A stretch of DNA of 59,145 nt. It comes from Burkholderiales bacterium. Lineage in GTDB: Bacteria; Pseudomonadota; Gammaproteobacteria; Burkholderiales; SG8-41. This document shows positions 1-59,145 of the stretch, piece by piece (within the stretch, counting starts at the first letter, position 1; each line of letters begins with the position of its first letter). The DNA lies in the NCBI GenBank assembly GCA_019746155.1, contig JAIESJ010000226.1, positions 1 through 59,145 of the forward strand. The letters are read 5' to 3'. Below the pieces are notes generated by a model that was not told the origin of the DNA, ran no database searches, and saw only the letters and a program-made list of their open reading frames with translations. Both the position numbers and the translations under genes were made by a program.

Positions 1-1161
1 GATGGTCTTGCCGCCTTCACGTTTTGGGGGTGGCAGGCGGTGATCGTGGCGGCCGCGATCACGCTGCCGCTCGGCATCAGCACGGCCAAGGAATACGCCG
101 AACTCGAATGGCCGATCGACGTGCTGATCACGCTGGTGTGGGTCGCGTATGCGATCGTGTTTTTCGGCACCATCGCCAGGCGCAAGACACCGCACATCTA
201 TGTCGCCAACTGGTTCTTCGGCGCCTTCATTCTGACGGTTGCGCTGCTGCACGTCGTCAACAGCGCCGAAATCCCGGTCACCCTGTGGAAATCCTACTCG
301 GCCTACGCCGGGGTGCAGGATGCGATGGTGCAGTGGTGGTACGGCCACAACGCGGTCGGCTTTTTCCTGACGGCGGGCTTCCTCGGCATGATGTATTACT
401 TCATCCCGAAGCAGGCCGGCCGGCCGGTCTATTCCTACCGGCTGTCGGTGGTGCATTTTTGGGCGCTGATCTTCACCTACATGTGGGCGGGTCCTCACCA
501 CCTGCATTACACCGCGCTGCCCGACTGGGCGCAATCGATCGGCATGCTGTTCTCGCTGATTCTGCTGGCGCCTTCGTGGGGCGGCATGATCAACGGCATC
601 ATGACGCTGTCCGGCGCGTGGCACAAACTGCGCGACGATCCCATTCTCAAGTTTCTTATCGTGTCGCTGTCGTTTTACGGCATGTCGACTTTCGAGGGCC
701 CGATGATGTCGATCAAGACGGTGAATGCGCTGTCGCATTACACCGACTGGACGATCGGCCACGTGCACTCGGGGGCGCTCGGCTGGGTTGGCATGGTTTC
801 CATTGGCAGCATCTACTATCTGATCCCGCGTCTGTTCGGGCAGACGGAGATGCACAGCATGCGGCTAGTGACGCTGCACTTCTGGGTTGCCACCGTCGGC
901 ATCGTGCTCTATATCGCCGCGATGTGGATCGCCGGCGTGATGCAGGGGCTGATGTGGCGCGCGGTCAATCCCGACGGCACGCTCACCTACAGCTTTGCGG
1001 AGGCGGTGAAGGCGACCTATCCCTACTACACGATCCGGCTGCTCGGCGGGCTGCTTTACCTGTCGGGCATGCTGATCATGGTCTACAACACCTGGAAGAC
1101 CGTCGTCGGTCACCGGGCGGTCGACGCGACGATCCCCGCCGCGCAGCCGGCGCACGCGTAA
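1..1161 (+). CDS. ccoN: cbb3-type cytochrome c oxidase subunit I (CcoN), 5'-truncated by window edge
   Basis: Frame 1 is open from nt 1. Track ORF 40..1161 shows heme-copper oxidase helices ([19 protein letters not shown]). It is followed by ccoO/Q/P. Confidence 0.93.
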
Positions 1162-1176
1162 CTGGAGAGCAAGGAC

Positions 1177-1797
1177 ATGAACACAACTTCCGGTCATGCA
1201 TTGATCGAAAAGAACCTGGGGCTGCTGATCATCCTGATGATCCTGGTGGTAAGCGTCGGCGGTCTGGTCGAGATCGTGCCGCTGTTCTTCCAGAAATCGA
1301 CGACGCAGCCGGTGGCGGGGTTGAAGCCCTACACGCCGCTGCAGCTCTCGGGCCGCGACATCTACATCCGCGAAGGCTGCAACAACTGCCACTCGCAGAT
1401 GATCCGGCCGTTCCGCGCCGAAACCGAGCGCTACGGGCACTACTCGGTGGCGGGGGAGTTCGTCTATGACCACCCGTTCCTGTGGGGATCGAAGCGCACC
1501 GGGCCGGATCTCGCGCGCGTGGGCTTGCGCTATTCCGACGAGTGGCACCGCGTGCATCTCGCCAATCCGCGCGACGTCGTGCCCGAGTCCAATATGCCGG
1601 CCTACGCATGGCTTGAGCGGGCTCCGCTTAATGCTGCGGACCTGCCGGCGAAAATGCGCGCTCTGCGCGCGCTCGGCGTGCCTTACACCGATGAGGAGAT
1701 TGCAAAGGCCGCCGAGAGCGTAAAAGGCAGGACCGAGATGGATGCGGTCATCGCCTATCTGCAGGGCCTGGGTACCGTGCTGAGGAACGTGAGGTAA
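1177..1797 (+). CDS. ccoO: cbb3-type cytochrome c oxidase subunit II, monoheme (CcoO)
   Basis: 206 aa with an N-terminal TM anchor and a single CxxCH (CNNCH). Starts 15 nt after the ccoN stop. Confidence 0.95.
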
Positions 1798-1973
1798 TGC
1801 ATATGGATATCAATTTTGCACGATCGGTTTTGACGCTCGTCCTGCTGGTGGTGTTTATCGGCATCGTCGCGTGGGCCTGGAGCGGCAAGCGCAGGCAGGC
1901 GTTCGACGCCGCCGCGCGGCTGCCTTTCGATGACGAGCCGGAATCCGGCAACCGGCATCAGGGCCGGTCATAA
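1797..1973 (+). CDS. ccoQ: cbb3-type oxidase small subunit CcoQ
   Basis: 58-aa ORF below the track cutoff. ATG 1797 overlaps the ccoO TAA by 1 nt and TAA is at 1971-1973. Sequence [47 protein letters not shown]... has a single TM, and the ORF lies between ccoO and ccoP. Confidence 0.75.
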   Translation: MHMDINFARSVLTLVLLVVFIGIVAWAWSGKRRQAFDAAARLPFDDEPESGNRHQGRS

Positions 1974-1985
1974 AGGAAAACCACG

Positions 1986-2927
1986 ATGAGCGATTTCACA
2001 AGCGAAGTCTGGGGCATCTACATCGCGCTGATCACGCTGGTCAGCATCATTGCCTGCGCAGTGCTGCTCAAGGCGCTGTCGACCAAGCGCGCCGCGCCGA
2101 GTCAGCAGGTCGGCACCACCGGCCACACCTGGGACGAGGATCTCACCGAATGGAACCATCCCCTGCCGCGCTGGTGGATGTGGCTGTTCTATATCACCAT
2201 CGTCTTCAGCCTGGTCTATCTCGTGCTCTATCCCGGCCTCGGCAGCTACGCCGGCTACTTCGGCTGGAGCTCGCAGGGGCAGTATCAGCAAGAGCGGTCG
2301 AAAGCCGCGGCGGCCTACAACCCGATTTTCGACAGGTTTCTCAAGCAGGACATCAAGGCGGTTGCCGCCGACGCGGAAGCGCGGCAGATGGGACAGCGGC
2401 TGTTTCTCACCTATTGTGCGCAGTGCCACGGGTCGGACGCCGGCGGCGCCAGGGGGTTCCCCAATCTGCGTGACCAGGACTGGCTCTACGGCGGCGATCC
2501 GGAAACCATCAAGGCAAGCATTGCCAACGGGCGCAATGGCGTGATGCCGGCGCTCGGCGCGGTGGTGGGCGGCGACGAAGGGGCAAAGGACGTCGCGCAT
2601 TATGTGCTGTCGCTCTCGGGGCGCACCCACGACAGCCTGCGTGCTTCCCGCGGCAAGTCCACGTTCAATACGGTGTGCGCCGCCTGCCATGGCGCGGATG
2701 GCAAGGGCAACCCGGCGCTGGGCGCGCCCAACCTGACCGACAACATTTGGCTCTACGGCGGTTCAGAGAAAACCATCATCGAGACCGTCATGAAGGGACG
2801 CCGCGCCGATACGGCCGCGGCCGGCGCCACTGCCACTGCCATGCCGGCGCACAAGGACTTTCTCGATGAAGGCAAGATCCATCTGCTTGCGGCCTACGTG
2901 TGGGGTCTGTCGAGTGTCGATAAGTGA
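1986..2927 (+). CDS. ccoP: cbb3-type oxidase diheme cytochrome c subunit (CcoP)
   Basis: 313 aa with a TM anchor plus two CxxCH motifs (CAQCH, CAACH). Confidence 0.95.
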   Translation: MSDFTSEVWGIYIALITLVSIIACAVLLKALSTKRAAPSQQVGTTGHTWDEDLTEWNHPLPRWWMWLFYITIVFSLVYLVLYPGLGSYAGYFGWSSQGQYQQERSKAAAAYNPIFDRFLKQDIKAVAADAEARQMGQRLFLTYCAQCHGSDAGGARGFPNLRDQDWLYGGDPETIKASIANGRNGVMPALGAVVGGDEGAKDVAHYVLSLSGRTHDSLRASRGKSTFNTVCAACHGADGKGNPALGAPNLTDNIWLYGGSEKTIIETVMKGRRADTAAAGATATAMPAHKDFLDEGKIHLLAAYVWGLSSVDK

Positions 2928-3025
2928 ACCTGCGGGCCATCCTCACGAAACGGATAGCGACACGACGCACGGTTGATTCGCGCGCTGCTCGTGCTGTGCT
3001 GTGACGGCTGCCGCGGAGGCCGGCT

Positions 3026-4441
3026 TTGAACAGGGCCGCGCATGAGCTTGCGCCTGTGAGCACGCCCGAAGCGGTCGAACTCTACGAGGTACGCAAGAAA
3101 ATCTATCCGCGCGCGGTGCACGGCTGGTTCGCCGGCGGGCGCGTCGCAGTGGTGCTCCTCACGCAGCTGGTTTTCTATGGCACGCCGTGGCTCGTCTGGA
3201 ATGACCGCCAGGCGGTGCTGTTCGATCTCGGCGCGCGCAAGTTTTACATCTTCGGCTGGGTGTTCTGGCCGCAGGATTTCATTTTCCTCACCGCGCTGCT
3301 GGTGATTTCGGCATTGTCGCTGTTTCTTTTTACCGCGATCGCCGGCCGTCTGTGGTGCGGCTATGCCTGTCCGCAGACGGTCTATACCGAGATGTTCATG
3401 TGGATCGAGCATGTCGTGGAAGGCGACCGCCTGCAGCGCATGCGGCTCGACAAGGGGGTGATCGGCCCGCGCAAGCTTGCCCTGAAGTCGCTCAAGCATG
3501 CGATCTGGATCGCGCTCGCGTTGTGGACCGGCTTCACCTTTGTCGGCTATTTCACCCCGATCAAGACCCTGGTCGCCGAAGTCATGAACCGGAACCTCGG
3601 CCCGTGGGAGACGTTCTGGATCCTGTTCTACGGCTTTGCCACCTACGGCAACGCCGGCTGGATGCGCGAGCAGGTGTGCAAATACATGTGCCCGTACGCG
3701 CGCTTCCAGGGCGTGATGTTCGATCCCGACACGCTGGTCATCACCTATGATGCGCATCGCGGCGAGCCGCGCGGCTCGCGCAGCAGATCGACCGATTACA
3801 AGGCTTCGGGCCTGGGCGACTGCGTCGATTGCGACATCTGCGTGCAGGTCTGCCCGACCGGGATCGACATCCGCCAGGGGTTGCAATACGAGTGCATAGG
3901 TTGCGCGGCGTGCATCGACGGCTGCAACCAGGTGATGGACAAAATGGGCTATCCGCGCGGTCTCATCCGGTATTCGACGGAGAACGCGGTCGAGCGCAAG
4001 TATCCGGAAAGCAAGATCGTCGCGCATGTTTTCCGGCCACGCGTTCTGGTCTACAGCGCGGTGCTACTTGCGGTCGTTCTGGCGCTTATGGCCGCGCTCT
4101 ACCTCAGATCGCCGCTCAAGGTCGACGTGATTCGCGACCGCGCCACGCTCGCGCGCGAAGTCGAGGACGGTCTGATCGAGAACGTCTATCACCTGCAGAT
4201 CATGAATACCGACGAGCGGCCGCATCGCTATAGCATCGCCGTGTCGGGGCTGGAGGGTCTCAAGGTGGTGACCCGGCAGCCGGTGGAAGTCCCCGGCGCC
4301 ACTACGCAGGCCGTCGCGGTCGCGGTGCGCGTCGATCCCGCCGGCATCAGGCCGGGCTCGCATGTCATCGTGTTTCATGTCGCGGACAGCGACGAGCCGC
4401 GCGTGAAAGCCGACGAGAAATCGCGGTTTTTCGTAAAATGA
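3026..4441 (+). CDS. ccoG: cytochrome c oxidase accessory protein CcoG (polyferredoxin-like membrane protein)
   Basis: 471 aa, polytopic, with ferredoxin-type Cys clusters (CVDCDICVQVCP, CIGCAACIDGC). Lies directly downstream of ccoP. Confidence 0.9.
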   Translation: MNRAAHELAPVSTPEAVELYEVRKKIYPRAVHGWFAGGRVAVVLLTQLVFYGTPWLVWNDRQAVLFDLGARKFYIFGWVFWPQDFIFLTALLVISALSLFLFTAIAGRLWCGYACPQTVYTEMFMWIEHVVEGDRLQRMRLDKGVIGPRKLALKSLKHAIWIALALWTGFTFVGYFTPIKTLVAEVMNRNLGPWETFWILFYGFATYGNAGWMREQVCKYMCPYARFQGVMFDPDTLVITYDAHRGEPRGSRSRSTDYKASGLGDCVDCDICVQVCPTGIDIRQGLQYECIGCAACIDGCNQVMDKMGYPRGLIRYSTENAVERKYPESKIVAHVFRPRVLVYSAVLLAVVLALMAALYLRSPLKVDVIRDRATLAREVEDGLIENVYHLQIMNTDERPHRYSIAVSGLEGLKVVTRQPVEVPGATTQAVAVAVRVDPAGIRPGSHVIVFHVADSDEPRVKADEKSRFFVK

Positions 4442-4478
4442 TCTTTGGCCGCAGAGTTCTCTGTGGCTTGGGGGGTAA

Positions 4479-5024
4479 ATGCCACTGAAATCTGTTGGCG
4501 CAGTACCGTGGTACCGCGAGCCGTGGCCCTGGCTGCTGATGGCGGGGCCGACGCTGGTGGTGGTGGCGAGCGCGATCACGCTGTGGCTCGCGCTCAAAAG
4601 CGATGACGGCCTGGTGGCCGATGATTATTACAAGCGGGGGCTTGCGATCAATCAGACGCTGACGCGCGATCACACTGCGGTGGTGCGCGGTTATCGCGCG
4701 CAGCTCGCATGGGACGCCGCATCGGGCCGCATCCGGGTCACGCTGTCGGGGGCGGGAACGCTGCCGGCTGCGTTGCAGTTGCGCATCGTGCATCCGACGC
4801 GCGCCGGCATGGACCGGCTGGTGCCGCTCGCCGCTGCCGGCGCCGGCGGATACGAGGCTGCGATCGCGGCACCGCGCGCCGGGCGCTGGCTGGTGACGCT
4901 CGAGGACGAGAGCCGCAGCTGGCGCCTGACCGGAGAATGGCGCGTGCCGGAGCAGGCGGAATTGCAGCTTGCGGCAAGCAGCCTGTCGGACTTGGCCCCA
5001 ATTCACCGGAACGGGTGGCGTTAA
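4479..5024 (+). CDS. ccoH: FixH/CcoH family cbb3 assembly protein
   Basis: 181 aa with an N-terminal TM (WPWLLMAGPTLVVVASAITLWLAL), positioned after ccoG. The last ~16 codons and the stop lie inside repeat copy A. Confidence 0.7.
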   Translation: MPLKSVGAVPWYREPWPWLLMAGPTLVVVASAITLWLALKSDDGLVADDYYKRGLAINQTLTRDHTAVVRGYRAQLAWDAASGRIRVTLSGAGTLPAALQLRIVHPTRAGMDRLVPLAAAGAGGYEAAIAAPRAGRWLVTLEDESRSWRLTGEWRVPEQAELQLAASSLSDLAPIHRNGWR

Positions 5025-5063
5025 CGGATCGCCGTTGATTGACGCTGCGGCGACAGGCTGCTT
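4976..5063 (+). repeat. Structured repeat family, copy A (hairpin core only)
   Basis: AAGCAGCCTGTCG (4976-4988) pairs with CGACAGGCTGCTT (5051-5063). The interior ...TTCACCGGAACGGGTGG.GTTAACGGATCGCCGT... is about nine-tenths identical by eye to copies at 11663-11830 (-) and 27626-27792 (+). Confidence 0.85.
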
Positions 5064-5300
5064 AATCCTGTTCTGGATATTCGCCGCTGCTTCCAGCGCT
5101 TTCACCTGTTTCCTGCAGCGCAGCGCTGTCGATATCAACCGCCTGTGCCCGCTCGAACCCGCAAGCCGGCCCGTCGGATGCCCCAAGCGCGAGGAACCCC
5201 CCGCTGGCGGCCGGCCACGCTGAGCGTGCTGGCCGGCGTGACGGGGGTGTTGGGGTGGTCCAGTGCGGCAGACGACTGCAGGTTCTGACCGCAGCGCGGG

Positions 5301-6047
5301 TCAGATTTTACAGGCGGTCTGGCCGATCAGTGCATGCAGTTTTTCCGGCTTTTTGATTTTGATGTGCTTATTCTGCACCTCGATCAGCCCCTCTTCCTGG
5401 AAACGGGACAGCACGCGGCTGATGGTTTCGAGTTTGAGCCCGAGATAGCTGCCGATTTCCTCGCGCGTCATGCGCAGGTTGAATTCGGTCGGTGAATAAC
5501 CGCGCACGGCAAAGCGCTGGGACAGATTGAGCAGGAAAGCGGCAAGGCGTTCTTCGGCGCGCATGCTGCCGAGCAGCAGCATCACGCCATGGTCGCGCAC
5601 GATTTCGCGGCTCATGATGCGGTGAAAATGATTCTGCAGCGAGGGAATCTCGCGCGACAGTTTTTCCAGAGAAGAAAACGGAATCTCGCAGACATCGCTG
5701 TCTTCAAGCGCAACCGTGTCGCAGGTGTGGCTGTTGGAGCTGATGGCGTCAAGCCCCAGCAGGTCGCCCATCATGTGAAAGCCCGCGACCTGCTCGCGGC
5801 CGTCCTCGTGCAGCACACAGCTTTTCATGAAGCCGGTGCGCAGCGCGTAGAGCGATTGCAGCTCCGCGCCGGCGCGGTAGAGATAATCGCCGCGCTTCAC
5901 CGGCCGGCGGCGGTTGAACAGCCGGCCGAAGATCTCGAGTTCGCGCTGATCGAGCCCGGCGGGCAGGCATAACTCGTGCAGGCTGCACGTCGAACAAACG
6001 GCCTTGAGCCTGTTGACGTCGATGGGCGTGAGACTGGGGGATGGCAT
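5301..6047 (-). CDS. fnr: FNR-type (Crp/Fnr family) oxygen-sensing transcription regulator
   Basis: N-terminal C-x2-C-x5-C cluster (CSTCSLHELC) plus a central Cys, and a C-terminal HTH (REEIGSYLGLKLETISRVL). Start placed at ATG 6047 (MPSPS...); the track ORF runs to 6098. Confidence 0.85.
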   Translation of the reverse strand: MPSPSLTPIDVNRLKAVCSTCSLHELCLPAGLDQRELEIFGRLFNRRRPVKRGDYLYRAGAELQSLYALRTGFMKSCVLHEDGREQVAGFHMMGDLLGLDAISSNSHTCDTVALEDSDVCEIPFSSLEKLSREIPSLQNHFHRIMSREIVRDHGVMLLLGSMRAEERLAAFLLNLSQRFAVRGYSPTEFNLRMTREEIGSYLGLKLETISRVLSRFQEEGLIEVQNKHIKIKKPEKLHALIGQTACKI

Positions 6048-6102
6048 GGGCTTTCCCGTAAATCTGCGGCGATGGACGAGCGGCGCCCATATTAACACTG
6101 GT

Positions 6103-6116
6103 TTGACCTAGATCAA
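6103..6116. promoter_or_regulatory. FNR box in the fnr/hemN divergent intergenic region
   Basis: TTGAC-CTAG-ATCAA is a 9/10 match to TTGAT-N4-ATCAA. It is centred about 60 nt upstream of the hemN ATG. Confidence 0.7.
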
Positions 6117-6168
6117 AATGCCGCCCCTCCACAATGCGATATTCTTCGTCACGAGGTAACAACCCAGC

Positions 6169-7569
6169 ATGAATTCAGTTTCCGATCATCTGCCGTTCGA
6201 AGTCGACCTGGATCTCATCCGCAGGCTCGACCGCAACGGCCCGCGCTATACGTCCTATCCCACTGCCGACCGCTTTGTGGAGGCATTCGGGCCGGACGCC
6301 TACAGGTCGTGGGCGGCCAAGCGCAATATCGGCGGCATCCAGCGTGCGCTCTCGATATACGTGCACCTGCCGTTCTGCAGCACCATCTGCTACTACTGTG
6401 CGTGCAACAAGATCGTGACCCGCAACAAGAGTCGCGGCGTGGAGTATCTCGGCTATCTCGAAAAAGAAATCGCGCTGCAGGCCCAGCTGTTCAGCGAGGA
6501 TCCGCGGGTTGAGCAGATGCACTGGGGCGGCGGCACGCCGACTTTCTTCAGCACGGAACAGATGCGGGCGTTGTTCGCAACGTTGCGGCGGCATTTCAAT
6601 TTCTCGCCCGACGGCGAATATTCGATTGAAATCGATCCGAGAACGGTGGACGAGAAAACGATTGCCGCATTGCGCGCCATGGGCTTCAACCGGCTGAGTC
6701 TGGGCGTGCAGGATTTCGACCCCGACGTGCAGCGGGCGGTGAACCGTTTGCAGAGCGAGGCGCAGACGCTGGCCATCATCGAGGCGGCGCGGCAGGAAGG
6801 CTTCCTATCGGTCAACGTCGATCTGATCTACGGTTTGCCGAAGCAGAACCTGACCACCTTCAACCGCACCCTGGCGCGGGTCGCCGTCGCGCGGCCCGAC
6901 CGGGTCGCGATCTACAACTACGCGCATTTGCCGACGCGCTTCAAATCGCAACGCCGGATCCATGAAGCCGATCTGCCGTCGCCGGAAACCAAGCTGAAGC
7001 TGCTGGCGCTGGCGGCACAGCGGCTGACCGAGGCTGGATACGTTTACATCGGCATGGATCATTTCGCGCTGCCGGAAGACTCTCTGGCGGCTGCGCAGCG
7101 GCAGGGCAGGCTGCACCGCAATTTCCAGGGCTACTCGACCCATGCCGAATGCGATCTGATGGCGCTGGGCGTATCCGCGATCGGCAACATCGGCCCGACT
7201 TACAGCCAGAACCACCGTGCCCTCGAAGACTACTACGATAGCCTCGAGCGCAATGAGTTGCCGATCATGCGTGGCATGGAGCTGTCGGCCGACGATCTGC
7301 TGCGGCGCGCCGTGATCCAGGCGCTGATGTGTCATTTCAGCGTGTCGAAAGAAGCGGTGGGAATATCCTATCTTATTGATTTTGATTCATATTTCACGGA
7401 AGAAGTGGCCGAATTGCGTGAGTTTGAGCAACAAGGTCTTCTCGAACTCAATGATCGCTGGATCAACGTGACGCCCAAGGGGCGCATGCTGATCCGCAAC
7501 CTCTGCATGGTGTTCGACAAGTATCTGCGGCACGCACGCGAAGTGGGCCGCTACTCCCGGGTGATATGA
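6169..7569 (+). CDS. hemN: oxygen-independent coproporphyrinogen III oxidase (radical SAM, HemN)
   Basis: 466 aa with the radical-SAM CxxxCxxC motif (CSTICYYCAC) and a typical HemN length and C-terminal domain. Confidence 0.93.
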   Translation: MNSVSDHLPFEVDLDLIRRLDRNGPRYTSYPTADRFVEAFGPDAYRSWAAKRNIGGIQRALSIYVHLPFCSTICYYCACNKIVTRNKSRGVEYLGYLEKEIALQAQLFSEDPRVEQMHWGGGTPTFFSTEQMRALFATLRRHFNFSPDGEYSIEIDPRTVDEKTIAALRAMGFNRLSLGVQDFDPDVQRAVNRLQSEAQTLAIIEAARQEGFLSVNVDLIYGLPKQNLTTFNRTLARVAVARPDRVAIYNYAHLPTRFKSQRRIHEADLPSPETKLKLLALAAQRLTEAGYVYIGMDHFALPEDSLAAAQRQGRLHRNFQGYSTHAECDLMALGVSAIGNIGPTYSQNHRALEDYYDSLERNELPIMRGMELSADDLLRRAVIQALMCHFSVSKEAVGISYLIDFDSYFTEEVAELREFEQQGLLELNDRWINVTPKGRMLIRNLCMVFDKYLRHAREVGRYSRVI

Positions 7570-7573
7570 AGAC

Positions 7574-7601
7574 GGTGAATGGTGAATAGTGAATGGTGAA
7601 G
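7574..7601 (+). repeat. Four tandem heptamers (GGTGAAT GGTGAAT AGTGAAT GGTGAAG)
   Basis: Read directly from the sequence, immediately after the hemN stop codon. Confidence 0.9.
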
Positions 7602-7618
7602 AGAGGAAAGTTTTTTGC

Positions 7619-7632
7619 GGTGACGCGTCACC
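7619..7632. repeat. Perfect 14-bp palindrome GGTGACGCGTCACC
   Basis: Read directly. Lies 34 nt upstream of the ATG at 7666 and is preceded by a T6 run. Confidence 0.85.
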
Positions 7633-7665
7633 AGCCACTGGTCGCCGGTCACGCGTTATCAAGAG

Positions 7666-8415
7666 ATGAACGGCTGGCTTGAGGCGATCCTGCTTGCGGC
7701 ATTCGCCGCCGGGCTGATGGGCGGCGCGCATTGCGCGGCGATGTGCGGCGGCATTGTCGGCGCTGTCTGCCGGCCGCGCGCCGATGGTGGCGCGGTCGCG
7801 GGGCAATGGCGTCATGCACTGGCCTATAACGGCGGCCGCATCTTCAGCTATGCCGTGGCCGGGGCGCTGGCCGGCGCGCTCGGCCAGGGCGGGCTTGCGC
7901 TACGCGGCGGGCCGCTGGCGCAGCAGACGCTGCTGTTCATGGCGGGGGCCGTGCTGCTGATAATGGCGTTGTACCTGGCCGGCGTGACGCCGATCGCGCG
8001 CGGTCTCGAAGCCGTGGGCAGTATCGTCTGGCGCCGCATCCAACCTTATTCCCGCTGGTTTTTGCCGGTCGATTCCGTGCCGCGTGCGCTGGGGCTGGGC
8101 GCGGTATGGGGATGGCTGCCGTGCGGCATGGTCTATGCGGTATTGCTGACCGCGATGGCGACCGCCGACGTCCGCCACGGCGCGCTGGTGATGCTGGCTT
8201 TCGGCCTGGGCACGCTGCCCAACATGCTCGCCATCGCGCTGCTGTTCGGCCAGTTCAGGAAGTTTGCGGCGCTGCGCCCGGTGCGCCTGGCGACCGGCAC
8301 GGTTATCGGCGGATTGGGAATTTTCGGCATCCTCAAGGCAATGCGGCCCGCCGCCTTCGCCGGCGACGGGCTGCTGTGTTACGTGCTGCCGGGCCTGGGC
8401 AGCCTGCTGCAGTAG
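7666..8415 (+). CDS. TauE/SafE- or DsbD_2-like polytopic membrane protein
   Basis: 249 aa, about 7 hydrophobic helices, with an N-terminal GGAHCAAMCGG motif. This family is often found near cco assembly genes. Confidence 0.55.
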   Translation: MNGWLEAILLAAFAAGLMGGAHCAAMCGGIVGAVCRPRADGGAVAGQWRHALAYNGGRIFSYAVAGALAGALGQGGLALRGGPLAQQTLLFMAGAVLLIMALYLAGVTPIARGLEAVGSIVWRRIQPYSRWFLPVDSVPRALGLGAVWGWLPCGMVYAVLLTAMATADVRHGALVMLAFGLGTLPNMLAIALLFGQFRKFAALRPVRLATGTVIGGLGIFGILKAMRPAAFAGDGLLCYVLPGLGSLLQ

Positions 8416-8437
8416 ATCCGCAACACGCGCGGACGGT

Positions 8438-8947
8438 TCAGCCGATCACGCCGCAGGCGGCGCGGCCGCCGGCATTGCCGGTGGGATCGGTCTTCAGGTC
8501 ATCCTGGTCCATATGGACGATCAGGCCGCGGCCGATGATGCCGTTGGGCGCGTCCTTGCTGACCACGATGCCGCTGACCACCATGTTGATGGTGGCCTTG
8601 CCATACGAATCGAAAACCAGGTTGCCGAGATCGCCGGCGTGGCCGCTGCCGGGCGCCCCGTGTTTGGCCTTGACGGGGTTGAAATGGCCACCGGCGCTTA
8701 TCGCCTTGGGATCGCTGCAATCGCCTTTTTCGTGGATATGGAAGCCCTTGCTGCCGGGGGCGTGGCCTGCCACTTCTCCGGTCACGCGCACCTGCTCGCC
8801 GACCTGGGTGAATTTGACCGTGCCGTGAACCTGGCTGCCGCTCCTGGGCTGCAGCACGGCGGTTGCCGACGGCCCTTCTTTTTCCGAGGTTGCCGCGCAG
8901 GCCGCGAGCAGCAGCGAACAGGACACTACGCTCAATGCTTGTTTCAT
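8438..8947 (-). CDS. sodC: Cu,Zn superoxide dismutase (lipoprotein-type signal)
   Basis: 169 aa with an LLLAAC lipobox-like signal and the motifs GFHIHEKGDC, GGHFNP, HAGDLGN and ACGVIG. A strong AGGAGG RBS is present. Confidence 0.9.
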   Translation of the reverse strand: MKQALSVVSCSLLLAACAATSEKEGPSATAVLQPRSGSQVHGTVKFTQVGEQVRVTGEVAGHAPGSKGFHIHEKGDCSDPKAISAGGHFNPVKAKHGAPGSGHAGDLGNLVFDSYGKATINMVVSGIVVSKDAPNGIIGRGLIVHMDQDDLKTDPTGNAGGRAACGVIG

Positions 8948-9073
8948 GTTTCTTTTCCTCCTGGGTGGTTGAGTTCACTTAACTGCAGGGTGACACGCCG
9001 GCAAGCCTCGTGTCCGGGTAGCGTACGGCGCCGAAAAATATCTTTAATATATTGATTTTTAAGTGTTTTATGA

Positions 9074-9778
9074 TCAGCACCTGACTTGTTGCTTGCAGAA
9101 ACTCTCCAGTTCGATCACGACACTGTGTGTGGAAACCCGGTTTTTCATGCGGTCGGCGCCATAATCGAGCGCTAGCTTGAACTCGAACTTTTCAAAGAAA
9201 GTATTGAACATTTCACCGCCCAAGGTGCCGACCGCGTAGAGTGCATCGGTATTGCGGTCGTGCTCGAGCAGAATCGCCGACAGCGGTTGCGGGGCAGGGC
9301 CGCCCATCACCCGCGCGCCCGAGGCCGGGTCGTATTCGCTGTGCTCCGAGCAGCAGTGAATCATGTTGGGGCGCGTGATCCTGGAGGCGGTCGATTGGTC
9401 GCGATAGCTGATGAAGCTGATCTGGCGCGTGGGGTAGGTCATGCGGTGGGCGCAGATTGCCGAGTAGCCGACGATCGCACTGTTGGGTCCCACGCCGCCG
9501 GGCCACTCGTAGCTGCCGCCGTCCCCGGTCTTGAGCGTCACGTTCTGCACCGTGGGCTTGCCGAGGTTGAGCAGGAAGCAGGGCGTGGCTTCGAACGGGT
9601 AGTGAAAAATATAATTCCGCCCTGCGGCCAGGCCGGCTGCTTTCAGCGGCTGCCTGCGCTCGTCGACCAGCAGCGCGCGCGAGTAGAAGCGCGGCTTGAG
9701 GTCCCTGGCCGCAAATGCCGGTTGGGTGCCAATGGCTGCGGTTGCGGCGCAGATCTTGATGAAGTCGCGTCGTTGCAT
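9074..9778 (-). CDS. TAT-exported Rieske-type [2Fe-2S] protein
   Basis: 234 aa with a twin-arginine leader (MQRRDFIKICAATAA) and a CxH...CxxH pattern (CAHRM ... CSEH). Confidence 0.6.
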   Translation of the reverse strand: MQRRDFIKICAATAAIGTQPAFAARDLKPRFYSRALLVDERRQPLKAAGLAAGRNYIFHYPFEATPCFLLNLGKPTVQNVTLKTGDGGSYEWPGGVGPNSAIVGYSAICAHRMTYPTRQISFISYRDQSTASRITRPNMIHCCSEHSEYDPASGARVMGGPAPQPLSAILLEHDRNTDALYAVGTLGGEMFNTFFEKFEFKLALDYGADRMKNRVSTHSVVIELESFCKQQVRC

Positions 9779-9904
9779 GGAACTCCGCCTTCGCTGGTTT
9801 TCGCCAAGGGTATTTTTGGAGTTTTAGTTAATATTGTCAAATTGAGGGACGCCTATGCATGAAGGACAGCACCCCATCCCTGATATCTGGTGAAAACCGG
9901 TCGC

Positions 9905-9938
9905 CGAAAAAACAACGCCCCGAACCGTTCGGGGCGTT
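9905..9938 (-). terminator. Rho-independent terminator downstream of the porin remnant
   Basis: 9-bp GC-rich stem (AACGCCCCG / CGGGGCGTT), followed on the minus strand by GTTTTTT. Confidence 0.7.
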
Positions 9939-9973
9939 GTCTTGGGTGAGACCGCCTGGGTCGTCTTAAGCGT

Positions 9974-10813
9974 CTACCAGTACTTGTAGCTGACCGACAC
10001 ACCGATCACATTGACCGAATAGTTGGGGCTCAACTGACCGGTCGAGAGCACGTTCGCCATGGTGTTGGGGTTGACGCTGTCCCACGCCCAGTCGTCGGTG
10101 CGCAGTTTGCGATGCAGCAGACTCCGCCTGAGGGTCGCGTTTTTCTGCAGCTTGTATGTGCCGTAGAGCTGCAAACTCTGGAACCGTGAGACCAGATCGG
10201 GTATCGGCGCCGCGGTCAGGGCGGAGCCGACTGCCGTGTTGATTTTTCCCAGTCCATACGAGTAGGTGTAGTCGCCACCGAGGTCGAATTTGCCTCCCAT
10301 CAGCTCCTTCACCTTGAATCCCACGCCGAAAGTGTCGATGCGGTCATCGGAGGTGTTGAACCAGTCGCTCGTGGAAGTGAGCGGGGTCGACAGCGCCAGC
10401 TTGTTGGTCGAGTTGAAACTCCTGCCCGTCTGGTTCGACTTGTAGTTGTCGTAGGTGTAGTAGGCGTAGAGCGTCAGGTTCTGTTTCGGCGTGACCGATG
10501 CATCGACGGTATAGCTCTCGCTCTTGGTCTTGGTGAGGCCCAGTATGGAGTTCTTGTAATCGTCCTGGTTGTAGTCGGCACGGAACTGCAGCGACACCAT
10601 TTCATGCGGCGAGGCATTGAGCGAAAACCGGAACTTGTCGCGTTCGCGATCCGCGTAGATGAATTTTCTCAGCAACGGGTGGTCGTCCCATTGCGTGCCC
10701 ACTGGCAGGGTGGCGATGTACTGCGCCGAATAACTCTCGTCAAACGGCGCGTCGGTATACCCCTTGTTCCTGCGATCCGAGCGGGCGTAACTCACTCCGC
10801 CGCTGATCAAGAT
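9974..10813 (-). pseudogene. 5'-truncated outer-membrane beta-barrel gene, MtrB/PioB-like (C-terminal ~280 codons)
   Basis: Alternating-hydrophobic strands end in ...VIGVSVSYKYW, with motifs such as YTYSYGLGK and LRTDDWAWD. The frame upstream of 10813 runs into the inverted repeat of the adjacent element, so there is no N-terminus or signal peptide. Confidence 0.5.
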
Positions 10814-11592
10814 AAATGGGGTCAGACTCGATTTATTTGGCTCTAGAGCTAGACTAAGCGCCTGTAATTTTTCTTCCAATGGCTTATGGCCCGCCTGCCA
10901 CGCTATTTTGCGCCGAACTGTCCCCAGCACGTGATCCTGCGCGGCAACAACCGCGATCCGGTTTTCGTCTCGGATGACGATTATGTGAAGTTCGCCCAAT
11001 GCCTGGGCGAGGCGGCCCGGGATCATGGCGTGGCGATCCATGCCTATGTCTTCATGACCAATCATATTCATCTGCTCGCGACCCCTGCGACCGAGACCGC
11101 GCTGAGCAAGGGCATGCAGTCGCTGGGGCGCAAGTATGTGCAGTATTTCAACTACACCTATCAGCGCACTGGCACGCTGTGGGAGGGGCGCTACAAGGCC
11201 ACGGTGGTGGATGCCGAAAGCTATCTGCTGACCTGTATGCGCTATATCGAACTCAACCCGGTGCGCGCCGGCATGGTGGAGCACCCGGGGGATTATCGCT
11301 GGTCAAGCTACCGCGCCCATGCGCAGGGCGAGCCCGATGCACTGTTGACGCCGCACCTGCTCTACCGGCGGCTGGGCAGGGCGGAAGAGGAACGGCAAGC
11401 CGCCTACCGTCAGCTGTTTCGTGCGCAGCTGGCCAAGGCCGATCTTGACGCGATCCGGGAAGCGACGAACAAGGCGTGGGCGCTGGGCAATGGGCGCTTC
11501 CGGGAGAAGATTGAGGCACTTTCGGGGCGACGGGCTGCACCGTTGCCAAAGGGGAGGCCGAAGCGGGATGAAAATCGAGTCTGACCCCATTT
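10814..11592 (+). mobile_element. Y1-transposase (RAYT/IS200-like) unit bounded by perfect 21-bp inverted repeats
   Basis: AAATGGGGTCAGACTCGATTT (10814-10834) is the exact reverse complement of AAATCGAGTCTGACCCCATTT (11572-11592). The pair encloses a single gene. Confidence 0.75.
10886..11584 (+). CDS. REP-associated tyrosine transposase-like protein (Y1 HUH, IS200/COG1943-type)
   Basis: 232 aa with an HUH motif (NHIHLL) and a downstream Tyr region (RYIELNPVRAGMVEHPGDYRWSSY). The stop codon lies inside the right inverted repeat. Confidence 0.85.
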   Translation: MARLPRYFAPNCPQHVILRGNNRDPVFVSDDDYVKFAQCLGEAARDHGVAIHAYVFMTNHIHLLATPATETALSKGMQSLGRKYVQYFNYTYQRTGTLWEGRYKATVVDAESYLLTCMRYIELNPVRAGMVEHPGDYRWSSYRAHAQGEPDALLTPHLLYRRLGRAEEERQAAYRQLFRAQLAKADLDAIREATNKAWALGNGRFREKIEALSGRRAAPLPKGRPKRDENRV

Positions 11593-11662
11593 TTTTACCA
11601 TTTTTTTATTCATTCATTTTTTTATTTTTTTCATTTTTTATTTTTTAAATGAAAAAAACCAA
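11590..11662. repeat. Cluster of six T6-T7 tracts plus one A7 tract (low-complexity AT island)
   Basis: T-runs begin at 11590, 11601, 11617, 11625, 11634 and 11641, and an A7 run sits at 11652. This contrasts sharply with the GC-rich surroundings. Confidence 0.9.
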
Positions 11663-11830
11663 AGAACGAGGCGAAAAAAACGCCATGCCAGCGACGTTGG
11701 TTCCGGCCGACACGGCGTTGCGACACGCAAAGCTTTTCTTAAGCAGCCTGTCGCCGCAGCGTCGATCGACGGCGATCCGTCAACACCACCCGTTCCGGTG
11801 AATGGGGGCCCCAGGTCCGGCAGGCTGCTA
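11663..11830 (-). repeat. Structured repeat family, copy B (hairpin core plus ~80-nt extension)
   Basis: The reverse complement aligns end to end with copy C (27626-27792). Its first three nt (TAG) are the ccmI stop codon. Confidence 0.85.
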
Positions 11831-13057
11831 GCGGATCTCGCTATCAATCACCACGGTGATCCCGGATGCGCTGTTGGCGATGGGGGCGCTCACTCCCTGC
11901 AGGTCGCCGGGCTGGGGATTGGCGTTCGCGGATTTCGAGACGCGGGCCCCGATGACGACCTGCGGGAAGCTTGACAGGCTGGCGCCCGGTGCCATCGCCA
12001 TCGAGTCATCAAGTGAGAAAGTAACCGGTAATTCGCGCGCCTGTTTGCGCAGTATCGCCAGCGGTATGCGCGGACCCTCGGCGGCCCTGGCAAAGATGAA
12101 CACGGTGTCGGTGGGCGCGACCTTCGCGGCGAGTTCCGGCGCAAGTTTCACCACGCCGCTCACGCCACGTTTGCTCGCGGCGGCGTTTGCGTCACGCGGT
12201 GCCGCAGACGCGCTCCCCTTGCCGAGCGTCCGCGCTTCGGCCACGCTGGCGCTGACCGAGCGGGCGAATTCCGAATCCTGAGGCACCAGCCGCAGAATCC
12301 TTTCCCAGTATTCGACGGCCTTGGCATAGTTTTTGTTATCGAAGGCCAGACTGCCGGCCAAGGCTAACGCCTTGATATTGTCGGGATCGATTTGCAGCGC
12401 GCGTGCGATAAGCTTTTCCGGTTCGCCTTGCAGGCGCCGGTCTTGCGCCATCGCCAGCGTATCGGCATAGTCCGCAAGCAGTTGCGCATCATTGGGCAGC
12501 TGCTTTATTGCGCTGGCATAGGCGGAGGCGGCCTGCGCGAAGCGGCCGAGCGCGTTGTAGGCGCGCGCCAGCATGATCCATCCTTCGACGTTGTCCGGAT
12601 TGTTCTGGAGGCGCGTCGCGAGCCGCTGGACCATTTCCTCGATTTGCTGAGGCGTGATGTCGTGAGCCGGCCCGCGCGCATCCGCGGCCTGGTGCGGCGC
12701 CAGCGCCTGCGGATTGCCGACGGCCAGGTAGAGCGCTACCGCACACAGCGGCAGCGCCAGGCCCAGTGCGATCGCGCTGGCGCGTCCATGCCGCGGACTG
12801 CCTGCCATGGCGTCGCCTGCGTCCACGTCCTCGAGCAGCCGGGCCTCGAGTTCGCGCCGCGCCTTCTCGTAATGCTCCGCGCTCAAGGTTCCGGACTGCA
12901 GGTCGGCGTCGAGTTCTTTGAGCTGGTCGCGGTAGAGCGTGATGTTGACTGTTTTGCGCGAGACACGGTCCGCGGGCCGGCTCCTGAGCAGAGGCGGCAC
13001 GATGAAAAGCAGGGCCCCGGCGATCAGCAGCCCGCTGGCGATCAGGAACGCCGTCAT
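11828..13057 (-). CDS. ccmI: c-type cytochrome biogenesis protein CcmI (TPR)
   Basis: 409 aa with N-terminal TM segments followed by TPR-like repeats. Overlaps the ccmH stop by 4 nt. Confidence 0.85.
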   Translation of the reverse strand: MTAFLIASGLLIAGALLFIVPPLLRSRPADRVSRKTVNITLYRDQLKELDADLQSGTLSAEHYEKARRELEARLLEDVDAGDAMAGSPRHGRASAIALGLALPLCAVALYLAVGNPQALAPHQAADARGPAHDITPQQIEEMVQRLATRLQNNPDNVEGWIMLARAYNALGRFAQAASAYASAIKQLPNDAQLLADYADTLAMAQDRRLQGEPEKLIARALQIDPDNIKALALAGSLAFDNKNYAKAVEYWERILRLVPQDSEFARSVSASVAEARTLGKGSASAAPRDANAAASKRGVSGVVKLAPELAAKVAPTDTVFIFARAAEGPRIPLAILRKQARELPVTFSLDDSMAMAPGASLSSFPQVVIGARVSKSANANPQPGDLQGVSAPIANSASGITVVIDSEIR

Positions 13058-13521
13058 GGTTTATCCGTCTCGCTTTCGGCCGCAAGCAGCTGCGCGGCAC
13101 GTGCGCGTTCCGCTTCGCCCGGTTCGTTTTCCGGCGCGCGCCTGCGTGCGAGCTTGTGGAACAGCGTGAACAGGCCCGCCGCAAGCAGCAGCAGGGGCCC
13201 CAGCCACAGCATCACTGTGGTCGCCTTGAACGGCGGCCGATAGAGTACGAAATCGCCGTAGCGCGCCACCATGAAATCGATAATCTCGCGTTCGCTCATT
13301 CCTTGTTTCATTTTTTTGCGGATCTCATTCTTCAGATCCACCGCGAGGTCGGCATTCGAATCGGCGATCGTCTGGTTCTGGCATACCAGGCAGCGCAGCT
13401 CCCCGGCGAGCGCGGTCACCCGCTTCTCGAGCGCGGGGTCTTCCGCTGCCGGCGCCGCTTCCCGGCCGAAAGCGGCGCTGCCCAGCAGCAGCAGGAAAAG
13501 CAACGCGAGCGCCTTAGCCAC
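13054..13521 (-). CDS. ccmH: cytochrome c-type biogenesis protein CcmH
   Basis: 155 aa with a signal peptide, the LRCLVCQNQ motif and a C-terminal TM. Confidence 0.9.
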   Translation of the reverse strand: MAKALALLFLLLLGSAAFGREAAPAAEDPALEKRVTALAGELRCLVCQNQTIADSNADLAVDLKNEIRKKMKQGMSEREIIDFMVARYGDFVLYRPPFKATTVMLWLGPLLLLAAGLFTLFHKLARRRAPENEPGEAERARAAQLLAAESETDKP

Positions 13522-14065
13522 GATTGAGTTCGTTTACCAGGGGGAGAATTTTTGTCTTCACGATTTCAGGGGTGACCGGGCCGATCTGCTTGTAGCGGAT
13601 CACGCCGCGCTTGTCGATGACGTAGGTTTCCGGAACACCGTAGACGCCGTAGTCGATACCCACTCTGCCGTTTTCGTCAAACGCCGAGAGCCGGTAAGGA
13701 TCGCCCAGACTTCGCAGCCAGGCGACGCCTTCTTCGCGCCTGTCTTTGTAGTTCAGCCCGTAGATCGGCACCGCATTGCTTCTGGCAAGATCCAGCAACA
13801 CGGGATGCTCGACACGACAGGAGACGCACCACGACGCCCAGACATTGAGCAGCCATACTTTTCCGAGCATGTCCTTTTCGGAGAACGTCTTGTCCGGCTC
13901 ATGCAGTTGCGGCAGCTCGAAGTGCGGCGCGGGCTTGTCGATGAGCGGCGAGGGTACTTCGCGCGGGTTGAGCGTGAGGCCCACGCCGAGCAGCACCACG
14001 AGCGCCGAGAAAACGCCCAGCGGAAGAAGAAAAAGCCGGGGCTTGTTCGGAGTTTCCGCGGTCAT
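13514..14065 (-). CDS. ccmG: thiol:disulfide oxidoreductase CcmG/DsbE
   Basis: Thioredoxin fold with WASWCVSCRVEHP and an N-terminal anchor. Start set to ATG 14065 (MTAETP...), 11 nt after the ccmF stop; the track ORF runs to 14155. Confidence 0.9.
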   Translation of the reverse strand: MTAETPNKPRLFLLPLGVFSALVVLLGVGLTLNPREVPSPLIDKPAPHFELPQLHEPDKTFSEKDMLGKVWLLNVWASWCVSCRVEHPVLLDLARSNAVPIYGLNYKDRREEGVAWLRSLGDPYRLSAFDENGRVGIDYGVYGVPETYVIDKRGVIRYKQIGPVTPEIVKTKILPLVNELNRG

Positions 14066-14075
14066 CCCATTCGCC

Positions 14076-16082
14076 TCAACGAACCGGTGTGACCTGCGGG
14101 TCGCGCGGTGGTACCGCCGCGTGTGCCTTTTCTTCGTGCCGGCGGCGCACGGCAACGCGGTATCTGCGGTCGCTCGCCGCCAGCAGGCCGCCCAGCGCCA
14201 TCAGCACGCAGCCTCCCCAGATCCAGTCCACAAACGGTTTGTGCTGCACGCGCACCAGCCAGGCAGTCTCGCCGATCGAATCGCCGAGCGACACGTAGAG
14301 ATCCCGCGTGAATCCGGTATCGATTGCGGCTTCGGTCATGGGCATCTGCTGTACCCTGTAAACACGCTTTTCCGGGTAGAGCGTGGTGACGCTGCTGCCG
14401 TTCCTGCTCACCTGCATGGTGGCGCGCACCGCAACGTAATTCGGCCCGGGAACCTCGGTGACGCCCGCCAGGCGAAAGGTGTAGCCGCCGACCTCGACCG
14501 TGTCGCCCGGCTCCATGCGCACGTCTTTCTCGCTCTCGTAGCCCTTGACCAGCGTCACGCCGACGACGAACACCGCCACGCCGAGGTGCGCGAGCAGCAT
14601 CCCGTAATAAGCGCGCGGCGTGCCGCGTAGGCGGGACCATGCGCTCGCGCCGGAGGCGGTGTTCTTGATGCGGTCCCGCAGGCTGGTCACACTCGATGCC
14701 ACGATCCACAGCGCGAGCAGCAATCCGAAGCTCACCAGCGGGCTCCAGTGGCCCAGCGCAAACGGCAGCAGCAGCGCCGTCGCGAGACTCGCTGCGAAAG
14801 CCCAGCGCAGCCGCACCGCGAGATCGGGCAGACTGGCCTTTTTCCAGCGCGCGATCGGCCCGACCCCCATCAGGAACAGCGCCGGGGCCATCAACGGCAC
14901 GAATACGGATTCAAAATACGGCGGGCCGACCGAGATCTTGCCTAGCCCCAGCGCATCGAGCACCAGCGGATAAAGCGTGCCGAGCATGACCGAGCCCGTT
15001 GCCACCGCCAGCAATACGTTGTTGGTGAGCAGCAGCGATTCGCGCGACACCAGATCGAAGCTGCCGCCCAGACCGATGCGTGCGGTACGCCACGCGAACA
15101 GCGCCAGCGAACTGCCGATCACGATGCTCAGGAACGCCAGGATGAAAATGCCGCGCTTGGGGTCGGTGGCGAAGGCATGTACTGAAGTGAGCACGCCAGA
15201 ACGCACCAGGAATGTTCCTAACAGACTGAAAGAAAACGCAAAAATAGCAAGCAGCACGGTCCAGCTGCGGAAGCTGCCACGTTTCTCGGTAACGGCAAGC
15301 GAGTGGATCAGTGCGGTGCCCACCAGCCAGGGCATGAACGACGCGTTCTCCACCGGATCCCAGAACCACCAGCCGCCCCAGCCCAGCTCGTAATACGCCC
15401 ACCAGCTGCCCAGCGCGATGCCGAGCGTGAGAAACATCCACGCCACCGTAGTCCAGGGACGGGACCAGCGCGCCCACGCGGCATCGAGCTTGCCGGAGAG
15501 CAGCGCAGCGATGGCGAACGCGAACGCCACCGAGAACCCGACATAGCCCATATAAAGCATCGGCGGGTGCAGCACCATGCCCGGATCCTGCAGCAGCGGG
15601 TTCAGGTCGCGCCCGTCAGGGGGCGCGGGCAGCAAACGGTCAAAAGGATTCGAAGTAAACAGCATGAAGGCGAGGAACCCCACGCTCACCAGCCCCATCA
15701 CTCCGAGCACGCGCGCCACCATTTCCTCCGGCAGGCGGCGGCTGAATGCGGTAACCGCCACTGACCACACCCCGAGTATCAGCGTCCACAGCAGCAGCGA
15801 CCCTTCGTGCCCGCCCCATACCCCGGCAATGCGGTATTGCAGGGGCAGCGCGGAATTGGAATTGGTGGCGACATAGCCCACCGAGAAATCATTGGTGACG
15901 AAAGCGTAGGTCAGGCAGCCGAAAGCGATCGCGACAAACACGAACTGTCCCTGCGCCGCCGGGCGCGCCACGTTCATCCAGGCGGAGTTGCCGCGCGCCG
16001 CGCCGACGATGGGCAGAATGCCCTGCGCCAGCGCGAGGGTGAGCGCCAGCGAGAGCGCAAACTGCCCCAGTTCCGGAATCAT
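14076..16082 (-). CDS. ccmF: heme lyase CcmF
   Basis: 668 aa, polytopic, with a WWD-type motif (WGGWWFWDPVEN). Confidence 0.95.
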   Translation of the reverse strand: MIPELGQFALSLALTLALAQGILPIVGAARGNSAWMNVARPAAQGQFVFVAIAFGCLTYAFVTNDFSVGYVATNSNSALPLQYRIAGVWGGHEGSLLLWTLILGVWSVAVTAFSRRLPEEMVARVLGVMGLVSVGFLAFMLFTSNPFDRLLPAPPDGRDLNPLLQDPGMVLHPPMLYMGYVGFSVAFAFAIAALLSGKLDAAWARWSRPWTTVAWMFLTLGIALGSWWAYYELGWGGWWFWDPVENASFMPWLVGTALIHSLAVTEKRGSFRSWTVLLAIFAFSFSLLGTFLVRSGVLTSVHAFATDPKRGIFILAFLSIVIGSSLALFAWRTARIGLGGSFDLVSRESLLLTNNVLLAVATGSVMLGTLYPLVLDALGLGKISVGPPYFESVFVPLMAPALFLMGVGPIARWKKASLPDLAVRLRWAFAASLATALLLPFALGHWSPLVSFGLLLALWIVASSVTSLRDRIKNTASGASAWSRLRGTPRAYYGMLLAHLGVAVFVVGVTLVKGYESEKDVRMEPGDTVEVGGYTFRLAGVTEVPGPNYVAVRATMQVSRNGSSVTTLYPEKRVYRVQQMPMTEAAIDTGFTRDLYVSLGDSIGETAWLVRVQHKPFVDWIWGGCVLMALGGLLAASDRRYRVAVRRRHEEKAHAAVPPRDPQVTPVR

Positions 16083-16087
16083 TGGCG

Positions 16088-16564
16088 TTATTTTCCTGTC
16101 GGTGGATTAGTGACCAGCGTTTGCGCCGCCTGTGCGCCTTTGGCATGCGCCTGCTTGAGCGCCTCGGCCGCCTCCGGCGGCATGTAGTTCTCGTCGTGCT
16201 TGGCGAGCACCTCGCTGGCGTGGAACATGCCGTCGGGGCCGAGGCGTCCTTGCGTGACCACGCCCTTGCCTTCACGGAACAGGTCGGGCAGCGCGCCGCG
16301 GTAGAGTACCGGAATGGTCTGGGCGGTATCGGTGACGACGAACTGCACGGTGACGCCGTCCGGCTGGCGCTTGACGCTGCCCGGCTCGACCAGGCCGCCG
16401 ATACGGAAAGTGCGTCCCTGCGGCGCCTCGTTAGCCGCGACCTGCGAGGGCGTGAAGAAGAACACCAGATTTTTCTCGAAAGCGTTCAACACCAGGACCG
16501 CAGCGATACCCAATGCGGCGACTCCCGTCGTGATCATCGCGAAACGCTTGTGCCTGGGCTTCAC
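16088..16564 (-). CDS. ccmE: heme chaperone CcmE
   Basis: TM anchor and the conserved tail ...[18 protein letters not shown] start at 16564 overlaps the ccmD stop (GTGA); the track ORF runs to 16684. Confidence 0.85.
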
Positions 16565-16740
16565 CGGGTCCCCCGCGTGCTGCCGCGGATACGGCCAAGG
16601 TGTTCGAGAATGCTGCGTTTTCTGAGTATCAGCAGCACGATCTCGGTGATCATCAGTCCGAGCGTCACGCCATAGGATCCCCATACGTAGAGCGCGTAAC
16701 CGCCCATCGCGAAAAAATCGTTCCAGCTTGCCCAGTTCAT
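16561..16740 (-). CDS. ccmD: heme exporter protein CcmD
   Basis: 59 aa ([37 protein letters not shown]...). ATG 16740 overlaps the ccmC stop (ATGA). It is visible as the C-terminal part of track ORF 16561..17382. Confidence 0.8.
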
Positions 16741-17525
16741 TTCAGCGTCCCCATGTGCTGCGCGACCCAGTCGCTGCGGTGCTCGCGCTCGAGGATGATA
16801 CACCGCACGCGCAGCAGCGCCGCGGCGATGCTGTACATCCAGAAGCCGAGCGCCATCACGATCATGCCGGCAAACATCGTTGCCGCCATGGAGGGCGCGC
16901 TCTTCAGACTCACCGATGCGCCCTGATGCAATGTATTCCACCACTGCACCGAGAAATAGATGATCGGGATGTTGACCACGCCGGTAAGCGCGAGCACGGC
17001 ACCGGCCTTGTCGGCCCGGCGCGGGTTGTCGATCGCCGCCTGCAGCGCCATGAAGCCGAAATACAGGAACAGCAGGATCAGTTCCGAGGTGAGACGCGCG
17101 TCCCATACCCACCAGGTGCCCCAGGTCGGCTTGCCCCACAGCGCGCCGGTCCACAGCGCGATGAAGGTCATCAGCGCGCCGCTCGGGGCCAGCGCGCTGG
17201 CCATCATGCCGGACAGGCGCGTATTGAACACCAGCCCCGCGCCCGCCCAGAAAGCCATCACGACGTAGATGAACATCGACATCCAGGCCGCCGGCACGTG
17301 GATGAATATGATGCGATAAGCCTCGCCCTGCTGGGCGTCGGTCGGGGCCACGAAGAAGCCGATGTAAAGGCCTGCCACGCACAGCAGCGCCGCCGCGGCC
17401 CCGAACCAGGGGACGAGCTTTGCTGCAAGGGGGAAAAAAGTCTGGGGCGAGGAGTATTTGAACCAGTTGACACTCGCGCGCGTCCAGTTGTGCCCCGTCA
17501 TTGTTTTTTCAGACAAAATCGACAT
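16737..17525 (-). CDS. ccmC: heme exporter protein CcmC
   Basis: 262 aa, polytopic, with a W-rich motif ([11 protein letters not shown]). Confidence 0.93.
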
Positions 17526-17598
17526 TATCCGTAGTAAGGCCAGAAGCCGTAACTATACAGGGTTCGACAATGAAATTGGAATCCGGTTGCCTTCGCGG

Positions 17599-18267
17599 CT
17601 ACTCGGCCGATATGCGCAGTGCGGCGGCGACTGCCCATGGCGCGAATACCGCCGCGACCACCAGAAATGCGCCCAGAACCAGGAAGTGCGCTTGCGCACT
17701 CAGCCCCGCTGATGCGATATCGACGGTTCCGGCGCCTATGATCAGCACCGGAACGTAAAGCGGTAACACCAATAGCGAAAGCAATATTCCGCCTCCCCGC
17801 AATCCAAGCGTAAGCGCCGCCCCGATGGCGCCGATCAGGCTCAATACCGGGGTTCCGATCAGCAAGGATAGCGTCAGCACCCATAGCAATGATTGATTTA
17901 AATCAAACTGCAGCGCGAGGATCGGGGCGATCAGTACCAGCGGCAGGCCCGAGACGAGCCAGTGCGCAATCACCTTGGCTATCACAATCGCGCCCAGGGG
18001 GGCCGCGCTGAGCAGCATCTGCTCGAGGGTGCCGTCGGCATGATCCGCGGAGAACATGCGGGTCAGCGACAGCATCGAGGCGAGCAGGGCGGCCACCCAG
18101 ATTACGCCCGGGGCGATGGTGCGCAGCAGGTTGGCTTCGGGACCGACCCCCAGAGGAAACAGGCTCACCACGATGACAAAGAACAGCAGCGCGGTCAGCA
18201 CGTCGGCGCGCCGCCGCATTGCCAGCAGCAAATCACGATAGATTACGCAGCGTAGCGCCGTCAGCAT
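17599..18267 (-). CDS. ccmB: heme exporter permease CcmB
   Basis: Hydrophobic protein of about 6 TM. Start set to ATG 18267 (MLTALR...), one nt after the ccmA stop; the track ORF runs to 18288. Confidence 0.88.
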   Translation of the reverse strand: MLTALRCVIYRDLLLAMRRRADVLTALLFFVIVVSLFPLGVGPEANLLRTIAPGVIWVAALLASMLSLTRMFSADHADGTLEQMLLSAAPLGAIVIAKVIAHWLVSGLPLVLIAPILALQFDLNQSLLWVLTLSLLIGTPVLSLIGAIGAALTLGLRGGGILLSLLVLPLYVPVLIIGAGTVDIASAGLSAQAHFLVLGAFLVVAAVFAPWAVAAALRISAE

Positions 18268-18268
18268 C

Positions 18269-18895
18269 TCAGTTTGCCCAGGTATCAAGATCGAGGGTGG
18301 ACATCGTCCCCACGATTTCCGCTTCCTGGTGAGTGGTGAACACCACCGCCGCGCCGCGCGCTACATGCTGTGCAATCAGCGTCCGCACGTAGTCGACCGC
18401 AGCGGCATCGAGCGCGGTGAACGGCTCGTCAAGAATCCACAACGGCAGGTTTTCGCTCAGGATCAGACGCGCCAGGGATACCCGGCGGCGCTGCCCCTGG
18501 GACAGCGCTTTTGACGGCAGTGCTGCGCACTCCGCCAGCCCGAAGCGGTGCAGTGCTGCAAGCACCAGCCCGCGGTCCACCTTCATTCCGGCCAGCGTGC
18601 ACGCGACGGTCAGGTTCTCGGCCGCGGTAAGCTCGTCCTTCACCGCGTTCGAGTGTCCAAGGTAGACGATTTCTTTCCAGTACTCCTCACGCAGCGAACG
18701 AATGCTGCTGCCCCGCCAGCGTACTTCCCCTTCAGCCGGAGACAGCAGCCCGCACACGATGCGCAGCAGACTGGTCTTGCCGCTGCCGTTGGCCCCGGCC
18801 ACCCGCAACAGTTCGCCGCCGCTCAACGAAAAGCCGAGACCGCTGAACAACCTGCGGTCACCGCGTACGCACTCAAGATTGGCTGCTTCGAGCAT
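18269..18895 (-). CDS. ccmA: heme exporter ATP-binding protein CcmA
   Basis: 208 aa with Walker A GANGSGKT and the ABC signature LSQGQRRR. Confidence 0.92.
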   Translation of the reverse strand: MLEAANLECVRGDRRLFSGLGFSLSGGELLRVAGANGSGKTSLLRIVCGLLSPAEGEVRWRGSSIRSLREEYWKEIVYLGHSNAVKDELTAAENLTVACTLAGMKVDRGLVLAALHRFGLAECAALPSKALSQGQRRRVSLARLILSENLPLWILDEPFTALDAAAVDYVRTLIAQHVARGAAVVFTTHQEAEIVGTMSTLDLDTWAN

Positions 18896-18972
18896 AGGGT
18901 TTTAGGTTTTACATTTTCCTGAAAACCGGCGCGCCGGCCGCTAGGGAAGCTCTGATTAAGTATGGTTTTGTC

Positions 18973-19231
18973 ATTCCCGCGATGGCGGGAATCGAGGATA
19001 TTCAGACAGTTACTGGATCCCCGCCTTCGCGGGGACGACTTAACCAGAGGTTCCCTAGTACAGTACTACTGCGTCACAAAATCTCCATGATCAGAAGCCT
19101 GTTAGCAGGTGCCTTCCCCTCGCCCCGAAGGAAGTCCCCTTGGGGGACAAGGGGAAGGACAGGATGGGATGGGGAAAACGCAGGCCAATGCCAACCCATC
19201 CCCACCCCCACCCTCCCCGTGAAGGGGAGGG
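18973..19231. repeat. Cluster of REP-like GC-rich palindromes
   Basis: Four palindromes: ATTCCC-N8-GGGAAT (18973-18992), TCCCCGC-CTTC-GCGGGGA (19018-19035), CCTTCCCCT...AGGGGAAGG (19112-19158) and CCCTCCCC-GTGAA-GGGGAGGG (19211-19231). Confidence 0.7.
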
Positions 19232-19279
19232 AGACGTTTTGTAACACAGTAAGACTAGCATCCCGGCAGCGCGGATCCG

Positions 19280-20653
19280 TCATACCGTTTCGTGCGCCGG
19301 GCTGATCACTCCCCATTCCCTGGCGAACTCTGCTTCCATTTCGCGGCGCAGGCGCGCGGCGTCGCTGTCGGGCGCGGCAATATCCTGCCAGGTCACCACG
19401 CCGCCCCGCGTAACGGCGCGCTTCAGCCTGACGCCGTGCGCGAGTCCGATCGGCAATCCGCCGCAGGCAAGCGAGTCCCGTGCCGGCATGAGCCGGCCGT
19501 AAACCGTATAGCCGCCTTCGCCGTCCAGTGTTTCGCCGGCCTTGAGATCGCGCTTGGCGACTGCCACCACGTCGCCGCGGAAGCCGGTCGCAGCTCCGGT
19601 CGCCTCGTGCCGCAGCCCGACCGAAGCCACGCTGATGCCGAGTTCCAGGCCTATCAGGTGATAGGGCTTGTACATCGCCGAGATGTTGCCGGTGTCGTCG
19701 GTGATGAGGCCGTATTCCCTGAAGCAGCGCCGCACATAGTCGCTGTCGGCAGAGAAGGTCACGTATACGCCCCACCTCAGATCGCGGAATACCGGCCGGC
19801 CGTCGCGTTCCAAGCTCGAGATCACTTCCACCTGTCCGGCGTGATGCAACCAGCCGCCGGCTGCGGCGGGCTTCAATATGCGCGGCAGATCATCGACGCC
19901 GCACGGCGGGAACGCGAGCCCCTGCGGCGCAGGCGTAAGACCAGTGGCATTGGCCACCGCCGTCATCTCGATCGCCGACTTGGTGCCGTCGAGAAAGGAA
20001 TTGAACATCTGGGCGTTGTAGTCTCCCCGCGCAACTTGTTCCGGCGTGAACCCGTAATAGTCCCAGACTGTCTCCGGTGTCGAGTCGTGATACGCGGGGA
20101 GATATTTGGTGCCTTTGCCGGCGGCGACGACTTCGAAACCGGCGGCACGCGCCCAGTCGACCATTTCGCAGATCAGCGCCGGCTGGTCGCCATAGGCGAG
20201 CGAATAGACGATGCCGGCCTGCGCCGCACGGCGCGCGAGCAGGGGCCCGGCGAGCGCATCGGCTTCGACGTTGACCATCACGATATGCTTGCCGTGTTTG
20301 CAGCACGCGAGCACATGGCGGATGCCGGCGGCCGGATTGCCGGTGGCGTCGATCAGGATTTCGACCACGTCGCTGGCGATCACCGCCGGCGCATCGTCGG
20401 TGATGAAGGTCTTGCCGGAATTTGCAGCCGCGGCAAACGATGGCGCAGCGAATTGCTCCGCGGGCCAGCCGACGCGGGCGAGGCTGTCGCGGGCGCGCTG
20501 GGGCGCGAGATCGGCGACGGCGACGAGGTGCATGCCCGGCGTGCGGCGCACCTGGGACAGAAACATCGAGCCGAACTTGCCGGCCCCGATCAGGGCAACA
20601 CGCAGCGGGTGCTTGTCTGCCGCGCGCTGCTGCAGGAGACGATAAAGATTCAT
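19280..20653 (-). CDS. NAD(P)-binding oxidoreductase with C-terminal SAF-like domain (homoserine-dehydrogenase-like, COG4091-type)
   Basis: 457 aa from ATG 20653 (MNLYRLL...) with a Rossmann motif IGAGKFG. The track ORF extends further to 21343, across an intergenic terminator. Confidence 0.65.
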   Translation of the reverse strand: MNLYRLLQQRAADKHPLRVALIGAGKFGSMFLSQVRRTPGMHLVAVADLAPQRARDSLARVGWPAEQFAAPSFAAAANSGKTFITDDAPAVIASDVVEILIDATGNPAAGIRHVLACCKHGKHIVMVNVEADALAGPLLARRAAQAGIVYSLAYGDQPALICEMVDWARAAGFEVVAAGKGTKYLPAYHDSTPETVWDYYGFTPEQVARGDYNAQMFNSFLDGTKSAIEMTAVANATGLTPAPQGLAFPPCGVDDLPRILKPAAAGGWLHHAGQVEVISSLERDGRPVFRDLRWGVYVTFSADSDYVRRCFREYGLITDDTGNISAMYKPYHLIGLELGISVASVGLRHEATGAATGFRGDVVAVAKRDLKAGETLDGEGGYTVYGRLMPARDSLACGGLPIGLAHGVRLKRAVTRGGVVTWQDIAAPDSDAARLRREMEAEFAREWGVISPAHETV

Positions 20654-20769
20654 GGGTTTGTCCTGAAGAGTGGCAGCGGTTAAGCTACCACAGAAGCCGG
20701 CGCGGAACAAAAAGACCGCCGCGGATTGGAACCGGCGGCGGCCGGTTTCGACGCCGCTGCCGAGCGGGG

Positions 20770-20796
20770 CAAAAAATCGAGACCTGCTGCCAGGTC
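20770..20796 (-). terminator. Rho-independent terminator after the MBL hydrolase gene
   Basis: GACCTG-CTGC-CAGGTC stem-loop, followed on the minus strand by TCGATTTTTTG. Confidence 0.6.
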
Positions 20797-20868
20797 GTAG
20801 CCCGCTCCCGCAAATCCTGGGGCCATCCTTCCTGCCATGCAACACTGCGATCCCGCGCTCAGACCGGC

Positions 20869-22230
20869 TTATGCGAGCTTCACGGTCTGGCGGTATTCCG
20901 GTAGCGTGCAGCGCCAATGCCTGGTTTCCTCCACCCTGTGCCGCAGCGCATCCGAAGCGCTGGGTTCGCCGTGGGTGATGAAGGTCTCGCGCGGCGGTTT
21001 CTTGAAATGCGACAGCCAGTCCAGGATTTCCTGGTAATCCGCATGGGCGGACAGATTGTCGATGGCGGCGACTTCGGCGCGCACCGGCACATATTCGCCG
21101 TGTATCTTGACCGATTCGGCGCCGTTCAGGAGGGCGGCGCCGCGCGTGCCGCCGGCCTGGAAGCCGGCAAACAGAATGGTATTGCGCGGATCGGGCGCGA
21201 ACTTTTTCAGATGATGCACCACGCGGCCGCCGGTCGCCATGCCGCTTGCCGAAATGATGATCATCGGCCCGGGCCTCTCGTTCAACTGTATGGATTCTTC
21301 CGCGCTGTTGACGATGCGCGCCGCGGAGCACATCGCGTCGCACTGTTCGGGCGTCAACCGGTGTTCCCGGCGGTACTTGTGGTAGATGCGCGTCACGTCG
21401 GTCGCCATCGGACTGTTGAGAAAAACAGGAATGTCGGGGATTGCGCCCCCGGTCTTGAGCAGGTGTATGTAATACAGCAGGCTCTGCGCCCGGCCGACGG
21501 CGAAAGCCGGAATGATCACGACACCCTTGCGCCTGGCTGTGCGTTGTATGATGGGCGCCATGATTTCGCGCGGGTCGGCGGCCTCGTGCCGGCGGTCGCC
21601 ATAGGTCGATTCCAGTACCAGGTAATCGGCACCGGCGGTTTTTGCCGGGGCCGCCATGATCAGGTCGTTGGGCCGTCCGAGATCTCCCGAGAACAGGATC
21701 GACGTCGATGCGTCCCTGATCAACATGAATGCGGACCCCAGAATATGCCCGGAAGGCGAAAAACGCAGCGTCAGGTGTTTATCCAGCTGCACATCGCGCC
21801 CGAAAGCAACCGGAGTAAACGCACGCAGCGCCCGTTTGCCGTCCTCTTCGGTGTACAGCGGCTGGGCCAGGCTGTGTTTGGAGAAGCCGTGTCTGTTCGC
21901 AAACTCCGCCTCCTCCTGCTGAAGATGTCCGCTGTCGGGCAGCAGGATCGCGCACAGGTCGCGGGTAGCGTGAGTGCTGTAAACGCGGCCGGGGAAGCCG
22001 CTCTTGATCAGCAGCGGCAGGTAGCCGCTGTGATCGATGTGCGCATGAGTGAGTACGACCGCATCGATCTCGCGGGGATCGACCGGAAGTCTGGCCCAGT
22101 TCCTCAGGCGCAGCTGTTTGTAACCCTGGAACAGCCCGCAGTCCACCAGAATTTTCTTCGTGCCGCTGGTGAGCAGGTATTTCGAGCCGGTGACCGTGCC
22201 GGTTGCGCCGAGAAACGTGAGCTTCATCAT
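20869..22230 (-). CDS. MBL-fold metallo-hydrolase with beta-CASP/RNA-specificity domain
   Basis: 453 aa with the HxHxDH motif (HAHIDHSG) and length and C-terminal region typical of beta-CASP RNase-like proteins. Confidence 0.8.
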   Translation of the reverse strand: MMKLTFLGATGTVTGSKYLLTSGTKKILVDCGLFQGYKQLRLRNWARLPVDPREIDAVVLTHAHIDHSGYLPLLIKSGFPGRVYSTHATRDLCAILLPDSGHLQQEEAEFANRHGFSKHSLAQPLYTEEDGKRALRAFTPVAFGRDVQLDKHLTLRFSPSGHILGSAFMLIRDASTSILFSGDLGRPNDLIMAAPAKTAGADYLVLESTYGDRRHEAADPREIMAPIIQRTARRKGVVIIPAFAVGRAQSLLYYIHLLKTGGAIPDIPVFLNSPMATDVTRIYHKYRREHRLTPEQCDAMCSAARIVNSAEESIQLNERPGPMIIISASGMATGGRVVHHLKKFAPDPRNTILFAGFQAGGTRGAALLNGAESVKIHGEYVPVRAEVAAIDNLSAHADYQEILDWLSHFKKPPRETFITHGEPSASDALRHRVEETRHWRCTLPEYRQTVKLA

Positions 22231-22247
22231 GTTCGATTATTTACTTG

Positions 22248-22508
22248 TCATGTTTCAATATCCCGTTTTTTCTGCTCGAACTCGTCCTTGCCGATCTCGC
22301 CGCGGGCGTAGCGTTCCTTGAGGATGTCGAGGGCCCTGTTTGTCGCGCCGCCTTCAGCCTGGGGCGGCTGTGTGAAGCCTCCGGTCAGCCATTTGAACAG
22401 CACGACGATGCCGAGAATGATCAGCACCCACCACAGAACCATGTGCACGATGCCGAGTATTCCCCAGCCACCCCCCCATCCCCAACCCATTCCCATGTCA
22501 CCCCACAT
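22248..22508 (-). CDS. SHOCT-domain small membrane protein
   Basis: 86 aa with a Gly/Trp-rich TM N-terminus and the C-terminal motif LKERYARGEIGKDEFEQKKRDI. Confidence 0.7.
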   Translation of the reverse strand: MWGDMGMGWGWGGGWGILGIVHMVLWWVLIILGIVVLFKWLTGGFTQPPQAEGGATNRALDILKERYARGEIGKDEFEQKKRDIET

Positions 22509-22659
22509 TTGATGCCTCCTTTCTGTTACTGGACTGTCAGTTTACACGGAGCGTTCCTGCCCGGCAGGGAAAACGAAATTCATCAATTAACACTCTTCGC
22601 CGGGTTTCACGCCGACAGTGACCTGCCGCCATGTCCTCCTGCGGGCGCAGGATGCCGGT

Positions 22660-23310
22660 TTACGGGCGGCTTACGACCGTGAGCCGCGGGAAAAACGCGG
22701 GCGTTGCGTTGGCATAGCGGATGTATTCGTCGCCGAACTCCACGACGGCTTCGCGCTCTTCCCGGCGTGCCAAATGCACGTACATCGTTACCAGAATGGG
22801 GAACATCAGAAGCGTCACCAGCGTCGGCCACTGCAGCAGGAAGCCGACCATGATGAGAATGAAACCGGCATACTGGGGATGCCTGATACGCGCGTAAGGT
22901 CCCGTCGTGGCGAGCTGGTGCTGGCGCTGCGCAGCGTAGAGGACTTTCCAGCCCGCGGACAACAGGAAAAAGCCGCCGATGATCAGGATGTTGCTCAGAA
23001 TATGAAACGGCCCGAAATGCGGGTTGGCGCGCCAGCCGAACATGATTTCCAGCAAGTGCCCGGCATCGTGCGACAGAAAATCCACCCCGGGGAATTGGCT
23101 GGCGAGCCAGCCGGACAGCAGATAGATGGTGAGCGGAAAGCCGTACATTTCAGTAAACAGCGCGACGAGGAAAGCAGAAAACGCGCTGAACGAACGCCAG
23201 TCACGCGTAGTCTGCGGCTTGGCGAAACTAAATGTAAAGATGATAAAAATCAATGAGTTAACTATGACAAGCGACCACAGCCCATAGGCCGGATCCTGGG
23301 GTTGATTCAT
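22660..23310 (-). CDS. isoprenylcysteine carboxyl methyltransferase (ICMT)-family membrane methyltransferase
   Basis: 216 aa, polytopic, with the motif GPYARIRHPQYAGFILIMVGF. Confidence 0.7.
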   Translation of the reverse strand: MNQPQDPAYGLWSLVIVNSLIFIIFTFSFAKPQTTRDWRSFSAFSAFLVALFTEMYGFPLTIYLLSGWLASQFPGVDFLSHDAGHLLEIMFGWRANPHFGPFHILSNILIIGGFFLLSAGWKVLYAAQRQHQLATTGPYARIRHPQYAGFILIMVGFLLQWPTLVTLLMFPILVTMYVHLARREEREAVVEFGDEYIRYANATPAFFPRLTVVSRP

Positions 23311-23567
23311 TTCTTCTCTCCCTCGCGTTGTTTGTCCGGCTGCATGCTGCCGTTATTGTGATGGTTACCGTGCCCGCCATGCATGAAGATATGAAGCAGC
23401 GGGCAGGCGAGTAGCAGCAAGTACGGCAGATAATAAAGAAGTCCGGACAGGTGCGCCTGGTGTTCCATAATCAGGAGATAGGCGGCGATGGCGAGAAACG
23501 CAATGAATACCCATTTGGTTTTAAATCCCGTGCCGTTGCCACCGTCTTGCCGGTGTTCGTGATTCAT
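23307..23567 (-). CDS. DUF2933-like small membrane protein with His-rich segments
   Basis: 86 aa containing MEHQAHLSGLLYYLPYLLLLACPLLHIFMHGGHGNHHNN. Overlaps the ICMT start by 4 nt. Confidence 0.65.
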   Translation of the reverse strand: MNHEHRQDGGNGTGFKTKWVFIAFLAIAAYLLIMEHQAHLSGLLYYLPYLLLLACPLLHIFMHGGHGNHHNNGSMQPDKQREGEKK

Positions 23568-23823
23568 GGTTAACTCCTATTGAGCATAGTGGTAAGCCAT
23601 CATGAATTCCGTTATTGCGTCTTGCTCATGGATTGACGCGGTTGCGCCGAAACAACGGCGTGGCGGTAATCAAAGCTGGCCTTAATCAGTTGCTGCGTGT
23701 GAGGCCGACGTATTTCGATATCGATTTGGTACGGCCCGATCCCCGGCATGTTGAAATAATTGCCATAGACCGCGCCGCCAGCAATCGTCATCGGCTCCGT
23801 TCTTCATCTGGCAGCGTTCCATG

Positions 23824-26253
23824 CTATAGCCGCACGCGGTTGAGCCGCAACGCATTGGTCACCACCGATACCGAACTGAAGCTCATCGCGGCGGCGGCAA
23901 TGATCGGGGAGAGCAATAGCCCGAAAAACGGATACAGTACGCCGGCGGCGATCGGCACGCCGAGCGCGTTGTAGATAAATGCGAAGAAAAGGTTTTGGCG
24001 AATGTTGCGCATGGTGGCGCGGCTTAAGCGCCGCGCCCGCACGATGCCGCGCAGATCGCCTTTCACGAGTGTCACGCCGGCGCTTTCCATCGCGACGTCG
24101 GTGCCGGTGCCCATCGCGATGCCGACTTGGGCCTGCGCCAGGGCCGGGGCATCGTTGATGCCGTCGCCTGCCATCGCGACGACCCGGCCCTCCGCCTGCA
24201 ACTGTTTGATGACCGCCGTCTTCTGTTCGGGCAGCACTTCGGCGGTAACGCGGTCGATGCCGAGCTTGCGCGCCACCGCCTCGGCGGTGACGCGGTTGTC
24301 TCCCGTGAGCATCACGACTTTCAAGCCTTCCTCGTGCAGCGCGCGGATCGCCTCGGGGGTGGAATCCTTGATCGGATCGGCCACCCCGATCAGGCCGGCC
24401 GGCTTGCCGGCTATGGTCACGAACATCACGGTCTGGCCTTCGGCCCGCAGCGCAGCCGCCTGCTCGTCGAGCGCGCCAGGATCGATGTTGAGGTTCTCCA
24501 GCAGCTTGCGATTGCCGATGGCCACTGCCCGCCCGTTGACCTGGCCGTTGACGCCTTTGCCCGTTATCGACTGGAAGTCCGTGACCGGAAACAACACGAG
24601 CTTCTTCTCCTCCGCGCCGCCGACGATCGCGGCGGCAAGCGGGTGCTCGCTGGCGCGCTCCAGGCTGGCGCCGAGCTGGAGAATATCGTCTTCGCGGAAG
24701 CCATTTGCAGCCACCACGCGGGTCAGGCGCGGCTTGCCGACGGTGAGCGTGCCGGTCTTGTCGCACACCAGTGTGTCGACCTTCTCCAGGATCTCGAGCG
24801 CTTCCGCGTTCTTGATCAGCACGCCGGCGGTGGCGCCGCGACCGGTGCCGACCATAATCGACATCGGCGTTGCCAGCCCCAACGCGCACGGGCAGGCGAT
24901 GATCAGCACCGCGACCGCGTTGATGAGGGCGTGGGCAAGGCGCGGTTCAGGCCCCCACAAACCCCAGACAATCAGGGTAACCACCGCAATCGCCACGACC
25001 GCCGGCACGAAATAACCCGAAACTACGTCGACGAGGCGCTGGATCGGGGCGCGGCTGCGTTGCGCCTCGCTCACCATGTGCACAATCTGCGCCAGCAGCG
25101 TGTCGGTGCCGACGCGCTCGGCCTGCATCAGCAAACCGCCCGTGCCGTTCACGGTGGCGCCGATCACGCGGTCCCCCGGGTGCTTTTCCGCCGGGATCGA
25201 TTCGCCGGTGACCATCGACTCGTCGACAGCGCTCGATCCTTCCACGACCACGCCGTCCACCGGCACCTTCTCGCCGGGACGCACGCGCAGTCTGTCGCCC
25301 GGTTTGACCTGTTCGAGCGGGATGTCCTCTTCGCGGCCGTCGGCGCGCACGATGCGCGCGGTTTTTGGCGCGAGTCCCAGCAGCATTTTGATCGCGGCGC
25401 TGGTGCGGCTGCGGGCGCGCAATTCGAGCACCTGGCCGAGCAGGACCAGCGCGGTGATCACCGCGGCCGCTTCGAAATAGACCGGAACGATGCCGTCTTT
25501 CGTCGCTACCGTTGCGGGAAAGAGCCCCGGCGCAAACGTTCCGACCACACTGTAGAGCCAGGCCACTCCGACGCCCAGTGCGATCAGGGTGAACATGTTG
25601 AGGTGGCGATTGACGACCGACTGCCAGCCGCGCACGAACAATGGCCAGCCTGCCCACACCACCGCAGGCGTGGCGAGCAGGAACTCGACCCACTGCAGCG
25701 GGCGGGCGGAGATGAACCGGCTGGCCAGATCGGGCCAAAGATCGGCCACCGTGGCCATGACGAACACGGGCGCGGCGAGCGCGGTGCTCACCCAGAAACG
25801 CCGCGTCATGTCGGTGAGCTCGACGTTCTCCTCCTCGATGGCGGCGACCCGCGGCTCGAGCGCCATGCCGCAGATCGGGCAGTCGCCCGGTTCATTGCGC
25901 ACGATTTCCGGGTGCATCGGGCAGACGTATTCGGTGCGCGTGGCCGCGGGCTGGGCGGTTTCCGGCTCGAGCGCCATGCCGCACTTCGGGCAGGATCCCG
26001 GGCCCTGCTGACGCACTTCGGGATGCATCGGGCAGGTATACATCGCGGCAGGCGGTTGAGTGGACGCACCGCCGCTGGCGCCGGCCCTGTGCACGCGCAC
26101 GGGTTGCGGCTTGTTTAAATAACCGGCCGGATCGGCTTCGAATCTGGCTCCGCAGTGCGCGGAGCAAAAGTAATAGGTTACCCCTTCGTGGACACGTGTG
26201 GTTGCCGCGGATTTTTCATCCACCGTCATGCCGCATACCGGATCGGTCGCCAT
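23824..26253 (-). CDS. copA: Cu(I)-translocating P1B-1 ATPase (CopA) with TRASH/YHS-like and two CPMHPE-type N-terminal metal-binding modules
   Basis: Motifs [39 protein letters not shown]...P and MSFSS are present. Start set to ATG 26253 ([11 protein letters not shown]...) with a GGAGA RBS; the track ORF runs to 26349. Confidence 0.92.
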
Positions 26254-26382
26254 ATTGTCTCCTGTTGACAAATTCGCTTTATCCACAAACAAAACCTGAG
26301 CGCGTCTTACCCGGGAAACAGCGCGCATGCGGGGCGATGTCGCCGGCACTTATGCCTATGCATGGTCTGCATTCCTGATTCT

Positions 26383-27051
26383 TCACTTCTTGTCGTCTGT
26401 GCCGATGATCAGGCGGGTATCGCTCAAATAGCCATGCCGCGGAATGACCAGGTTGGTCGGGGCGGGAACATTTTTGTACACTCTTCCCGCGAGATCGAAT
26501 TTCGAGCCATGGCAAGGGCAAAAAAAGCCGCCGGGCCATTCCGGGCCGAGATCGGCGGGTGCGATCTCCTTGCGATAAGTCGGCACGCAACCCAGATGGG
26601 TGCAAATTCCAACCGCGACGAGGAACTCCGGCTTGATCGAACGTGTGGGATTCTTGCAGTATGCGGGTTGTTGCGGCACCTCCGATTTGGGGTCTCTCAG
26701 TTTTTCTTCATATTTTTCAAGTAGTTGCAACATCTCCGCTGTGCGATGCAGGATCCATGTCGGCTTGCCACGCCATTCCACTGTAAGCAGCGTGCCGGGC
26801 TCCAGTGTGCTGATATCCACCGCTACCGGGGCGCCAGCTCCTTTGGTTCTTTCGCTGGGCATCATGCTCGCGACAAAGGGCGCCGCTGCGATCGCAACGC
26901 CGATTCCGCCCAACGCTGTCGTCGCTGCGACGAGGGCCCGCCGCCGCGCGGGATCCGGCTGGTCGTGATCAGCACCAGGCGCAGGTGGATTTGCCGACTC
27001 CGGTGCCGGCAATCCTTCAGCTGCCGTAGTGTGGGTCGAATCAGCGCTCAT
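26383..27051 (-). CDS. petA: bc1-type Rieske iron-sulfur protein (orphan petA-like)
   Basis: 222 aa with a twin-arginine motif (ARRRALVAAT), a TM anchor, and the CTHLGC and CPCHGS boxes. No cytochrome b or c1 gene is adjacent. Confidence 0.8.
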   Translation of the reverse strand: MSADSTHTTAAEGLPAPESANPPAPGADHDQPDPARRRALVAATTALGGIGVAIAAAPFVASMMPSERTKGAGAPVAVDISTLEPGTLLTVEWRGKPTWILHRTAEMLQLLEKYEEKLRDPKSEVPQQPAYCKNPTRSIKPEFLVAVGICTHLGCVPTYRKEIAPADLGPEWPGGFFCPCHGSKFDLAGRVYKNVPAPTNLVIPRHGYLSDTRLIIGTDDKK

Positions 27052-27230
27052 CGTCGCGTCCCCACAGCCGCGCGGGCTCCGGTTCGCGCCCGTAGCGCCG
27101 GCGCTGCAGCCGGAACAGCAGCCGCACGTACCACGGGAAACGGTGATTTTCAGCGGTTTCGATGTAGCTCACCGCACACCTCCGGCGCGATCCCGGGATT
27201 TCCTGTTTTTCGCGGTTCTGCAGGAAGTCT

Positions 27231-27404
27231 TCACGCCTGATGTTGATGGCCATGCGCCACGCCGGGCTTGTCGGATGGGGGGTGCTTGCCGTGCTCACCG
27301 CAGCATCCGCCATGCCCGCCATGGCTACGGCGGAAGAAGCCCAGGAACGCAACCATGCCGATCAAGACCGCGATCCAGATCCAGTTCTGAGCCAGCCATT
27401 CCAT
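27231..27404 (-). CDS. 57-aa single-TM protein with His/Cys-rich tail (DUF2933-like)
   Basis: Below the track cutoff. Sequence is MEWLAQNWIWIAVLIGMVAFLGFFRRSHGGHGGCCGEHGKHPPSDKPGVAHGHQHQA. An AAGGA sits 7 nt upstream of ATG 27404, and TGA is at 27231-27233. Confidence 0.5.
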   Translation of the reverse strand: MEWLAQNWIWIAVLIGMVAFLGFFRRSHGGHGGCCGEHGKHPPSDKPGVAHGHQHQA

Positions 27405-27459
27405 GATCCTGTCCTTTCACCGATTGTGTAACGTTCAACTGCCATACCCGAGTCGCAAT

Positions 27460-27480
27460 ATATACCCCATATGGGTATAT
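27460..27480. promoter_or_regulatory. CsoR/RcnR-family-type operator candidate (ATATACCC-CATAT-GGGTATAT)
   Basis: Perfect 8-bp arms with AT-rich ends flank an interrupted C/G tract. Extra ATACC(C) half-sites lie at 27444-27449 and 27485-27489. The site is 56-76 nt upstream of the small ORF start. Confidence 0.5.
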
Positions 27481-27625
27481 GTCAATACCGCAAAAGCCGG
27501 AATTTGCGTGCTTGGCCAAGCCGCCGCCGTCCTCGGCACGCTACTCGAGACTTTCGGCACCCGGTGTGGGCTTTAGCACCTGAAACGTCACACGATCTGC
27601 CGCAACGACTTCCACCTGGTCTCCT

Positions 27626-27792
27626 AGCAGCCTGTCGGACTTCGGCCCCATTCACCGGAACGGGTGGTGTTAACGGATCGCCGTCGATCGGCGCTGCGGC
27701 GACAGGCTGCTTAAGAAAGAAGCTTTGCGTGTCGCAACGCCGTGTCGGTCGGAACCAACGTCGCTTGCATGGCGTTCTTTTCGCCTCGTTCT
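27626..27792 (+). repeat. Structured repeat family, copy C (hairpin core 27626-27711 plus extension)
   Basis: AGCAGCCTGTCG pairs with CGACAGGCTGCT. The copy is near-identical along its full length to the reverse complement of 11663-11830. Confidence 0.85.
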
Positions 27793-27899
27793 GTAGGTCT
27801 TGCCGTCACGCACCGAGGCAGCAGCGGCCTTTATTTCAAGGACGAGCGCGGATTCGTCTCGCCTGCGCGCTGGATCCGGAGTTCGATTGATGCCGGAGC

Positions 27900-28165
27900 G
27901 GGCGAGACGGGTTTGAACTGCAGCGTTCCCTTATGGTGATGGCCGCCCGGCGGATCACCTTGCCATTTGACGGGCGAGTAGGTCATGCTGCGTGTTCCTT
28001 GGTGAATTGCCAAATGAGTTCGCCGGTCTTCCCTGTTCGCGCAGCGACTTCTCGTCTCCCAGCACCATTTCGTGCGGCGGCTGCCCGACGTTCCGGAGCA
28101 CGATCCTCACGGTCTCGCCCCGCTTTACCGTGAATTGGGCGTGGTTGAAGCGCATGCTGATAACG
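27900..28165 (-). pseudogene. Decayed cupredoxin (plastocyanin/azurin-like copper protein) gene
   Basis: RFNHAQFTVKRGETVRIVLRNVGQPPHEMVLGDEKSLREQ is in one frame, GKTGELIWQFTKE in a second, and a His-rich PGGHHHKGTLQF remnant in a third. This implies frameshifts and an internal deletion. Confidence 0.4.
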
Positions 28166-28209
28166 CACAAGTTGCGCTGCACAGGGATGTCATCTCTGTC
28201 GAAAGGGGG

Positions 28210-28507
28210 CGGTGGTTTCGTAATCGAAGTAAGCAACCCCGGTGACGATATTTCCCCCGAGCATCTGCCCAGAATTCTCGGTCGATTCTACCGGGTCGAC
28301 ATTTCGCGGGGTAAATCGCAATCGTCATTTGGACTTGGCCTTGCCTTCGTGAAGTCCATCATGACGTTATACAACGGAGATGTTCACGTCGAAAGCGTGC
28401 CGAATGGATTTACGACATTCAGGTTGATCTTTCCAACAGGGCGAGCGCATCGCCCGCGGTATCGACATGCACCACGCCGCTTTCATGCAGAGCGAGCATT
28501 GCTGTAA
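28210..28507 (+). pseudogene. 3' fragment of a CusS/CopS-type histidine kinase (HATPase_c only)
   Basis: [73 protein letters not shown] parallels the C-terminus of the intact kinase at 54385-55803. No upstream kinase sequence is present. Confidence 0.7.
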
Positions 28508-28531
28508 ACAGCAAGCGTGTCAGAAGCAGGC

Positions 28532-28882
28532 TCAAATGGTGATTCCGAAACGGGCAAGGACAGGCACGGCTATCGCGTAGCACGCGAGCATGACGGCGAT
28601 CGATATGCCGAGGCTCGCATAGAAGCCGATCCCCGATTTCAGCAGCGCCGGCAATACCAGAAACATCGGCAGCGTCGGCAGCACCAGCCAGAACGTGCTG
28701 ACCGAAAGCTCGGCGATTTTTCCGGTATCTCGCGTGTCGAGATAAAGCCAGATCATGGCCAGAATGGAAATCAGCGGCAGCGATTTGATCAGCGCGCCGA
28801 GCCCGGCGTTGACCTTGGCGACTTCGGACACCGCGACGATGATCAGCGCGGAAAGAACGAGCTTGGTTGCGTAGTACAGCAT
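28532..28882 (-). CDS. DUF3147-family small membrane protein
   Basis: MLYYATKLVLSALIIVAVSEVAKVNAGLGALIKSLPLISILAMIWLY..., four hydrophobic helices. Start set to ATG 28882; the track ORF runs to 28924. Confidence 0.6.
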   Translation of the reverse strand: MLYYATKLVLSALIIVAVSEVAKVNAGLGALIKSLPLISILAMIWLYLDTRDTGKIAELSVSTFWLVLPTLPMFLVLPALLKSGIGFYASLGISIAVMLACYAIAVPVLARFGITI

Positions 28883-29002
28883 GGTTATCTCCTGGGTGCG
28901 GGCGATCCGCCGCACCGCAGGCACATCTTACTGCATCGGCGCAAAAATGACCTCGCCGCAGCGCAATGCCGCTGTCGGTTATCCTGCCGCCCGGCTTAAG
29001 AC

Positions 29003-29698
29003 TCAAACGGCCAATGCGGGAATCACCAGGAAATAGGCGTTCAACATGTAAAGCCCCGAAAGGATTAACGCGACACCGCCGGCGATTTCGAAGGCTTTCT
29101 GGAAGCCGGTCAAGGCTTTGAGGCTTTCCAGCCACCCGACCGTCCACGCACCCAGAATAATGGGAATCGCGCGCCCCAGCGCAAATGCAAACAACAGGGT
29201 GACACCGAAAAGCACCGAGCCGATGCCTGCCGCCACCCCGAGCAGAATCACCAGCACAGGTGTGCAAAAGGGGCAGACCGCTATGGAAAACGGCACGCCC
29301 AACGCGAAAGCTCCCCATGCCGTGGCGGCGCGTTCGGCGCGGAAGCTGAGGGCCGGCAGCGGCAGGCGGATCCAGCCCGGCCACGCGAGCCCCAACACGA
29401 TCAACAGGGGACCGAGCACCAGCCCCCACTCGCGCCCGAGGAGCTTTTGCACCCAGCTGCCGCCCAGGCTCGCGATCAGACCCAGCAACACGTGCGTGAC
29501 GATCATCCCGAGGATGAACATGCCGCCGAAGAGGAGTGCTTTCCGGGGCTGGTGTGCCTTGGTCACGTAGGCCAGTGAAACCGGTATCGCGGCGACCGCG
29601 ACCGGATTGAAGCTGAACAGGAATCCGGCCGCCAGGCCGATGCCAAGCGAGGCGGCGTTTGCTTGTTCCAGCGTACTTCTTAACGCATCGAGGTCCAT
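29003..29698 (-). CDS. CcdA/DsbD-type transmembrane thiol-disulfide electron transporter
   Basis: 231 aa, 6 TM, with an in-membrane Cys pair (CPFCTP). Confidence 0.7.
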   Translation of the reverse strand: MDLDALRSTLEQANAASLGIGLAAGFLFSFNPVAVAAIPVSLAYVTKAHQPRKALLFGGMFILGMIVTHVLLGLIASLGGSWVQKLLGREWGLVLGPLLIVLGLAWPGWIRLPLPALSFRAERAATAWGAFALGVPFSIAVCPFCTPVLVILLGVAAGIGSVLFGVTLLFAFALGRAIPIILGAWTVGWLESLKALTGFQKAFEIAGGVALILSGLYMLNAYFLVIPALAV

Positions 29699-29743
29699 GA
29701 GGCGAAATCCATGTTGACGATGCCGGGGAATGGCGTCGGGAGG

Positions 29744-30013
29744 CTAGCGCGCCTGCCCGAGACGCCTGATGAGCTCCGCGCGCAAGCGGTTCGGACTGGG
29801 CAGTGCGGGGAAAACGAGCTCCCCGTCGATCGCGATGGCGGGAGCAGACAGTATTCCGAGCTCGACCGCGTAATCCATCTCTTCCAGGATGTTCACGTCG
29901 CGCCAGCTAATCCGCTCCCGCCCGAGCTCTTCGACAATGGCTTTGAGCATTTCCTTCGCCTGGGCGCACTTGCCGCAGCCGGGTGAGGAGAACGCTTCGA
30001 TTTTGATGGTCAT
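29744..30013 (-). CDS. small thioredoxin-fold protein (CxxC, no signal peptide)
   Basis: 89 aa (MTIKIEAFSSPGCGKCAQAKEML...). ATG 30013 overlaps the MerR-family stop (ATGA); the track ORF runs to 30217. Confidence 0.7.
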   Translation of the reverse strand: MTIKIEAFSSPGCGKCAQAKEMLKAIVEELGRERISWRDVNILEEMDYAVELGILSAPAIAIDGELVFPALPSPNRLRAELIRRLGQAR

Positions 30014-30444
30014 TGATGGGCTCCCGATCGCGCGTTCTGTCCCGCGATGCTCGACTCGAGTGCGGCGAGTATCGGGCACTCGTCCAGCGGCTTCGCGTCG
30101 TGGGAGCAGACCTCGATCAGTTGATTCAGCGCCTGTGACATGGTCTTGAGCGCCTTGATCTTGCTCTCGAGTTGCAGCTTCTTCTCCACGGCCACGCGGT
30201 AGACATCGTTGCAGCATGACTGGTCATGGCCCTTGAGCTCGAGGAGCTCGCGGATCTCCGACAGCGAGAATCCGCACTGTTGCGCGTGCTTGATGAAGTT
30301 GATCCGGCGTACCGCTTCCTCGGTATAGAGCCGGTAGCCCGACTCGCTTTTCTGCGCAGGGCTGAGCAGACCTTCACGTTCATAAAAGCGGATGCTGTCC
30401 GCGCTGACCTGCGCGCGCGCGGCGACCTTGCCGATGGTGAGCAT
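30010..30444 (-). CDS. MerR-family heavy-metal-responsive regulator with Cys77/78-Cys113-Cys123 arrangement
   Basis: N-terminal wHTH (MLTIGKVAARAQVSADSIRFYEREGLL), a coiled-coil, and a CSHDAKPLDEC metal loop. Start at ATG 30444 with a GGAGG RBS; the track ORF runs to 30498. Confidence 0.85.
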   Translation of the reverse strand: MLTIGKVAARAQVSADSIRFYEREGLLSPAQKSESGYRLYTEEAVRRINFIKHAQQCGFSLSEIRELLELKGHDQSCCNDVYRVAVEKKLQLESKIKALKTMSQALNQLIEVCSHDAKPLDECPILAALESSIAGQNARSGAHQ

Positions 30445-30501
30445 AAACGCCTCCGGTTGAGGCCGGGTTGAATGCCTGGCGGTTGACAGTGAATTCACGG
30501 G

Positions 30502-30852
30502 TTAACGCCCTGTTTCCAATACCTCTATCGATTTGACGAGCTTCTCGCTTTTATCTGTGACATAGCTGACCGCCACAAGTTTTCCGCGCAGCGCGGGAAG
30601 ATAGAGATCTTCCTTGCCTTTTTTGATCGGGGTGCCGAGAGCGACCTTGAGGGTTATCTGATCCGGCTTGGCTCCTCCTTTGGTTTCGAGCGTAAGGTAG
30701 CCCTCGCATCCGCCGGGCTTAAACTGACAGGCGGTCAGCTTGGTGCTCACAACCGTTCCTTCAGCTTTTTCCTGGCCGAACCCAACTGATGGAAATAACA
30801 TTAACACAGACAATAATGCAGCGGGCAGGCTTAAGCCCAATCTTCTAAACAT
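30502..30852 (-). CDS. secreted 116-aa protein with C-x6-C pair, unknown function
   Basis: Signal peptide (LSLPAALLSVLMLFPSVGFG) and a mature part containing CQFKPGGC. Overlaps the stop of the upstream ABC ATPase by 8 nt. Confidence 0.6.
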   Translation of the reverse strand: MFRRLGLSLPAALLSVLMLFPSVGFGQEKAEGTVVSTKLTACQFKPGGCEGYLTLETKGGAKPDQITLKVALGTPIKKGKEDLYLPALRGKLVAVSYVTDKSEKLVKSIEVLETGR

Positions 30853-31714
30853 AAGGTTTGCTCCTTTCCTGGTTTAACGGTGGATCATGGGGTGCTGCCG
30901 ACTCGTCGTGCGAGGTGAGCCGGCCATCCTTGATATACACGATCCGGTCGGCCAACTGCGCCAAAGGTTCGGCGTGAGTTACCACGATCACCGTGCGCTC
31001 CGTGGCGATTTCCTTGAGCAGCTCGTAGATCATCTGCCCGGTTTTCGAGTCGAGATTTCCGGTGGGCTCGTCGGCCAGGATCAGCGGCGGATCGTTGGCA
31101 AGCGCCCGCGCGATCGCGACGCGCTGCTGTTCTCCGCCCGACAGCTCGCGGGGTTTGTGGTTCAGACGTTGCGCCAGGCCCACCCGCGAGAGCAGCTCTT
31201 TCGCGCGCCGACGCCGCGCGTCACGCGCGACGCCGTTGAATTCCATCGGCAGCATCACATTCTCCAGCGCGTCGAGGTTGGGGATGAGATTAAAACTCTG
31301 GAACACGAAGCCCACGGTTTGGCGTCGGAAACTGGTAAGGCTCGCTTCGGAGCGCGCGCTCAGAGATTGGCCGGCCACGATCACTTCGCCCGCCGTCGGC
31401 CGGTCCATGGCGCCGATAACGTGAAGCAGTGAGGATTTGCCGCTGCCACTCGCGCCAACGAGGGCGACCATACCACGCTCAGGCACTGTGAGGTTAATCC
31501 CGTCAAGCGCCTTCACGACCTGGGCACCGCGCTGATAGATCTTGCTGACGTCCCGCAGTGCAATTACTGAGGGCACCGCCAAATAGTGCGTAGTTGTAGG
31601 TCGGCAATCCTTTGCCGACACCCCGGCGGGAAGGGATTCCCGTCCTACGGCCCGTGCATGATTTCGTGGCCGTGTCAATAATGTGCCCCGGTCGCTGGTG
31701 TCGGTTTTATTCAT
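30845..31714 (-). CDS. ABC transporter ATP-binding protein (LolD/MacB-type)
   Basis: Walker [10 protein letters not shown], signature LSGGEQQRV, Walker [12 protein letters not shown]. Start set to ATG 31714 (MNKTD...); the track ORF runs to 31786. Confidence 0.88.
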
Positions 31715-32969
31715 GTCGAATCGCCTCCATGGGAGATAGTCGTATGATCTGCCTGATGCTCCATGCGCTTCCCGCGATTGCGGCAAAAAGACACGCCATG
31801 ATCAGAATCCCGAGCGTTGCCGGCCCGAATCTTGGCGTTAAAGCAAGAGTGCTGGCGAGCGTGTTGTAGTGCGCTGGAAGGAAAGGGGTGATTCCCAGCC
31901 CGAAAATCAATTGTGCGAGCGGCCCGCCCCCCAGCGCAAAGAGGAGCGCTCCCGTCAAGGCGCCTATGGCGCACATCAGGACCGCCTCGGTAAGAAAACC
32001 GATGACTATGCCCGAATTCGATGCCCCGAGCGCCTTGAAGGTGCCGATCTCCCATGCGCGTTCGCGAACCACCAGCAACATCACGAAGAAGATAACGATC
32101 ACCATCAGCGCTGCGGCGAGCGCAATTCCGCTGCTTGCCAGACGTTGCACCGCACGCGTCGCGGTCGTCTGGAATTCGGCTACCGTCGTGGGTGAAATGA
32201 TGTCCGCAACATTACCCAGCGTGGCCCTGAGCTCCTTCTCAACTGCGGGAAGGTGCTCGGCGGAATCGGCACGCACGTAAAGCCACGAAATACCTTCGCG
32301 CACGCCGTAGACCTCGCGGAACGTGTCGAGCGGCATAAATAGCTGCATATCGCCGAAAACGTACCCACTTGCGTAAATGCCGACGATAGTGAGCGTCACG
32401 GGCGGACGATCCAGGGCGAAGATCACAGGATGGGTGCGCTTGAAATCGAGTGTGAGCGTCGCTTGTCCGATATCTTGCGGCTTTAAACCCGCCCACTTGG
32501 CAAAGCCCTGGCCGATGATTGCCACGCGCTTGCCGCGGTCCGCCTCCGTGAGATCGCGGCCGGCGATGATTTTTGGATTACCGGCTTCGCCATGCGATTC
32601 AAGCCGCCGCGTGTCATCCGGATCGACGCCGACCACCATGGCGAAGTTGTGGCCTTCGGTGGGGGTCATGGCAAGAAGGTAGGGCTCCGCTTTCGCGACG
32701 TGATCCACGCTTTTTACCTTCGCCAGCGCGTCCTGCGGCAGAATGTCTTCGTTACCGACCATATTGACGTGGCCCATCGAGCCGCGCGCCCGCAACTGGA
32801 GCGTGTTGTTGACGCTCTCCTTCAACACGTCGGTTTGCCGTTGCACGGCATCGCCAATCGACTCCATCACGAGGAGCAGGAAGAACGGCGTGCCGATGAG
32901 CGCAGCCACGAGAACGAGGCGCAGCTTGCTCCGCCAGAGATTGCGTACGCCTATACGGACCATGCTCAT
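31707..32969 (-). CDS. FtsX/MacB-type ABC permease with large periplasmic domain (second of two)
   Basis: 420 aa with an N-terminal motif VRNLWRSKLR, one TM, a periplasmic domain of about 220 aa, and three C-terminal TMs. Confidence 0.85.
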   Translation of the reverse strand: MSMVRIGVRNLWRSKLRLVLVAALIGTPFFLLLVMESIGDAVQRQTDVLKESVNNTLQLRARGSMGHVNMVGNEDILPQDALAKVKSVDHVAKAEPYLLAMTPTEGHNFAMVVGVDPDDTRRLESHGEAGNPKIIAGRDLTEADRGKRVAIIGQGFAKWAGLKPQDIGQATLTLDFKRTHPVIFALDRPPVTLTIVGIYASGYVFGDMQLFMPLDTFREVYGVREGISWLYVRADSAEHLPAVEKELRATLGNVADIISPTTVAEFQTTATRAVQRLASSGIALAAALMVIVIFFVMLLVVRERAWEIGTFKALGASNSGIVIGFLTEAVLMCAIGALTGALLFALGGGPLAQLIFGLGITPFLPAHYNTLASTLALTPRFGPATLGILIMACLFAAIAGSAWSIRQIIRLSPMEAIRHE

Positions 32970-34192
32970 GCCGTCCTCCGCATCGCTTCGACGGGGCTCA
33001 GCCGCAAGCCCCGGATGACCGGGTAGATGCTTCCCAGCGCGGCAAAAACCATCGATCCCACCAGAATCAACAGGACGACGTCGCGATCGAACTCCATCGG
33101 CACTCCAAGAACGCGCCCGACCACCGCTGTAAGCGGCGCTGCGAGCAGCAATGCGCCCGCACCGCCCAGCGCGCTCATCGTGAAAGCTTCAGAAAGAAAC
33201 TGCAACACGACTTCACGATTCGACGCGCCGAGTGCTTTGAGCGTACCGATTTCGCATATGCGCTCGCGCGTGCTCAGGATCATGACGAACACGGTGAGTA
33301 CGGCTCCGATCGCAAAGAGCAACACGGCCGCATACGTGCTCGCCACGGCAAGAGTTCCCAACGTCACGCGGGCCGTCGAGACGGATTCCGGCGCGGTCAC
33401 CACATCCGCTTCCGGGATGCTCTTCAAGTCGGCGACCACCCGTTCGACATTCGCCACCGAGTCTACGGTGACAAAGATTTTTGAGAGTTTTTTGCCGGGA
33501 TTGAAAGTTTCGCGAAACGCCGCAATCGGAATGAAGACATGGTTGTCGCCGAAGTCGTTGGCGGTCGTATAGATGCCGATCACGCGGAACGACTGTTTGT
33601 TGAACACGATGTGGCGTTCCACGCCTTCGAGAGCGGAAGGGTCAGCAAGCCCCAGGCGCTGTTCCGCATACAGACGGCCCACGATCGCGACGTTCGCATT
33701 CTCGTCTTCCGCCGCGAGGGAACGGCCTGCGACGATACGGGCGTTTTCGTAATCGACCTCGCCGATCGCGCGCAGCGCGGCCCCGGGATGAAGGCCGATC
33801 ACCATGGCATACGCATTTTTTTTCGACGGATCGACCTCCGGTTTGTAAACATATTCGTCGACGCGGGCCAAATGGCGAGCGCTTGGAGTTCTTAAAACCG
33901 CTTGGAGCGTATCCACGGAGAAATGCTCTTCGCCTACCGGCTTGTCACCCCCGAAGCCACCCGTTCCAAAGGCGCCCGCTTCGCGCAGCTCGATAAGCGT
34001 GCGAATGCGTCCTTCCATGCCGGAGACCTGTGCGCGGCTCGCGAAGGACGCTTGCACCATCAGGGCAAGAAAGCCCGTTACTATCGAGAGCAGCACCACG
34101 ACCACCACGGCTCTCGCTCTGTTTCGGAATGGGTTGATGAAACCGCGGCCAATCGCGCTCACGGCTACGCTCTGAAGTGCGCCATCACGCAT
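32966..34192 (-). CDS. FtsX/MacB-type ABC permease with large periplasmic domain (first of two)
   Basis: Same architecture as the neighbouring permease but clearly diverged. 4-nt overlap with the next gene. The start is ambiguous (ATG 34192 or 34231). Confidence 0.85.
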   Translation of the reverse strand: MRDGALQSVAVSAIGRGFINPFRNRARAVVVVVLLSIVTGFLALMVQASFASRAQVSGMEGRIRTLIELREAGAFGTGGFGGDKPVGEEHFSVDTLQAVLRTPSARHLARVDEYVYKPEVDPSKKNAYAMVIGLHPGAALRAIGEVDYENARIVAGRSLAAEDENANVAIVGRLYAEQRLGLADPSALEGVERHIVFNKQSFRVIGIYTTANDFGDNHVFIPIAAFRETFNPGKKLSKIFVTVDSVANVERVVADLKSIPEADVVTAPESVSTARVTLGTLAVASTYAAVLLFAIGAVLTVFVMILSTRERICEIGTLKALGASNREVVLQFLSEAFTMSALGGAGALLLAAPLTAVVGRVLGVPMEFDRDVVLLILVGSMVFAALGSIYPVIRGLRLSPVEAMRRTA

Positions 34193-34366
34193 CTTCCCTG
34201 GTTCGTGAATTCCGCCGCACGTTGTTCGCATAGCTTGAAAAACTCCAATAGCAAGCGGATTACTTGATCAAACCAAGCCTGATTTTGATTTGCCATAATG
34301 ATCAAGACGGCCATATCTTCGGCATAATTCCGCGCAAGATCGTCCTCGATCGATCCCACTCGACTC

Positions 34367-36820
34367 TCACGCCGCGTGCGCAATTGCGCTCGGGGGCGAG
34401 CCGCCTACGCTGCGCACGGCGTTGAAAAACAGAGACGCCTTTCCCCACAGCGAGTTGAAGAAGATCGCGGTGACACTGCCCGCCATCGCTGCCATTGCCC
34501 ACACCGGGTAGATAAGGCCCGTTGCGGCAACTGGAATGCCGATGCCGTTAAAGCAGAACGCGAGCACTACGTTCTGCACCATCTTGCGATAACCGCGGCG
34601 ACTGATGTCGCGGGCAACAAGAATCGATTCGAGACGATTGCCGAGAATGATGATGTCGGCGGACTCGATTGCGATGTCCGTGCCGCTGCCCATCGCGATG
34701 CCGACGTCCGCCTGCATCAGCGCAGGGGCGTCATTGATGCCGTCGCCGACCATCGCAACTTTGCCTCCTTGCTGTAGCTGGCGAATGATTTCTGCTTTTC
34801 CGTTAGGCAGCACACCCGCGTACACTTCGTCGATGCCAGCCTCGCGCGCTACGCGGTTAGCCGCGCGCTCGTTGTCGCCGGTGAGAAGAATGGGCTTGAT
34901 GCCGGCTTTGCGAAGCGCGGCAACTGTTTCAGCTGCGTCGGCGCGCAGGCGGTCACCCAGCGCGATGATGCCGAGGACATTGCCGTTGCGCGCGATCGCG
35001 ATCACGGTGCGCCCGAGTTCCTCCAATTCCTGAATACGTGAAGGAAGAGAACCCAGTTCGACACCTTCTTCCTCTAAAAACTTCGGACTTCCAACCAAAA
35101 TAGCGGCCCCCTCGATTCGAGCTCTTACTCCGCGGCCTGGAACTGCTACAAAGTCCGTTACCTCAACCGGCGTCACCTTGCGCTCAAACGCGATGTTTAC
35201 TATCGCCTGAGCCAGGGGATGCTCCGAGGATGTTTCTGCAGCGGCCGCAATTCCCAGCAATTTTTCTTGCGACGCTTCCAAGCCGATGATCTCTTGCACG
35301 AGCGGCTTCCCTTCCGTCAGCGTACCAGTCTTGTCCAATACGACATACTTGACCAGCCGATAAGCTTGAAATGCTTCACCCGTGCGCATCAGGATGCCAC
35401 GCTCTGCCGCTTCGCCCGCACCACGCACGATCGAAAGCGGCGCCGAAATTCCTACCGCGCAGGGGTAGCCCATGACGAGCACGCTTAATCCGGCGAACAC
35501 GGCGCGCTCGATGTCGACCTGTCCGGCCACAAGCCACGAACCGATCACCCAACTGACCACCGCGAGGGTCGCGATAGCAAGCACGGTCGGCGTGTAGACC
35601 CGCAGCACGCGATCGACCAGGTGTAGCAGTCCCGGCTTTAAGGCCCGCGCGTCCTCGACATGGCGAATCACTTGCTGCAGGAAGCTATCTTCGCCGATTG
35701 CAGTGACACGCACCAGCAGGGTTCCGATGCGATTCATCGAGCCGCCGACGACTTTGCTGCCTTGAGCTTTTTCGACGGGTATCGGCTCCCCACTCACCAG
35801 GGATTCATCGACTGCCGAATGACCGCTGACGACCTCTCCGTCCACGGGAATGCGCTCGCCGGGACGAATCCGCACGCTGTCGCCGACCTTTACTCGCTCG
35901 ATCGGAATTTCCTCCTCCCGCTCGCCACGCACCACTCGCGCAGTCTGGGGCTGCAGGTCCAAGAGCTTCTTGACGGCCTGCAAGCTTCTGGTTTTGACGA
36001 TCAGGGACAGCCACTCCGAGAAAACATGGTAGGTAACCACCATCACGGAGACGGCAAAAAATGACGCGGTCGGATAACCCACGGGTTGCAAGGTGAGACC
36101 GATGAGGCCACCGGCGATACCGGCGAAAGCGCCGATCTCGAGCAACACATGCTGGTTAAGAATTCCTCGTTTCAGCGCCTGAATTGCCATCATCAGGATG
36201 TGATTGGCGAGAGCGAAGACCATGATCAGCGCGAAGGCTCCCGTAATCCATGGGGTTGCTGACGCTAACCAGCCCTGAGACTTCGCGTAGTACAAAGCAG
36301 CCCCCAGCAGACATAAGCCAACGGCCCCTGCGATCGCGATGCCGAGTCCGCGGGGAGTCAGAACTACGAAGAACAGCGCGACCATGCTTCCGAAGACGAT
36401 CAGTGCGAGCAGCGTCGACCAGAAGCCGACCGGGTTTGCCACCAGCGCAATCGCGGCCAGACTGAAGCCAATGGCTGCGATAAACCGTTGTCCCTCGTGT
36501 ACCAGCGCCGCCTCTTCCTCTTCGAACGGCCGCAGCTTGCGCGGATCAGAAATGGTATAGCCGATGTCTTTGAGCGTTTGCAGCAGCTCTTCGGGACGCG
36601 CGACCTTCGGGTCATACTCGATGAGCGCCTGCTCGTGGGTCAGACTCACCGCGACCTTCTCGACACCGGGACGCTTCCCGAGTGCCTTCTCGATTGTTCC
36701 CGTGCACAGCGAGCAATGCAGTCCGCCGATGCGGGCGCGGATACGCGCCCGATCGGGACGATTCGACGGTTCTTCACTCCAGTAGCCGGCACTGGATTCA
36801 AGGGTGGCGAGATTGCTCAT
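34367..36820 (-). CDS. P1B-type heavy-metal ATPase with non-canonical Y-P-C membrane motif
   Basis: N-terminal HMA domain (GGLHCSLC) plus DKTGTLTEG, TGDNERAA and [10 protein letters not shown]. The TM motif is GYPCAVG rather than CPC. Start at ATG 36820 (MSNLATL...); the track ORF runs to 36859. Confidence 0.9.
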   Translation of the reverse strand: MSNLATLESSAGYWSEEPSNRPDRARIRARIGGLHCSLCTGTIEKALGKRPGVEKVAVSLTHEQALIEYDPKVARPEELLQTLKDIGYTISDPRKLRPFEEEEAALVHEGQRFIAAIGFSLAAIALVANPVGFWSTLLALIVFGSMVALFFVVLTPRGLGIAIAGAVGLCLLGAALYYAKSQGWLASATPWITGAFALIMVFALANHILMMAIQALKRGILNQHVLLEIGAFAGIAGGLIGLTLQPVGYPTASFFAVSVMVVTYHVFSEWLSLIVKTRSLQAVKKLLDLQPQTARVVRGEREEEIPIERVKVGDSVRIRPGERIPVDGEVVSGHSAVDESLVSGEPIPVEKAQGSKVVGGSMNRIGTLLVRVTAIGEDSFLQQVIRHVEDARALKPGLLHLVDRVLRVYTPTVLAIATLAVVSWVIGSWLVAGQVDIERAVFAGLSVLVMGYPCAVGISAPLSIVRGAGEAAERGILMRTGEAFQAYRLVKYVVLDKTGTLTEGKPLVQEIIGLEASQEKLLGIAAAAETSSEHPLAQAIVNIAFERKVTPVEVTDFVAVPGRGVRARIEGAAILVGSPKFLEEEGVELGSLPSRIQELEELGRTVIAIARNGNVLGIIALGDRLRADAAETVAALRKAGIKPILLTGDNERAANRVAREAGIDEVYAGVLPNGKAEIIRQLQQGGKVAMVGDGINDAPALMQADVGIAMGSGTDIAIESADIIILGNRLESILVARDISRRGYRKMVQNVVLAFCFNGIGIPVAATGLIYPVWAMAAMAGSVTAIFFNSLWGKASLFFNAVRSVGGSPPSAIAHAA

Positions 36821-36873
36821 GTTGTCACCTCGTTTTTGTAGCGCGCATCGTGATATCACGATGCCAGTCGATT

Positions 36874-37101
36874 TCAGCCATCGCGGCGGCCCGCGACGCG
36901 AAAACCACCTTTTTCGATCGTTGCAGTCAATTGTTCTTCGTTGACGGTCTGGGGATCGTAAAGCACTCGGGCTTCACCATCCTTGAACGATACGGCCGCT
37001 TTGCGGACGCCGCCGTTTCTCTCGAGAAGCGCCTGGATCGTCGCAGCACAACCGTCGCAGTGCATGCTTTCAACCTTAAATGTGACACTGTTCACCGCCA
37101 T
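36874..37101 (-). CDS. copZ: cytoplasmic heavy-metal-associated (HMA) chaperone, CopZ-like
   Basis: 75 aa with the ferredoxin-like HMA motif ESMHCDGCA and an AGGAGA RBS. Confidence 0.85.
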   Translation of the reverse strand: MAVNSVTFKVESMHCDGCAATIQALLERNGGVRKAAVSFKDGEARVLYDPQTVNEEQLTATIEKGGFRVAGRRDG

Positions 37102-37159
37102 TCTCCTATTGGGTTTTAACCGGACAATCCGGTCAGCCGAAAGGTGGAACTCGTTTGGA

Positions 37160-37190
37160 ATCTAAACCTTGGAGATAACTCCAAAGTCAA
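37160..37190 (-). promoter_or_regulatory. MerR-type promoter/operator upstream of copZ and the ATPase
   Basis: The minus strand reads TTGACT-TTGGAGTTATCTCCAAGGT-(T)TAGATT. The spacer is 19-20 bp and contains the dyad CTTTGGAG-N4-CTCCAAGG. Confidence 0.7.
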
Positions 37191-37263
37191 GTTTTTTTGG
37201 GCTGTATTATTTATCCGAGCGTCTGCAAAGCCCTTTTATCGGTGCTGTCTCCGCTCGAGACGA

Positions 37264-37827
37264 TTACTGGGCGTGCTTAACGCTATCGAGGAACCTGAGA
37301 TAGCTCTCGGGCAGCCCGTGTGCTCGTGCGCCCTCGCGGAGCAGCGTGATGTAGCGCAGCGATGGGTTACCATCCGCTTCGTTGCCGTCGGCAATGTAGG
37401 TCACCGCCTGGAGCGGCCGCCCGTCGATGTCTTCCGCATCAACCCATAGCGGACGGTAGCGGGGCCCCGGAACGCCTTCCGTCGCGTCCAGATGAACGAG
37501 GTCACGGCGCGTGATGCGATAGAGCACGCCCCACACCTCCGCCTGCGGGTCTACAACCAGATTGGCCGGTGCGGCCTTGCCTTTCGGGCGCCCTTCGAGG
37601 TTGAAGCGCAGGCAATACCCGCGCACCCGGCCGGCACGCCATTCCAACGGCCGCATGCCGCGCCGCTCGCGAAAAGCGCTGTCATGCATGTTGGCTCCGT
37701 AAGCGAAATACCAGATATTTTCTGTTGGAGGGCCGATAAGGCGGATGCCGTGGAGCCGGTAATAGCACCAGGAGAGCGCCCAGGACTTGGCCATGAGCCT
37801 GCGCAGCGTTCTTAACAGATTTCTCAT
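37264..37827 (-). CDS. gamma-glutamylcyclotransferase (GGCT/AIG2-like) fold protein, paralog 2
   Basis: 187 aa containing IWYFAYGANMHDSAFRERRGMRPLEW...VWGVLYRI. Similar along its length to the ORF at 40101-40631. Confidence 0.7.
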   Translation of the reverse strand: MRNLLRTLRRLMAKSWALSWCYYRLHGIRLIGPPTENIWYFAYGANMHDSAFRERRGMRPLEWRAGRVRGYCLRFNLEGRPKGKAAPANLVVDPQAEVWGVLYRITRRDLVHLDATEGVPGPRYRPLWVDAEDIDGRPLQAVTYIADGNEADGNPSLRYITLLREGARAHGLPESYLRFLDSVKHAQ

Positions 37828-39080
37828 CGCTCGCTGTCTCCAATCGGGATGGCGCGCAAGCGCCGGACCGTCAGGAATTGCACGGCGGCGGCGGTAAGGC
37901 TCACCGCAAAGACGGCGGCGAACGATCCCACTTCCGCCACCGCGCCGCCTGCCATCGGCAATAGCGCGGCTGGTGCGGCCAAGGCATTGAAGTAGCCGCT
38001 GTAAGCGGGGCGGCGGTCATCCGGCGAAATCTCCATCAGATAACCGAGGTAGGCGATGGTGCTGCCGTTCCCCACCGCGCCCAGGAGCGCGAAGACCACC
38101 GCGAAATAGGGTAGCGCCGCCGCGCCCCCACGCCCATCGTTGGCCATCCAGGCGAGGGTGAGGATCGGGGCCACGGCGCCGAGGGCGGCAACGATCTCCA
38201 GCAACTCGCGCTTGCCGCGCCGGTCCCCCCACCAGCCCCACAGGGGGTTGGAAAGCAATGCGCCTGCCGTCTGCGCCCCGAGCAGAAACGCCACGTCCGC
38301 CGCGGAATCTTTCGCCTGCAGGATGTAGAAGGGGAGCGCCATCGCCGCCGCGCCGCCGAGCCACTGTGCGATAAGGAAGAGGCGGAAGCGGCGGTCGCCG
38401 ACAAAGGTATCAAGACCACCACGCAGGAACTTCAGGAAGCCCGCTGCAACTGAAGGTTCCATCGGAGCCGTCGGCTCGCCGGCTGAAACGAAGGATACTG
38501 CAGAGATGAGGAGCAAGACCGCGCCGAGCAGCAGCAATGCCGCATAGCCGCCGGGGAACGGCAGGGCCTGGAGTATCCGGTACGCTGCTGCGGCCACGGC
38601 AAGCGCGAGGAGACCCCCGCCGAAGAAGCGGAGCGCCAGCATCCGGCTGCGCTGCGCCGCGGGGATTGAACGGGCGACGATGTCATTGTATGGCACCGCC
38701 ACGATGCCGCTGACGAAGGCATAGAGGGTCCAGAGCGCGAAGAATAGCGCGACCGCGGACGCACCCGGCGGATCGACTGCCAACCACAGCAATGCGGCGA
38801 GACCGGCGAGACACGCCACGCGTCCGAACGCGCCCGCCATGTAGAACGGCAGGCGCTGCGCGCGTCGCTGCGCGTAGTAAGCGACAAAGAGTTGCGGGAA
38901 CAGCCAGCCGAAACGGGCGATAGCCGCCGCCGCGCCGACTGCGAAGGCGCTGCCTGTTAGCCCATGCACAAGCGCCGCCACGACGGTGCTCGTATCGACT
39001 GCCGCCGCACCGCCCTGGAAAAAGATACCGGCGGCCGAGATGCGCCAGAAGCGCCGCTTCGACTCAGTCGCTTCGGACAC
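37824..39080 (-). CDS. MFS transporter
   Basis: 418 aa, about 12 hydrophobic helices. ATGA overlap with the downstream GGCT-like gene. Confidence 0.8.
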   Translation of the reverse strand: MSEATESKRRFWRISAAGIFFQGGAAAVDTSTVVAALVHGLTGSAFAVGAAAAIARFGWLFPQLFVAYYAQRRAQRLPFYMAGAFGRVACLAGLAALLWLAVDPPGASAVALFFALWTLYAFVSGIVAVPYNDIVARSIPAAQRSRMLALRFFGGGLLALAVAAAAYRILQALPFPGGYAALLLLGAVLLLISAVSFVSAGEPTAPMEPSVAAGFLKFLRGGLDTFVGDRRFRLFLIAQWLGGAAAMALPFYILQAKDSAADVAFLLGAQTAGALLSNPLWGWWGDRRGKRELLEIVAALGAVAPILTLAWMANDGRGGAAALPYFAVVFALLGAVGNGSTIAYLGYLMEISPDDRRPAYSGYFNALAAPAALLPMAGGAVAEVGSFAAVFAVSLTAAAVQFLTVRRLRAIPIGDSER

Positions 39081-40104
39081 GCTGCGCTCCCGCTTCCCGC
39101 AGGTCGGCGAGCACCACGCCTTGGCGCCACAGCGCCAGGGCGCCGATACTGGCGACGGTCAAGAGGTTCGACGCCTGCACCACCAGCACCATCGCGAGCG
39201 CCTTCTCTTCGCCGACGTCGAAGAGCCCGAGCGCGAAAATCGCGCCGATCACGAAGCTGCCCGGAATTTTCGCGAAAGCGCCAGCAATGTGCACGAACCC
39301 CAGGAACACCATCAGGAATAGGTACTGCGCCGTCTGCAAACCAGCGCCGAAGGCGAGGCCTGCCCACAGGAAATGCGTGGCGGCGAAAAGCTTGATGGTG
39401 ACGCTTGCGGCGACGATGCCGAAACCGCGCCAGAATTCGCGCGGCCAGACGATGCCTGTTGCGAAAGAGGCTGCAACGCGCTTCACGGGTCCGAGGACGC
39501 GCGCCGGCAGGCGCTCGATCGATCGCATGAACCATCCGCCCGGACGCAATGTCCTGCGCTTGTAGAGTGAAAGCGCGAGCAGCAGCACCGCGAACAATAC
39601 GAAGCTGCCGGAAGCGGCCCACGTGAGCCCCGCGCGAATATCGCCGGTCGGATCAGGGAAGACCACGAGCAGCAGCGCAACCGGTACGAGCAGCGCGAAG
39701 ATAATGCCGTCGGTCACGCGGTCGATGGCAACGGTCGCAAGCACGGCGCTCATCGCCAAGCTCTCGCGACGGGCGACGAGCCAGGCGCGCGCCAGCGCGC
39801 TGAAGCCGAAGGGAATGAGCAGTCCCGCCAAGTAACCCGCCATGATCGCGCCGAACAGATGAAGCGTACCGATGGACCGCATCGGGTAGAGGATCTGGCG
39901 CCATTTCCAGGCCCGCACCAACTGCTCGCCCGCGATAGCGAGCGGCACCAGCAGCAGCAAGCGAACGTCGGCGCCGGCGAGGACGGTGCGAAAACTGTCG
40001 AGATCGAAGCGCCGCAGCACCCAGGCGAGCGCCGCAATGCCGACCAGTGCGCCGAGCCACGGCCACCGTCGGCGCCAGCGGCTCCCCGCCGCGATTTCCG
40101 TCAC
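39064..40104 (-). CDS. MprF-type flippase-like membrane protein (LPG_synthase_TM/UPF0104-like)
   Basis: 346 aa, about 8 TM, with the N-terminus RRRWPWLGALVGIAALAWVLRRFDLDSFRTVLAGADVRLL typical of this family. No synthase domain is present. Confidence 0.6.
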   Translation of the reverse strand: MTEIAAGSRWRRRWPWLGALVGIAALAWVLRRFDLDSFRTVLAGADVRLLLLVPLAIAGEQLVRAWKWRQILYPMRSIGTLHLFGAIMAGYLAGLLIPFGFSALARAWLVARRESLAMSAVLATVAIDRVTDGIIFALLVPVALLLVVFPDPTGDIRAGLTWAASGSFVLFAVLLLALSLYKRRTLRPGGWFMRSIERLPARVLGPVKRVAASFATGIVWPREFWRGFGIVAASVTIKLFAATHFLWAGLAFGAGLQTAQYLFLMVFLGFVHIAGAFAKIPGSFVIGAIFALGLFDVGEEKALAMVLVVQASNLLTVASIGALALWRQGVVLADLREAGAQRVRSD

Positions 40105-40631
40105 TCTCTCGCCTCGATGCTATCGAGGAAGGCGATGTAGTCCGCAGGCAGCCCGCGCTGGCGCGCCGCCTCGCGGATCAGGTTCAGGTACTGAGGCCCC
40201 GGTCTCCCCTCCGGCGCTGCGTGCGGCACCTTGTAGGTCACCACGGGCAACCGGTTGCCGGCGAGGTCCTCCGCCTCGGTCCAGAGGTAGTCGTACTGCT
40301 TGCCTTCGCTGTTATCGAGTCGGGCGAACTTGCGCCGGGGCAAGAGATAGAGAGCGCCGTAAACCACGCTGCCGGGCGCCGCAACGATGTTGGCCGGAGC
40401 CGACACGCCGGGGCGCATGCCTCCGGCAGATGTGAACACCAAGCGGTAACCATCAAGGCGACCGACCCGTGACTCCAACCACTTCATGTGCCGGCGTTCC
40501 CGGAACAGGCGCTCGTTCATGTTGGAGCCGTAGGCGAAATACCAGACCGGGTCCGGAACCTTCGCCGGCGGCATGCGGCCACGGCGATACCGGATCCACC
40601 GCCGCAGTACGGCCCACACTACGCGGTTCAT
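40101..40631 (-). CDS. gamma-glutamylcyclotransferase (GGCT/AIG2-like) fold protein, paralog 1
   Basis: 176 aa containing VWYFAYGSNMNERLFRERRHMKWLES...VVYGALYLL. ATGA overlap with the flippase-like gene. Confidence 0.7.
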   Translation of the reverse strand: MNRVVWAVLRRWIRYRRGRMPPAKVPDPVWYFAYGSNMNERLFRERRHMKWLESRVGRLDGYRLVFTSAGGMRPGVSAPANIVAAPGSVVYGALYLLPRRKFARLDNSEGKQYDYLWTEAEDLAGNRLPVVTYKVPHAAPEGRPGPQYLNLIREAARQRGLPADYIAFLDSIEARE

Positions 40632-40656
40632 TCCGCGTGCTCAGTGGAGCGCACGA

Positions 40657-41343
40657 TCAAGCTTCAGTTCGATCCGGATATCCGGGATGTGAGCGCGCAA
40701 TCGACGCTCGCGCCGCTTGAGCTGGCTCACGCGCTGGGCGCGCTTGCGACGCCCTGCCGACCGCGACGATGCGCACATCCAGCGCTTTGCCTTTGGGCGC
40801 GCGACGCACTGATGAACGCCCCGTGCTGCAACCACAGAATTCACACATAGTTTCCTCCTTGCTTTCGAACTTTTCCGGATGAGAGGCGCGGGACGATTGT
40901 GCTCGCTCCGCCGGTCGCATGCAGCCGCATGTGTCCCATGTGCACTTCCGGCCCGCAGGCTGTCGCACGGGTGATATGAGATCTTCAATCGCCGTGCGTA
41001 GACCCATAAGATGACGAATCCGCTGGTCGATCTCGTGCAGGTGCCTTCTCAGGATCTGCTGGTACTCAGGCTGTCGGCTCGGACAGCCTCTGTCTTGGGC
41101 AAGAGCGACCATTTCGCGGATGTCGGCGAGGCTCAGGCCGAACAGCCGCGCATGGTGAATGAACTTCAGCCGGCCCACATCGGCTTCGGTGTAGAGGCGG
41201 TGGCCCGCGGTGTGCACCCCGCCGTTGGTCCGGCCCGCCTTGGGAATCAGACCAATCTCCTCATAGTAGCGGATGGTCTTGACGGATAGGTCGGATGCCT
41301 TGGCTGCCTCGCCGATCGAGAAAGTAACAGGTCGATCCATCAC
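40657..41343 (-). CDS. atypical MerR-family regulator with long Cys-rich C-terminal extension
   Basis: 228 aa with the wHTH FSIGEAAKASDLSVKTIRYYEEIGLI and a coiled-coil, followed by CTWDTCGC. An in-frame SD-preceded MCEFCGC segment follows that. AAGGAG RBS. Confidence 0.75.
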   Translation of the reverse strand: MMDRPVTFSIGEAAKASDLSVKTIRYYEEIGLIPKAGRTNGGVHTAGHRLYTEADVGRLKFIHHARLFGLSLADIREMVALAQDRGCPSRQPEYQQILRRHLHEIDQRIRHLMGLRTAIEDLISPVRQPAGRKCTWDTCGCMRPAERAQSSRASHPEKFESKEETMCEFCGCSTGRSSVRRAPKGKALDVRIVAVGRASQARPAREPAQAARASIARSHPGYPDRTEA

Positions 41344-41363
41344 AACTCCTTTTCTGCAGCACT

Positions 41364-41395
41364 AACATAAAGCCTCCAGTGGCTGGAGCTTCAAG
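41364..41395 (-). promoter_or_regulatory. MerR-type promoter/operator upstream of the atypical merR-like gene
   Basis: The minus strand reads TTGAAG-(19 nt containing CTCCAG-CCA-CTGGAG)-TATGTT, 23 nt upstream of the ATG. Confidence 0.6.
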
Positions 41396-41423
41396 CCCTG
41401 TTGGCTCAGCGCGGTTTGCGCGC

Positions 41424-42404
41424 TCATTTTCCGGGCCGCCACTTCTGGATGCGGTTGTTGCCGAAGTCGGCAACGAACACCGTGCCGTCATCAGCGGCTG
41501 CCACCGCGATCGCGTGATCGAGCTGGCCAGGGCCGCGCCCCTTGGCGCCGAAGCTGGTCAGGAATTCGCCGTCGGCGGTGAATTTCTGAATCCGATGGTT
41601 GTAGAAGTCGGCGACGAAGACGTTGCCGGACTGGTCAAGGGCCACCCGCGTCACCGTCGCGAACCAGCCGTTGAACGGCCCGAAAATGTTCATCGCAAAC
41701 GGCCCGCCCCACTTGCGCCGGAAAGCGCCATCGGGACCGAATACCTGAATGCGGTCGTTGTAGCCGTCCGCCGCGTAGAGCGTGCCGTCAGCGCCGAGGG
41801 CGACGTCGGTGGGATAATTGAACTGTCCCGCCCAGATGCCGATCTTGCCCGTCGTGCCCCATTGCCGGATGAAACTGCCGTCCGCCTTGAGGTGTTGGAT
41901 ACGGTGATTGTAAAAATCGGCGATGAACAGATCGCCGTTGGGCGCCACGGCGATGCCCCCGGGGGCATTAAATTCGCCGGGGCCGCTGCCTGACTTGCCC
42001 ATCGTCCGCTTGGATGTGCCGTCGAGACCGAAAACCTGCACCCGGTCGTTGAAATATTCGGCAACGTAGAGCTCGTTGCCGTGGATCGTGAGATTCATCG
42101 GCCGACCAAGCTTGCCGGGCTCAGTTCCTGGTGCGCCGAATTGACGTTTGAAATGACCGTCCGTGTCGAATACCTGGATGCGGCCGTTGCGGGAGTCGGA
42201 AACAAACACTTCGGCTCTCGCCACAGCGATCCCGGTCGGATCGTTGAACTGTCCCGGGGCGTCACCCTTGCCGCCCCACGCGGTCACGAACTGGTAAGGC
42301 GGTTCTTTCGCCGAAGGAACGAAAGCCACCCAGCCACCCACAGCGAGGAGCGCGAGCGCGATGACAGTATTACGGACAAACTTGAGGACAGTTTTAACGT
42401 TCAT
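41424..42404 (-). CDS. NHL-repeat six-bladed beta-propeller protein, N-terminally anchored/exported
   Basis: 326 aa with a hydrophobic N-terminus. Six repeats of the ...NGRIQVFD.DG.F...G.G.GQFN.P.G(I/V)A... type are present. Confidence 0.75.
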   Translation of the reverse strand: MNVKTVLKFVRNTVIALALLAVGGWVAFVPSAKEPPYQFVTAWGGKGDAPGQFNDPTGIAVARAEVFVSDSRNGRIQVFDTDGHFKRQFGAPGTEPGKLGRPMNLTIHGNELYVAEYFNDRVQVFGLDGTSKRTMGKSGSGPGEFNAPGGIAVAPNGDLFIADFYNHRIQHLKADGSFIRQWGTTGKIGIWAGQFNYPTDVALGADGTLYAADGYNDRIQVFGPDGAFRRKWGGPFAMNIFGPFNGWFATVTRVALDQSGNVFVADFYNHRIQKFTADGEFLTSFGAKGRGPGQLDHAIAVAAADDGTVFVADFGNNRIQKWRPGK

Positions 42405-42413
42405 GCCCGGTGC

Positions 42414-43310
42414 TCAGAAGTTGACCCGGAAGCCCGTGCTGAAAATGTAGTTGTTCTTGAGTGCGATGCCGTTGAGATTTTGCACGACCGGAACCTGAAT
42501 GCCGGCTTCCAGGATCCATTTCTGGGTCACGTATTGCAGTCCGGGCGATAAGAACAGCGTGGTTCCTCCCGAGTTCGGATCATCAACCCCGCCAATCCGG
42601 TTTTTCTCGACACGGACGAGGTTCGCTTCCAGCACACCGTAGAGGAAAGCGGGCACGCCACTACCGAGAGTCCGCGGCCAAAGGCGGTATTGGAAAGAAG
42701 CATCGAGCTTGGCGACGTTACCGAATCTGAAGCCGTTGGCCTCGCGGTTGGCATTGTAGCTCAACTGGCTGTCGATCTGATAAGCGAGCGTTTGATAGGT
42801 GGCCACCACGCCCCCCAGCGCATCCCATGAGCCCGTGCCGGGTTGAATGGGGGACGGAAGACGCCCGAGACCGTCTTGAGCATTATCACGTCCCGTCGGC
42901 GCTTTCACACCTAGGAAGGGGGAGACCCTGAAAGTACGTCCCGGCACATCGCTTTGGTAGGCGGTATAACGGCCAAACAACGTCAAGTCGCCGATGCCCT
43001 GGTCACTACGCGTGACGCGCTGTCCGCCCCTGTCCATGTCGAGACGTTTGTCGAGATAAGGCAGCATCCCGAACAAGGCGACATCCCGGGTTACGCCATA
43101 ACCCAGAACGGAAACGAGTCCGGAAACTTTCATGTCACGGTTTGCCGGGGAGGAATCGCGTGAGTTTTTGTCGTAGATAAACTGCTCGCGCCAGACCATG
43201 CCGCCCTCGTGGACCGGGAGTGCGGTATTGAAGGTGATGGGAGCGCTCCACACCACGCCGACCACGTTCAATGCGGCAAGAACGATGGAGAGGGGTGTGA
43301 ACGCTTTCAT
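42414..43310 (-). CDS. outer-membrane beta-barrel protein (MetA-pathway/'transporter' family-like)
   Basis: 298 aa with a signal peptide, alternating strands and a C-terminal ...STGFRVNF. Confidence 0.5.
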   Translation of the reverse strand: MKAFTPLSIVLAALNVVGVVWSAPITFNTALPVHEGGMVWREQFIYDKNSRDSSPANRDMKVSGLVSVLGYGVTRDVALFGMLPYLDKRLDMDRGGQRVTRSDQGIGDLTLFGRYTAYQSDVPGRTFRVSPFLGVKAPTGRDNAQDGLGRLPSPIQPGTGSWDALGGVVATYQTLAYQIDSQLSYNANREANGFRFGNVAKLDASFQYRLWPRTLGSGVPAFLYGVLEANLVRVEKNRIGGVDDPNSGGTTLFLSPGLQYVTQKWILEAGIQVPVVQNLNGIALKNNYIFSTGFRVNF

Positions 43311-43321
43311 GATGCGGTCTC

Positions 43322-43639
43322 CTATTTGGTTTGCGTAGCGGGCTGTACCGGCTCAAATTTACGCAGAGTAAAACCGGCATCCTTGACTGCCCGTTGCGCC
43401 GTAGCTTCATCGAGGCTTGCGCCCTCGGTCATCGTGACATTTACGGTACCGCTGGCGATGTCGACCTCGATCTTCTGGACGCCCTTTATCGCATTGAGTT
43501 TCTTTTCGATGCCATAGGCGCAGAACGGGCAAGCGAGTCCATCTACGCGGAGTTTGTAGGCCTGTTGAGCGGCAAACGCGCTCACTGACATCAACACCAG
43601 ACCCAGGATAAGCACTGTTCGCTGCCAAAAAACTTTCAT
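43322..43639 (-). CDS. periplasmic HMA-domain metal-binding protein (MerP-like)
   Basis: 105 aa with a signal peptide (LVLMSVSAFAA) and an HMA fold containing GLACPFCAYG. Confidence 0.8.
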   Translation of the reverse strand: MKVFWQRTVLILGLVLMSVSAFAAQQAYKLRVDGLACPFCAYGIEKKLNAIKGVQKIEVDIASGTVNVTMTEGASLDEATAQRAVKDAGFTLRKFEPVQPATQTK

Positions 43640-43670
43640 GATAGAAACCTCCGTATATAAATCATCCGCC

Positions 43671-44177
43671 CTACCTGTGCCCGTCCGGCCAAGTGATCAT
43701 CGGTATATTGATGACTACCCCCGGTTGTTCCACGGTGATTTCGCCTTTTGCGAGGGCCTGTGTCACTTCCGCGGCGCTTTTGAGTTCGCGCGCTTGCTGG
43801 GGTTGTTTCCAGGACACCAGTTTGAGCGCACGTAACGGCGTGTAGCCCGCGTGGCCCGGGGGGTTGTCGAAGACATCGGGCTGGAACTTGAAGGGGCCGT
43901 CACCAGGCACGCCATTGGTGAAAACGTAAACGTTCGCGAGCGCCTCCTTCGGCACACTGGCAAGTGAGGGCACAACGATGACCGGCGAGCCCTTCATGAC
44001 AGTCAGAAGATCCGCCACTTTCGGGTCCGACGCTTCGGTATGAATGAAGCGGATGCGCTGTCCCTCCATGAATCCGTCAACGGGGGGCACGACGAACCCC
44101 GTTTGCTGCCTCGCGACGAGGACGAATGCCCCGATGATCAATGCCACCAGCGCGGTGACAACCAGGTTACGCAACAT
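43671..44177 (-). CDS. membrane-anchored periplasmic protein of unknown function
   Basis: 168 aa from ATG 44177 (MLRNLVVTALVALIIGAFVLV...) with an AAGGAG RBS. No recognisable motif. Lies 24 nt after the ATPase stop. Confidence 0.6.
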   Translation of the reverse strand: MLRNLVVTALVALIIGAFVLVARQQTGFVVPPVDGFMEGQRIRFIHTEASDPKVADLLTVMKGSPVIVVPSLASVPKEALANVYVFTNGVPGDGPFKFQPDVFDNPPGHAGYTPLRALKLVSWKQPQQARELKSAAEVTQALAKGEITVEQPGVVINIPMITWPDGHR

Positions 44178-44201
44178 GAAAATCTCCTTGGACTGACACA
44201 C

Positions 44202-46706
44202 TCATGCGTTTGTCGCCGGCACACCATTAGCACTGACTTCGAAGCCACGCGTTACGATCGCCGCGCGAATACGTTCGGCGTCGGCCTTGTCCGCGTGGTA
44301 GGTGACGGTGACAAGTTTGCGGTCCGGATCACCGCTTACATTTTCAATGCCATCCATCTTCAGCACGGCCTCCGCAATCGAATCGACGCAATGCTCACAG
44401 TGCATGTTGGCAATGGTGTAAGTGACGCTGGCATGCCAGTCGCGGCTCTTGGCCGCCGGCAATAATTTCCCGGCGAACGAGTTGGTGAGTACCGTCGTCA
44501 CGCTTGCGGCCATGGCAATCATTGCCCACACCGGGTGGACGAGACCCGTTACCGCGAGCGGAATCCCGATTGCATTAAAGGAAAACGCGAGTGCAAGGTT
44601 CTGGACGGTCTTGCGGTACGATGCTTTGCCGATCTGGAAAGCGTCATTCACCGCGGCCAGGCGATGCCCTACTAAAACCACATCGGCCGATTCGATCGCG
44701 ATGTCCGTGCCGGCGCCAATCGCGATGCCGACGTCGGCCTGCATGAGGGCCGGGGCATCGTTGATGCCGTCGCCGACGAAGGCCACGCGATATCCCTGCC
44801 GCTGCAGATCCCGCACGGCTTGGGCCTTGTCCTCCGGCAAAACCTCGGCCCGAAACTCCTTGATACCGAGGCGGGTTGTAACCGCACGTGCCGTGCGGTG
44901 ATTGTCGCCAGTGAGCATGACCGGTTCCAGTCCCGCGGCGCGAAGTCCCTCAATGGCCTCTCCGGCGTCAGGCTTAATTTGATCGGCGATGGCGATCAAC
45001 GCAGCCAACCGCCCATCGACCGCGACCGCGATCACTGTGAACCCTGCCTCCTGCATCGATGCTTCACGCTCTTGCATGAATTCGATGCTGATTCCTTGAG
45101 ACTTCACATATGAAGGACTGCCGACGCAAACGCGGCGACCCTCGACCGTTGCTGCAACCCCTCGGCCCGGCACCGCGAGAAAATCCCGAGGATTGGGAAC
45201 CCGGATTTGCGCCGCTGCGGCCGCTGCCACGACGGCACGCGCGAGCGGATGTTCCGATACGCTCTCGACTGCCGCTGCCAAACGTAGCGTTTCGTTTCCG
45301 TCGTGGCCTTCGATCACCACGACTTCCGAGACGGCTGGCTTACCCAGCGTGATCGTGCCGGTCTTGTCGAGGATGATTTTTCGTATGTCTTTCAGGACCT
45401 GAAACGCTTCCGCCGATCGCATCAGAATCCCGCGCTCGGCGGCCATGCCGCCCCCGCGTATCATCGCAAGCGGGGTCGCCATTCCCAAGGCGCACGGATA
45501 TCCCATCACCAGCACCGCCAGCGCCGCAAAGACCGCGCGCGTCCAATCCGCAGCGCCGCTCATCCACCATGCGCCCGCGGTCCAGATGAATACCGCGGCT
45601 GCGGCGAAGAGCAGCACCGCCGGCACGTAGATCTGGAGGATGCGGTCGACCAGCGCGAGTAGTCCGGGCTTGAGCGCGCGCGCTTCTTCGACTTGCCGCG
45701 CCACCTGGCTAAGAAAACCTTCCTCGCCGACCTTGGTCACCCGCACAACCAGGGTGCCGAATTGGACGATGGAGCCGCCAATTACCGCATCGCCTTGGGT
45801 TTTTTCCGCGGGAATCGACTCGCCGGTCACCAGGCTCTCATCCACTCCGGATGCGCCCTCGACCACCATACCGTCCACCGGGATCGATTCGCCCGGGCGG
45901 ACACGAACCAGATCGCCGGGGGTGACTTGCTCTACCGGAACGATTTCTTCCGCGCCGTCCCGAATCACGCGCGCGGTGGCGGGCACCAGCGCCAACAGCT
46001 TGCGCACGGCTTGCGAAGCGCGTGTCCGGACCAGCAACGACACATAGCCGGAGAGCAGGTGGTAAGTCGTGACAAACACCGACACGCCGAAGAAATCGGG
46101 AACCGGAAATGCCGAATAGACGTAGCCGAGGAAACCGCCGGTGAGCCCGGCAAACGCTCCGAATTCCAGCAGCACATGCTGGTTCAAAATACCGCGCCGC
46201 AGGCTCGCCCACGCCATGGTGAGGATATGCCAACCGGGACCGAACATCGTGGAGAGCGCAAGAACCGGCATGAGCCAGTAGAGCGTTGCCATCCCTTGGG
46301 GCGGCAACTGCTCAAGCCACATCAGCGCCATGGCCCCGAGCGATATCGCGGCAAAGCCCGCTGCGACAAGAAGATTCTGCCGCTGCTGCCGGAGTTCGGC
46401 TTCCTGCTCTTCGTAGGCCCGGACCTTGTTCGGGTCGCGCACGGTGTAGCCGAGATCGAGCAGCGTCTCCTTGAGCTTTCCTGGAGTCACGATCGCCGGG
46501 TCGTATTCCACCAGGGCTTCTTCGTGGGCGAGGTTCACGTTCACACCGAGAACCCCGTCCATACGCCCGAGCGCCTGGGTGACGCTCGCCACGCAGAACG
46601 AGCACGCCATGCCGCCGATCTTGAACTGCAATTTGCTCGGCCGGGGGACAGGCGAAAACGTTTCTTGGGCGTTCACCGCCATGATCGGTTCGCCGCGCAG
46701 GCTCAT
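44202..46706 (-). CDS. P1B-type heavy-metal ATPase with Y-P-C motif and HMA domains at both termini
   Basis: N-terminal HMA (GGMACSFC) and C-terminal HMA (NMHCEHC), plus DKTGTITLG, TGDNHRTA and [10 protein letters not shown]. The TM motif is GYPCALG. An alternative start is ATG 46682. Confidence 0.9.
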   Translation of the reverse strand: MSLRGEPIMAVNAQETFSPVPRPSKLQFKIGGMACSFCVASVTQALGRMDGVLGVNVNLAHEEALVEYDPAIVTPGKLKETLLDLGYTVRDPNKVRAYEEQEAELRQQRQNLLVAAGFAAISLGAMALMWLEQLPPQGMATLYWLMPVLALSTMFGPGWHILTMAWASLRRGILNQHVLLEFGAFAGLTGGFLGYVYSAFPVPDFFGVSVFVTTYHLLSGYVSLLVRTRASQAVRKLLALVPATARVIRDGAEEIVPVEQVTPGDLVRVRPGESIPVDGMVVEGASGVDESLVTGESIPAEKTQGDAVIGGSIVQFGTLVVRVTKVGEEGFLSQVARQVEEARALKPGLLALVDRILQIYVPAVLLFAAAAVFIWTAGAWWMSGAADWTRAVFAALAVLVMGYPCALGMATPLAMIRGGGMAAERGILMRSAEAFQVLKDIRKIILDKTGTITLGKPAVSEVVVIEGHDGNETLRLAAAVESVSEHPLARAVVAAAAAAQIRVPNPRDFLAVPGRGVAATVEGRRVCVGSPSYVKSQGISIEFMQEREASMQEAGFTVIAVAVDGRLAALIAIADQIKPDAGEAIEGLRAAGLEPVMLTGDNHRTARAVTTRLGIKEFRAEVLPEDKAQAVRDLQRQGYRVAFVGDGINDAPALMQADVGIAIGAGTDIAIESADVVLVGHRLAAVNDAFQIGKASYRKTVQNLALAFSFNAIGIPLAVTGLVHPVWAMIAMAASVTTVLTNSFAGKLLPAAKSRDWHASVTYTIANMHCEHCVDSIAEAVLKMDGIENVSGDPDRKLVTVTYHADKADAERIRAAIVTRGFEVSANGVPATNA

Positions 46707-46809
46707 CGGGTGCGCCGGTGCGAGCCGGTGCGGGAGCTGGAAGCTGCCATCTCGAATTTCCGCGTTTTTTCCTTGACGCTGCCTCTGTGCCTTCCGGCCG
46801 CAAGCGCCA

Positions 46810-46840
46810 CTCTAGACCTTGGAGCCAAGTCCAAGGTCAA
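46810..46840 (-). promoter_or_regulatory. MerR-type promoter/operator upstream of the dual-HMA ATPase operon
   Basis: The minus strand reads TTGACC-TTGGACTTGGCTCCAAGGT-(C)TAGAGT, with the dyad ACCTTGGA-N6-TCCAAGGT inside a 19-20 bp spacer. Confidence 0.7.
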
Positions 46841-46994
46841 GAGGTTTCTTCGAGTCGTTTGGATCCAGCGCTCAAGTCTTCGGCTCCGCTATTGCGGGTT
46901 CAAACCCCTGGGACAATATTCTTCCGGTTATTTAGGTATCCAAATTGAGCTAGATCAACCGGGTTTCAATCCCGCCGGGCCTTCGTCGATCGCA

Positions 46995-47013
46995 GGGCAC
47001 AGCGCCTGTGCCC
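46995..47013 (-). terminator. GC-rich stem-loop between the cus operon and the ATPase promoter
   Basis: GGGCACAG-CGC-CTGTGCCC, an 8-bp stem. There is no clear U-run, so terminator function is uncertain. Confidence 0.35.
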
Positions 47014-47038
47014 CGGTTCAGCGGTCTTTTCTTGCACG

Positions 47039-47188
47039 TCAAGGTTTCTCCGCGCCGGGCTTCGCGGCATCGTGCTCATGCGATTGCGAGGCCTGGTTTG
47101 GCGAATTGTTCGCGCCGTGCGAGCCCATATGGCCACTGGGGCCGACCACAACCAGGAACACGACCATCAGAATCATCATCACTGCCAT
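47039..47188 (-). CDS. 49-aa single-TM protein with His-containing polar tail
   Basis: Below the track cutoff. Sequence is MAVMMILMVVFLVVVGPSGHMGSHGANNSPNQASQSHEHDAAKPGAEKP. A GGAGAAAAA sequence precedes ATG 47188, which lies 31 nt after the cusA stop. Confidence 0.4.
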   Translation of the reverse strand: MAVMMILMVVFLVVVGPSGHMGSHGANNSPNQASQSHEHDAAKPGAEKP

Positions 47189-47219
47189 TTTTTCTCCAGG
47201 TTAAAAAACATCAAACTGA

Positions 47220-50200
47220 TCAGGCTGACCGAGCTGGCTGCCCGCGCTTGATACCGACCTCCTTCACCAGCGCATAAATCGCCGGAATCACGATCAGGGT
47301 GAGAATCGTGGCGGAGATCATCCCGCCCACCATCGGCGCGGCGATACGGCGCATGACTTCCGAGCCGGTGCCGCTGCCCCACATGATCGGCAGCAAGCCC
47401 GCGATGATGGCAAACACCGTCATCATCAGCGGCCGCACCCGCATCACCGCCCCCTGCATGACGGCGTCGTAGAGGTCGGCGACCGTGACCGGCTCCCTCG
47501 CTACGTGCCGCTTCGCCGTCACCGCGGAGAACGCGTGGTCGAGGTAAATCAGCATCACCACCCCGGTCTCGGCGGCCACGCCTACCAATGCGATAAACCC
47601 GACCGCCACCGCCACGGAGAGGTTGTAGTCAAGCCAGTACATGAGCCACACTCCGCCCACCAGCGAGAAGGGCACCGAGAGCATCACGATCAGCGTTTCC
47701 GTGAGCCGCCTGAAATTCAGATATAGCAGCACGAACACGATCAGTATGGTCAGCGGCACCACTACCGCAAGCTTCGCTTTTGCCCGCTCCATGTATTCAA
47801 ACTGGCCGCTCCAGGTGGCGTAGTAACCCGGTGGGAACCTGACCTGCTCGCGCACCGCCTTCTGCGCGTCGGCCACGTAGCCGCCGATGTCGCGGTCCCG
47901 GATGTCCACGAAGATATACGCCGCCAGCAGCGCGTTCTCGGTGCGGATACCGGGAGGGGCCTTGATCAAACTGACATTTGCAACCTGTCCCAATGGAATC
48001 ATCGCCCCGCCCATGATGGGCACAAGAATCTGGGTGGCGATGGCCTGGGGATCCTGGCGCAGTTCGCGCGGATAGCGCACGGTGACGCCGAACCGTTCCA
48101 GTCCTTCTACCGTCGTGGTCACCATCTCGCCACCCAGGGCGGTGCCGATCACGTCCTGCAAATCGCCCACCGACAACCCATAACGCGCCAGGGCCATGCG
48201 GTCCGGCACAATGTCCAGATAATAGCCGCCGGTGACGCGCTCGGCGTAGGCGCTGGTGGTGCCGGGTACGGTTTTCACGACGCTCTCGATCTCTTTGGCG
48301 AGCGTCTCGATCTCGCCCAGGTCCTTGCCGAACACCTTGATGCCGATGGGGGTGCGGATGCCGGTGGAGAGCATGTCGATGCGGGCCTTGATCGGCATGG
48401 TCCAGGCGTTGCTGACGCCGGGCATCTGCACCGCCTGGTCCATCTCGGCAATCAGTTTGTCGATGGTCATGCCCGGGCGCCATTCGCTCTCCGGCTTGAG
48501 GTTGATCACCGTCTCGAACATTTCAAGCGGCGCGGGATCGGTCGCCGTTGTCGCGCGGCCCGCCTTGCCGAACACCGACTCCACTTCGGGAAACGTCTTG
48601 AGGATCTTGTCCTGGGTCTGCAGCAACTCGCCGGCTTTGGTGACCGACATCGAAGGCAGCGAGGACGGCATATACAACAAGGTTCCCTCGTTCAAGACCG
48701 GCATGAACTCGCTGCCGAGTCTCATTGCGGGGTAGGTGGTCAACCCCAGTACCACCGCGGCCGCAACGAGAACGAGTTTTTTCCAGTGCATCGCCCAGGC
48801 GATGATCGGACGATAGATCCAGATCATAAAGCGCACGATGGGGTTCTTGTGCTCGGGCGGAATATGGCCGCGGATGAAGAGCAGCATCAACACCGGAACC
48901 AGGGTGATGGACAGAAAAGCGGCGCCCGCCATGGCGAAGGTCTTGGTGTAAGCGAGCGGCTTGAACAGCCTGCCTTCCTGGGCTTCCAGGGTGAACACCG
49001 GCAGGAACGAAACGGTGATGATGAGCAGGCTGAAGAACAGCGCCGGCCCCACCTCGCGGCAGGCGGCAATGATCGGTTCGACCCGGGATTGCCCGGGCTT
49101 CAGCCCCTCGAGGTGCTTGTGGGCGTTCTCGATCATCACGATCGCGGCGTCCACCATGGCGCCGATGGCGATCGCGATGCCGCCCAGGCTCATGATATTG
49201 GAATTGAGCCCCATCACGTGCATGGCGATGGCCGCGATCAGGATGCCGATCGGCAGCATGATGATGGCCACCAGCGCGCTGCGCGCATGCAGCAGGAACA
49301 CGATACACACCAGCGCCACGATGACGCTTTCCTCGATCAGGGTCCGTTTCAGATTGTCGATGGCGCGATGGATCAGGTCCGAGCGGTCATAGACCGCCTG
49401 CAGCGACACGCCCTCCGGCAGGCCGCTGGAGATCTCCGCGATCTTGGCCTTCAGATTGTGGATGACGTCAAGCGCGTTTTGACCGTAGCGCGCGACGGCG
49501 ATGCCGGCGACCACCTCGCCTTCGCCGTTCAGTTCCGCGATTCCGCGGCGTTCGTCCGGGGCCAATTCGACCCGCGCCACGTCCCGGATCAGCACCGGCG
49601 TGCCTTTTTCCGCCTTGATCACGAGATTCTCGATGTCTGATATGCCGCGCAGGTAGCCGCGGCCACGCACCACGAATTCGGTCTCCGCCATCTCGATCAC
49701 GCGGCCGCCCACGTCCCGGTTGCTGGCCCGGATGACTTCCACGACCTTCATGAGAGGTATGCCGTAGGCCTGCAGCTTGCGCGGTTCGACTGTGATCTGA
49801 TAGGTCTTGACGAAACCGCCCACACTCGCCACCTCGGCCACGCCCTGGGCCTTGGTGAGCTGGTAGCGCACGAACCAGTCCTGGATCGTGCGCAATTCCG
49901 CGAGCGTCCTCTGCGCTCCGATAACGGCGTACTGGTATACCCAACCCACGCCGGTGGCGTCGGGCCCCAGCGACGGCTTCACCCCCTGCGGCATGCGCCC
50001 GGAGGCAAAGTTGAGGTATTCGAGCACGCGGGAGCGGGCCCAGTAGATGTCGGTGCCGTCCTCGAAAATGACATAGACGAACGACGCGCCGAAACTCGAG
50101 AGCCCCCGTACCACCTTGGATTTCGGCACCGCGAGCATCGCGGTGCTCAACGGATAGGTGATCTGGTCTTCCACCACTTGGGGCGCCTGGCCCGGGTATT

Positions 50201-50354
50201 CGGTGTAGATGATGACCTGCACGTCCGACAGGTCGGGAATCGCGTCCAGCGGCGTCTTGATCACCGCGTAGATGCCCGCCGCGACGAGGAAGAACGTGCC
50301 GAGGAGCACCAGGAACACGTTGCGCACGGACCATTCGATGATGCGGTTCAGCAT
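47220..50354 (-). CDS. cusA: heavy-metal efflux RND permease (CusA/CzcA family)
   Basis: 1044 aa with 12-TM RND architecture and an N-terminus MLNRIIEWSVRNVFLVLL typical of the HME-RND family. Confidence 0.93.
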   Translation of the reverse strand: MLNRIIEWSVRNVFLVLLGTFFLVAAGIYAVIKTPLDAIPDLSDVQVIIYTEYPGQAPQVVEDQITYPLSTAMLAVPKSKVVRGLSSFGASFVYVIFEDGTDIYWARSRVLEYLNFASGRMPQGVKPSLGPDATGVGWVYQYAVIGAQRTLAELRTIQDWFVRYQLTKAQGVAEVASVGGFVKTYQITVEPRKLQAYGIPLMKVVEVIRASNRDVGGRVIEMAETEFVVRGRGYLRGISDIENLVIKAEKGTPVLIRDVARVELAPDERRGIAELNGEGEVVAGIAVARYGQNALDVIHNLKAKIAEISSGLPEGVSLQAVYDRSDLIHRAIDNLKRTLIEESVIVALVCIVFLLHARSALVAIIMLPIGILIAAIAMHVMGLNSNIMSLGGIAIAIGAMVDAAIVMIENAHKHLEGLKPGQSRVEPIIAACREVGPALFFSLLIITVSFLPVFTLEAQEGRLFKPLAYTKTFAMAGAAFLSITLVPVLMLLFIRGHIPPEHKNPIVRFMIWIYRPIIAWAMHWKKLVLVAAAVVLGLTTYPAMRLGSEFMPVLNEGTLLYMPSSLPSMSVTKAGELLQTQDKILKTFPEVESVFGKAGRATTATDPAPLEMFETVINLKPESEWRPGMTIDKLIAEMDQAVQMPGVSNAWTMPIKARIDMLSTGIRTPIGIKVFGKDLGEIETLAKEIESVVKTVPGTTSAYAERVTGGYYLDIVPDRMALARYGLSVGDLQDVIGTALGGEMVTTTVEGLERFGVTVRYPRELRQDPQAIATQILVPIMGGAMIPLGQVANVSLIKAPPGIRTENALLAAYIFVDIRDRDIGGYVADAQKAVREQVRFPPGYYATWSGQFEYMERAKAKLAVVVPLTILIVFVLLYLNFRRLTETLIVMLSVPFSLVGGVWLMYWLDYNLSVAVAVGFIALVGVAAETGVVMLIYLDHAFSAVTAKRHVAREPVTVADLYDAVMQGAVMRVRPLMMTVFAIIAGLLPIMWGSGTGSEVMRRIAAPMVGGMISATILTLIVIPAIYALVKEVGIKRGQPARSA

Positions 50355-50355
50355 G

Positions 50356-51984
50356 TCAGTGCCCCTTGTGGCCGGAATCAGTACCGCTGGCGGCGGGAGT
50401 GGCGCCCGCCGGTTGGATACTGACGATCACGTACTCGCCGGCCGACTCCTCGATGATGTTGAACGCGATCTTCTGACCGGGTTTCAGCGTCCGGAGCAAC
50501 GCCGGGTCCTTGACCCGGAAGCCCATGGTCATCGCCGGCCATTTGAGGCTGGCGATCGGACCGTGGGCAAGCGTTACCGTTGCGCGGGATGCATCCACGG
50601 CTTCAATGCTGCCTTCGCCGCGGTGATTCGCGAGCGCGGGCGCCGTGACAGACGCGCCGGGTTTGACCTGCTCCTTCTCACCAGGCTTGGCGCCGTGGGC
50701 GCTGTGGCCGAAGACGCCGAGGGCCGCTTTGAGGTTACTCTCGGCGTCGATCAGAAAATTCGCGCTGACCACCACGTTCTCGCCAGCCTTGATCCCGTCG
50801 AGCACTTCGATGTAGTCGTCGGCGCGCATTCCCAGCTTCACCGGTCGCGGCTCGAATGCCCCTTCGCCCTGCCCCACCAGCACCAGTTGCCGCGTGCCGG
50901 TGTCGAGTACGGCCGAATCGGGAACGGCCAATACCTTGCCGCGGTCTTTGCCGGAGGCTATCTCCATCCTCGCGTACATGGCGGGCTTGAGCTGGCCGGC
51001 CGGATTGGGCAGTTCGATTCGCACCTTGGCGGTGCGGGTTTCCGGCATGACGGTGGGGTAGATAAACGTCACTTTGCCGTTAAAGATCTTATCCGGATAA
51101 GCGTCAACCCTGATTTTTACCGATTGCCCCTGGCGCACTAATCCAAGATCCTGCTCGAACACGTCCGCCAGCAGCCACACCGAAGACAGGTCCGCGATCT
51201 GGTAGAGCATTTCGCCCGGCATGAACCGCATGCCCGCGATGGCGCGTTTCTCCATCACCACGCCGTTTGCTTGCGCACGCAATGTGAGGTATTGCCGCAC
51301 CTTGCCCTCTTGCTGCAGCCGCTGCAGTTCCGCATCCGAGATATCCCAGTTACGCAACCGCTGCAGCGCGCTGTCGACGAGCGTGCGCATGCTCGCCTCG
51401 ACCTCGGGACTTGCGCCTTTCACGGCCTGCACGCCTTTCCAGGCAATCAGGTATTCCTGCTGTGCGGTCACGAGATCGGGGCTGTAGACCTCGAGCAGCG
51501 GCTCGCCCCGGCGCACCAACTGGCCGGTCGTATTCACGTAGAGCTTGTGGATCCAGCCCTCGAACCTGGGCGAGACGGTATGCAACTGGCGCTCGTTCGC
51601 CTGGATCGTTGCCACGGCTTGTACGGTGCGAGTGAGCTCACGCAGTTCCACGGTTTCAGTGCGCACGCCGAGCTTCTGCACCTTGTCGGGATTGATCTTC
51701 ACCACGGGGCCGCTGGCGGCCGGCTCTTCTCCCTCGTAGACAGGCACATAGTCCATTCCCATCGGGTCCTTCTTCGGCACGGGCGACGTGTCGGGCAGAC
51801 CCATCGGGTTACGGTAATAGAGAATCTTGCGCTCGGGCGCGGCCGTGCCCTGCGTGCTCACTGCAGAGGGCGCGGGTTTGGCGCGACCCCACCAATACCC
51901 TGCGGCAAGGGCGGCCGCGACCAGGGTCACAACAATTATCAGTTTAACGATGGATTTCACAGGAGGCTCCGCTGACATATGCAT
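50356..51984 (-). CDS. cusB: RND periplasmic adaptor (CusB-like) with C-terminal CusF-like domain
   Basis: 542 aa. The N-terminal metal-binding segment is YYRNPMGLPDTSPVPKKDPMGMDYVPVY. The C-terminus GEGSIEAVDASRATVTLAHGPIASLKWPAMTMGFRV resembles CusF. Confidence 0.9.
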   Translation of the reverse strand: MHMSAEPPVKSIVKLIIVVTLVAAALAAGYWWGRAKPAPSAVSTQGTAAPERKILYYRNPMGLPDTSPVPKKDPMGMDYVPVYEGEEPAASGPVVKINPDKVQKLGVRTETVELRELTRTVQAVATIQANERQLHTVSPRFEGWIHKLYVNTTGQLVRRGEPLLEVYSPDLVTAQQEYLIAWKGVQAVKGASPEVEASMRTLVDSALQRLRNWDISDAELQRLQQEGKVRQYLTLRAQANGVVMEKRAIAGMRFMPGEMLYQIADLSSVWLLADVFEQDLGLVRQGQSVKIRVDAYPDKIFNGKVTFIYPTVMPETRTAKVRIELPNPAGQLKPAMYARMEIASGKDRGKVLAVPDSAVLDTGTRQLVLVGQGEGAFEPRPVKLGMRADDYIEVLDGIKAGENVVVSANFLIDAESNLKAALGVFGHSAHGAKPGEKEQVKPGASVTAPALANHRGEGSIEAVDASRATVTLAHGPIASLKWPAMTMGFRVKDPALLRTLKPGQKIAFNIIEESAGEYVIVSIQPAGATPAASGTDSGHKGH

Positions 51985-51989
51985 TCGAG

Positions 51990-53366
51990 TTAATCGGGTG
52001 ATTTGCCGGTGAGCAGGTCGATTTCCGCCAGCGCCTTGTTGTAGCTGGCGAGGGCTGTCACAAGGCTGATTTCGTGGTTGAACACCGTCATCTGGCTGTC
52101 GAGCAGCGTCAGGAAATCAACCCGATTGACCCTGTATGCGGCGAGTGCCGATTCAACCGTAAGCCGGGCCTGCGGTAGAACGGCGGTTTGGTACAGCCGT
52201 GCCGATTTCAGGTTTTGCTCGGCCGCCGCGGCCTGCTGGCGCAGTTTGGCGTCCACCTCATTGCGCTGCGCCTGATACATGCCCAGAGCCTGATCGCGCA
52301 TCGCCAGGGACTCCGCCACGCGCGGCGCGAGCTTGTTGTCGCGCCATACCGGCAGGTTGATCGCTACGGTCAGGCTCACCATATCGGAGCGCCTGGTACC
52401 GTCCGGCATGTTGTCGCGCTGGCCGTACGACAAGCGCACATCGAAATCGGGGTAGTAATCCTTGCGCGCCAGGTCCAGCGCTTTTTCGTTGCGCGAAACG
52501 ATACTTTGCAACGCGAGCAATTGCGGGCGCCGCGTCAGGGCGATCTCACGTAGCGAATCCAGGTTCAGGATTTCCTCGCGCAATTGCGGCGGCTCCGGTA
52601 CCGGTGCAGCAACATTGGCGCTGCGGCCAAGCATGCGATTGAGTTCTGCTTCGATCGTCAGCCGTTCGCGCGCGAGCTTAATCAGTTCGTCCGTCATTTT
52701 GGACAACTGCGTCTGCGCCTTGAGCACGTCGGCCTGGGTTCCCTGTCCCGCCGAGTAGCGCCCCTCGGCAATCTGCAGAAACTGCTCGAGGATCCGCTTG
52801 TTTTTCTCGACCAGCTTGGTCATCTCGATCGTGAGGCCCAGATCGAAATAGGCGGTCTTGATGTCGCGCGCGACGCGATTAACGGTTTCCTGGTAGCCGT
52901 AACCGACCGATTCCGCGTCCCTGGTGGCTACATCCTGGCGCAGACCGCGTTTGCCAGGATATGGAAGCCGTTGGGACAGGCCGATCATCTTCATCGTCAT
53001 GTCTTCGCGGTCAAATCGCAGCGAGTTGGTCGGCACGTTGATGAACCCGGCCTCAAGCATCGGATCGTCGAGCGCGCCCGCCGGCGCAACTCTGTGCTGT
53101 GCCGCCTCCCTTTCCTTGCGGGCTGCCTGGATCTCGGGATTGTTCTGCAGCGCTTCGGCCACCAGCTTGTTGAGCGGAGTAGCGCTGTGAACCGCCGGTA
53201 ATGATTGGCCCGGCAATACCGGCTCGGCCGCCGACGCCGGCAGCCCGACAGCCATAGACCAAAGCACGGCTTGTAGATAACGTCCGAGGAGCATGCGCGC
53301 TCCACGCAGTTGACACCACTTCGGGAACGTCCCGAACTGTACTAACGACATAACATACCTCCGCAA
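51990..53366 (-). CDS. cusC: TolC-family outer-membrane efflux protein (CusC-like)
   Basis: 458 aa with tandem OEP repeats. First gene of the C-B-A order. The exact start is uncertain. Confidence 0.88.
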   Translation of the reverse strand: MRRYVMSLVQFGTFPKWCQLRGARMLLGRYLQAVLWSMAVGLPASAAEPVLPGQSLPAVHSATPLNKLVAEALQNNPEIQAARKEREAAQHRVAPAGALDDPMLEAGFINVPTNSLRFDREDMTMKMIGLSQRLPYPGKRGLRQDVATRDAESVGYGYQETVNRVARDIKTAYFDLGLTIEMTKLVEKNKRILEQFLQIAEGRYSAGQGTQADVLKAQTQLSKMTDELIKLARERLTIEAELNRMLGRSANVAAPVPEPPQLREEILNLDSLREIALTRRPQLLALQSIVSRNEKALDLARKDYYPDFDVRLSYGQRDNMPDGTRRSDMVSLTVAINLPVWRDNKLAPRVAESLAMRDQALGMYQAQRNEVDAKLRQQAAAAEQNLKSARLYQTAVLPQARLTVESALAAYRVNRVDFLTLLDSQMTVFNHEISLVTALASYNKALAEIDLLTGKSPD

Positions 53367-53416
53367 AGAAAGACGTACAGCCCCGACCGCGGCGCGCTAC
53401 CGCACGCGGGGGGGGA

Positions 53417-53788
53417 TCAAATCAGAAAACTGCAGAAGCGGATTGGAATGGGCGGATCGACAACGAGGCCCGCCCGCGCCGCGGCCACCACCCTTGAGCG
53501 TGCCCCATCGGTTGGTAACGGCAGTATGAGCACCGGCATCATCGGCGGGGGCGCCACGACCGGCAAGATAGTGGAGGAGAGCCGGTCGCCCCCGATGCAC
53601 TGTTTCAGGCATAGACCGGCATTGGCGGAATCCGAGTGGTGACAACTGTCCTCGGAAGCAGTGACGAAGGCATCGGAAACGGTCATTACCGGCTGCATGC
53701 ACGGCTGCGCTGCCGACACCATTTGGGTGAACCCTAGAGCTAACAGCGCGATCCACACCGCTACACGGGACCATCGTTTCGCGATCAT
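53417..53788 (-). CDS. small secreted Cys/His-containing protein upstream of cusCBA (CopL/CzcI-like)
   Basis: 123 aa with a signal peptide (VAVWIALLALGFTQMVSAA) followed by DSCHHSDSANAGLCLKQC. Confidence 0.45.
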   Translation of the reverse strand: MIAKRWSRVAVWIALLALGFTQMVSAAQPCMQPVMTVSDAFVTASEDSCHHSDSANAGLCLKQCIGGDRLSSTILPVVAPPPMMPVLILPLPTDGARSRVVAAARAGLVVDPPIPIRFCSFLI

Positions 53789-53844
53789 ATATTCATATTA
53801 TCCCAACGACGCGGCGCCAACAATCCGTCCGCGTCCGGGATTTG

Positions 53845-54365
53845 ATCCAGATCAATGAATTGCGCGCGAGGTAAGCCCGCGCCATCCGTGCATGCTCGCC
53901 GATGCCGACGAAGCGCGCGACTGGCGAATCTATGCGGAGTTCGCGCAGCATCTGATCAGAATCGCCCGTCGGCTCTACGCCAACGAGGCCTTCGGCGTGG
54001 ATCTGAAGGAAACCGTCTACGCACTGGATGCCACGACCATCGATTTGTGCTTGACGCTGTTTCCTTGGGCGCCATTCCGCACCACCAAGGCAGCGATCAA
54101 GTTGCATACCCTGCTCGACCGGCAACCTCCCGAGTTTCATCCACATCTCCGATGGCAAGCTTCATGGCGTCAATATCCTGGACGAAGTGTTGCCCGAGCC
54201 CGGCGCCTTCTACATCATGGAATTCGATCTATGAAACCCTACAGATCCTGAGTCTGACCATGTTCGAAACAACCCCACTGCATCAACTACTTAGCCTCGA
54301 CCCACCGGACCCATTTTCACCGAATGGGTTCAGCCAGTTGAATTTATTGCAGATCGCTTAGCAGC
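53845..54365 (+). mobile_element. IS4-family transposase remnant (frameshifted, internally deleted)
   Basis: LADADEARDWRIYAEFAQHLIRIARRLY...YALDATTIDLCLTLFPWAPFRTTKAAIKLHTLLD is in one frame and NLPSFIHISDGKLHGVNILDEVLPEPGAFYIM in another. These are joined directly to a C-terminal piece (LQILSLTMFETTPLHQLL...QLNLL). Confidence 0.7.
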
Positions 54366-54384
54366 ATCGACCCCGGGACTGAAA

Positions 54385-55803
54385 TCAAGCCGGTCGAGCC
54401 TGCGGCAAGATCAAGCTAAAGGTCGTGAGCTCATTGGGAACGCTTTCAACCGCAACCCTCCCACCATGTAGAGTCGCGATGGATTTTACGATGGCAAGCC
54501 CGAGACCAGACGAGGATTGCGACTCGCCTCGCGAGATATCGACCCGGTAGAATCGATCGAAAATTCTTGGCAAATGCTCTGGAGAAATACCACTGCCGGG
54601 GTTGCTTACTTCGATCACGAATTCATCGTTTCCAAGCGGATATCCACGAATGGTGACGCGCTCCCCAGGTGCTGTGTGACGGATTGCGTTAGCCACGAGG
54701 TTGCTTACGGCACGCCGGAACAGCACGGCATCAGCAATCAAATTCCCGTCAGCGTCAACATTTAACACTATACCGGCTTCTTCAGCCATGCCCTCAAAAT
54801 ATTCGGCTATGCGCTTCAATTCCACGTCGCTGGATATAGTATCCTTGCGCAACATGACTTGAGCATTATCCGCGCGCGCAAGGAACAGCATATTCTCTAT
54901 CATTCTTGTCAACCGCTCGTATTCTTCGATATTTGAAGCGAGCAGCGCTTCATACTCCGGGATCGAGCGTCGCTGTGTGAGCACCACCTGCGTCTCAATC
55001 ATCAGGTTGCTGATCGGCGTACGCAGGTCATGGGCGATATCCGAGGAAAATTGCGTGAGCCGCCGAAACGAGTCTTCGAGACGATCGAGCATGCGGTTGA
55101 AGGCGCGTACCATGTCCTCAAGCTCAGCCGGCGCGTCCTCAATCCGCAGACGCTCGCCGAGCTGGTTCGCGGTAATCTCCCCGGCCGTTCGCGCCACCGT
55201 CTGCACCGGTTGTAATCCACGCCGCGCAATGGCGTAACCGAGGAGTGCGGCTGCAAGCGCGCCCGCCAGCACTGTCCACAGCAAATCCTCGCGGTACGCC
55301 TTGAGTATCGCGGCACGATCCAGGTCTTCGCGCGCCACAATAAGCAAAACGTGGTCATCAGGCTTCTGGCCGATTTGCCCCCAAGCAGCAATCATACGCC
55401 CACGCTTTCCGCCGCTTCCATACCAATCGCGTATTGCAGTAGCGTCTGGCGTGCGGTCGGCGACGACGGAAGTATCTGCATATAGTTGCATGGCATCCGA
55501 TGCGCTTGCCGCAAGCAGTTCTCCCTTAGAATCCTTTAGCGCCAACAACAAACCTCTTTGCCCGAGGACGACATCCAGCAGCCTGTGAGGATCCGCGCGA
55601 ACTGCTTCGATACCACTGGACTCTTCTAATTGATGCCGCAATAAATCGATGGTGCTCAATAATGTCATGTCGTCCCGCCACTGTAATTGCTGAGATAGCG
55701 ACTGATATAGATGGGCGCCGGCGATGCTAAAAACCAACGCGGTCACCGCGGCAAAAAGCAGCCCAAGTCGCGTAGCTAACGGCATATTCCGCACCGGGCT
55801 CAT
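54385..55803 (-). CDS. cusS: heavy-metal sensor histidine kinase (CusS/CopS)
   Basis: 472 aa with two TMs flanking a periplasmic sensor, a HAMP domain, an H-box ([14 protein letters not shown]) and an HATPase_c domain. Confidence 0.9.
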
Positions 55804-56471
55804 CCACGCTCCTCTATCACATACCCCATGCCGCGTACGGTGTGGACAAGTTTGTGCGGAAACGGGTCATCCACCTTGGCGCGGAGCCGGCGGATAGCGA
55901 CATCGACAACATTCGTATCGCTGTCAAAGTTCATATCCCACACCTGTGACGCGATGAGCGAGCGTGATAGCACCTCGCCCTGACGAGCGGCCAATAAATG
56001 CAGCAGGGAGAATTCCTTGGCGGTAAGATCAATGCGCTTACCACCCCGAGTCACTCGGCGCTTGAGCACGTCAATCTCCAGGTCGGCGATCTGGATGAAC
56101 TCTTGCTCACGACGTGGGCCTCGCCGTAAAAGCGCACGAACGCGAGCCAGCAATTCCGCAAATGCAAATGGCTTGGCAAGATAATCGTCCGCGCCCAGTT
56201 CTAACCCTTTGACGCGGTCCTCTATTACATCTCTCGCTGTCAGGAATAACACCGGAACATCTTTAATTTTTCGGATTTCTTGCATGATTTGCCAACCATC
56301 GATGCCCGGGAGCATCACATCTAATACGATGAGGTCGTATTCTCCGGAGGTTGCCATATGCTGGCCGTCCGGGCCTGTGCGGGCCAGGTCTACTATGAAA
56401 CCTGACTCGCTCAATCCCTTTCTTAAGTAATCTCCGGTCTTGGGCTCGTCTTCCACCACCAAAATCCGCAT
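55800..56471 (-). CDS. cusR: heavy-metal response regulator (CusR/CopR, OmpR family)
   Basis: Receiver domain [11 protein letters not shown]...[11 protein letters not shown] plus a winged-helix output domain. Start at ATG 56471; the track ORF runs to 56516. Confidence 0.92.
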
Positions 56472-56524
56472 ATCGATCCCTTTTCTCAGCCGTATTATTC
56501 TGCCGTAACACGGCACCGCTGTGG

Positions 56525-56540
56525 ATTACATAAATGTAAT
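56525..56540. promoter_or_regulatory. CopR/CusR-type box (ATTACA-TAAA-TGTAAT)
   Basis: A perfect palindrome in the cusR / czcE-like divergent intergenic region. It resembles published cop/cus boxes built on (T)TACA...TGTAA(T). Confidence 0.6.
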
Positions 56541-56650
56541 TCGGGAGTCAGGCTCCCGTAAGGGGGATTTCATTAAAGTGTCTCCACGATCGAATGTTCG
56601 ATCGCTCGCCATGAACGGCGAGTCTACTTTAACCATGAAGGAGATACATT

Positions 56651-57052
56651 ATGTTGCGCAAATTTTCTGTTCTACTGACCGCGGGTGCTCTTTCTGCCGC
56701 TCTCGGAACCAGCGCGTTCGCCGAAGGCGACGCCCAAGATGGCTACAGCTCGGGAAATCGTCCCGGGGTGGCGTCTGATAGTCCATTCAAGAGCACGATC
56801 AAAGGGCAGCACTTGGGTAGCGCTATGTCGGCCCAATGGGCGGATCGCCAAATCGAACTCCGCCCGGGCGCTAAGTACGTGAACGTCACGCGCGGGGAAA
56901 CGGTGCTGATCAAAGTCGGCGGAAAGGCTTTTGCCTGGAAGTTTGACACACTCGGCACGCCTGTCTTCAATTTGCAGGAAATAGCACCCAAGGATATCAA
57001 TGTACAGGGTGTGCAGGTGTATGTCGGGCCTAATGATCAAGAAGGAGAATAG
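56651..57052 (+). CDS. periplasmic metal-binding protein, CzcE-like
   Basis: 133 aa with a signal peptide (LLTAGALSAALGTSAFA) and a core KYVNVTRGETVLIKVGGKAFAWKFDTLG...VQVYVGP. GGAGA RBS. Confidence 0.5.
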   Translation: MLRKFSVLLTAGALSAALGTSAFAEGDAQDGYSSGNRPGVASDSPFKSTIKGQHLGSAMSAQWADRQIELRPGAKYVNVTRGETVLIKVGGKAFAWKFDTLGTPVFNLQEIAPKDINVQGVQVYVGPNDQEGE

Positions 57053-57407
57053 CAGTCGCACGATGTCGTCCGCTCTCCGGGTCGTTATTGCTTCGATACT
57101 GCCGCAAAAATCGCGCCCGTAGACACGCAACCCACGACGGCGCATATGTCCAAGAAAAACGACCGGAAGCAAACAAAATTACCATCAGTCATAGCTCTAT
57201 TGCGGATTCCGGCATGCGAGCCATGACTATGGTATTTTGCAGTGCCGACCCGCGCTTATATTAGGTTCGGCAAGGTTCGGTGACACGTTCGGCTTCGCCG
57301 CAGTCAAAGTGCGACTCGCTGCCACTATGGGCTATCTGATCTCGGCGAAATACTCGCTTCCGACAAGGTGTTGCAAAGAAAACTTGCTTTACTCTATAAT
57401 CTGGACT

Positions 57408-57767
57408 GTGTCCATATTCAGTAGAAAAATACTGATTCTTGCGTTGCTGCTGGTAATGCCCTTGCAAGGTGTTGCCGCATCGCTATCGCATCTGTTGTGC
57501 TCGCCTCCGTCTGCCGCTGAACAAATGGTTTCCGGCCATCACCACGATGTGGGTGGCGACAACGTCACCCCTCATGATCACGACGATAGCAGCAGCAACG
57601 ACAGCAGCAAAAGCCACGCCGGGCACTTGTCCTGCCATCAAGTGTCTTCCGCCATACCGAGCGTCACGGTAGCGGTCTTTGTCAGCAATCTGTCCGTCTT
57701 CGAACCCGCAGTCTTCATTCTTTCAAGCCTGTTCTTCCCCGAACGGCCGCAGCGCCCCCCTCGATAG
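57408..57767 (+). CDS. CzcI-like small secreted His/Cys protein
   Basis: The in-frame GTG at 57408 gives a signal peptide (SIFSRKILILALLLVMPLQGVAA). This is followed by HHHDVGGDNVTPHDHDD...HLSCHQ and a C-terminal FPERPQRPP. The start codon is uncertain; the track ORF begins at 57237. Confidence 0.45.
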   Translation: MSIFSRKILILALLLVMPLQGVAASLSHLLCSPPSAAEQMVSGHHHDVGGDNVTPHDHDDSSSNDSSKSHAGHLSCHQVSSAIPSVTVAVFVSNLSVFEPAVFILSSLFFPERPQRPPR

Positions 57768-57977
57768 CCCCAATAATTCCGGTCCGGAACCGAACCCTGC
57801 CCTGCGGAGTAGTCGGGAACGCCACAGTTCCTAGCAGGTTCGATCCCGACAAATACTCCACTTGATTGTATGGCCCCTCTACTTAACGCTCGGGGTCTGT
57901 TAGTGTGTGGCTAAGCCGTACCAGTCCGTGCGACATCCACCGTGCTTTGCTTATGTTTCTGAAAAACAAGGATTTTT

Positions 57978-58625
57978 ATGATTAGAACTTTACCGCTCAA
58001 GGCAGCATATGTGACGCTCTGTCTAGCAGCGCTTGCGCCGTTTACGGCAGGAGCACAGCAAACCGGCCGTCCCAACCCGATGGACCCTTCTGAACCGGCG
58101 CCGAATATGATGCGCCAATCGGCATTTGCCGATTACCAGCCTTTCCAAGAACAGAAACCGGCACCGTGGAGGGAATTGCATGACGAAGTGGCGGGACCAG
58201 CGAGGCTCGCTTCGGGCAGCACGCCAACGGAGGCGCCGAACACCGCCAGGACATCTTCCTTTCCCGCCAGCGTCGTCATGCAAGAAAAATTACCGGCGAG
58301 ACCAAGTGGCGCAACGGGGAAAACGGCTGATGTTTCCGCTAACTCAATTGTCGGATCCGGCGTAATACGGCAGATCGACAAAGCGAACAACAAAGTCAAG
58401 ATCGCTCATGAGCCGATCGAGGCATTAGGCTGGCCGAAGATGACCATGTTCTTTCGCCTCAAAGACGCATCAATCGCAAACCAGGTAAAGGAAGGGGATA
58501 AAGTGAATTTTTTCCTCGAGAAGACGGCGTCGGGGCACGTCATCTCCGGCTTCCAGAAGCCGATGCCTGATCACAGCATGGACGGCATGGGTGGCATGTC
58601 TGGCCACAGCATGAGCCCGAAATAA
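57978..58625 (+). CDS. cusF: CusF-like periplasmic copper/silver-binding protein with long N-terminal extension and Met/His tail
   Basis: 215 aa with a signal peptide and a CusF core GVIRQIDKANNKVKIAHEPIEALGWPKMTMFFRL. The tail is PDHSMDGMGGMSGHSMSPK. Confidence 0.8.
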   Translation: MIRTLPLKAAYVTLCLAALAPFTAGAQQTGRPNPMDPSEPAPNMMRQSAFADYQPFQEQKPAPWRELHDEVAGPARLASGSTPTEAPNTARTSSFPASVVMQEKLPARPSGATGKTADVSANSIVGSGVIRQIDKANNKVKIAHEPIEALGWPKMTMFFRLKDASIANQVKEGDKVNFFLEKTASGHVISGFQKPMPDHSMDGMGGMSGHSMSPK

Positions 58626-58637
58626 AGGAGAAGAAGC

Positions 58638-59145
58638 ATGAACATTATTCGATTCCCGGGAGCTACCAGAAGCAAGGCTTTAATTGCCGCGCTTGGCATA
58701 CTGTTTCTCGGGGGCTGCGCCACATTTTCTCAAGACGGCGGCTTTGACGCAGTCGAGGGTATCGCGAAAGATCGCATCAACAAGGAAGTCAAGTGGAATC
58801 GTTCGGAATCCAACGCGGACAGCATCCAGGCCAGTGTAAAAAAGCTCCTGGCATCTCCGCTTTCGGTAAACGATGCCGTGCAGATCGCGCTACTTAACAA
58901 TCGAGGGTTACAGGCTACCTACGCCGAACTCGGGATTGCCGAAGCGGACCTGGTGCAGGCGGGCAGACTTCGCAATCCGGGATTTTCCTTCAGGCGCACG
59001 CACGCAGGAGACGACATCAAGATCGAGCGCACATTTGTGTTCGACTTCCTCGGCTTGCTGACAATACCGTTGAGGACCAAGATCGAGGGCCAGCGCTTCG
59101 AGCAAGTCAAGCTGCTGGTTGCGAACGAGGTGCTGCGTGTGGCCG
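58638..59145 (+). CDS. outer-membrane efflux lipoprotein (NodT/CusC/CzcC-like), 3'-truncated by window edge
   Basis: Not in the track because it is open at the edge. ATG 58638 follows AAAGGAG. It has the lipobox LFLGGC, then LSVNDAVQIALLNNRGLQATYAELGIAEADLVQAG. Confidence 0.8.
   Translation, partial: MNIIRFPGATRSKALIAALGILFLGGCATFSQDGGFDAVEGIAKDRINKEVKWNRSESNADSIQASVKKLLASPLSVNDAVQIALLNNRGLQATYAELGIAEADLVQAGRLRNPGFSFRRTHAGDDIKIERTFVFDFLGLLTIPLRTKIEGQRFEQVKLLVANEVLRVA

Follow-up and report, generated by a model that had tools for sequence, protein, structure and literature searches.

A recurring gene set of a type VII ABC cassette, a P1B ATPase and a MerR-type promoter in a Burkholderiales bacterium: a possible soft-metal system of the cell envelope

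The locus described here lies in a window of 59,145 nucleotides (the whole stretch of DNA analysed; GCA_019746155.1, contig JAIESJ010000226.1) and resembles several known systems in part. LolCDE combines two unlike MacB/FtsX-type permeases, both with large periplasmic domains, with one separate ATPase; it works without a membrane-fusion adaptor and has a soluble periplasmic partner, LolA. MacAB-TolC, HrtBA, FtsEX and YbbAP share a fold with four transmembrane (TM) helices, a stalk helix at the N terminus and a periplasmic domain of the Porter/Sabre type, and act by mechanotransmission. The CopA to CusF to CusCBA route, which is under metal control, leads from a P1B ATPase through a small OB-fold carrier in the periplasm to an energy-driven machine of the envelope. 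DsbD/CcdA and ScsABCD carry out thiol reduction linked to copper tolerance. The mer operon (MerR-MerT-MerP-MerA) combines a three-Cys MerR sensor and a dyad operator within a promoter of 19-bp spacer with a periplasmic protein that binds metal through a Cys pair and with membrane proteins that have Cys pairs inside the membrane. These traits have counterparts in the window, with mechanotransmission being presumed there, and the metal binder, the metal control and the thiol reduction putative. We have found no published description of the present system in the literature. The features of the region are the following.

28532..28882, minus strand: PRK09272-type small membrane protein (NCBIfam NF006749, 139.6 bits, "hypothetical protein")
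29003..29698, minus strand: non-canonical DsbD_TM-fold membrane protein (Pfam DsbD_TM/DsbD_2)
29744..30013, minus strand: cytoplasmic thioredoxin-fold protein (trx), CGKC (Pfam Thioredoxin_3)
30010..30444, minus strand: MerR-family metal sensor of the three-cysteine (divalent) type (Pfam MerR_1/MerR-DNA-bind)
30502..30852, minus strand: small116, secreted 116-aa protein with a predicted OB fold (AF2 model, fold matches, homologue clusters)
30845..31714, minus strand: ABC ATPase, LolD/MacB-NBD-like (Pfam ABC_tran, E 1.5e-33)
31707..32969, minus strand: permease 2 (perm2), MacB/FtsX type (Pfam, AF2 model, Foldseek)
32966..34231, minus strand: permease 1 (perm1), MacB/FtsX type, type VII ABC (Pfam MacB_PCD and FtsX)
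34367..36859, minus strand: P1B-type ATPase with N-terminal HMA domain (TIGR01525 573.8 bits, TIGR01511 475 bits)
36874..37101, minus strand: CopZ-like cytoplasmic HMA metallochaperone, 75 aa, MHCDGC (NCBIfam UxxU_metal_bind/CopZ, below cut-offs)
37160..37190, minus strand: MerR-type promoter/operator, read from the sequence as TTGACT, a 19-bp spacer with the dyad TTGGAG-TTAT-CTCCAAGGT, and TTAGAT
37824-39080, minus strand: MFS gene (Pfam), recurrent island neighbour
39064-40104, minus strand: LPG_synthase_TM gene (Pfam), recurrent island neighbour
40657-41343, minus strand: second MerR with a Cys-rich tail (Pfam), recurrent island neighbour
41424-42404, minus strand: NHL beta-propeller gene (Pfam, NCBIfam), recurrent accessory
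42414-43310, minus strand: Phenol_MetA_deg outer-membrane barrel gene (Pfam, NCBIfam), recurrent accessory
43674-44177, minus strand: DUF7482 gene, following the second YPC ATPase within the 43674..46840 element
44202-46706, minus strand: second YPC-type P1B ATPase, with its own operator copy at 46816-46840

The eight minus-strand open reading frames up to position 34231, on which an earlier sequence-only reading was built, were borne out together with its four start/stop overlaps. These are ATGA at 32966-32969 (perm1/perm2), ATGAATAA at 31707-31714 (perm2/ABC ATPase), ATGTTTAG at 30845-30852 (ABC ATPase/small116) and ATGA at 30010-30013 (merR/trx), and they indicate translational coupling from perm1 to small116 and between merR and trx. 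Family assignments proposed in that reading were recovered for the permeases, the ABC ATPase, MerR, Thioredoxin_3 and DsbD_TM/DsbD_2, but not for DUF3147: the last gene (28532..28882) has no Pfam match. This gene is separated from the preceding one by a 120-nt gap and, among the 17 related loci with long flanks, is present in the window only and absent from the other 16. It was therefore rejected as part of the system.

The survey comprised 65 unique related loci, the 17 with long flanks including the window. All 17 contained the ABC cassette, a YPC P1B ATPase, a MerR and a DsbD-superfamily membrane protein, in agreement with the idea that the set travels together and beside P1B ATPases; the CopZ-like gene was present in 15. 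Since the P1B ATPase occurs in 17/17, the originally proposed span of 28532-34231 omits core parts at 34367-37101, namely the P1B ATPase and CopZ-like genes, co-directional with the others, and it also leaves out the MerR-type promoter. We place the predicted extent of the system at ~28.9-37.2 kb, instead of 28.5-34.2 kb. Across the 65 loci small116 almost always follows the ABC cassette, with an ABC gene at most 400 nt away in 38/48 loci and nearly all the rest sharing the locus. Module order and module content differ from locus to locus.

Both permeases matched MacB_PCD and FtsX (E 1e-12 to 1e-17) and cross-hit each other at about 29-30% identity. The perm1 orthologues of related loci are 60-81% identical, and its true start is probably M14 at 34192, as judged with a Shine-Dalgarno check. 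The AF2 model of perm2 (pLDDT 77) predicts a type VII fold, its best Foldseek matches being LolE of LolCDE (E 3.7e-16) and MacB, with FtsX and HrtB also matched. Two loops of its periplasmic domain, GSMGHVNM (residues 63-70) and RLESHGEAG (122-130), are invariant. The ABC ATPase carries an N-terminal extension of ~55 aa that is absent from its orthologues (224-240 aa). Unlike in LolCDE, scores for the LolC/E and LolD models were far below the cut-offs (NCBIfam LolD, 239 bits vs. 307.75), no lipoprotein substrate is evident, the putative partner is an OB fold of 90 residues that carries a Cys pair and is encoded in the operon, and the system is tied to a MerR-type promoter and a P1B metal pump. 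It differs from MacAB-TolC and other type VII exporters in its unfused NBD and heteromeric permeases, and from MacAB-TolC in having no MacA-type adaptor or TolC-type gene in the operon or the annotated related loci. The description of the system as adaptor-less and without an outer-membrane factor holds for 28.5-37.2 kb, where no HlyD-type adaptor or TolC-type factor was found, but in some loci it is accompanied by the genes for the outer-membrane barrel and the NHL protein, which lie directly 5' of perm1 in L005/L020, L018 and L063. Homologues of the MFS, LPG_synthase_TM and second-MerR neighbours were found in L009, L019, L021, L036 and L075.

The secreted C-x6-C protein noticed earlier, small116, indeed has a signal peptide and C42-x6-C49, with both Cys invariant in 28 homologues. 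Pfam and NCBIfam assigned it to no family; its homologues form 93 clusters and, separately, 106 representatives were found among 1.84 billion proteins. In the AF2 model (pLDDT 78) the invariant pair (CxFKPGGCEG) flanks the loop joining beta strands 1 and 2. The top fold matches were CusF/SilF and SSB OB folds (E about 1e-2). The pair is retained in distant relatives, in which the loop is 4 to 9 residues long and extra Cys pairs sometimes occur; the pair could be just a structural disulfide. Sequence homology to CusF was not supported (hhalign probability 0.2%). In contrast to the CusF route, the ligands of the carrier here would be two Cys in place of Met/His/Trp, and ATP would drive a type VII ABC machine where the PMF drives an RND pump. 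A true CusCBA set lies at 47-53 kb, apart from the system, and its CusB is fused to CusF.

The P1B ATPase (34367..36859), which likely starts at the ATG at 36820, resembles Cu(I)/Ag(I) pumps. Its membrane motifs are atypical (YPC vs. CPC, FN vs. YN, M-A-x-S-V-T vs. MxxSS) and are conserved in 7 orthologues. The MerR regulator aligned with C77/C78, C113, H115 and C123 as key residues and scored best against ZntR (130.4 bits, below the cut-off of 143); these residues place it in the predicted divalent Zn/Cd/Pb/Hg class. The number of matches to the operator motif TTGACYYTGG-N8-CCAAGGT that chance would give in the window, as estimated from shuffles, is 0. In 726 kb of loci, 16/17 sites stood in front of system genes: HMA/P1B (8), perm1 (4, directly 5') and merR (4). 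The ATPase, ABC and merR-trx operons of different loci thus have the same promoter class, MerR-type with a 19-bp spacer, which makes metal control of the gene set plausible. As for mer, real mer operons often physically adjoin the system; however, the window has no MerA, MerT or MerP homologues, its periplasmic protein has an OB rather than an HMA fold, and mer has no counterpart to the ABC machine or the P1B ATPase.

The thioredoxin-fold protein has no signal peptide and scored 37.9 bits with Thioredoxin_3 (cut-off 24.8); its NCBIfam scores were 49.8 bits with the MJ0307 family (cut-off 92.75) and, second, 34.4 bits with MTH895/ArsE (cut-off 62). Some of its relatives in other loci have an in-frame TGA at the first active-site Cys and are therefore probably selenocysteine forms. 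As in the DsbD/CcdA and ScsABCD systems, its gene adjoins a DsbD_TM-fold gene in a setting of metal stress, and a Cys protein of the periplasm is a possible client. Alignment with canonical DsbD revealed a TM1 motif FNPVAV, in which Val replaces Cys, and CPFC in TM4. Exactly two Cys, both within CPxC, were found in 120/120 homologues, and the window protein has no periplasmic thioredoxin-like domain. It had been taken for a CcdA-type electron conduit; with no TM1 Cys and with CPFC in TM4, it departs from the defining two-cysteine pattern and is not a standard one. Its best NCBIfam model was the ArsG permease family (62.7 bits vs. a cut-off of 200). Other loci encode a "CcdA2" with EPC/PAC motifs or a canonical 283-aa form. 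The proposed link between the Cys protein and thiol redox thus recurs through three non-orthologous Trx/DsbD-like modules, but with a non-canonical member in the window. Likewise, the MerR/thioredoxin/CcdA unit is real but separable: a MerR-Trx-(204-aa)-CcdA-like operon occurs alone, without ABC genes, in Thiobacillus denitrificans, Sulfurirhabdus autotrophica and one metagenome contig. Stand-alone merR-trx operons bear the identical operator, with the three-cysteine MerR type as sole regulator.

We give a probability of about 0.45 to the region being a copy of a conserved and mobile system for soft (thiophilic) metals under MerR control. CusF and SilF, periplasmic Cu/Ag chaperones, being the best structural matches of small116, the invariant Met/His loops of perm2 and the three kinds of Trx/DsbD-like module accompanying the cassette argue for it, as do the gene families, the synteny, the translational coupling and the operator sites described above. 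On the other side, the CusF match is weak (E about 1e-2, TM 0.42-0.65), the canonical cysteine relay is missing, and to our knowledge metal ions are not the substrate of any type VII ABC system. In the window no operator could be recognised for the ABC genes themselves, so that co-transcription from 37190 is assumed. The YPC-motif P1B ATPase CopAL6, likened to the window ATPases by this motif, when expressed alone in E. coli delta-copA, made the cells less resistant to copper and increased the copper that they accumulated (PMC11082258), a poor fit to a simple exporter. The DsbD fold also belongs to the LysE superfamily, rich in metal-ion transporters and amino-acid exporters (PMC4608589).

From the observed composition, folds, synteny and promoter architecture we infer the following working. 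The three-cysteine MerR would sense cytoplasmic metal and activate the 19-bp-spacer promoters with the dyad TTGGAG-N4-CTCCAAGGT. The CopZ-like protein would deliver metal to the YPC-type P1B ATPase for passage across the inner membrane, and small116 would accept it on its Cys pair in a CusF-like role. The type VII heterodimer of two unlike MacB/LolE-like permeases, with its one ATPase, could then act on small116 or its cargo by ATP-driven movements of the periplasmic domains, the two forming a donor/acceptor pair comparable to LolCDE/LolA in which small116 is loaded or unloaded. Metal would thereby leave the inner membrane, possibly for the outer-membrane barrel and NHL proteins where present. 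The earlier idea of a machine for expelling or remodelling a metal-loaded substrate is purely conjectural. The thioredoxin-fold and DsbD-like proteins may keep periplasmic thiols usable or move the metal itself.

The closest folds of perm2 (LolE and MacB, with FtsX and HrtB) would also suit envelope repair or quality control instead of metal transport, which we consider unlikely. The P1B ATPase would flood the periplasm with soft metal, and the ABC machine, like LolCDE, HrtBA or FtsEX, would extract or remodel lipoproteins, lipids or proteins that the metal has damaged on the periplasmic side of the inner membrane; Trx/DsbD-like proteins would fix metal-catalysed wrong disulfides, and small116 would be accessory or regulatory, as EnvC for FtsEX. 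This agrees with the adaptor-less heterodimer of LolCDE, with the lipid-flippase-like LPG_synthase_TM and MFS genes recurring close by, and with E. coli requiring DsbD (cutA2/dipZ) and DsbC under copper stress. Yet the Lol models score far below cut-offs, the cassette has no conserved lipoprotein gene, small116 has no lipobox, and the strict pairing of metal pump, CopZ-like protein and conserved Cys pair suggests that the ligand is the metal itself. Equally doubtful is an island mosaic, in which P1B/CopZ, ABC/small116 and MerR-Trx-CcdA-like are independent determinants with a shared regulator, co-located by accretion. The CPFC protein and its Trx-fold partner would then be a thiophilic metal(loid) permease and chaperone, as ArsG/ArsE or MerT/MerP, and not supply reductant to small116. 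The stand-alone operon, the >2,100 matches of its family vs. 93 for small116, the varying module order and content, the missing TM1 Cys, a CPxC reminiscent of the metal-site CPC in P1B pumps, the ArsG and ArsE model ranks and the membership in the LysE superfamily favour it. However, a DsbD-superfamily gene, of three kinds, in 17/17 long-flank small116 loci is hard to obtain by accretion alone; Trx-like genes lie directly ahead of perm1 in L054, L056, L064 and L074, and the merR-trx-ccdA-like genes follow small116 without their own promoter in the window and overlap or abut in L018 and L019.

A mer-like uptake or sequestration, in which the YPC ATPase together with the Cys protein of the periplasm would import or hold metal for cytoplasmic detoxification (e.g., by MerA) and the ABC machine would supply small116-bound metal to the importer, seems very improbable to us. 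P1B ATPases characterised to date are overwhelmingly exporters, merA or another cytoplasmic detoxifying enzyme is absent from the window, and the genes around the system there serve copper efflux (CusCBA, CusRS and a CPC-type CopA). These points stand against the mer genes (merT, merP, merC, merE, merF, merA, merB) adjoining the system in L004, L015, L017, L018 and L019, the three-Cys MerR/ZntR kind of regulator, and the copper accumulation and sensitivity raised in E. coli by CopAL6, likened by motif (PMC11082258).

Returning to soft-metal handling, small116 would be the partner of the ABC machine in an envelope system. The gene set is real, recurring and so far uncharacterised, and through it the environmental bacteria that carry it probably handle toxic soft metals at the cell envelope.

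All eight minus-strand ORFs that the sequence-only reading had grouped into an ABC and MerR/thioredoxin/CcdA unit at 28532-34231 are present in the window, and the four start/stop overlaps that it had listed are exact: ATGA at 32966-32969, ATGAATAA at 31707-31714, ATGTTTAG at 30845-30852 and ATGA at 30010-30013. Two further co-directional genes lie upstream of the first permease gene, encoding a P1B ATPase and then a CopZ-like HMA protein. The unit extends beyond the interval initially proposed, and the P1B ATPase is one of its core members. The genes of this region are:

36874-37101, minus strand: CopZ-like HMA protein, 75 aa
34367-36859, minus strand: P1B ATPase with YPC in place of CPC
32966-34231, minus strand: MacB/FtsX-type permease 1 (perm1)
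31707-32969, minus strand: MacB/FtsX-type permease 2 (perm2)
30845-31714, minus strand: ABC ATPase
30502-30852, minus strand: small116, a secreted 116-aa protein with the Cys pair C42/C49
30010-30444, minus strand: MerR regulator
29744-30013, minus strand: thioredoxin-like (Trx) protein
29003-29698, minus strand: CcdA-like protein of the DsbD_TM fold
28532-28882, minus strand: PRK09272-type protein

Both 420-aa permeases matched MacB_PCD and FtsX (Pfam/NCBIfam) and display the type VII arrangement, with the MacB_PCD periplasmic domain between TM1 and TM2, a C-terminal FtsX domain and four TM helices. The AF2 model of perm2 (pLDDT 77) has a MacB-like topology, with a helix at residues 15-53, a periplasmic domain at 56-258 and three more TM helices. 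Foldseek matched this model to LolE and MacB with E values of 1e-16 to 1e-13, the top hit being LolE in LolCDE (3.7e-16); among solved structures LolE was followed by MacB, the pneumococcal Spr0694-0695 transporter, HrtB, YbbP and FtsX. Based on the MacB topology and on these LolE/MacB-type matches of perm2, the proposal of a two-permease type VII ABC system is sound. The ABC ATPase matched ABC_tran (Pfam, E 1.5e-33) and belongs to the LolD/MacB/FtsE group, its best NCBIfam models being LolD, the MacB NBD and FtsE (all below threshold), DarD and YbbA. Its gene overlaps the perm2 stop by 8 nt; if begun at the overlapping ATG, the protein would start with ~55 low-complexity residues not found in the orthologues (224-240 aa). 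Perm2 also contains two loops with invariant Met/His residues, GSMGHVNM and RLESHGEAG, located in low-confidence loops of the AF2 model, which are candidate contact or metal sites.

The cassette is LolCDE-like in its heteromeric permease pair (perm1 and perm2 share ~29-30% identity) and in its lack of a membrane-fusion adaptor, since no HlyD-family protein was found in the operon or in four Pfam-annotated related loci from other genomes or contigs (L001, L004, L018 and L019). In contrast to MacAB-TolC, where a fused NBD-permease is adjacent to the MacA adaptor, the window NBD is encoded by a separate gene without an adaptor gene. Orthology to the characterized systems was nevertheless rejected: the permeases scored 37.9 and 40.9 bits with the lolCE model (cut-off 362), the ATPase 239.3 bits with LolD (cut-off 307.75), and the MacB model gave 36.6 bits (cut-off 966). 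An anti-phage defence role was also discarded, as PADLOC returned generic ABC/FtsX matches only. The earlier statement that no outer-membrane factor is encoded stands for TolC-type and adaptor genes, but an outer-membrane barrel candidate does exist: a Phenol_MetA_deg barrel and an NHL propeller are encoded immediately upstream of perm1 in the related loci L005/L020, L018 and L063, and in the window at 41424-43310.

A few peculiarities were observed around the permease genes. Four database proteins (P0277, P0239, P0256 and P0281) join the N-terminus of perm1 or perm2 straight to the C-terminal part of small116, and represent deletion variants or else errors of assembly or gene calling. On one metagenome contig (L021:1055-14631) the ABC cassette is present twice, with the second copy starting at 12003, after MerR2, LPG_synthase_TM and MFS genes. 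In the window, the gap between the P1B ATPase gene and perm1 contains an inverted repeat on the minus strand (34263-34306, CTTGATCA ... TGATCAAG, 8-bp arms, 28-nt loop), which was rejected as a MerR-type site.

We have then examined the P1B ATPases. The ATPase at 34367-36859 exceeds the TIGR01511 cut-off (475 vs. 397 bits) and shows the HMA, E1-E2_ATPase and Hydrolase domains and the DKTGT motif of the family, and the window encodes a second ATPase of the YPC type at 44202-46706. The membrane metal-site residues of P1B-1 Cu(I)/Ag(I) ATPases, CPC, YN and MxxSS, are replaced in both by YPC, FN and M-A-x-S-V-T, and these replacements are kept in the two window copies and in seven orthologues from other loci. 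A third ATPase (23824-26349) is a canonical CopA with CPC, YN and MSFSS. The YPC/FN/M-A-x-S-V-T proteins are an unstudied class, the only mention that we found in the literature being the metagenomic YPC-motif ATPase CopAL6, which made E. coli delta-copA less resistant to copper and caused it to accumulate more of the metal (PMC11082258). To the extent that CopAL6 is related to the window proteins, this cautions against regarding them as simple exporters.

The conservation of the gene set was surveyed by a profile scan of genomes and metagenomes with small116, which gave 10 + 59 loci; single-protein look-ups added more, and 65 small116 loci were present after removal of duplicates. Among the 48 loci with at least 0.9 kb upstream of small116, an ABC gene ended within 400 nt of it in 38, and in nearly all the others the ABC genes shared the locus with small116, either separated from it by an extra gene or with small116 moved ahead of the HMA-P1B-ABC block (L019, L059 and L065). 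Seventeen loci had long flanks (≥6 kb upstream, ≥3 kb downstream).

Table. Gene content of the 17 long-flank loci
ABC cassette: 17/17
YPC-type P1B ATPase: 17/17
MerR regulator: 17/17
DsbD-superfamily membrane protein: 17/17
HMA protein: 15/17
Trx-like gene: 11/17
PRK09272 gene: 1/17 (window only)

The gene set therefore travels together and next to P1B ATPases in all 17, as the sequence-only reading had suggested should be checked. The last gene of the proposed unit had been included as a DUF3147 membrane protein; its presence in a single long-flank locus shows that it is not a core member, and the DUF3147 identity itself was rejected, with no Pfam match at E ≤ 0.01 and NCBIfam PRK09272 as the sole match.

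Small116 homologues form 93 clusters, all environmental, and 106 representatives were retrieved among 1.84 billion proteins. The carriers include Betaproteobacteria (Burkholderiales, Herminiimonas and Rhodocyclaceae, among the latter the isolate Aromatoleum toluclasticum, which carries locus L018 at 61-82 kb of contig KB899504.1 in assembly GCA_000378245.1), an Acidiferrobacteraceae MAG, a Bradyrhizobium MAG and bins labelled Rokubacteria and Dehalococcoidia. Several loci have genes for transposases or integrases next to them, which fits a mobile island, and DUF7482, LPG_synthase_TM and MFS genes recur near the system. The search of plasmids for DNA-level relatives had a 98-bp conserved ABC stretch as its sole match, and perm2 and small116 as protein queries had no match on plasmids; hence, the system is not on sequenced plasmids.

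Small116 has no family in Pfam or NCBIfam. Its AF2 model (pLDDT 78) is a small beta barrel, with C42 and C49 on either side of the loop that joins strands one and two. The top Foldseek hits were the periplasmic Cu/Ag chaperones CusF and SilF, but these matches were weak (E ~1e-2, TM 0.42-0.65) and mixed with SSB OB folds. Sequence homology to CusF was rejected, as hhalign against the CusF-domain protein of the window gave a probability of 0.2% and no Pfam CusF match was obtained. His is absent from the full-length protein and its two Met are confined to the signal peptide; mature small116 thus lacks the two residues that, together with Trp, make up the CusF metal site. The Cys pair is kept in distant relatives with a loop of 4-9 residues, and some of these have extra Cys pairs; given this variable loop length and the additional pairs, it may be a structural disulfide. 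One clade (e.g., P0062, P0069 and P0076) starts with MRRR(L/S/Q/R)F(L/M), resembling a twin-arginine (Tat) signal, which is absent from the window protein (MFRRLGL) and others. The export route may therefore differ between clades.

Regarding the redox genes, the Trx protein matched Thioredoxin_3, has a CGKC motif and lacks a signal peptide. The CcdA-like protein scored above the cut-offs of PF02683 (44.7 bits) and PF13386 (36.6 bits), as expected for a DsbD_TM fold. Its designation as a CcdA-type electron conduit was not borne out, because the canonical single Cys in each of TM1 and TM4 (P-C-x-x-P) is missing: relative to a canonical DsbD (from locus L003), TM1 reads FNPVAV with Val in the Cys column, and TM4 has Phe in the Cys column, flanked by Cys residues in C-P-F-C. 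In each of the 120 close homologues, the two Cys of CPxC are the only ones. The best NCBIfam model, below cut-off, was the ArsG permease family, and no solved-structure relatives were found by sequence. The DsbD family is part of the LysE superfamily, many members of which export heavy metals (PMC4608589). With its non-canonical Cys residues, ArsG match and superfamily, the CcdA-like protein could equally be a metal permease or an electron carrier.

Three non-orthologous thiol-type modules follow or flank the ABC cassette: MerR, Trx and the CPxC protein, as in the window; an HMA protein with CcdA2 (~225 aa, EPC in TM1 and PAC in TM4); and YtkA, Trx, a 283-aa canonical two-Cys CcdA and a periplasmic HMA protein. 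In addition, a Trx-like gene lies immediately ahead of perm1 in L054, L056, L064 and L074. Small116 keeps company with thiol-type genes too regularly for the link to be ignored. As a theme, the proposed servicing of a reduced periplasmic Cys protein by proteins of the Trx/DsbD-like kind would be plausible, but the window proteins do not display its canonical features.

CcdA2 has no Pfam match and is DsbD-like in its motifs GFIEPC(S/T) in TM1 and GLN(I/V)PAC in TM4. It is absent from the window and adjoins small116, HMA and P1B genes elsewhere (L004:5325-5999, L018:5881-6552, L019:3788-4471, and also L007, L009, L011 and L012), and a related 204-aa protein is found inside stand-alone merR-trx operons (L015 and L017). 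Six loci have Trx-like genes with an in-frame TGA at the first Cys of CxxC (UGKC, UTKC or USKC), at L001:10770, L046:3218, L054:6564, L056:3554, L064:860 and L074:6535. Past the TGA the reading frame is kept, and 14-17 nt downstream begins a hairpin (GRCCARG-loop-UGGUC) that is likewise conserved, which points to these genes being probably selenoproteins; Rfam gave no match to SECIS or other RNA families in these loci.

The regulator matched MerR_1/MerR-DNA-bind (Pfam), with an HTH, a dimerization helix and a Cys metal loop, and alignment highlighted C77/C78, C113, H115 and C123. MerR sensors of divalent metals are marked by a Cys at the position of C79 in ZntR, and the window MerR has it. ZntR was the best model, just below cut-off (PRK09514, 130.4 vs. 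143 bits; TIGR02043, 122 vs. 167.95 bits), and assignment as a ZntR equivalog was rejected. Ahead of the CopZ-like gene, at 37190-37160 on the minus strand, we have read a MerR-type promoter, and predicted operator, with TTGACT, a 19-bp spacer and TTAGAT, thus having both the over-long spacer (19-20 bp) and a spacer dyad (TTGGAG-TTAT-CTCCAAGGT). A near-identical predicted operator precedes the second YPC ATPase gene (46840-46816), and the pattern TTGACYYTGG-N8-CCAAGGT had no match in 100 shuffles of the window.

When one mismatch at most was allowed, this operator class occurred at 17 sites in 726 kb of loci, 16 of which were co-directional and within 450 nt upstream of system genes: eight before HMA/P1B genes, four before perm1 (L010, L019, L058 and L062) and four before merR. 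Three of the merR sites belong to stand-alone merR-trx-ccdA-like operons (Thiobacillus denitrificans, Sulfurirhabdus autotrophica and one metagenome contig). The window type of MerR is the sole regulator in these operons, and this ties it to the operator. From the distribution of the predicted sites, one kind of switch would serve the ATPase, the ABC cassette and the Trx/DsbD-like genes alike. No MerR-type promoter was found in the window in the small116-merR gap (57 nt) or in the P1B-perm1 gap, so that the simplest reading would be a single long transcript from 37190 to at least 29003. Other loci have MerR-HMA fusions or CueR-like loops in place of the window sensor type, and the neighbours are copper genes in the window and mer genes in other loci. 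Since sensor type, ATPase motifs and neighbours give conflicting signals, the assignment goes no further than the soft-metal group.

Other parts of the window contain metal or redox genes of their own. The CusRS-CusCBA block (47-56.5 kb) includes a CusB-type adaptor fused to a C-terminal CusF domain (50356-51984), and a separate 215-aa CusF-domain protein (57978-58625) belongs to it. At 27955-28507 on the minus strand, a cupredoxin-like fragment (...VKRGETVRIVLRNVGQPPHEMVLG...) was recognized by eye, with no Pfam match; it overlaps the C-terminal end of a plus-strand histidine-kinase ATPase domain, and both pieces look like gene remnants marking the edge of an island module. A strong DsbD_2 protein (7666-8415, 166.9 bits) adjoins hemN, ccoG and an FNR-like gene, and System I cytochrome c maturation genes (CcmB, a CcmD-containing ORF, CcmF and CycH/CcmH) occupy 11828-18895 in the left part; the evidence here does not link either to the metal island.

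The best-supported reading is a five-step soft-metal model, to which we assign a probability of roughly 0.45. MerR would sense a soft metal, which the CopZ-like protein and the YPC ATPase would move to the periplasm, where small116 would carry it on thiols. The type VII ABC heterodimer would swap metal or carrier with small116 through ATP-driven periplasmic movements, an exchange resembling LolCDE working with LolA, and the Trx/DsbD-like proteins would keep the thiols functional, or move metal.

We have weighed this model against rival explanations. The ABC machine could repair the envelope, after the fashion of Lol, Hrt or FtsEX, members of which are among the structural matches of perm2; against this, the close tie to a metal pump, a CopZ-like protein and a conserved Cys pair speaks for metal as the ligand. 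The genes could also be independent modules merely sharing a regulator: the CcdA-like family (more than 2,100 matches) is found without the ABC cassette as well, and is separable from it; against this, all 17 long-flank loci have a DsbD-superfamily gene. A mer-like logic of uptake or sequestration is another alternative, favoured by the mer neighbours of some loci and by the CopAL6 phenotype, and disfavoured by the copper genes of the window. Beyond the five-step model, we see a real, though lesser, chance that the locus encodes a new envelope metal machine, in which a metal-dedicated type VII ABC system works in series with a non-canonical YPC ATPase and trades the metal with a thiol-based OB-fold shuttle of the periplasm, the Cys of which are serviced by (seleno)thioredoxin/DsbD-like proteins, all in one MerR regulon; such a machine would be, in effect, a "Lol-like relay for soft metals."

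We found no description of this composition in the open-access literature, and in the published Corynebacterium CopRS regulon the sole ftsX is the cell-division gene. Every part belongs to a known superfamily, and the combination is kept in at least 65 loci of soil, sediment and groundwater bacteria. The substrates so far known for type VII ABC systems comprise lipoproteins, antibiotics, haem and cell-wall enzymes. Should metal, or a carrier of metal, be what the ABC machine acts on, type VII mechanotransmission would be extended to metal ions and would provide a third energy-driven route of periplasmic soft-metal clearance, in addition to RND pumps and oxidases. Three protein groups also emerge from the analysis: the unstudied YPC class among the P1B ATPases, a new family of periplasmic proteins with a Cys pair, and a non-canonical CPxC branch of the DsbD fold. 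The shared operator would let the regulon be predicted in genomes, and the cultured carrier Aromatoleum toluclasticum makes these proposals testable.

Follow-up and report, generated by a model that had tools for sequence, protein, structure and literature searches.

The window, by which we mean the whole 59,145-nt stretch analysed, carries on its minus strand, at 37264-41395, an operon in which two gamma-glutamyl cyclotransferase (GGCT)-like genes enclose two membrane-protein genes behind a MerR-type promoter. What could such an operon act on? We infer that its products transport and cleave a gamma-glutamyl-linked molecule. The reading that we tentatively prefer, at somewhat short of an even chance, is that of a six-gene operon switched by a thiophilic-metal MerR protein, an accessory module of mercury-type and soft-metal resistance islands that trims and moves gamma-glutamyl thiol-metal conjugates.

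The first-pass annotation had listed five co-directional minus-strand ORFs here; all five lie where it placed them, and Pfam profiles confirm their family assignments above the gathering cut-offs. The 25-nt gap 3' of the regulator ORF (40632-40656), the 17-nt overlap at 39064-39080, where the start codon is GTG, and the ATGA overlap at 37824-37827 are as described. The overlap at 40101-40104 exists as well, but its letters are GTGA (a GTG start over a TGA stop) and not ATGA. This tight coupling is kept in other genomes, in favour of the preferred reading. The count of five held for the ORFs but not for the genes: the "regulator" (40657-41343, minus strand, 228 aa) had been taken as a single gene and consists of a MerR sensor and a sixth gene in frame. 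The region is a six-gene operon composed of merR-A, the gene of a small CxxCGC protein, ggctA, an MprF-like gene, an MFS gene and ggctB.

MerR-A (40849..41343, minus strand; ~165 aa; Pfam MerR_1, MerR and MerR-DNA-bind) is a MerR-family metal sensor that likely starts at the ATG at 41340. It shares with CadR, PbrR, ZntR and MerR the helix-turn-helix (HTH), the dimerisation helix, a Cys at the Cys79-equivalent position, a C-terminal Cys loop and an operator dyad in a 19-bp spacer. It differs from them by a 5-residue insertion in the wing of the HTH domain, the unusual RTNGGVHTAGHR, and by its loop, C-[ST]-W-x-T-C-[GE]-C-M (also given as C-x5-C-x-C); the half-sites of its operator, CTCCAG/CTGGAG, lie 3-4 bp apart, and merR-A is the first gene of the operon under its control rather than divergently transcribed. 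Among proteins of solved structure the nearest is CadR (6JGF, E=3e-14); a PbrR-like protein, MerR and CueR come next, and MerR-A fell under every NCBIfam equivalog cut-off tried (CueR, ZntR, CadR/PbrR and MerR). The Cys pattern is kept across 10 orthologues, as expected of a thiophilic-metal switch.

The sixth gene (40657..40848, minus strand) encodes a basic protein of 63 aa (MCEFCGC...GKALDVRIVAV...) and has its own ribosome-binding site, AAGGAGGAAACT-ATG, with the Shine-Dalgarno sequence AAGGAGG. Only in this window is it fused in frame with MerR-A, and therefore both were read as one 228-aa ORF. In at least 16 loci the interval from MerR-A to the following gene contains an ORF that starts MCE[FLMYC]C(GC); L170, a close relative, has the small protein as a separate call (P0241, 60 aa, 73% identical), from a gene that overlaps the MerR-A stop in another frame. 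The three-Cys motif at its N-terminus speaks for thiol-metal handling. The protein opens with the same M-C-x-x-C-G-C as the N-terminal high-affinity metal site of HypB (MCxxCGC), to whose prefix it gives a weak, sub-threshold match only, but it has no GTPase domain, the rest being a short basic tail that contains the motif GKxLxVRIVA, and its context is soft-metal resistance instead of hydrogenase maturation.

Reading of the sequence together with a dyad-in-spacer scan bore out the proposed MerR-type promoter of the cassette (41364..41394, minus strand), with -35 TTGAAG (41394-41389), a 19-bp spacer and -10 TATGTT (41369-41364). The operator dyad CTCCAG-N3-CTGGAG lies inside the spacer at 41374-41388. 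The perfect dyad occurs once in the window; at one mismatch or fewer there are 2 matches against 0.15 expected from shuffles, and no shuffle had two. The same promoter and operator stand 5' of the orthologous regulator in 9/9 other loci examined, and therefore the cassette operator is not due to chance; loci with this architecture are L005, L006, L040, L043, L048, L065, L067, L068 and L083, and it is also found in further metagenome loci. MerR-type control of the operon, as annotated, is thus backed by a conserved operator. The downstream boundary is a second MerR-type promoter (37159..37190, minus strand; TTGACT, 19 bp, TTAGAT), found in the same manner, which serves the HMA chaperone/ATPase1 operon and has a different operator, TTGGAG-N4-CTCCAA. 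This operator type also precedes ATPase2 (46809-46840), and its cognate regulator is likely MerR-B (30115-30441).

GGCTa (40101..40631, minus strand; Pfam AIG2_2 1.7e-11, GGACT 3.9e-9) has a YGSNM loop, the catalytic Glu in LDNSEG and no Cys, and GGCTb (37264..37827, minus strand; Pfam AIG2_2 1.8e-17) has a YGANM loop and the catalytic Glu117. The two proteins are 47% identical over 149 aa, in agreement with their description as paralogues. GGCTb matches human GGCT (2PN7) by phmmer with E=5e-12, and in the phmmer alignment Glu117 pairs with the Glu replaced by Gln in the mutant entry 3CRY. The best Foldseek match of its AlphaFold2 model (pLDDT 90.9) is again human GGCT, with a target-normalised TM-score of 0.80 and an rmsd of 2.2 A. 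The GGCT-like assignment was upheld for both, since each resembles the human enzyme in both sequence and predicted fold and retains its catalytic Glu. Both N-terminal helices are conserved and strongly amphipathic, which favours the preferred reading; that of GGCTa is Arg/Trp-rich with a hydrophobic moment of 0.79, and the N-terminal extension of GGCTb reaches 1.05.

Compared with the eukaryotic gamma-glutamyl cycle and mercapturate pathway (GGT, GGCT/C7orf24, 5-oxoprolinase), the cassette enzymes are of the GGCT (C7orf24) type, and the pairing of a transporter with a cytoplasmic cyclotransferase mirrors a transport-then-cleave logic; the cassette differs in being a bacterial metal-regulated operon whose enzymes have membrane-anchoring helices. 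The comparison takes in the handling of Hg-glutathione by the kidney. No GGT or 5-oxoprolinase gene was found among the genes identified in the window or in the annotated loci. ChaC and the glutathione-specific ChaC2 share superfamily and chemistry with the cassette enzymes, and have a historical association with cation transport, but the Pfam ChaC score is sub-threshold and the GGCTb model reaches a TM of ~0.6 with ChaC2 versus 0.80 with GGCT proper, placing this protein nearer to GGCT. Human GGCT is not known to cleave glutathione itself, which counts against the preferred reading. The enzymes might instead manage the thiol pool, cleaving gamma-Glu-Cys or glutathione-type peptides in ChaC-like fashion under metal stress so as to reset the buffer or free cysteine, while the MFS protein exports a by-product (5-oxoproline, Cys-Gly or cysteine) and no metal conjugate is moved. 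The GGCT/ChaC superfamily fold with its catalytic Glu, and transporters that lack conserved metal ligands, agree with this, and a plant GGCT reportedly protects against heavy metals through glutamate recycling. We nevertheless consider it unlikely, because it leaves the membrane tethering, the CxxCGC protein, the MprF-like partner and the periplasmic HMA protein unexplained and because losing thiol buffer during soft-metal stress looks counter-productive.

The first membrane protein (39064..40104, minus strand; Pfam LPG_synthase_TM 7.4e-25) is a stand-alone MprF-type flippase-like protein (PF03706) that covers the LPG_synthase_TM profile nearly full-length and has no Cys. The top five Foldseek matches of its AlphaFold2 model (pLDDT 88.6) are all MprF flippase domains (9J8Q, 9GOE, 7DUW, 7F47 and 9J8S; probability 1.0, query-normalised TM-score 0.52-0.63), as the MprF-type call had anticipated. 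Relative to MprF and UPF0104/YbhN, it matches the whole PF03706 profile and its predicted fold superposes on the flippase domains, but identity is only ~15%, the C-terminal aminoacyl-phosphatidylglycerol synthase domain is absent, and a context of metal resistance for a predicted translocator replaces that of cationic-peptide resistance. The second is an MFS transporter (37824..39080, minus strand; Pfam MFS_1 and MFS_2), distantly EntS/DHA3-like; NCBIfam gives it weak matches with the H+ antiporter family TIGR00900 and with the exporter FslB. It has one Cys, which is not conserved, and a 58-sequence alignment showed no conserved Cys, His or Met; the MprF-like protein has none conserved either. 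A bare soft-metal ion is therefore an unlikely substrate of the two transporters.

MprF-type domains are known for translocating lipids, not solutes, which weighs against transport of a thiol conjugate. The MprF-like protein could flip a modified (amino)lipid whose gamma-glutamyl-type head-group is processed by the membrane-bound cyclotransferases, with the MFS protein as an accessory, altering surface charge or shielding lipids from metal binding. MprF lipid flippase domains are its only solved relatives, homologues without GGCT or MFS genes have an Lgt paralogue as neighbour (L084) or lie in copper islands, and the amphipathic anchors would put the cyclotransferases at the lipid surface. Still, the cassette holds no gene for lipid synthesis or aminoacyl transfer, gamma-glutamylated membrane lipids are not known in bacteria, and GGCTb is linked to the MFS gene more closely than to anything lipid-related; such lipid remodelling appears rather improbable.

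Homologues form 2135 clusters for GGCTb and 977 for the MprF-like protein. GGCTb is the most constant cassette member. The MFS gene is directly upstream of it in 32/36 GGCTb-centred loci, which supports joint function in trimming and transport, and the MprF-like gene comes next upstream in 28/30. GGCTa lies directly upstream of the MprF-like gene in 12/22 GGCTb-centred loci and 14/71 genome loci. The genes are conserved as a unit, but not with the full quartet as its sole form: GGCTa is present in about half of cases, and the commonest unit is MprF-like-MFS-GGCTb. The cassette is spread over Alpha-, Beta- and Gammaproteobacteria, Nitrospirota, Binatia and SAR324, and over plasmids. Against the preferred reading, close MprF-like homologues lack any GGCT or MFS gene in 27/59 loci, some standing alone in copper islands, and a GGCTb subclade is solitary beside IS elements; these solitary copies indicate that the parts are not strictly dependent on each other.

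Is mercury the metal? The first-pass annotation had set the cassette outside any canonical metal determinant, which is true of its proteins but not of its context, as it is repeatedly embedded in mer loci. When loci of 12 kb or longer are compared, 12/33 with the cassette have merA within 10 kb, versus 1/17 with the MprF-like gene only (Fisher p=0.04, pooling two differently sampled sets), consistent with a role in mercury-type islands. Mer operons are common in metal islands, and therefore part of this association may be island clustering. Loci bearing the cassette usually carry merT and merP too. The canonical proteobacterial merO, TCCGTAC-N4-GTACGGA (consensus: PMC1526738), lies in a 19-bp-spacer promoter directly 5' of the cassette in L001 (on a plasmid of a cultured Indioceanicola), L054, L050, L158, L116 and L067, and is divergent from MerR-A in L043, L117 and L142. 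The regulators of L050, L158, L054 and L130 have the Cys positions of Hg-MerR. A canonical Hg-MerR promoter thus replaces the dedicated MerR-A promoter in other lineages, whereas the window's lineage relies on a MerR paralogue dedicated to the cassette, with a separate, conserved operator. The cassette and mer operons (MerR, merO/P, MerT/P/C/F/E, MerA, MerB, MerD) have in common a MerR-family activator and a promoter with a 19-bp spacer on which it acts; several genomes have the cassette under the canonical 7-4-7 mer operator or divergent from merT-merP-merA, and a MerP-like periplasmic HMA protein is often co-encoded. In contrast, no cassette protein is homologous to a known mer structural gene product, and its transporters lack the Cys pairs of MerT, MerC, MerF and MerE.

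A connection with metals might itself be accidental, the cassette being a xenobiotic or drug glutathione-conjugate detoxification system or hitch-hiking genes resident in metal islands. Among MerR-family regulators some respond to drugs or oxidants, unrelated cargo accumulates in metal islands, and the solitary GGCTb copies beside IS elements would fit. We regard this as very improbable, given the metal-sensor Cys pattern of MerR-A and its nearest relatives (CadR, PbrR, MerR), the CxxCGC protein encoded inside the operon, and cassettes directly behind Hg-MerR promoters in independent lineages.

The window copy differs from the mer-linked ones in having its own regulator and operator, with merA and merT not nearby. 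No merA, merT or canonical merO is found in the window, which counts against the mercury-type reading; the cassette sits in a copper/silver (cus) and atypical-ATPase island, and therefore Cd, Pb, Zn, Cu, Ag or Au might induce the operon here in place of Hg. The operon had been placed between two P1B-ATPase operons. P1B genes do lie on both sides, but no ATPase gene immediately precedes the cassette promoter; in that place stands the end of the ATPase2-DUF7482-HMA-OMP-NHL operon. Its tail (41424..43639, minus strand) encodes three proteins identified by Pfam: an HMA protein with a signal peptide (43322-43639), an outer-membrane barrel of the Phenol_MetA_deg family (42414-43310) and an NHL beta-propeller anchored in the membrane (41424-42404). 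The trio adjoins the cassette in L029, L031, L043, L050, L065, L068, L069, L074, L133, L145, L150, L158 and L160, and abuts the MprF-like gene in the same direction in L037, L050 and L158. In several genomes the trio shares an operon with the cassette, and in the window its operon partner is a P1B exporter; both arrangements speak for the preferred reading.

The same trio could serve uptake: extracellular or periplasmic gamma-glutamyl-thiol metal complexes, such as Hg-glutathione processed by periplasmic GGT to gamma-Glu-Cys-type species, would pass from the outer-membrane, HMA and NHL proteins to the MFS and MprF-like proteins, and the cytoplasmic cyclotransferases would strip the ligand for MerA or P1B ATPases, in parallel to the MerP-MerT-MerA route and Meister's gamma-glutamyl cycle. 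The cyclotransferase is cytoplasmic, without signal peptide; its gene is 3' of the transporter gene with stop and start overlapping, as in many import-then-catabolise systems; the L050 and L158 operons add the MerP-like periplasmic HMA protein and the barrel behind a canonical mer promoter; and merA is adjacent in about one third of the long loci. Import is nonetheless a poor prospect, as the usual presence of merT and merP makes a second uptake route not obviously needed, the MFS protein resembles exporter families, if weakly, and in the window, which is without merA, the trio is co-transcribed with an efflux ATPase.

We consider export likelier than import. In the mechanism we prefer, Hg(II) or a similar metal would load the cytoplasmic thiol pool and be captured by the small CxxCGC protein. 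The amphipathic N-terminal helices would hold both cyclotransferases at the inner face of the membrane, where they may cleave off the gamma-glutamyl group of gamma-Glu-Cys-type or glutathione-derived metal thiolates, releasing it as 5-oxoproline. The EntS-like MFS protein and the MprF-like translocator would then move the trimmed Cys-type conjugate across the inner membrane, to meet, in many genomes, the periplasmic HMA protein, the NHL propeller and the outer-membrane channel.

Our search of the literature, as far as it was searchable, turned up no description of the cassette, in keeping with its first-pass annotation as the best candidate for an undescribed system. The cassette is a real, widespread and so far undescribed bacterial operon under a metal-sensing regulator. 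If the preferred reading is true, its make-up points to a novel handling of thiol-bound toxic metals, and the operon would amount to an arm of the gamma-glutamyl cycle, or of mercapturate logic, that works in the cytoplasm and is dedicated to metals.

The first-pass annotation had described five co-directional genes coupled behind a MerR-type promoter. All five ORFs were recovered on the minus strand between 37264 and 41343 at the same coordinates, and Pfam placed every product in its predicted family, above the gathering thresholds: MerR for the regulator, AIG2_2/GGACT for both of the gamma-glutamyl cyclotransferase-like proteins GGCTa (40101-40631) and GGCTb (37264-37827), LPG_synthase_TM over the whole profile for an MprF-like protein (39064-40104) and MFS_1 for a transporter (37824-39080). 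The 25-nt gap after the regulator, the 17-nt overlap at 39064-39080 and the ATGA overlap at 37824-37827 are as described; the overlap at 40101-40104, also taken for ATGA, is GTGA, with a GTG start over a TGA stop. Overlapping genes recur in the cassettes of other genomes. Scans for standard sigma-70 promoters and terminators stayed at chance level, giving no ordinary promoter and no convincing terminator inside the operon, and the Rfam search was negative. The cassette genes form a conserved, tightly coupled operon.

The regulator ORF encodes 228 amino acids in the window, compared with about 160-190 in its orthologues, whose alignment ends near residue 165. At least 16 related loci carry a separate small ORF 3' of the regulator, which begins MCE[FLMYC]C(GC) and contains the motif GKxLxVR[IV]VA. 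At L170, the locus of a close relative, this ORF is a called protein of 60 amino acids (P0241) that is 73% identical to the tail of the window's regulator and overlaps the regulator's stop codon in a different frame. The small gene of the window (40657-40848) retains its own AAGGAGG-N5-ATG at 40848, and a frame change in the tail of MerR-A (40849-40900, minus strand; 1000-1120 in L170) puts it in one frame with the regulator (40849-41343). The resulting fusion is either real or an assembly error of 1-2 nt. Since the tail is a separate gene in relatives, we read the operon as merR-A, small CxxCGC protein, ggctA, MprF-like, MFS, ggctB. The idea that the long tail is a HypB-like sensory extension of the regulator was rejected on the same ground, and because orthologues lack the tail. 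The small protein matched no curated family; with M-C-x-x-C-G-C conserved at its extreme N-terminus, it reached just 14-18 bits against NCBIfam HypB_prefix_1, below the cut-off of 30. A word-index search with the small protein gave no match, and an exhaustive search returned three small relatives only.

The promoter proposed for the operon was found on the minus strand, with a -35 element TTGAAG (41394-41389) and a -10 element TATGTT (41369-41364) separated by 19 bp, and the spacer holds the dyad CTCCAG-N3-CTGGAG. This dyad has a single perfect copy in the window, and allowing up to one mismatch gives two matches versus 0.15 expected. Promoter and operator are kept upstream of MerR-A in each of the nine other loci of the first set, and in additional loci from metagenomes. 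MerR-A combines MerR helix-turn-helix and coiled-coil domains (Pfam) with the cysteine pattern of a metal sensor: a Cys that corresponds to Cys79 of the MerR sensors of divalent metals, and a loop C-[ST]-W-x-T-C-[GE]-C-M. The protein is closest to CadR, followed by a PbrR-like protein, MerR and CueR; its scores against the NCBIfam equivalogs for Hg(II)-MerR, CueR, ZntR and CadR/PbrR were all far below the cut-offs. These sequence features place the operon under predicted MerR-type control. A non-metal role of the cassette is a rival explanation, which the cysteine pattern speaks against.

The two cyclotransferase-like proteins had been called paralogues, and they are 47% identical over 149 amino acids. 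In Pfam they score 44.8 and 64.0 bits for AIG2_2 (cut-off 27) and 37.6 and 38.4 bits for GGACT (cut-off 22.8). GGCTb is similar in sequence to human gamma-glutamyl cyclotransferase (E=5e-12), and its Glu117 (LDATEGV) aligns with the catalytic glutamate of human LDEQEGV, which is Gln in the mutant entry 3CRY. In the human enzyme the catalytic glutamate is Glu98, and the oxyanion/substrate loop reads YGS(N)L. The corresponding YGANM and YGSNM loops are conserved, and Glu117, Gly44 and Asn46 are invariant among 41 sequences. The AlphaFold2 model of GGCTb (pLDDT 90.9) superposes on human GGCT with a TM score of 0.80 at 2.2 A; the top Foldseek matches are the human entries 3CRY, 2RBH and 2I5T (TM 0.76-0.80, rmsd 2.2-2.8 A, E down to 2e-13), and the model lies nearer to human GGCT than to ChaC2 or GGACT. 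GGCTa carries the same active-site signature as GGCTb, so that both predicted enzymes have intact GGCT active-site signatures. Conserved, strongly amphipathic N-terminal helices rich in Arg, Leu and Trp, together with the lack of a signal peptide, suggest that GGCTa and GGCTb are cytoplasmic and lie at the membrane surface. GGCTa has no cysteine and GGCTb has two, neither conserved. Management of the thiol pool without any conjugate transport is a rival reading.

The MprF-like protein matches PF03706 (LPG_synthase_TM) with 88.5 bits against a cut-off of 33.4, over positions 2-301 of the 302 in the profile. Its structural model (pLDDT 88.6) has MprF flippase domains as its sole significant structural relatives, the top five matches all being MprF. 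Whereas complete MprF, a lysyl/alanyl-PG synthase-flippase, has a C-terminal synthase domain, no aminoacyl-phosphatidylglycerol synthase domain was found in the window's protein (346 amino acids, PF03706 only) or anywhere in the operon. Remodelling of a lipid head-group is a further rival explanation. In one variant (L084, 9407-13415; L093, 19737-20501) the MprF-like gene has a HesB/IscA-like gene on one side and on the other a paralogue of Lgt, the prolipoprotein diacylglyceryl transferase, followed by an MFS gene and without GGCT; this arrangement hints at a lipid- or lipoprotein-related role of the MprF-like protein on its own.

The transporter scores 55.3 bits for MFS_1 (cut-off 33.4) and 34.6 for MFS_2 (cut-off 27), and its hydropathy profile has about 10-12 hydrophobic segments. 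Its similarity to EntS- and FslB-type exporters that work by H+ antiport is only weak, its scores falling below the curated family cut-offs (EntS/DHA3, TIGR00900, 47.6 bits versus 319.6; FslB, 18.8 versus 600). PDB sequence searches with the MprF-like and MFS proteins gave no match. The MprF-like protein has no cysteine, the MFS protein has a single cysteine that is not conserved, and neither has a conserved Cys, His or Met, which speaks against the transport of a bare soft-metal ion; on this ground the two were rejected as MerT-like carriers of bare Hg(II).

Searches for homologues gave 977 clusters for the MprF-like protein and 2135 for GGCTb. Neighbours were counted by tblastn censuses, which replaced single-linkage clustering of six-frame ORFs, as the latter had merged unrelated Ala-rich and HMA proteins and had let antisense ORFs displace real genes. 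A scan centred on the MprF-like gene, with one genome per species, covered 80 loci from Alpha-, Beta- and Gammaproteobacteria, Nitrospirota, Binatia and SAR324, the best match being 92% identical and from a Burkholderiaceae isolate. Among the 59 loci with enough downstream sequence, 25 have MprF-like-MFS-GGCTb, 6 have MprF-like-GGCTb and 27 have the MprF-like gene alone. Solitary MprF-like genes often neighbour genes for multicopper oxidase, cupredoxin, DUF411, DsbD-like, thioredoxin-like or MerR proteins. When metagenomes were scanned from GGCTb, MFS was directly upstream in 32 of 36 loci, MprF-like was next in 28 of 30, and GGCTa came next in 12 of 22. Thus, of the quartet put forward by the first-pass annotation, the MFS and MprF-like genes upstream of GGCTb held up across genomes, but GGCTa is present in only about half of the loci and the MprF-like gene is frequently found by itself. 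We therefore dropped the MprF-like gene as the core of the cassette, its close homologues being alone in those 27 of 59 loci while GGCTb is almost always behind MFS and MprF-like genes. Locus L085 had seemed to lack the MprF-like gene naturally, but this was rejected: its ORF of 90 amino acids fuses the CxxCGC gene to the last ~40 MprF-like residues, so the locus is a deletion derivative. The cassette is also plasmid-borne, on a conjugative Indioceanicola plasmid and on a Sulfitobacter plasmid. A GGCTb subclade with GVPWWRY for GVPGRRY (L088, L122, L124, L125, L136) is solitary, without MFS or MprF-like genes, its neighbours being a transposase, an IS and an SOS-response peptidase.

The canonical proteobacterial mer operator is TCCGTAC-N4-GTACGGA, inside a 19-bp spacer (PMC1526738). 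The operator of the window, CTCCAG-N3-CTGGAG, differs from this 7-4-7 element of Hg-MerR, and the window holds no merA, merT or canonical mer operator. An unexpected result is that other lineages appear, from their sequences, to use a different switch for the cassette, namely the canonical mer operator itself. On the plasmid of the cultured Indioceanicola (L001) this operator lies directly before DUF7482-MprF-like-MFS-GGCT, 24 nt after merR and beside merTPFA. It precedes merR-ggctA-MprF-like-MFS-ggctB at L054, and at L050 and L158 it precedes merR-HMA-OMP-NHL-MprF-like-MFS-ggctB. At L116 it is located 35 nt upstream of the MprF-like gene, at L067 it is in tandem with the MerR-A promoter, and at L043, L117 and L142 it is divergent, with merT one way and MerR-A the other. 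Cysteine positions of the Hg-MerR type are present in the regulators of L050, L158, L054 and L130, and those of L145 and L074 lack the first cysteine. These arrangements show independent recruitment of the cassette to predicted canonical Hg-MerR promoters. Of the 33 cassette loci with 12 kb or more, 12 have merA in the fetched flanks, versus 1 of 17 MprF-like-only loci (Fisher p=0.04), a figure that is indicative only because the two samples were drawn differently. Uptake toward MerA is a live rival to the export that we favour. On the Indioceanicola plasmid a second gene for a MerA-like FAD oxidoreductase (L001, 12999-14345) follows merA and precedes merR and the cassette.

In the window, the cassette lies between two operons of atypical P1B ATPases with a second type of operator, inside a cus/copper island. 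In both ATPases (ATPase1, 34367-36859; ATPase2, 44202-46706; both minus strand) YPC replaces the usual CPC of the transmembrane metal site (GYPCAVG/GYPCALG), and AMAGS replaces the Cu-type MxxSS; the generic model of the heavy-metal P1B subfamily is the only one that they reach, the CopA and ZntA equivalogs being missed. Genes orthologous to ATPase1 (60-72% identity) adjoin the cassette at L005, L015, L019, L040, L062, L065, L111 and L120. Both ATPase operons are preceded by minus-strand MerR-type promoters (46809-46840 and 37159-37190) with 19-bp spacers and a ZntR/CadR-like operator of the ACCTTGGA-N6-TCCAAGGT type. Their likely regulator is MerR-B (30115-30441, minus strand), a second MerR-family protein, which reads CC where Cys79 would be and has the loop C-x9-C-P. 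Many loci hold an orthologue of it (71-87% identity) together with the cassette. Between 41424 and 46706 on the minus strand, ATPase2, a signal-anchored DUF7482 protein, an HMA protein with a signal peptide, a Phenol_MetA_deg outer-membrane barrel and an NHL propeller are encoded with gaps of 0-31 nt; they apparently form one operon, which could provide a P-type-ATPase-based trans-envelope metal route. At L050, L145 and L158 the same HMA-OMP-NHL combination (41424-43639 in the window) stands behind canonical mer promoters. For the flanking ATPases, the Sb(III) ant operon was rejected as a model: AntR belongs to the ArsR family, with nothing tying it to the region. A MacB-type ABC system (30845-34231) is directly downstream of ATPase1. 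The rest of the window (23824-26349, 47220-56516, 57978-58625) is a dense copper/silver island. It encodes a third P1B ATPase, whose N-terminal domains are YHS and HMBD, the cusCBA system, in which CusB carries a fused CusF domain, cusRS and a further protein with a CusF domain.

The mechanism we propose is that, under a soft-metal load, the cyclotransferases would work at the membrane on metal thiolates of the gamma-Glu-Cys type or derived from glutathione, taking off their gamma-glutamyl residue, the trimmed conjugate would be moved by the MFS and MprF-like proteins, and the CxxCGC protein may act as a metal buffer or chaperone. Export is the favoured direction, because the MFS protein resembles exporter families and the HMA-OMP-NHL genes appear to be co-transcribed with an efflux ATPase in the window. 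As a whole, from trimming through conjugate transport to the CxxCGC buffer, this mechanism is tentative, and we give it somewhat less than an even chance. A wider reading, which we consider rather unlikely, is that the cassette represents an unrecognised defence against soft metals, chiefly mercury, that acts on the ligand and not on the metal: a MerR-controlled, membrane-organised machine with GGCT trimming of gamma-glutamyl thiol-metal conjugates, an MFS/MprF-like translocator pair through which these would pass, a new CxxCGC mini-chaperone and, in many genomes, a relay of periplasmic HMA protein, NHL propeller and outer-membrane channel.

We found no description of the cassette in the full-text literature outside subscription journals, and no name or curated family assignment for it. 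We file it as a locus for soft-metal resistance under MerR control whose set of effectors is undescribed; that it embodies a genuinely new, ligand-processing resistance mechanism is possible but doubtful. In its working the cassette would resemble both an accessory to loci of the mer type and a piece of the gamma-glutamyl cycle of eukaryotes, and none of its proteins belongs to any of the known metal-resistance families. Mercury and soft-metal loci are among the best-studied bacterial gene sets, yet the cassette spans thousands of sequence clusters in at least six bacterial lineages. Among the carriers in culture are Indioceanicola profundi SCSIO 08040 (plasmid NZ_CP030129, with the canonical mer promoter directly before the cassette) and Marinobacter gelidimuriae BF04_CF-4, which has the full quartet, and all the predictions are thus open to direct testing. 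MerR-A with its operator offers a new sensor/promoter pair for biosensing.

If the proposed role is right, an enzymatic "ligand-processing" step would be added to metal detoxification, stand-alone MprF-like (UPF0104) proteins and bacterial C7orf24-type cyclotransferases would gain a function, and a small cysteine-rich protein mostly missed by gene callers would be revealed. On the wider, rather unlikely reading, prokaryotes would gain their first known equivalent of the gamma-glutamyl-cycle/mercapturate route for metals, and a stand-alone MprF-type domain its first non-lipid, or new-lipid, role. The proposed role would also tie the glutathione/gamma-glutamyl cycle directly to bacterial mercury handling, which could bear on the speciation and bioavailability of mercury in the environment.

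Follow-up and report, generated by a model that had tools for sequence, protein, structure and literature searches.

The systems closest to the locus described here fall into five groups. The first is the transport arm of mercury resistance operons of the Tn21/Tn501 type (MerR/merO, MerP, MerT/MerC/MerF, MerA), in which MerR activates a long-spacer promoter containing a dyad and a secreted HMA protein carries a CxxC pair. Mer operons as described have no outer-membrane component, no propeller and no P-type ATPase. The second is the periplasmic Cu(I)/Ag(I) relay CopA-CusF-CusCBA of E. coli, in which a P1B ATPase, a small periplasmic metal carrier and an outer-membrane exit are all induced by metal excess. 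The third comprises the COG4313 outer-membrane channels (Pput2725, PDB 4RL8; TcpY; SphA) and the amyloid exporter FapF; the known members take up hydrophobic organics or secrete unfolded polypeptide, the characterised channels TcpY and SphA being uptake channels (PMC4493636), and none is linked to metals, to an HMA protein or to an NHL propeller. The fourth is CopAL6, a metagenomic copA-like gene product with a YPC motif in its metal-binding helix and one HMA domain at each end (PMC11082258). It is the only experimentally tested protein of this architecture that was found, and it was studied alone, only with Cu, in E. coli lacking copA, where it lowered Cu resistance and gave the highest Cu accumulation, which is not the behaviour of an exporter. 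The fifth consists of the accessory subunits of P-type ATPases (Na,K-ATPase beta, CDC50, KdpC), single-pass membrane proteins with an extracytoplasmic domain that are encoded with or translationally coupled to the pump and co-inherited with one pump clade. No P1B ATPase is known to have such a subunit.

The locus analysed here is contained in a contig of a Burkholderiales bacterium (GenBank assembly GCA_019746155.1, contig JAIESJ010000226.1, positions 1 to 59,145; this whole stretch of 59,145 nt is referred to as the window). A first-pass annotation of the sequence had noted five genes between 41424 and 46840 behind a MerR-type promoter, and this observation was confirmed. All five genes are located on the minus strand, the intergenic gaps are exactly 24, 31, 11 and 9 nt, and Shine-Dalgarno sequences precede three of the four downstream genes. 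No terminator-like site was detected in any of the gaps, and the number of terminators in the region equals the shuffle expectation. The promoter at 46809-46840 (minus strand) reads CTTGACC-N20-TAGAGT, that is a TTGACC and a TAGAGT element separated by a 20-nt spacer with the dyad ACCTTGGA-N6-TCCAAGGT, and fulfils the criterion for promoters activated by MerR-family regulators, -35 and -10 hexamers 19-20 nt apart spanning an inverted repeat. The dyad pattern occurs once in the window and was not found in 100 shuffles. A near-twin of this operator (CTTGACTTTGGAGTTATCTCCAAGGTTTAGATT, 37150-37195, minus strand) is located in front of a second, paralogous YPC ATPase gene (34367-36859), which has no DUF7482 partner. 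The same type of dyad precedes an operon of a copZ-like gene and an ATPase gene in locus L020 (L numbers denote individual loci used for comparison) and stand-alone copies of the three distal genes in L029, L053 and L060. A MerR-family gene at 30010-30498 (minus strand), whose product shows the cysteine pattern SCC ... C-x9-C, is a candidate for the cognate regulator. This assignment is inferred from the same cysteine pattern in a MerR gene situated 3-4 kb downstream of the five-gene operon in L018. To name the inducing metal from the regulator, its NCBIfam scores were inspected, but the best hits (ZntR, MerR and CueR) were near-ties and all below their cut-offs.

The first gene (44202-46706) encodes a P1B ATPase of 834 aa with E1-E2 ATPase and HAD domains, the phosphorylation motif DKTGT at residue 447 and two HMA domains, one N-terminal (CSFC at residue 35) and one C-terminal (CEHC at residue 770). 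It therefore belongs to the heavy-metal class of P-type ATPases. The ligand signature of Cu(I)-exporting ATPases of the CopA type, CPC, YN and MxxSS in TM4, TM5 and TM6, is absent; instead, YPC (residue 403), FN(x4)P and AMAASVT are found, and the signature YPC, FN and MAASV extends throughout the clade. With curated NCBIfam models, scores of 553.7 for TIGR01525 (cut-off 346) and of 470.6 for the Cu subfamily model TIGR01511 (cut-off 397) were obtained, while the CopA equivalog NF007952 scored 486 against a cut-off of 1316. The nearest solved structures are Cu(I) ATPases, ATP7B, AfCopA and LpCopA. In a phylogenetic analysis, all 53 YPC ATPases formed one clade with an SH-aLRT of 100, apart from the CPC ATPases. 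The paralogue encoded at 34367-36859 falls into a separate YPC subclade lacking DUF7482, together with Halomonas-type ATPases whose genes directly precede the three distal genes.

The second gene (43671-44177) specifies a protein of 168 aa with one N-terminal TM helix and a domain of about 140 aa, predicted to be periplasmic, without conserved cysteines. In the first-pass annotation it was described as lacking recognisable motifs, but it belongs to Pfam family DUF7482 (PF24298, 89.9 bits, cut-off 27.5), although only profile positions 1-117 of 257 are matched. Of 2633 homologues, at least 120 are unnamed or 'hypothetical'. Invariant residues include H46, E48, M61, D101, Y112, W123 and W163. 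A fold search of the AF2 model (pLDDT 83) against the PDB gave no match better than E 0.9 and hence no functional lead. There is also no sequence or fold similarity to the accessory subunits mentioned above.

The third gene (43322-43639, 105 aa) encodes an HMA protein (PF00403) with a signal peptide ending in SAFA|AQQ and the motif GLACPFC. Although signal peptide and CxxC pair are present, it does not qualify as MerP, since the MerP equivalog TIGR02052 scores 40.9 bits, below its cut-off of 92.55, and CPFC replaces the MerP-type motif. The fourth gene (42414-43310, 298 aa) encodes a predicted 12-stranded outer-membrane beta-barrel of the COG4313/Phenol_MetA_deg family (PF13557, 47 bits, cut-off 22) with no cysteine, a conserved mature N-terminus, APITFNTALPV, ahead of strand 1 and a C-terminal F (RVNF). 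A sequence-profile search against the PDB gave no hit; relatives were found only by a fold search with the AF2 model (pLDDT 80), the best being FapF (5O65/5O67) and the COG4313 channel 4RL8 with TM-scores of 0.63-0.72 and E values of 1e-8 to 1e-11. The fifth gene (41424-42404, 326 aa) specifies an NHL protein (PF01436, 136 bits, five stretches), residues 41-320 of which align with the six-bladed NHL structures of TRIM71 and Thin at E values of 1e-50 to 1e-66. It carries a conserved N-terminal membrane anchor (GWxAFVPSAKEPPY) rather than an obvious cleaved signal. It does not qualify as the scytonemin NHL protein ScyF, as NF035926 scores 203.8 bits against a cut-off of 350. The possibility that the propeller binds metal through thiols or histidines was rejected, since it has no cysteine and no conserved histidine beyond the structural motifs; the mature part is free of cysteine in 70 of 75 homologues, and the conserved residues are structural NHL motifs plus the loop WGGPFAMNIFGPFNGWF.

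To determine if the five genes are conserved as a unit, as the first-pass annotation would require, their neighbourhoods were compared in other genomes. The complete order recurs in about seven other genomes, including the isolates Aromatoleum toluclasticum ATCC 700605 and Pelomicrobium sp. G1, but overall two separate modules became apparent, and three of the four downstream genes are not conserved with the ATPase gene. Module 1 consists of the YPC ATPase and DUF7482. An ATPase gene lies directly upstream of the DUF7482 gene in 41 of 61 assessable loci, in Proteobacteria, Chloroflexota, Rokubacteria, Binatia, Armatimonadota, Gemmatimonadota and others, and the motif is YPC in 38 of 38 readable cases. 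DUF7482 is therefore regarded as a dedicated partner of YPC ATPases, but not as obligatory for the whole clade, because some YPC subclades lack it. Module 2, the trio, consists of the genes for the HMA protein, the barrel and the NHL propeller. The barrel has 279 relatives among species representatives. In the best 80 loci, the HMA gene is adjacent to the barrel gene in 76 and the NHL gene in 75, and the motif L(A/S)CPFC(A/T)Y is conserved in 72 of 76 trio loci. The trio follows DUF7482 in only about 10% of either sample: in 8 of 80 trio loci, while in 80 DUF7482 loci the trio's barrel occurs in 8 and its NHL gene in 9. These loci were sampled through DUF7482 or the barrel, and the adjacency frequencies are thus conditional on these anchors. 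Mostly the trio is an autonomous cassette, usually with its own MerR-type promoter about 80-90 nt upstream of the HMA gene, or the tail of merTP(F)A operons, and most trios stand with no pump at all. Module 1 also occurs in Chloroflexota, where no trio was found. Nevertheless, ATPase genes adjoin the trio in the same orientation in 15 of 80 trio loci, and every one of these ATPases is of the YPC/FN/AMAASV type, whether or not DUF7482 is present. Several independent arrangements were observed, upstream or downstream of the trio and with or without DUF7482, which fits a functional link. In the window, the trio has lost its own promoter and depends, as far as can be inferred from the 31-nt gap, on the ATPase promoter. 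In public sequencing runs guessed to be RNA, only sparse contigs of 150-370 nt at a depth of 2-7 were present; two of them cross the barrel/NHL junction, but some also cover DNA upstream of the promoter, and they may represent DNA or read-through.

Both modules are recurrently found inside or next to mercury resistance operons. Mer genes lie within 9 kb in 37 of 80 trio loci, and merA is the gene directly upstream on the same strand in 14 of 80. Between merA and the trio, merB or other constant extra genes were searched, but only varied genes were detected, encoding a MerR_1/EAL/DUF3330 protein, a thioredoxin-like protein and a patatin-like protein. The stand-alone trio of Marinobacter algicola DG893 is located behind the canonical mer operator TTGACTCCGTATCATGGTACGGACCCTACACT, and other mer-type operators precede further trios. 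MerA scored above the NCBIfam cut-off in 12 of 14 strong carriers of module 2, compared to 57 of 387 other genomes of the same class sample (odds ratio 35, p = 2e-8), and was present in 25 of 50 genomes carrying DUF7482 (p = 7e-8 against the same background). A Chloroflexota operon reads merR, merA (TIGR02053, 548 bits), YPC ATPase, DUF7482, CcdA-like, YtkA-like, without merT. In L020, a bona fide Hg-type merR gene (176 bits, cut-off 151) lies just upstream of the operon. On the other hand, the operon analysed here is not a mer operon. No merA, merT or merP is contained in the operon or in the window, the merR-merTPA operon of this genome being located on another contig (C277), and its operator is not of the TCCGTAC..GTACGGA type but in the style of CueR, CadR or ZntR sites. 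Part of the co-localisation with mer genes may also reflect general clustering of metal resistance genes in islands.

Compared to the CopA-CusF-CusCBA relay, the logic of which had been proposed for this locus, the carrier is a CxxC ferredoxin-fold HMA protein and not a Met/Trp CusF, the outer-membrane protein is a passive, predicted 12-stranded barrel instead of a TolC-like duct energised by an RND pump, and the pump has YPC and not CPC. The context points to Hg(II)-like metal rather than to a Cu relay of the CusF or CopC type. A hand-off from the C-terminal HMA domain of the ATPase to the periplasmic HMA protein was rejected as topologically unlikely, since both ends of 8-TM P1B ATPases are cytoplasmic. 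The interpretation as one self-contained relay from the inner to the outer membrane is only partly supported, because the operon is a fusion of two independent modules, and its outward direction is an assumption.

The comparisons themselves establish that five co-oriented, tightly packed genes lie behind one MerR-type promoter, that they are a fusion of two separately mobile modules, and that both modules recur in or next to mercury resistance operons in carriers enriched for MerA; of the modular make-up and the mercury link we are confident. Substrate, transport and its direction, by contrast, are inferred from sequence, context and predicted structures alone. The common substrate would be a very thiophilic metal, slightly more likely than not Hg(II), with Cu(I), Ag(I) and Au(I) as possible secondary inducers. 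In the reading we prefer, with a probability of about 0.4, the MerR-type sensor binds the metal, the ATPase moves it across the inner membrane, at about even odds in the conventional outward direction, and DUF7482 acts at the periplasmic exit. The secreted HMA protein would then chelate the metal on its CPFC pair and shield periplasmic thiols, and the barrel, docked or gated by the anchored propeller, would provide a dedicated passage through the outer membrane; this complete outward relay remains tentative. In its favour, the ATPase is most similar to Cu(I) exporters and the operon lies next to cusCBA. DUF7482, the barrel and the propeller lack cysteine and only the HMA protein has a CxxC pair, and genes for CcdA/DsbD-like proteins recur beside the modules, which fits a need to keep a periplasmic CxxC pair reduced. 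However, a passive barrel cannot drive metal outward against an external excess, release of Hg(II) from a CxxC chelate into a cysteine-free channel is chemically uphill, and the phenotype of CopAL6 and the function of TcpY and SphA do not fit export.

Among the alternatives, an inward, mer-like relay survives best, although it is considered unlikely. The barrel would admit Hg(II) species into the periplasm, the CPFC HMA protein would capture the metal, DUF7482 and the YPC ATPase would import it using ATP, and the cytoplasmic HMA domains would pass it to MerA for reduction. This would fit the position of the trio at the end of merTP(F)A operons, the presence of MerA in almost all of its carriers, the uptake function of the characterised COG4313 channels, the raised Cu accumulation and sensitivity with CopAL6 and the Chloroflexota operon without merT. 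Moreover, all known mer accessory transport proteins are importers, capture by a thiol pair after passage through cysteine-free proteins is chemically downhill, and P-type pumps with obligatory extracytoplasmic subunits (Na,K-ATPase beta, CDC50, Kdp) carry a substrate inward. Conversely, no P1B ATPase has been rigorously shown to import, the sequence is closest to Cu(I) exporters, and the operon adjoins the efflux system cusCBA. About 85% of DUF7482 loci have no mer gene within 9 kb and half of the carrier genomes show no MerA; there, an inducible importer of a toxic metal would be harmful. The CopAL6 phenotype could also reflect toxicity of an overexpressed membrane protein. If this reading were true, the operon would encode the first importing P1B ATPase, the first P1B pump with a beta-subunit-like partner and the missing outer-membrane step of bacterial mercury detoxification.

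Less likely still is a Cu(I)/Ag(I)/Au(I) system with a variant CopA or GolT and a periplasmic copper chaperone, the mercury association being a by-product of metal-island clustering. The score with the Cu subfamily model, the nearest structures, the adjacent cusCBA genes and the resemblance of the half-site ACCTTGGA to CueR-type sites would be in accordance with it, as would two-Cys CueR-like MerR genes following the trio in L024, L026 and L028 and a Met-rich segment, typical of periplasmic Cu(I)/Ag(I) sites, in the DUF7482 protein of Indioceanicola. Against it, the ligands defining Cu(I) pumps are changed, CopAL6 did not protect against Cu, canonical mer operators and bona fide merA and merR genes are linked at the operon level, and the MerA enrichment holds at the genome level and not only within islands. 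That there is no hand-off and that a pump with its partner lowering cytoplasmic metal and a separate periplasmic or outer-membrane protective cassette are merely co-transcribed here appears the least likely. Each module occurs far more often without the other, trios usually carry their own promoter and module 1 occurs in Chloroflexota without a trio, but trios adjoin YPC ATPases specifically and the trio of the window apparently depends on the ATPase promoter.

Literature searches on DUF7482, YPC-type P1B ATPases, NHL proteins in mer operons or with HMA proteins, mercury and the outer membrane, and P-type ATPases in connection with merA, mercury, efflux and MerR revealed no description of either module apart from CopAL6. 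The passage of Hg(II) across the outer membrane and the protection of the periplasm have not been assigned to specific proteins, and here a three-gene cassette found in hundreds of species is wired into mer operons and mer operators. Likewise, no dedicated mercury-handling P-type ATPase is known. The YPC clade has lost one of the two transmembrane cysteines and appears, as inferred from the motifs, to have moved the tyrosine from TM5 to TM4, and it travels with a private periplasmic partner whose predicted fold matches no solved structure. Both modules also recur with CcdA-like and gamma-glutamyl/MFS modules, which suggests an unstudied thiol-based network for soft metals in the cell envelope. 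In a plasmid collection, close hits were few, two for DUF7482 and none above 45% identity for the barrel, but the plasmid contexts in Indioceanicola and Deinococcus were still informative. Cultured carriers are A. toluclasticum ATCC 700605, Pelomicrobium sp. G1, M. algicola DG893 and Pseudomonas kielensis MBT-1.

All five minus-strand ORFs reported by the first-pass annotation are present at the coordinates it gave, and this observation is confirmed. The ATPase (44202-46706, 834 aa) contains E1-E2 and HAD domains and two HMA domains, with CSFC at residue 35, YPC at 403, DKTGT at 447 and CEHC at 770. The next ORF starts at the ATG at 44177, and its database homologues are 168-171 aa long and begin with M-x-R-N-L. 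Its product has one N-terminal helix and matches Pfam DUF7482. The third gene specifies an HMA protein with a signal peptide and the motif GLACPFC, the fourth a PF13557 outer-membrane protein ending in RVNF, and the fifth an NHL propeller. The genes are separated by 24, 31, 11 and 9 nt, and good ribosome-binding sites precede the DUF7482, HMA and barrel genes. Terminator-like hairpins were not detected in any of the gaps, and their number in the region equals the expectation from shuffled sequence.

The promoter CTTGACC-N20-TAGAGT spans the dyad ACCTTGGA-N6-TCCAAGGT at 46809-46840. This dyad pattern is unique in the window and was obtained 0 times in 100 shuffles, but a near-twin precedes the second YPC ATPase of the window. 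Between cusA and the promoter, a small ORF (47049-47186, minus strand), already flagged by the first-pass annotation, encodes one hydrophobic helix and a His-rich tail (MAVMMILMVVFLVVVGPSGHMGSHG...HEHD...). In relatives, a small cytoplasmic CopZ-like HMA gene with the unusual motif HC(A/S)GC lies downstream of an operator of the same type and precedes the YPC ATPase (locus L020, 4549-4766; locus L046 from Aromatoleum toluclasticum, 4891-5110), whereas the operon of the window lacks this gene. The atypical merR gene located 80 nt downstream of the NHL gene has its own promoter with a different dyad, CTCCAG-CCA-CTGGAG (41355-41400, minus strand), and heads another operon.

To determine how far the five genes are conserved together, one genome per species was searched with DUF7482 and with the barrel, first as single queries and then with alignments of each. 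The resulting 160 loci were annotated by tblastn using the proteins of the window and the annotated mer proteins of an Indioceanicola plasmid. These analyses revealed two modules, the first consisting of the ATPase and DUF7482. In 41 of 61 assessable DUF7482 loci, a P1B ATPase ends less than 400 nt upstream, and in some of them the two matched stretches abut or overlap. In several further loci the ATPase is found 0.7-1 kb upstream or directly downstream. The transmembrane motif is YPC in all 38 readable cases. The hosts span Beta- and Gammaproteobacteria, Chloroflexota, Rokubacteria, Binatia, Armatimonadota, Gemmatimonadota, Tectomicrobia and Nitrospinota, and the pair is also carried by a Deinococcus plasmid.

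In a tree of 57 ATPases, the 53 YPC sequences form one clade (SH-aLRT 100, long stem), apart from the CPC pumps. DUF7482-linked pumps fill two large pure subclades, while the second YPC pump of the window falls with DUF7482-less pumps of the Halomonas type. In two Chloroflexota genomes, distant DUF7482 relatives (48-50% identity) follow ATPases of the CPC rather than the YPC type (loci L190, 6743-8857, and L192, 6720-8867), and these ATPases group with the CopA of the window in the tree. The signature of the YPC clade is YPC in TM4, FN(x4)P in TM5 and AMAASV in TM6. One cysteine is lost, and the tyrosine seems to have moved from TM5 to TM4.

The second module consists of the HMA protein, the barrel and the NHL propeller. 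For the barrel, 279 relatives were detected among species representatives, and in the best 80 loci the HMA gene lies directly upstream in 76 and the NHL gene directly downstream in 75. The HMA motif L(A/S)CPFC(A/T)Y is present in 72 of 76 loci. The anchor of the propeller ends in the conserved ..GWLAFVPSAKEPPY, although a few lineages have a lipoprotein form instead, and the mature propeller has no cysteine in 70 of 75 homologues. In Marinobacter algicola DG893 the three genes stand alone between unrelated genes. The gene directly upstream of the trio on the same strand is a MerR-family regulator in 19 loci, merA in 14, DUF7482 in 8, a YPC ATPase without DUF7482 in 3, and a GGCT-like gene in 3. 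A second, paralogous barrel (25-31% identical) with its own HMA gene often sits directly upstream of the trio (loci L074, L078, L080, L089, L091-L093, L102, L105, L109-L111 and L116), and an HMA-barrel pair without an NHL gene is present on an Acidibrevibacterium plasmid (L033).

The complete five-gene order, sometimes with a CcdA-like gene inserted, recurs in about seven other genomes, among them Aromatoleum toluclasticum ATCC 700605 and Pelomicrobium sp. G1. Every ATPase adjoining a trio in the same orientation is of the YPC type, with or without DUF7482 and irrespective of whether it is located upstream or downstream. This arrangement was found in 15 of 80 loci, and CPC pumps in those loci lie on the other strand or further away.

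Both modules are tied to mercury resistance. In 37 of 80 trio loci, mer genes are located within 9 kb, and in 14 the order is merT-merP-(merF)-merA-HMA-barrel-NHL. Stand-alone trios carry their own MerR-type promoter about 80-90 nt upstream of the HMA gene, which in Marinobacter, Amylibacter and several MAGs is the canonical mer operator (TCCGTAC..GTACGGA). In other loci the operator is of the ACCTTGG..CCAAGGT type seen in the window or of a CTGGAGT..ACTCCAG type. The dyad in front of the atypical merR gene of the window is of the same type as operators preceding stand-alone trios in other genomes (loci L024, L026, L095, L100 and L114). Judged by these sequences, the trio is therefore controlled by at least three classes of MerR operator in different hosts. 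The regulators directly upstream of trios score best against the Hg-MerR model, but with 127-135 bits they remain below its cut-off of 151. A Chloroflexota MAG harbors merR, merA, YPC ATPase, DUF7482, a CcdA-like gene and a YtkA-like gene on one strand, with no merT, and its merA scores 548 bits against a cut-off of 454. In L020, a bona fide Hg-type MerR gene (176 bits) and merT/P/F genes flank the operon. On a plasmid of Indioceanicola profundi (L032, 7836-8429), DUF7482 stands without an ATPase inside the GGCT-MFS operon, directly after merTPFA and between a MerR gene and the MprF-like/MFS/GGCT genes. It carries a Met-rich N-terminal stretch (MMATGSDMEPMMDMSGGMDMSS) resembling periplasmic Cu(I)/Ag(I) motifs.

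The association was also apparent at the level of whole genomes. Of 401 genomes drawn evenly from the class, 14 carry a strong barrel match, and 12 of these have MerA over its cut-off, compared to 57 of the other 387 (odds ratio 35, p = 2e-8). Of 50 genomes carrying DUF7482, 25 have MerA (p = 7e-8 against the same background, which is not lineage-matched).

Structure predictions were consulted next. The barrel model (pLDDT 80) matches FapF and the COG4313 channel Pput2725 with TM-scores of 0.63-0.72. [quoted passage not shown] The conserved mature N-terminus of the barrel, APITFNTALPV, may be that lumen segment, as inferred from sequence. The DUF7482 model (pLDDT 83) has no fold match in the PDB, and its invariant residues include His, Glu, Asp, Met, Tyr and Trp, but no Cys. 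In the propeller, the conserved residues are the structural NHL motifs plus a hydrophobic loop, WGGPFAMNIFGPFNGWF, which we infer to be a docking or gating element and not a metal site or an enzyme. Only the HMA protein carries thiols. CcdA/DsbD-like genes recur next to both modules, which fits a need to keep a periplasmic CxxC pair reduced. In A. toluclasticum a CcdA/DsbD_2-like membrane protein is encoded between the DUF7482 and HMA genes (L046, 7953-8624), and in a Chloroflexota mer operon (L139, 8275-9488) a DsbD_2 gene plus a YtkA-like gene follows DUF7482. A conduit for reducing power therefore seems to be a recurrent third partner.

The first-pass annotation had interpreted the five genes as a self-contained relay from the inner to the outer membrane, and this interpretation is only partly supported, since the operon and the system are real but composite. 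The analysis establishes the structure of the operon, its modular make-up, the association of each module with mercury genes and the specific association between YPC pumps and the trio. Everything beyond this is inference. In this view, the substrate would be Hg(II)-like and would be carried across the inner membrane by the pump, with DUF7482 acting on the periplasmic side. The HMA protein would chelate it in the periplasm, and the barrel with the propeller would provide passage through the outer membrane. The direction is the weakest step, and the outward relay is favored only tentatively, with a probability of about 0.4. It is indicated by the facts that every well-studied P1B pump exports, that the nearest relatives of the ATPase are Cu(I) exporters, that most MerR-YPC-DUF7482 operons have no mer gene nearby, and that cusCBA is adjacent.

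An inward relay is only somewhat less probable than the outward one. The logic of mer systems is import for reduction, trio carriers almost always have MerA, and characterised COG4313 members are uptake channels. Capture by a thiol pair after passage through cysteine-free proteins is chemically downhill, whereas passive export against an external excess is not. In addition, CopAL6, the only tested pump found with YPC and an HMA domain at each end, lowered Cu resistance and gave the highest Cu accumulation in E. coli lacking copA (PMC11082258). A Cu/Ag system appears less likely still, but this reading concerns the metal rather than the direction and overlaps with the others. That the two modules act independently is the least probable alternative.

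The system would work like the transport arm of mer operons or like the CopA-CusF-Cus relay, but it is a member of neither. The HMA protein fails the MerP model, the pump fails the CopA ligand signature and the CopA equivalog model, and the operon has no merA or merT. The barrel and the propeller are members of broad fold families for which no role with metals is known. In the literature searched, no description of DUF7482, of the trio or of a mer-linked P-type ATPase was found. What is added by this window to metal resistance and mer biology is the fusion of the trio with the YPC pump, the YPC-DUF7482 partnership and its own link to mercury, along with a mechanism that is testable and possibly important.

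The whole 18-kb stretch from 36000 to 54000, comprising the GGCT operon, the five genes and cusCBA, is colinear at about 98.5% identity with single contigs at 59x and 208x depth. These contigs originate from 2025 sequencing runs filed under different organism names (X11, X18, and eight or more further runs with the same word share). A close relative, or a shared contaminant or co-culture partner, seems to have been sequenced repeatedly.
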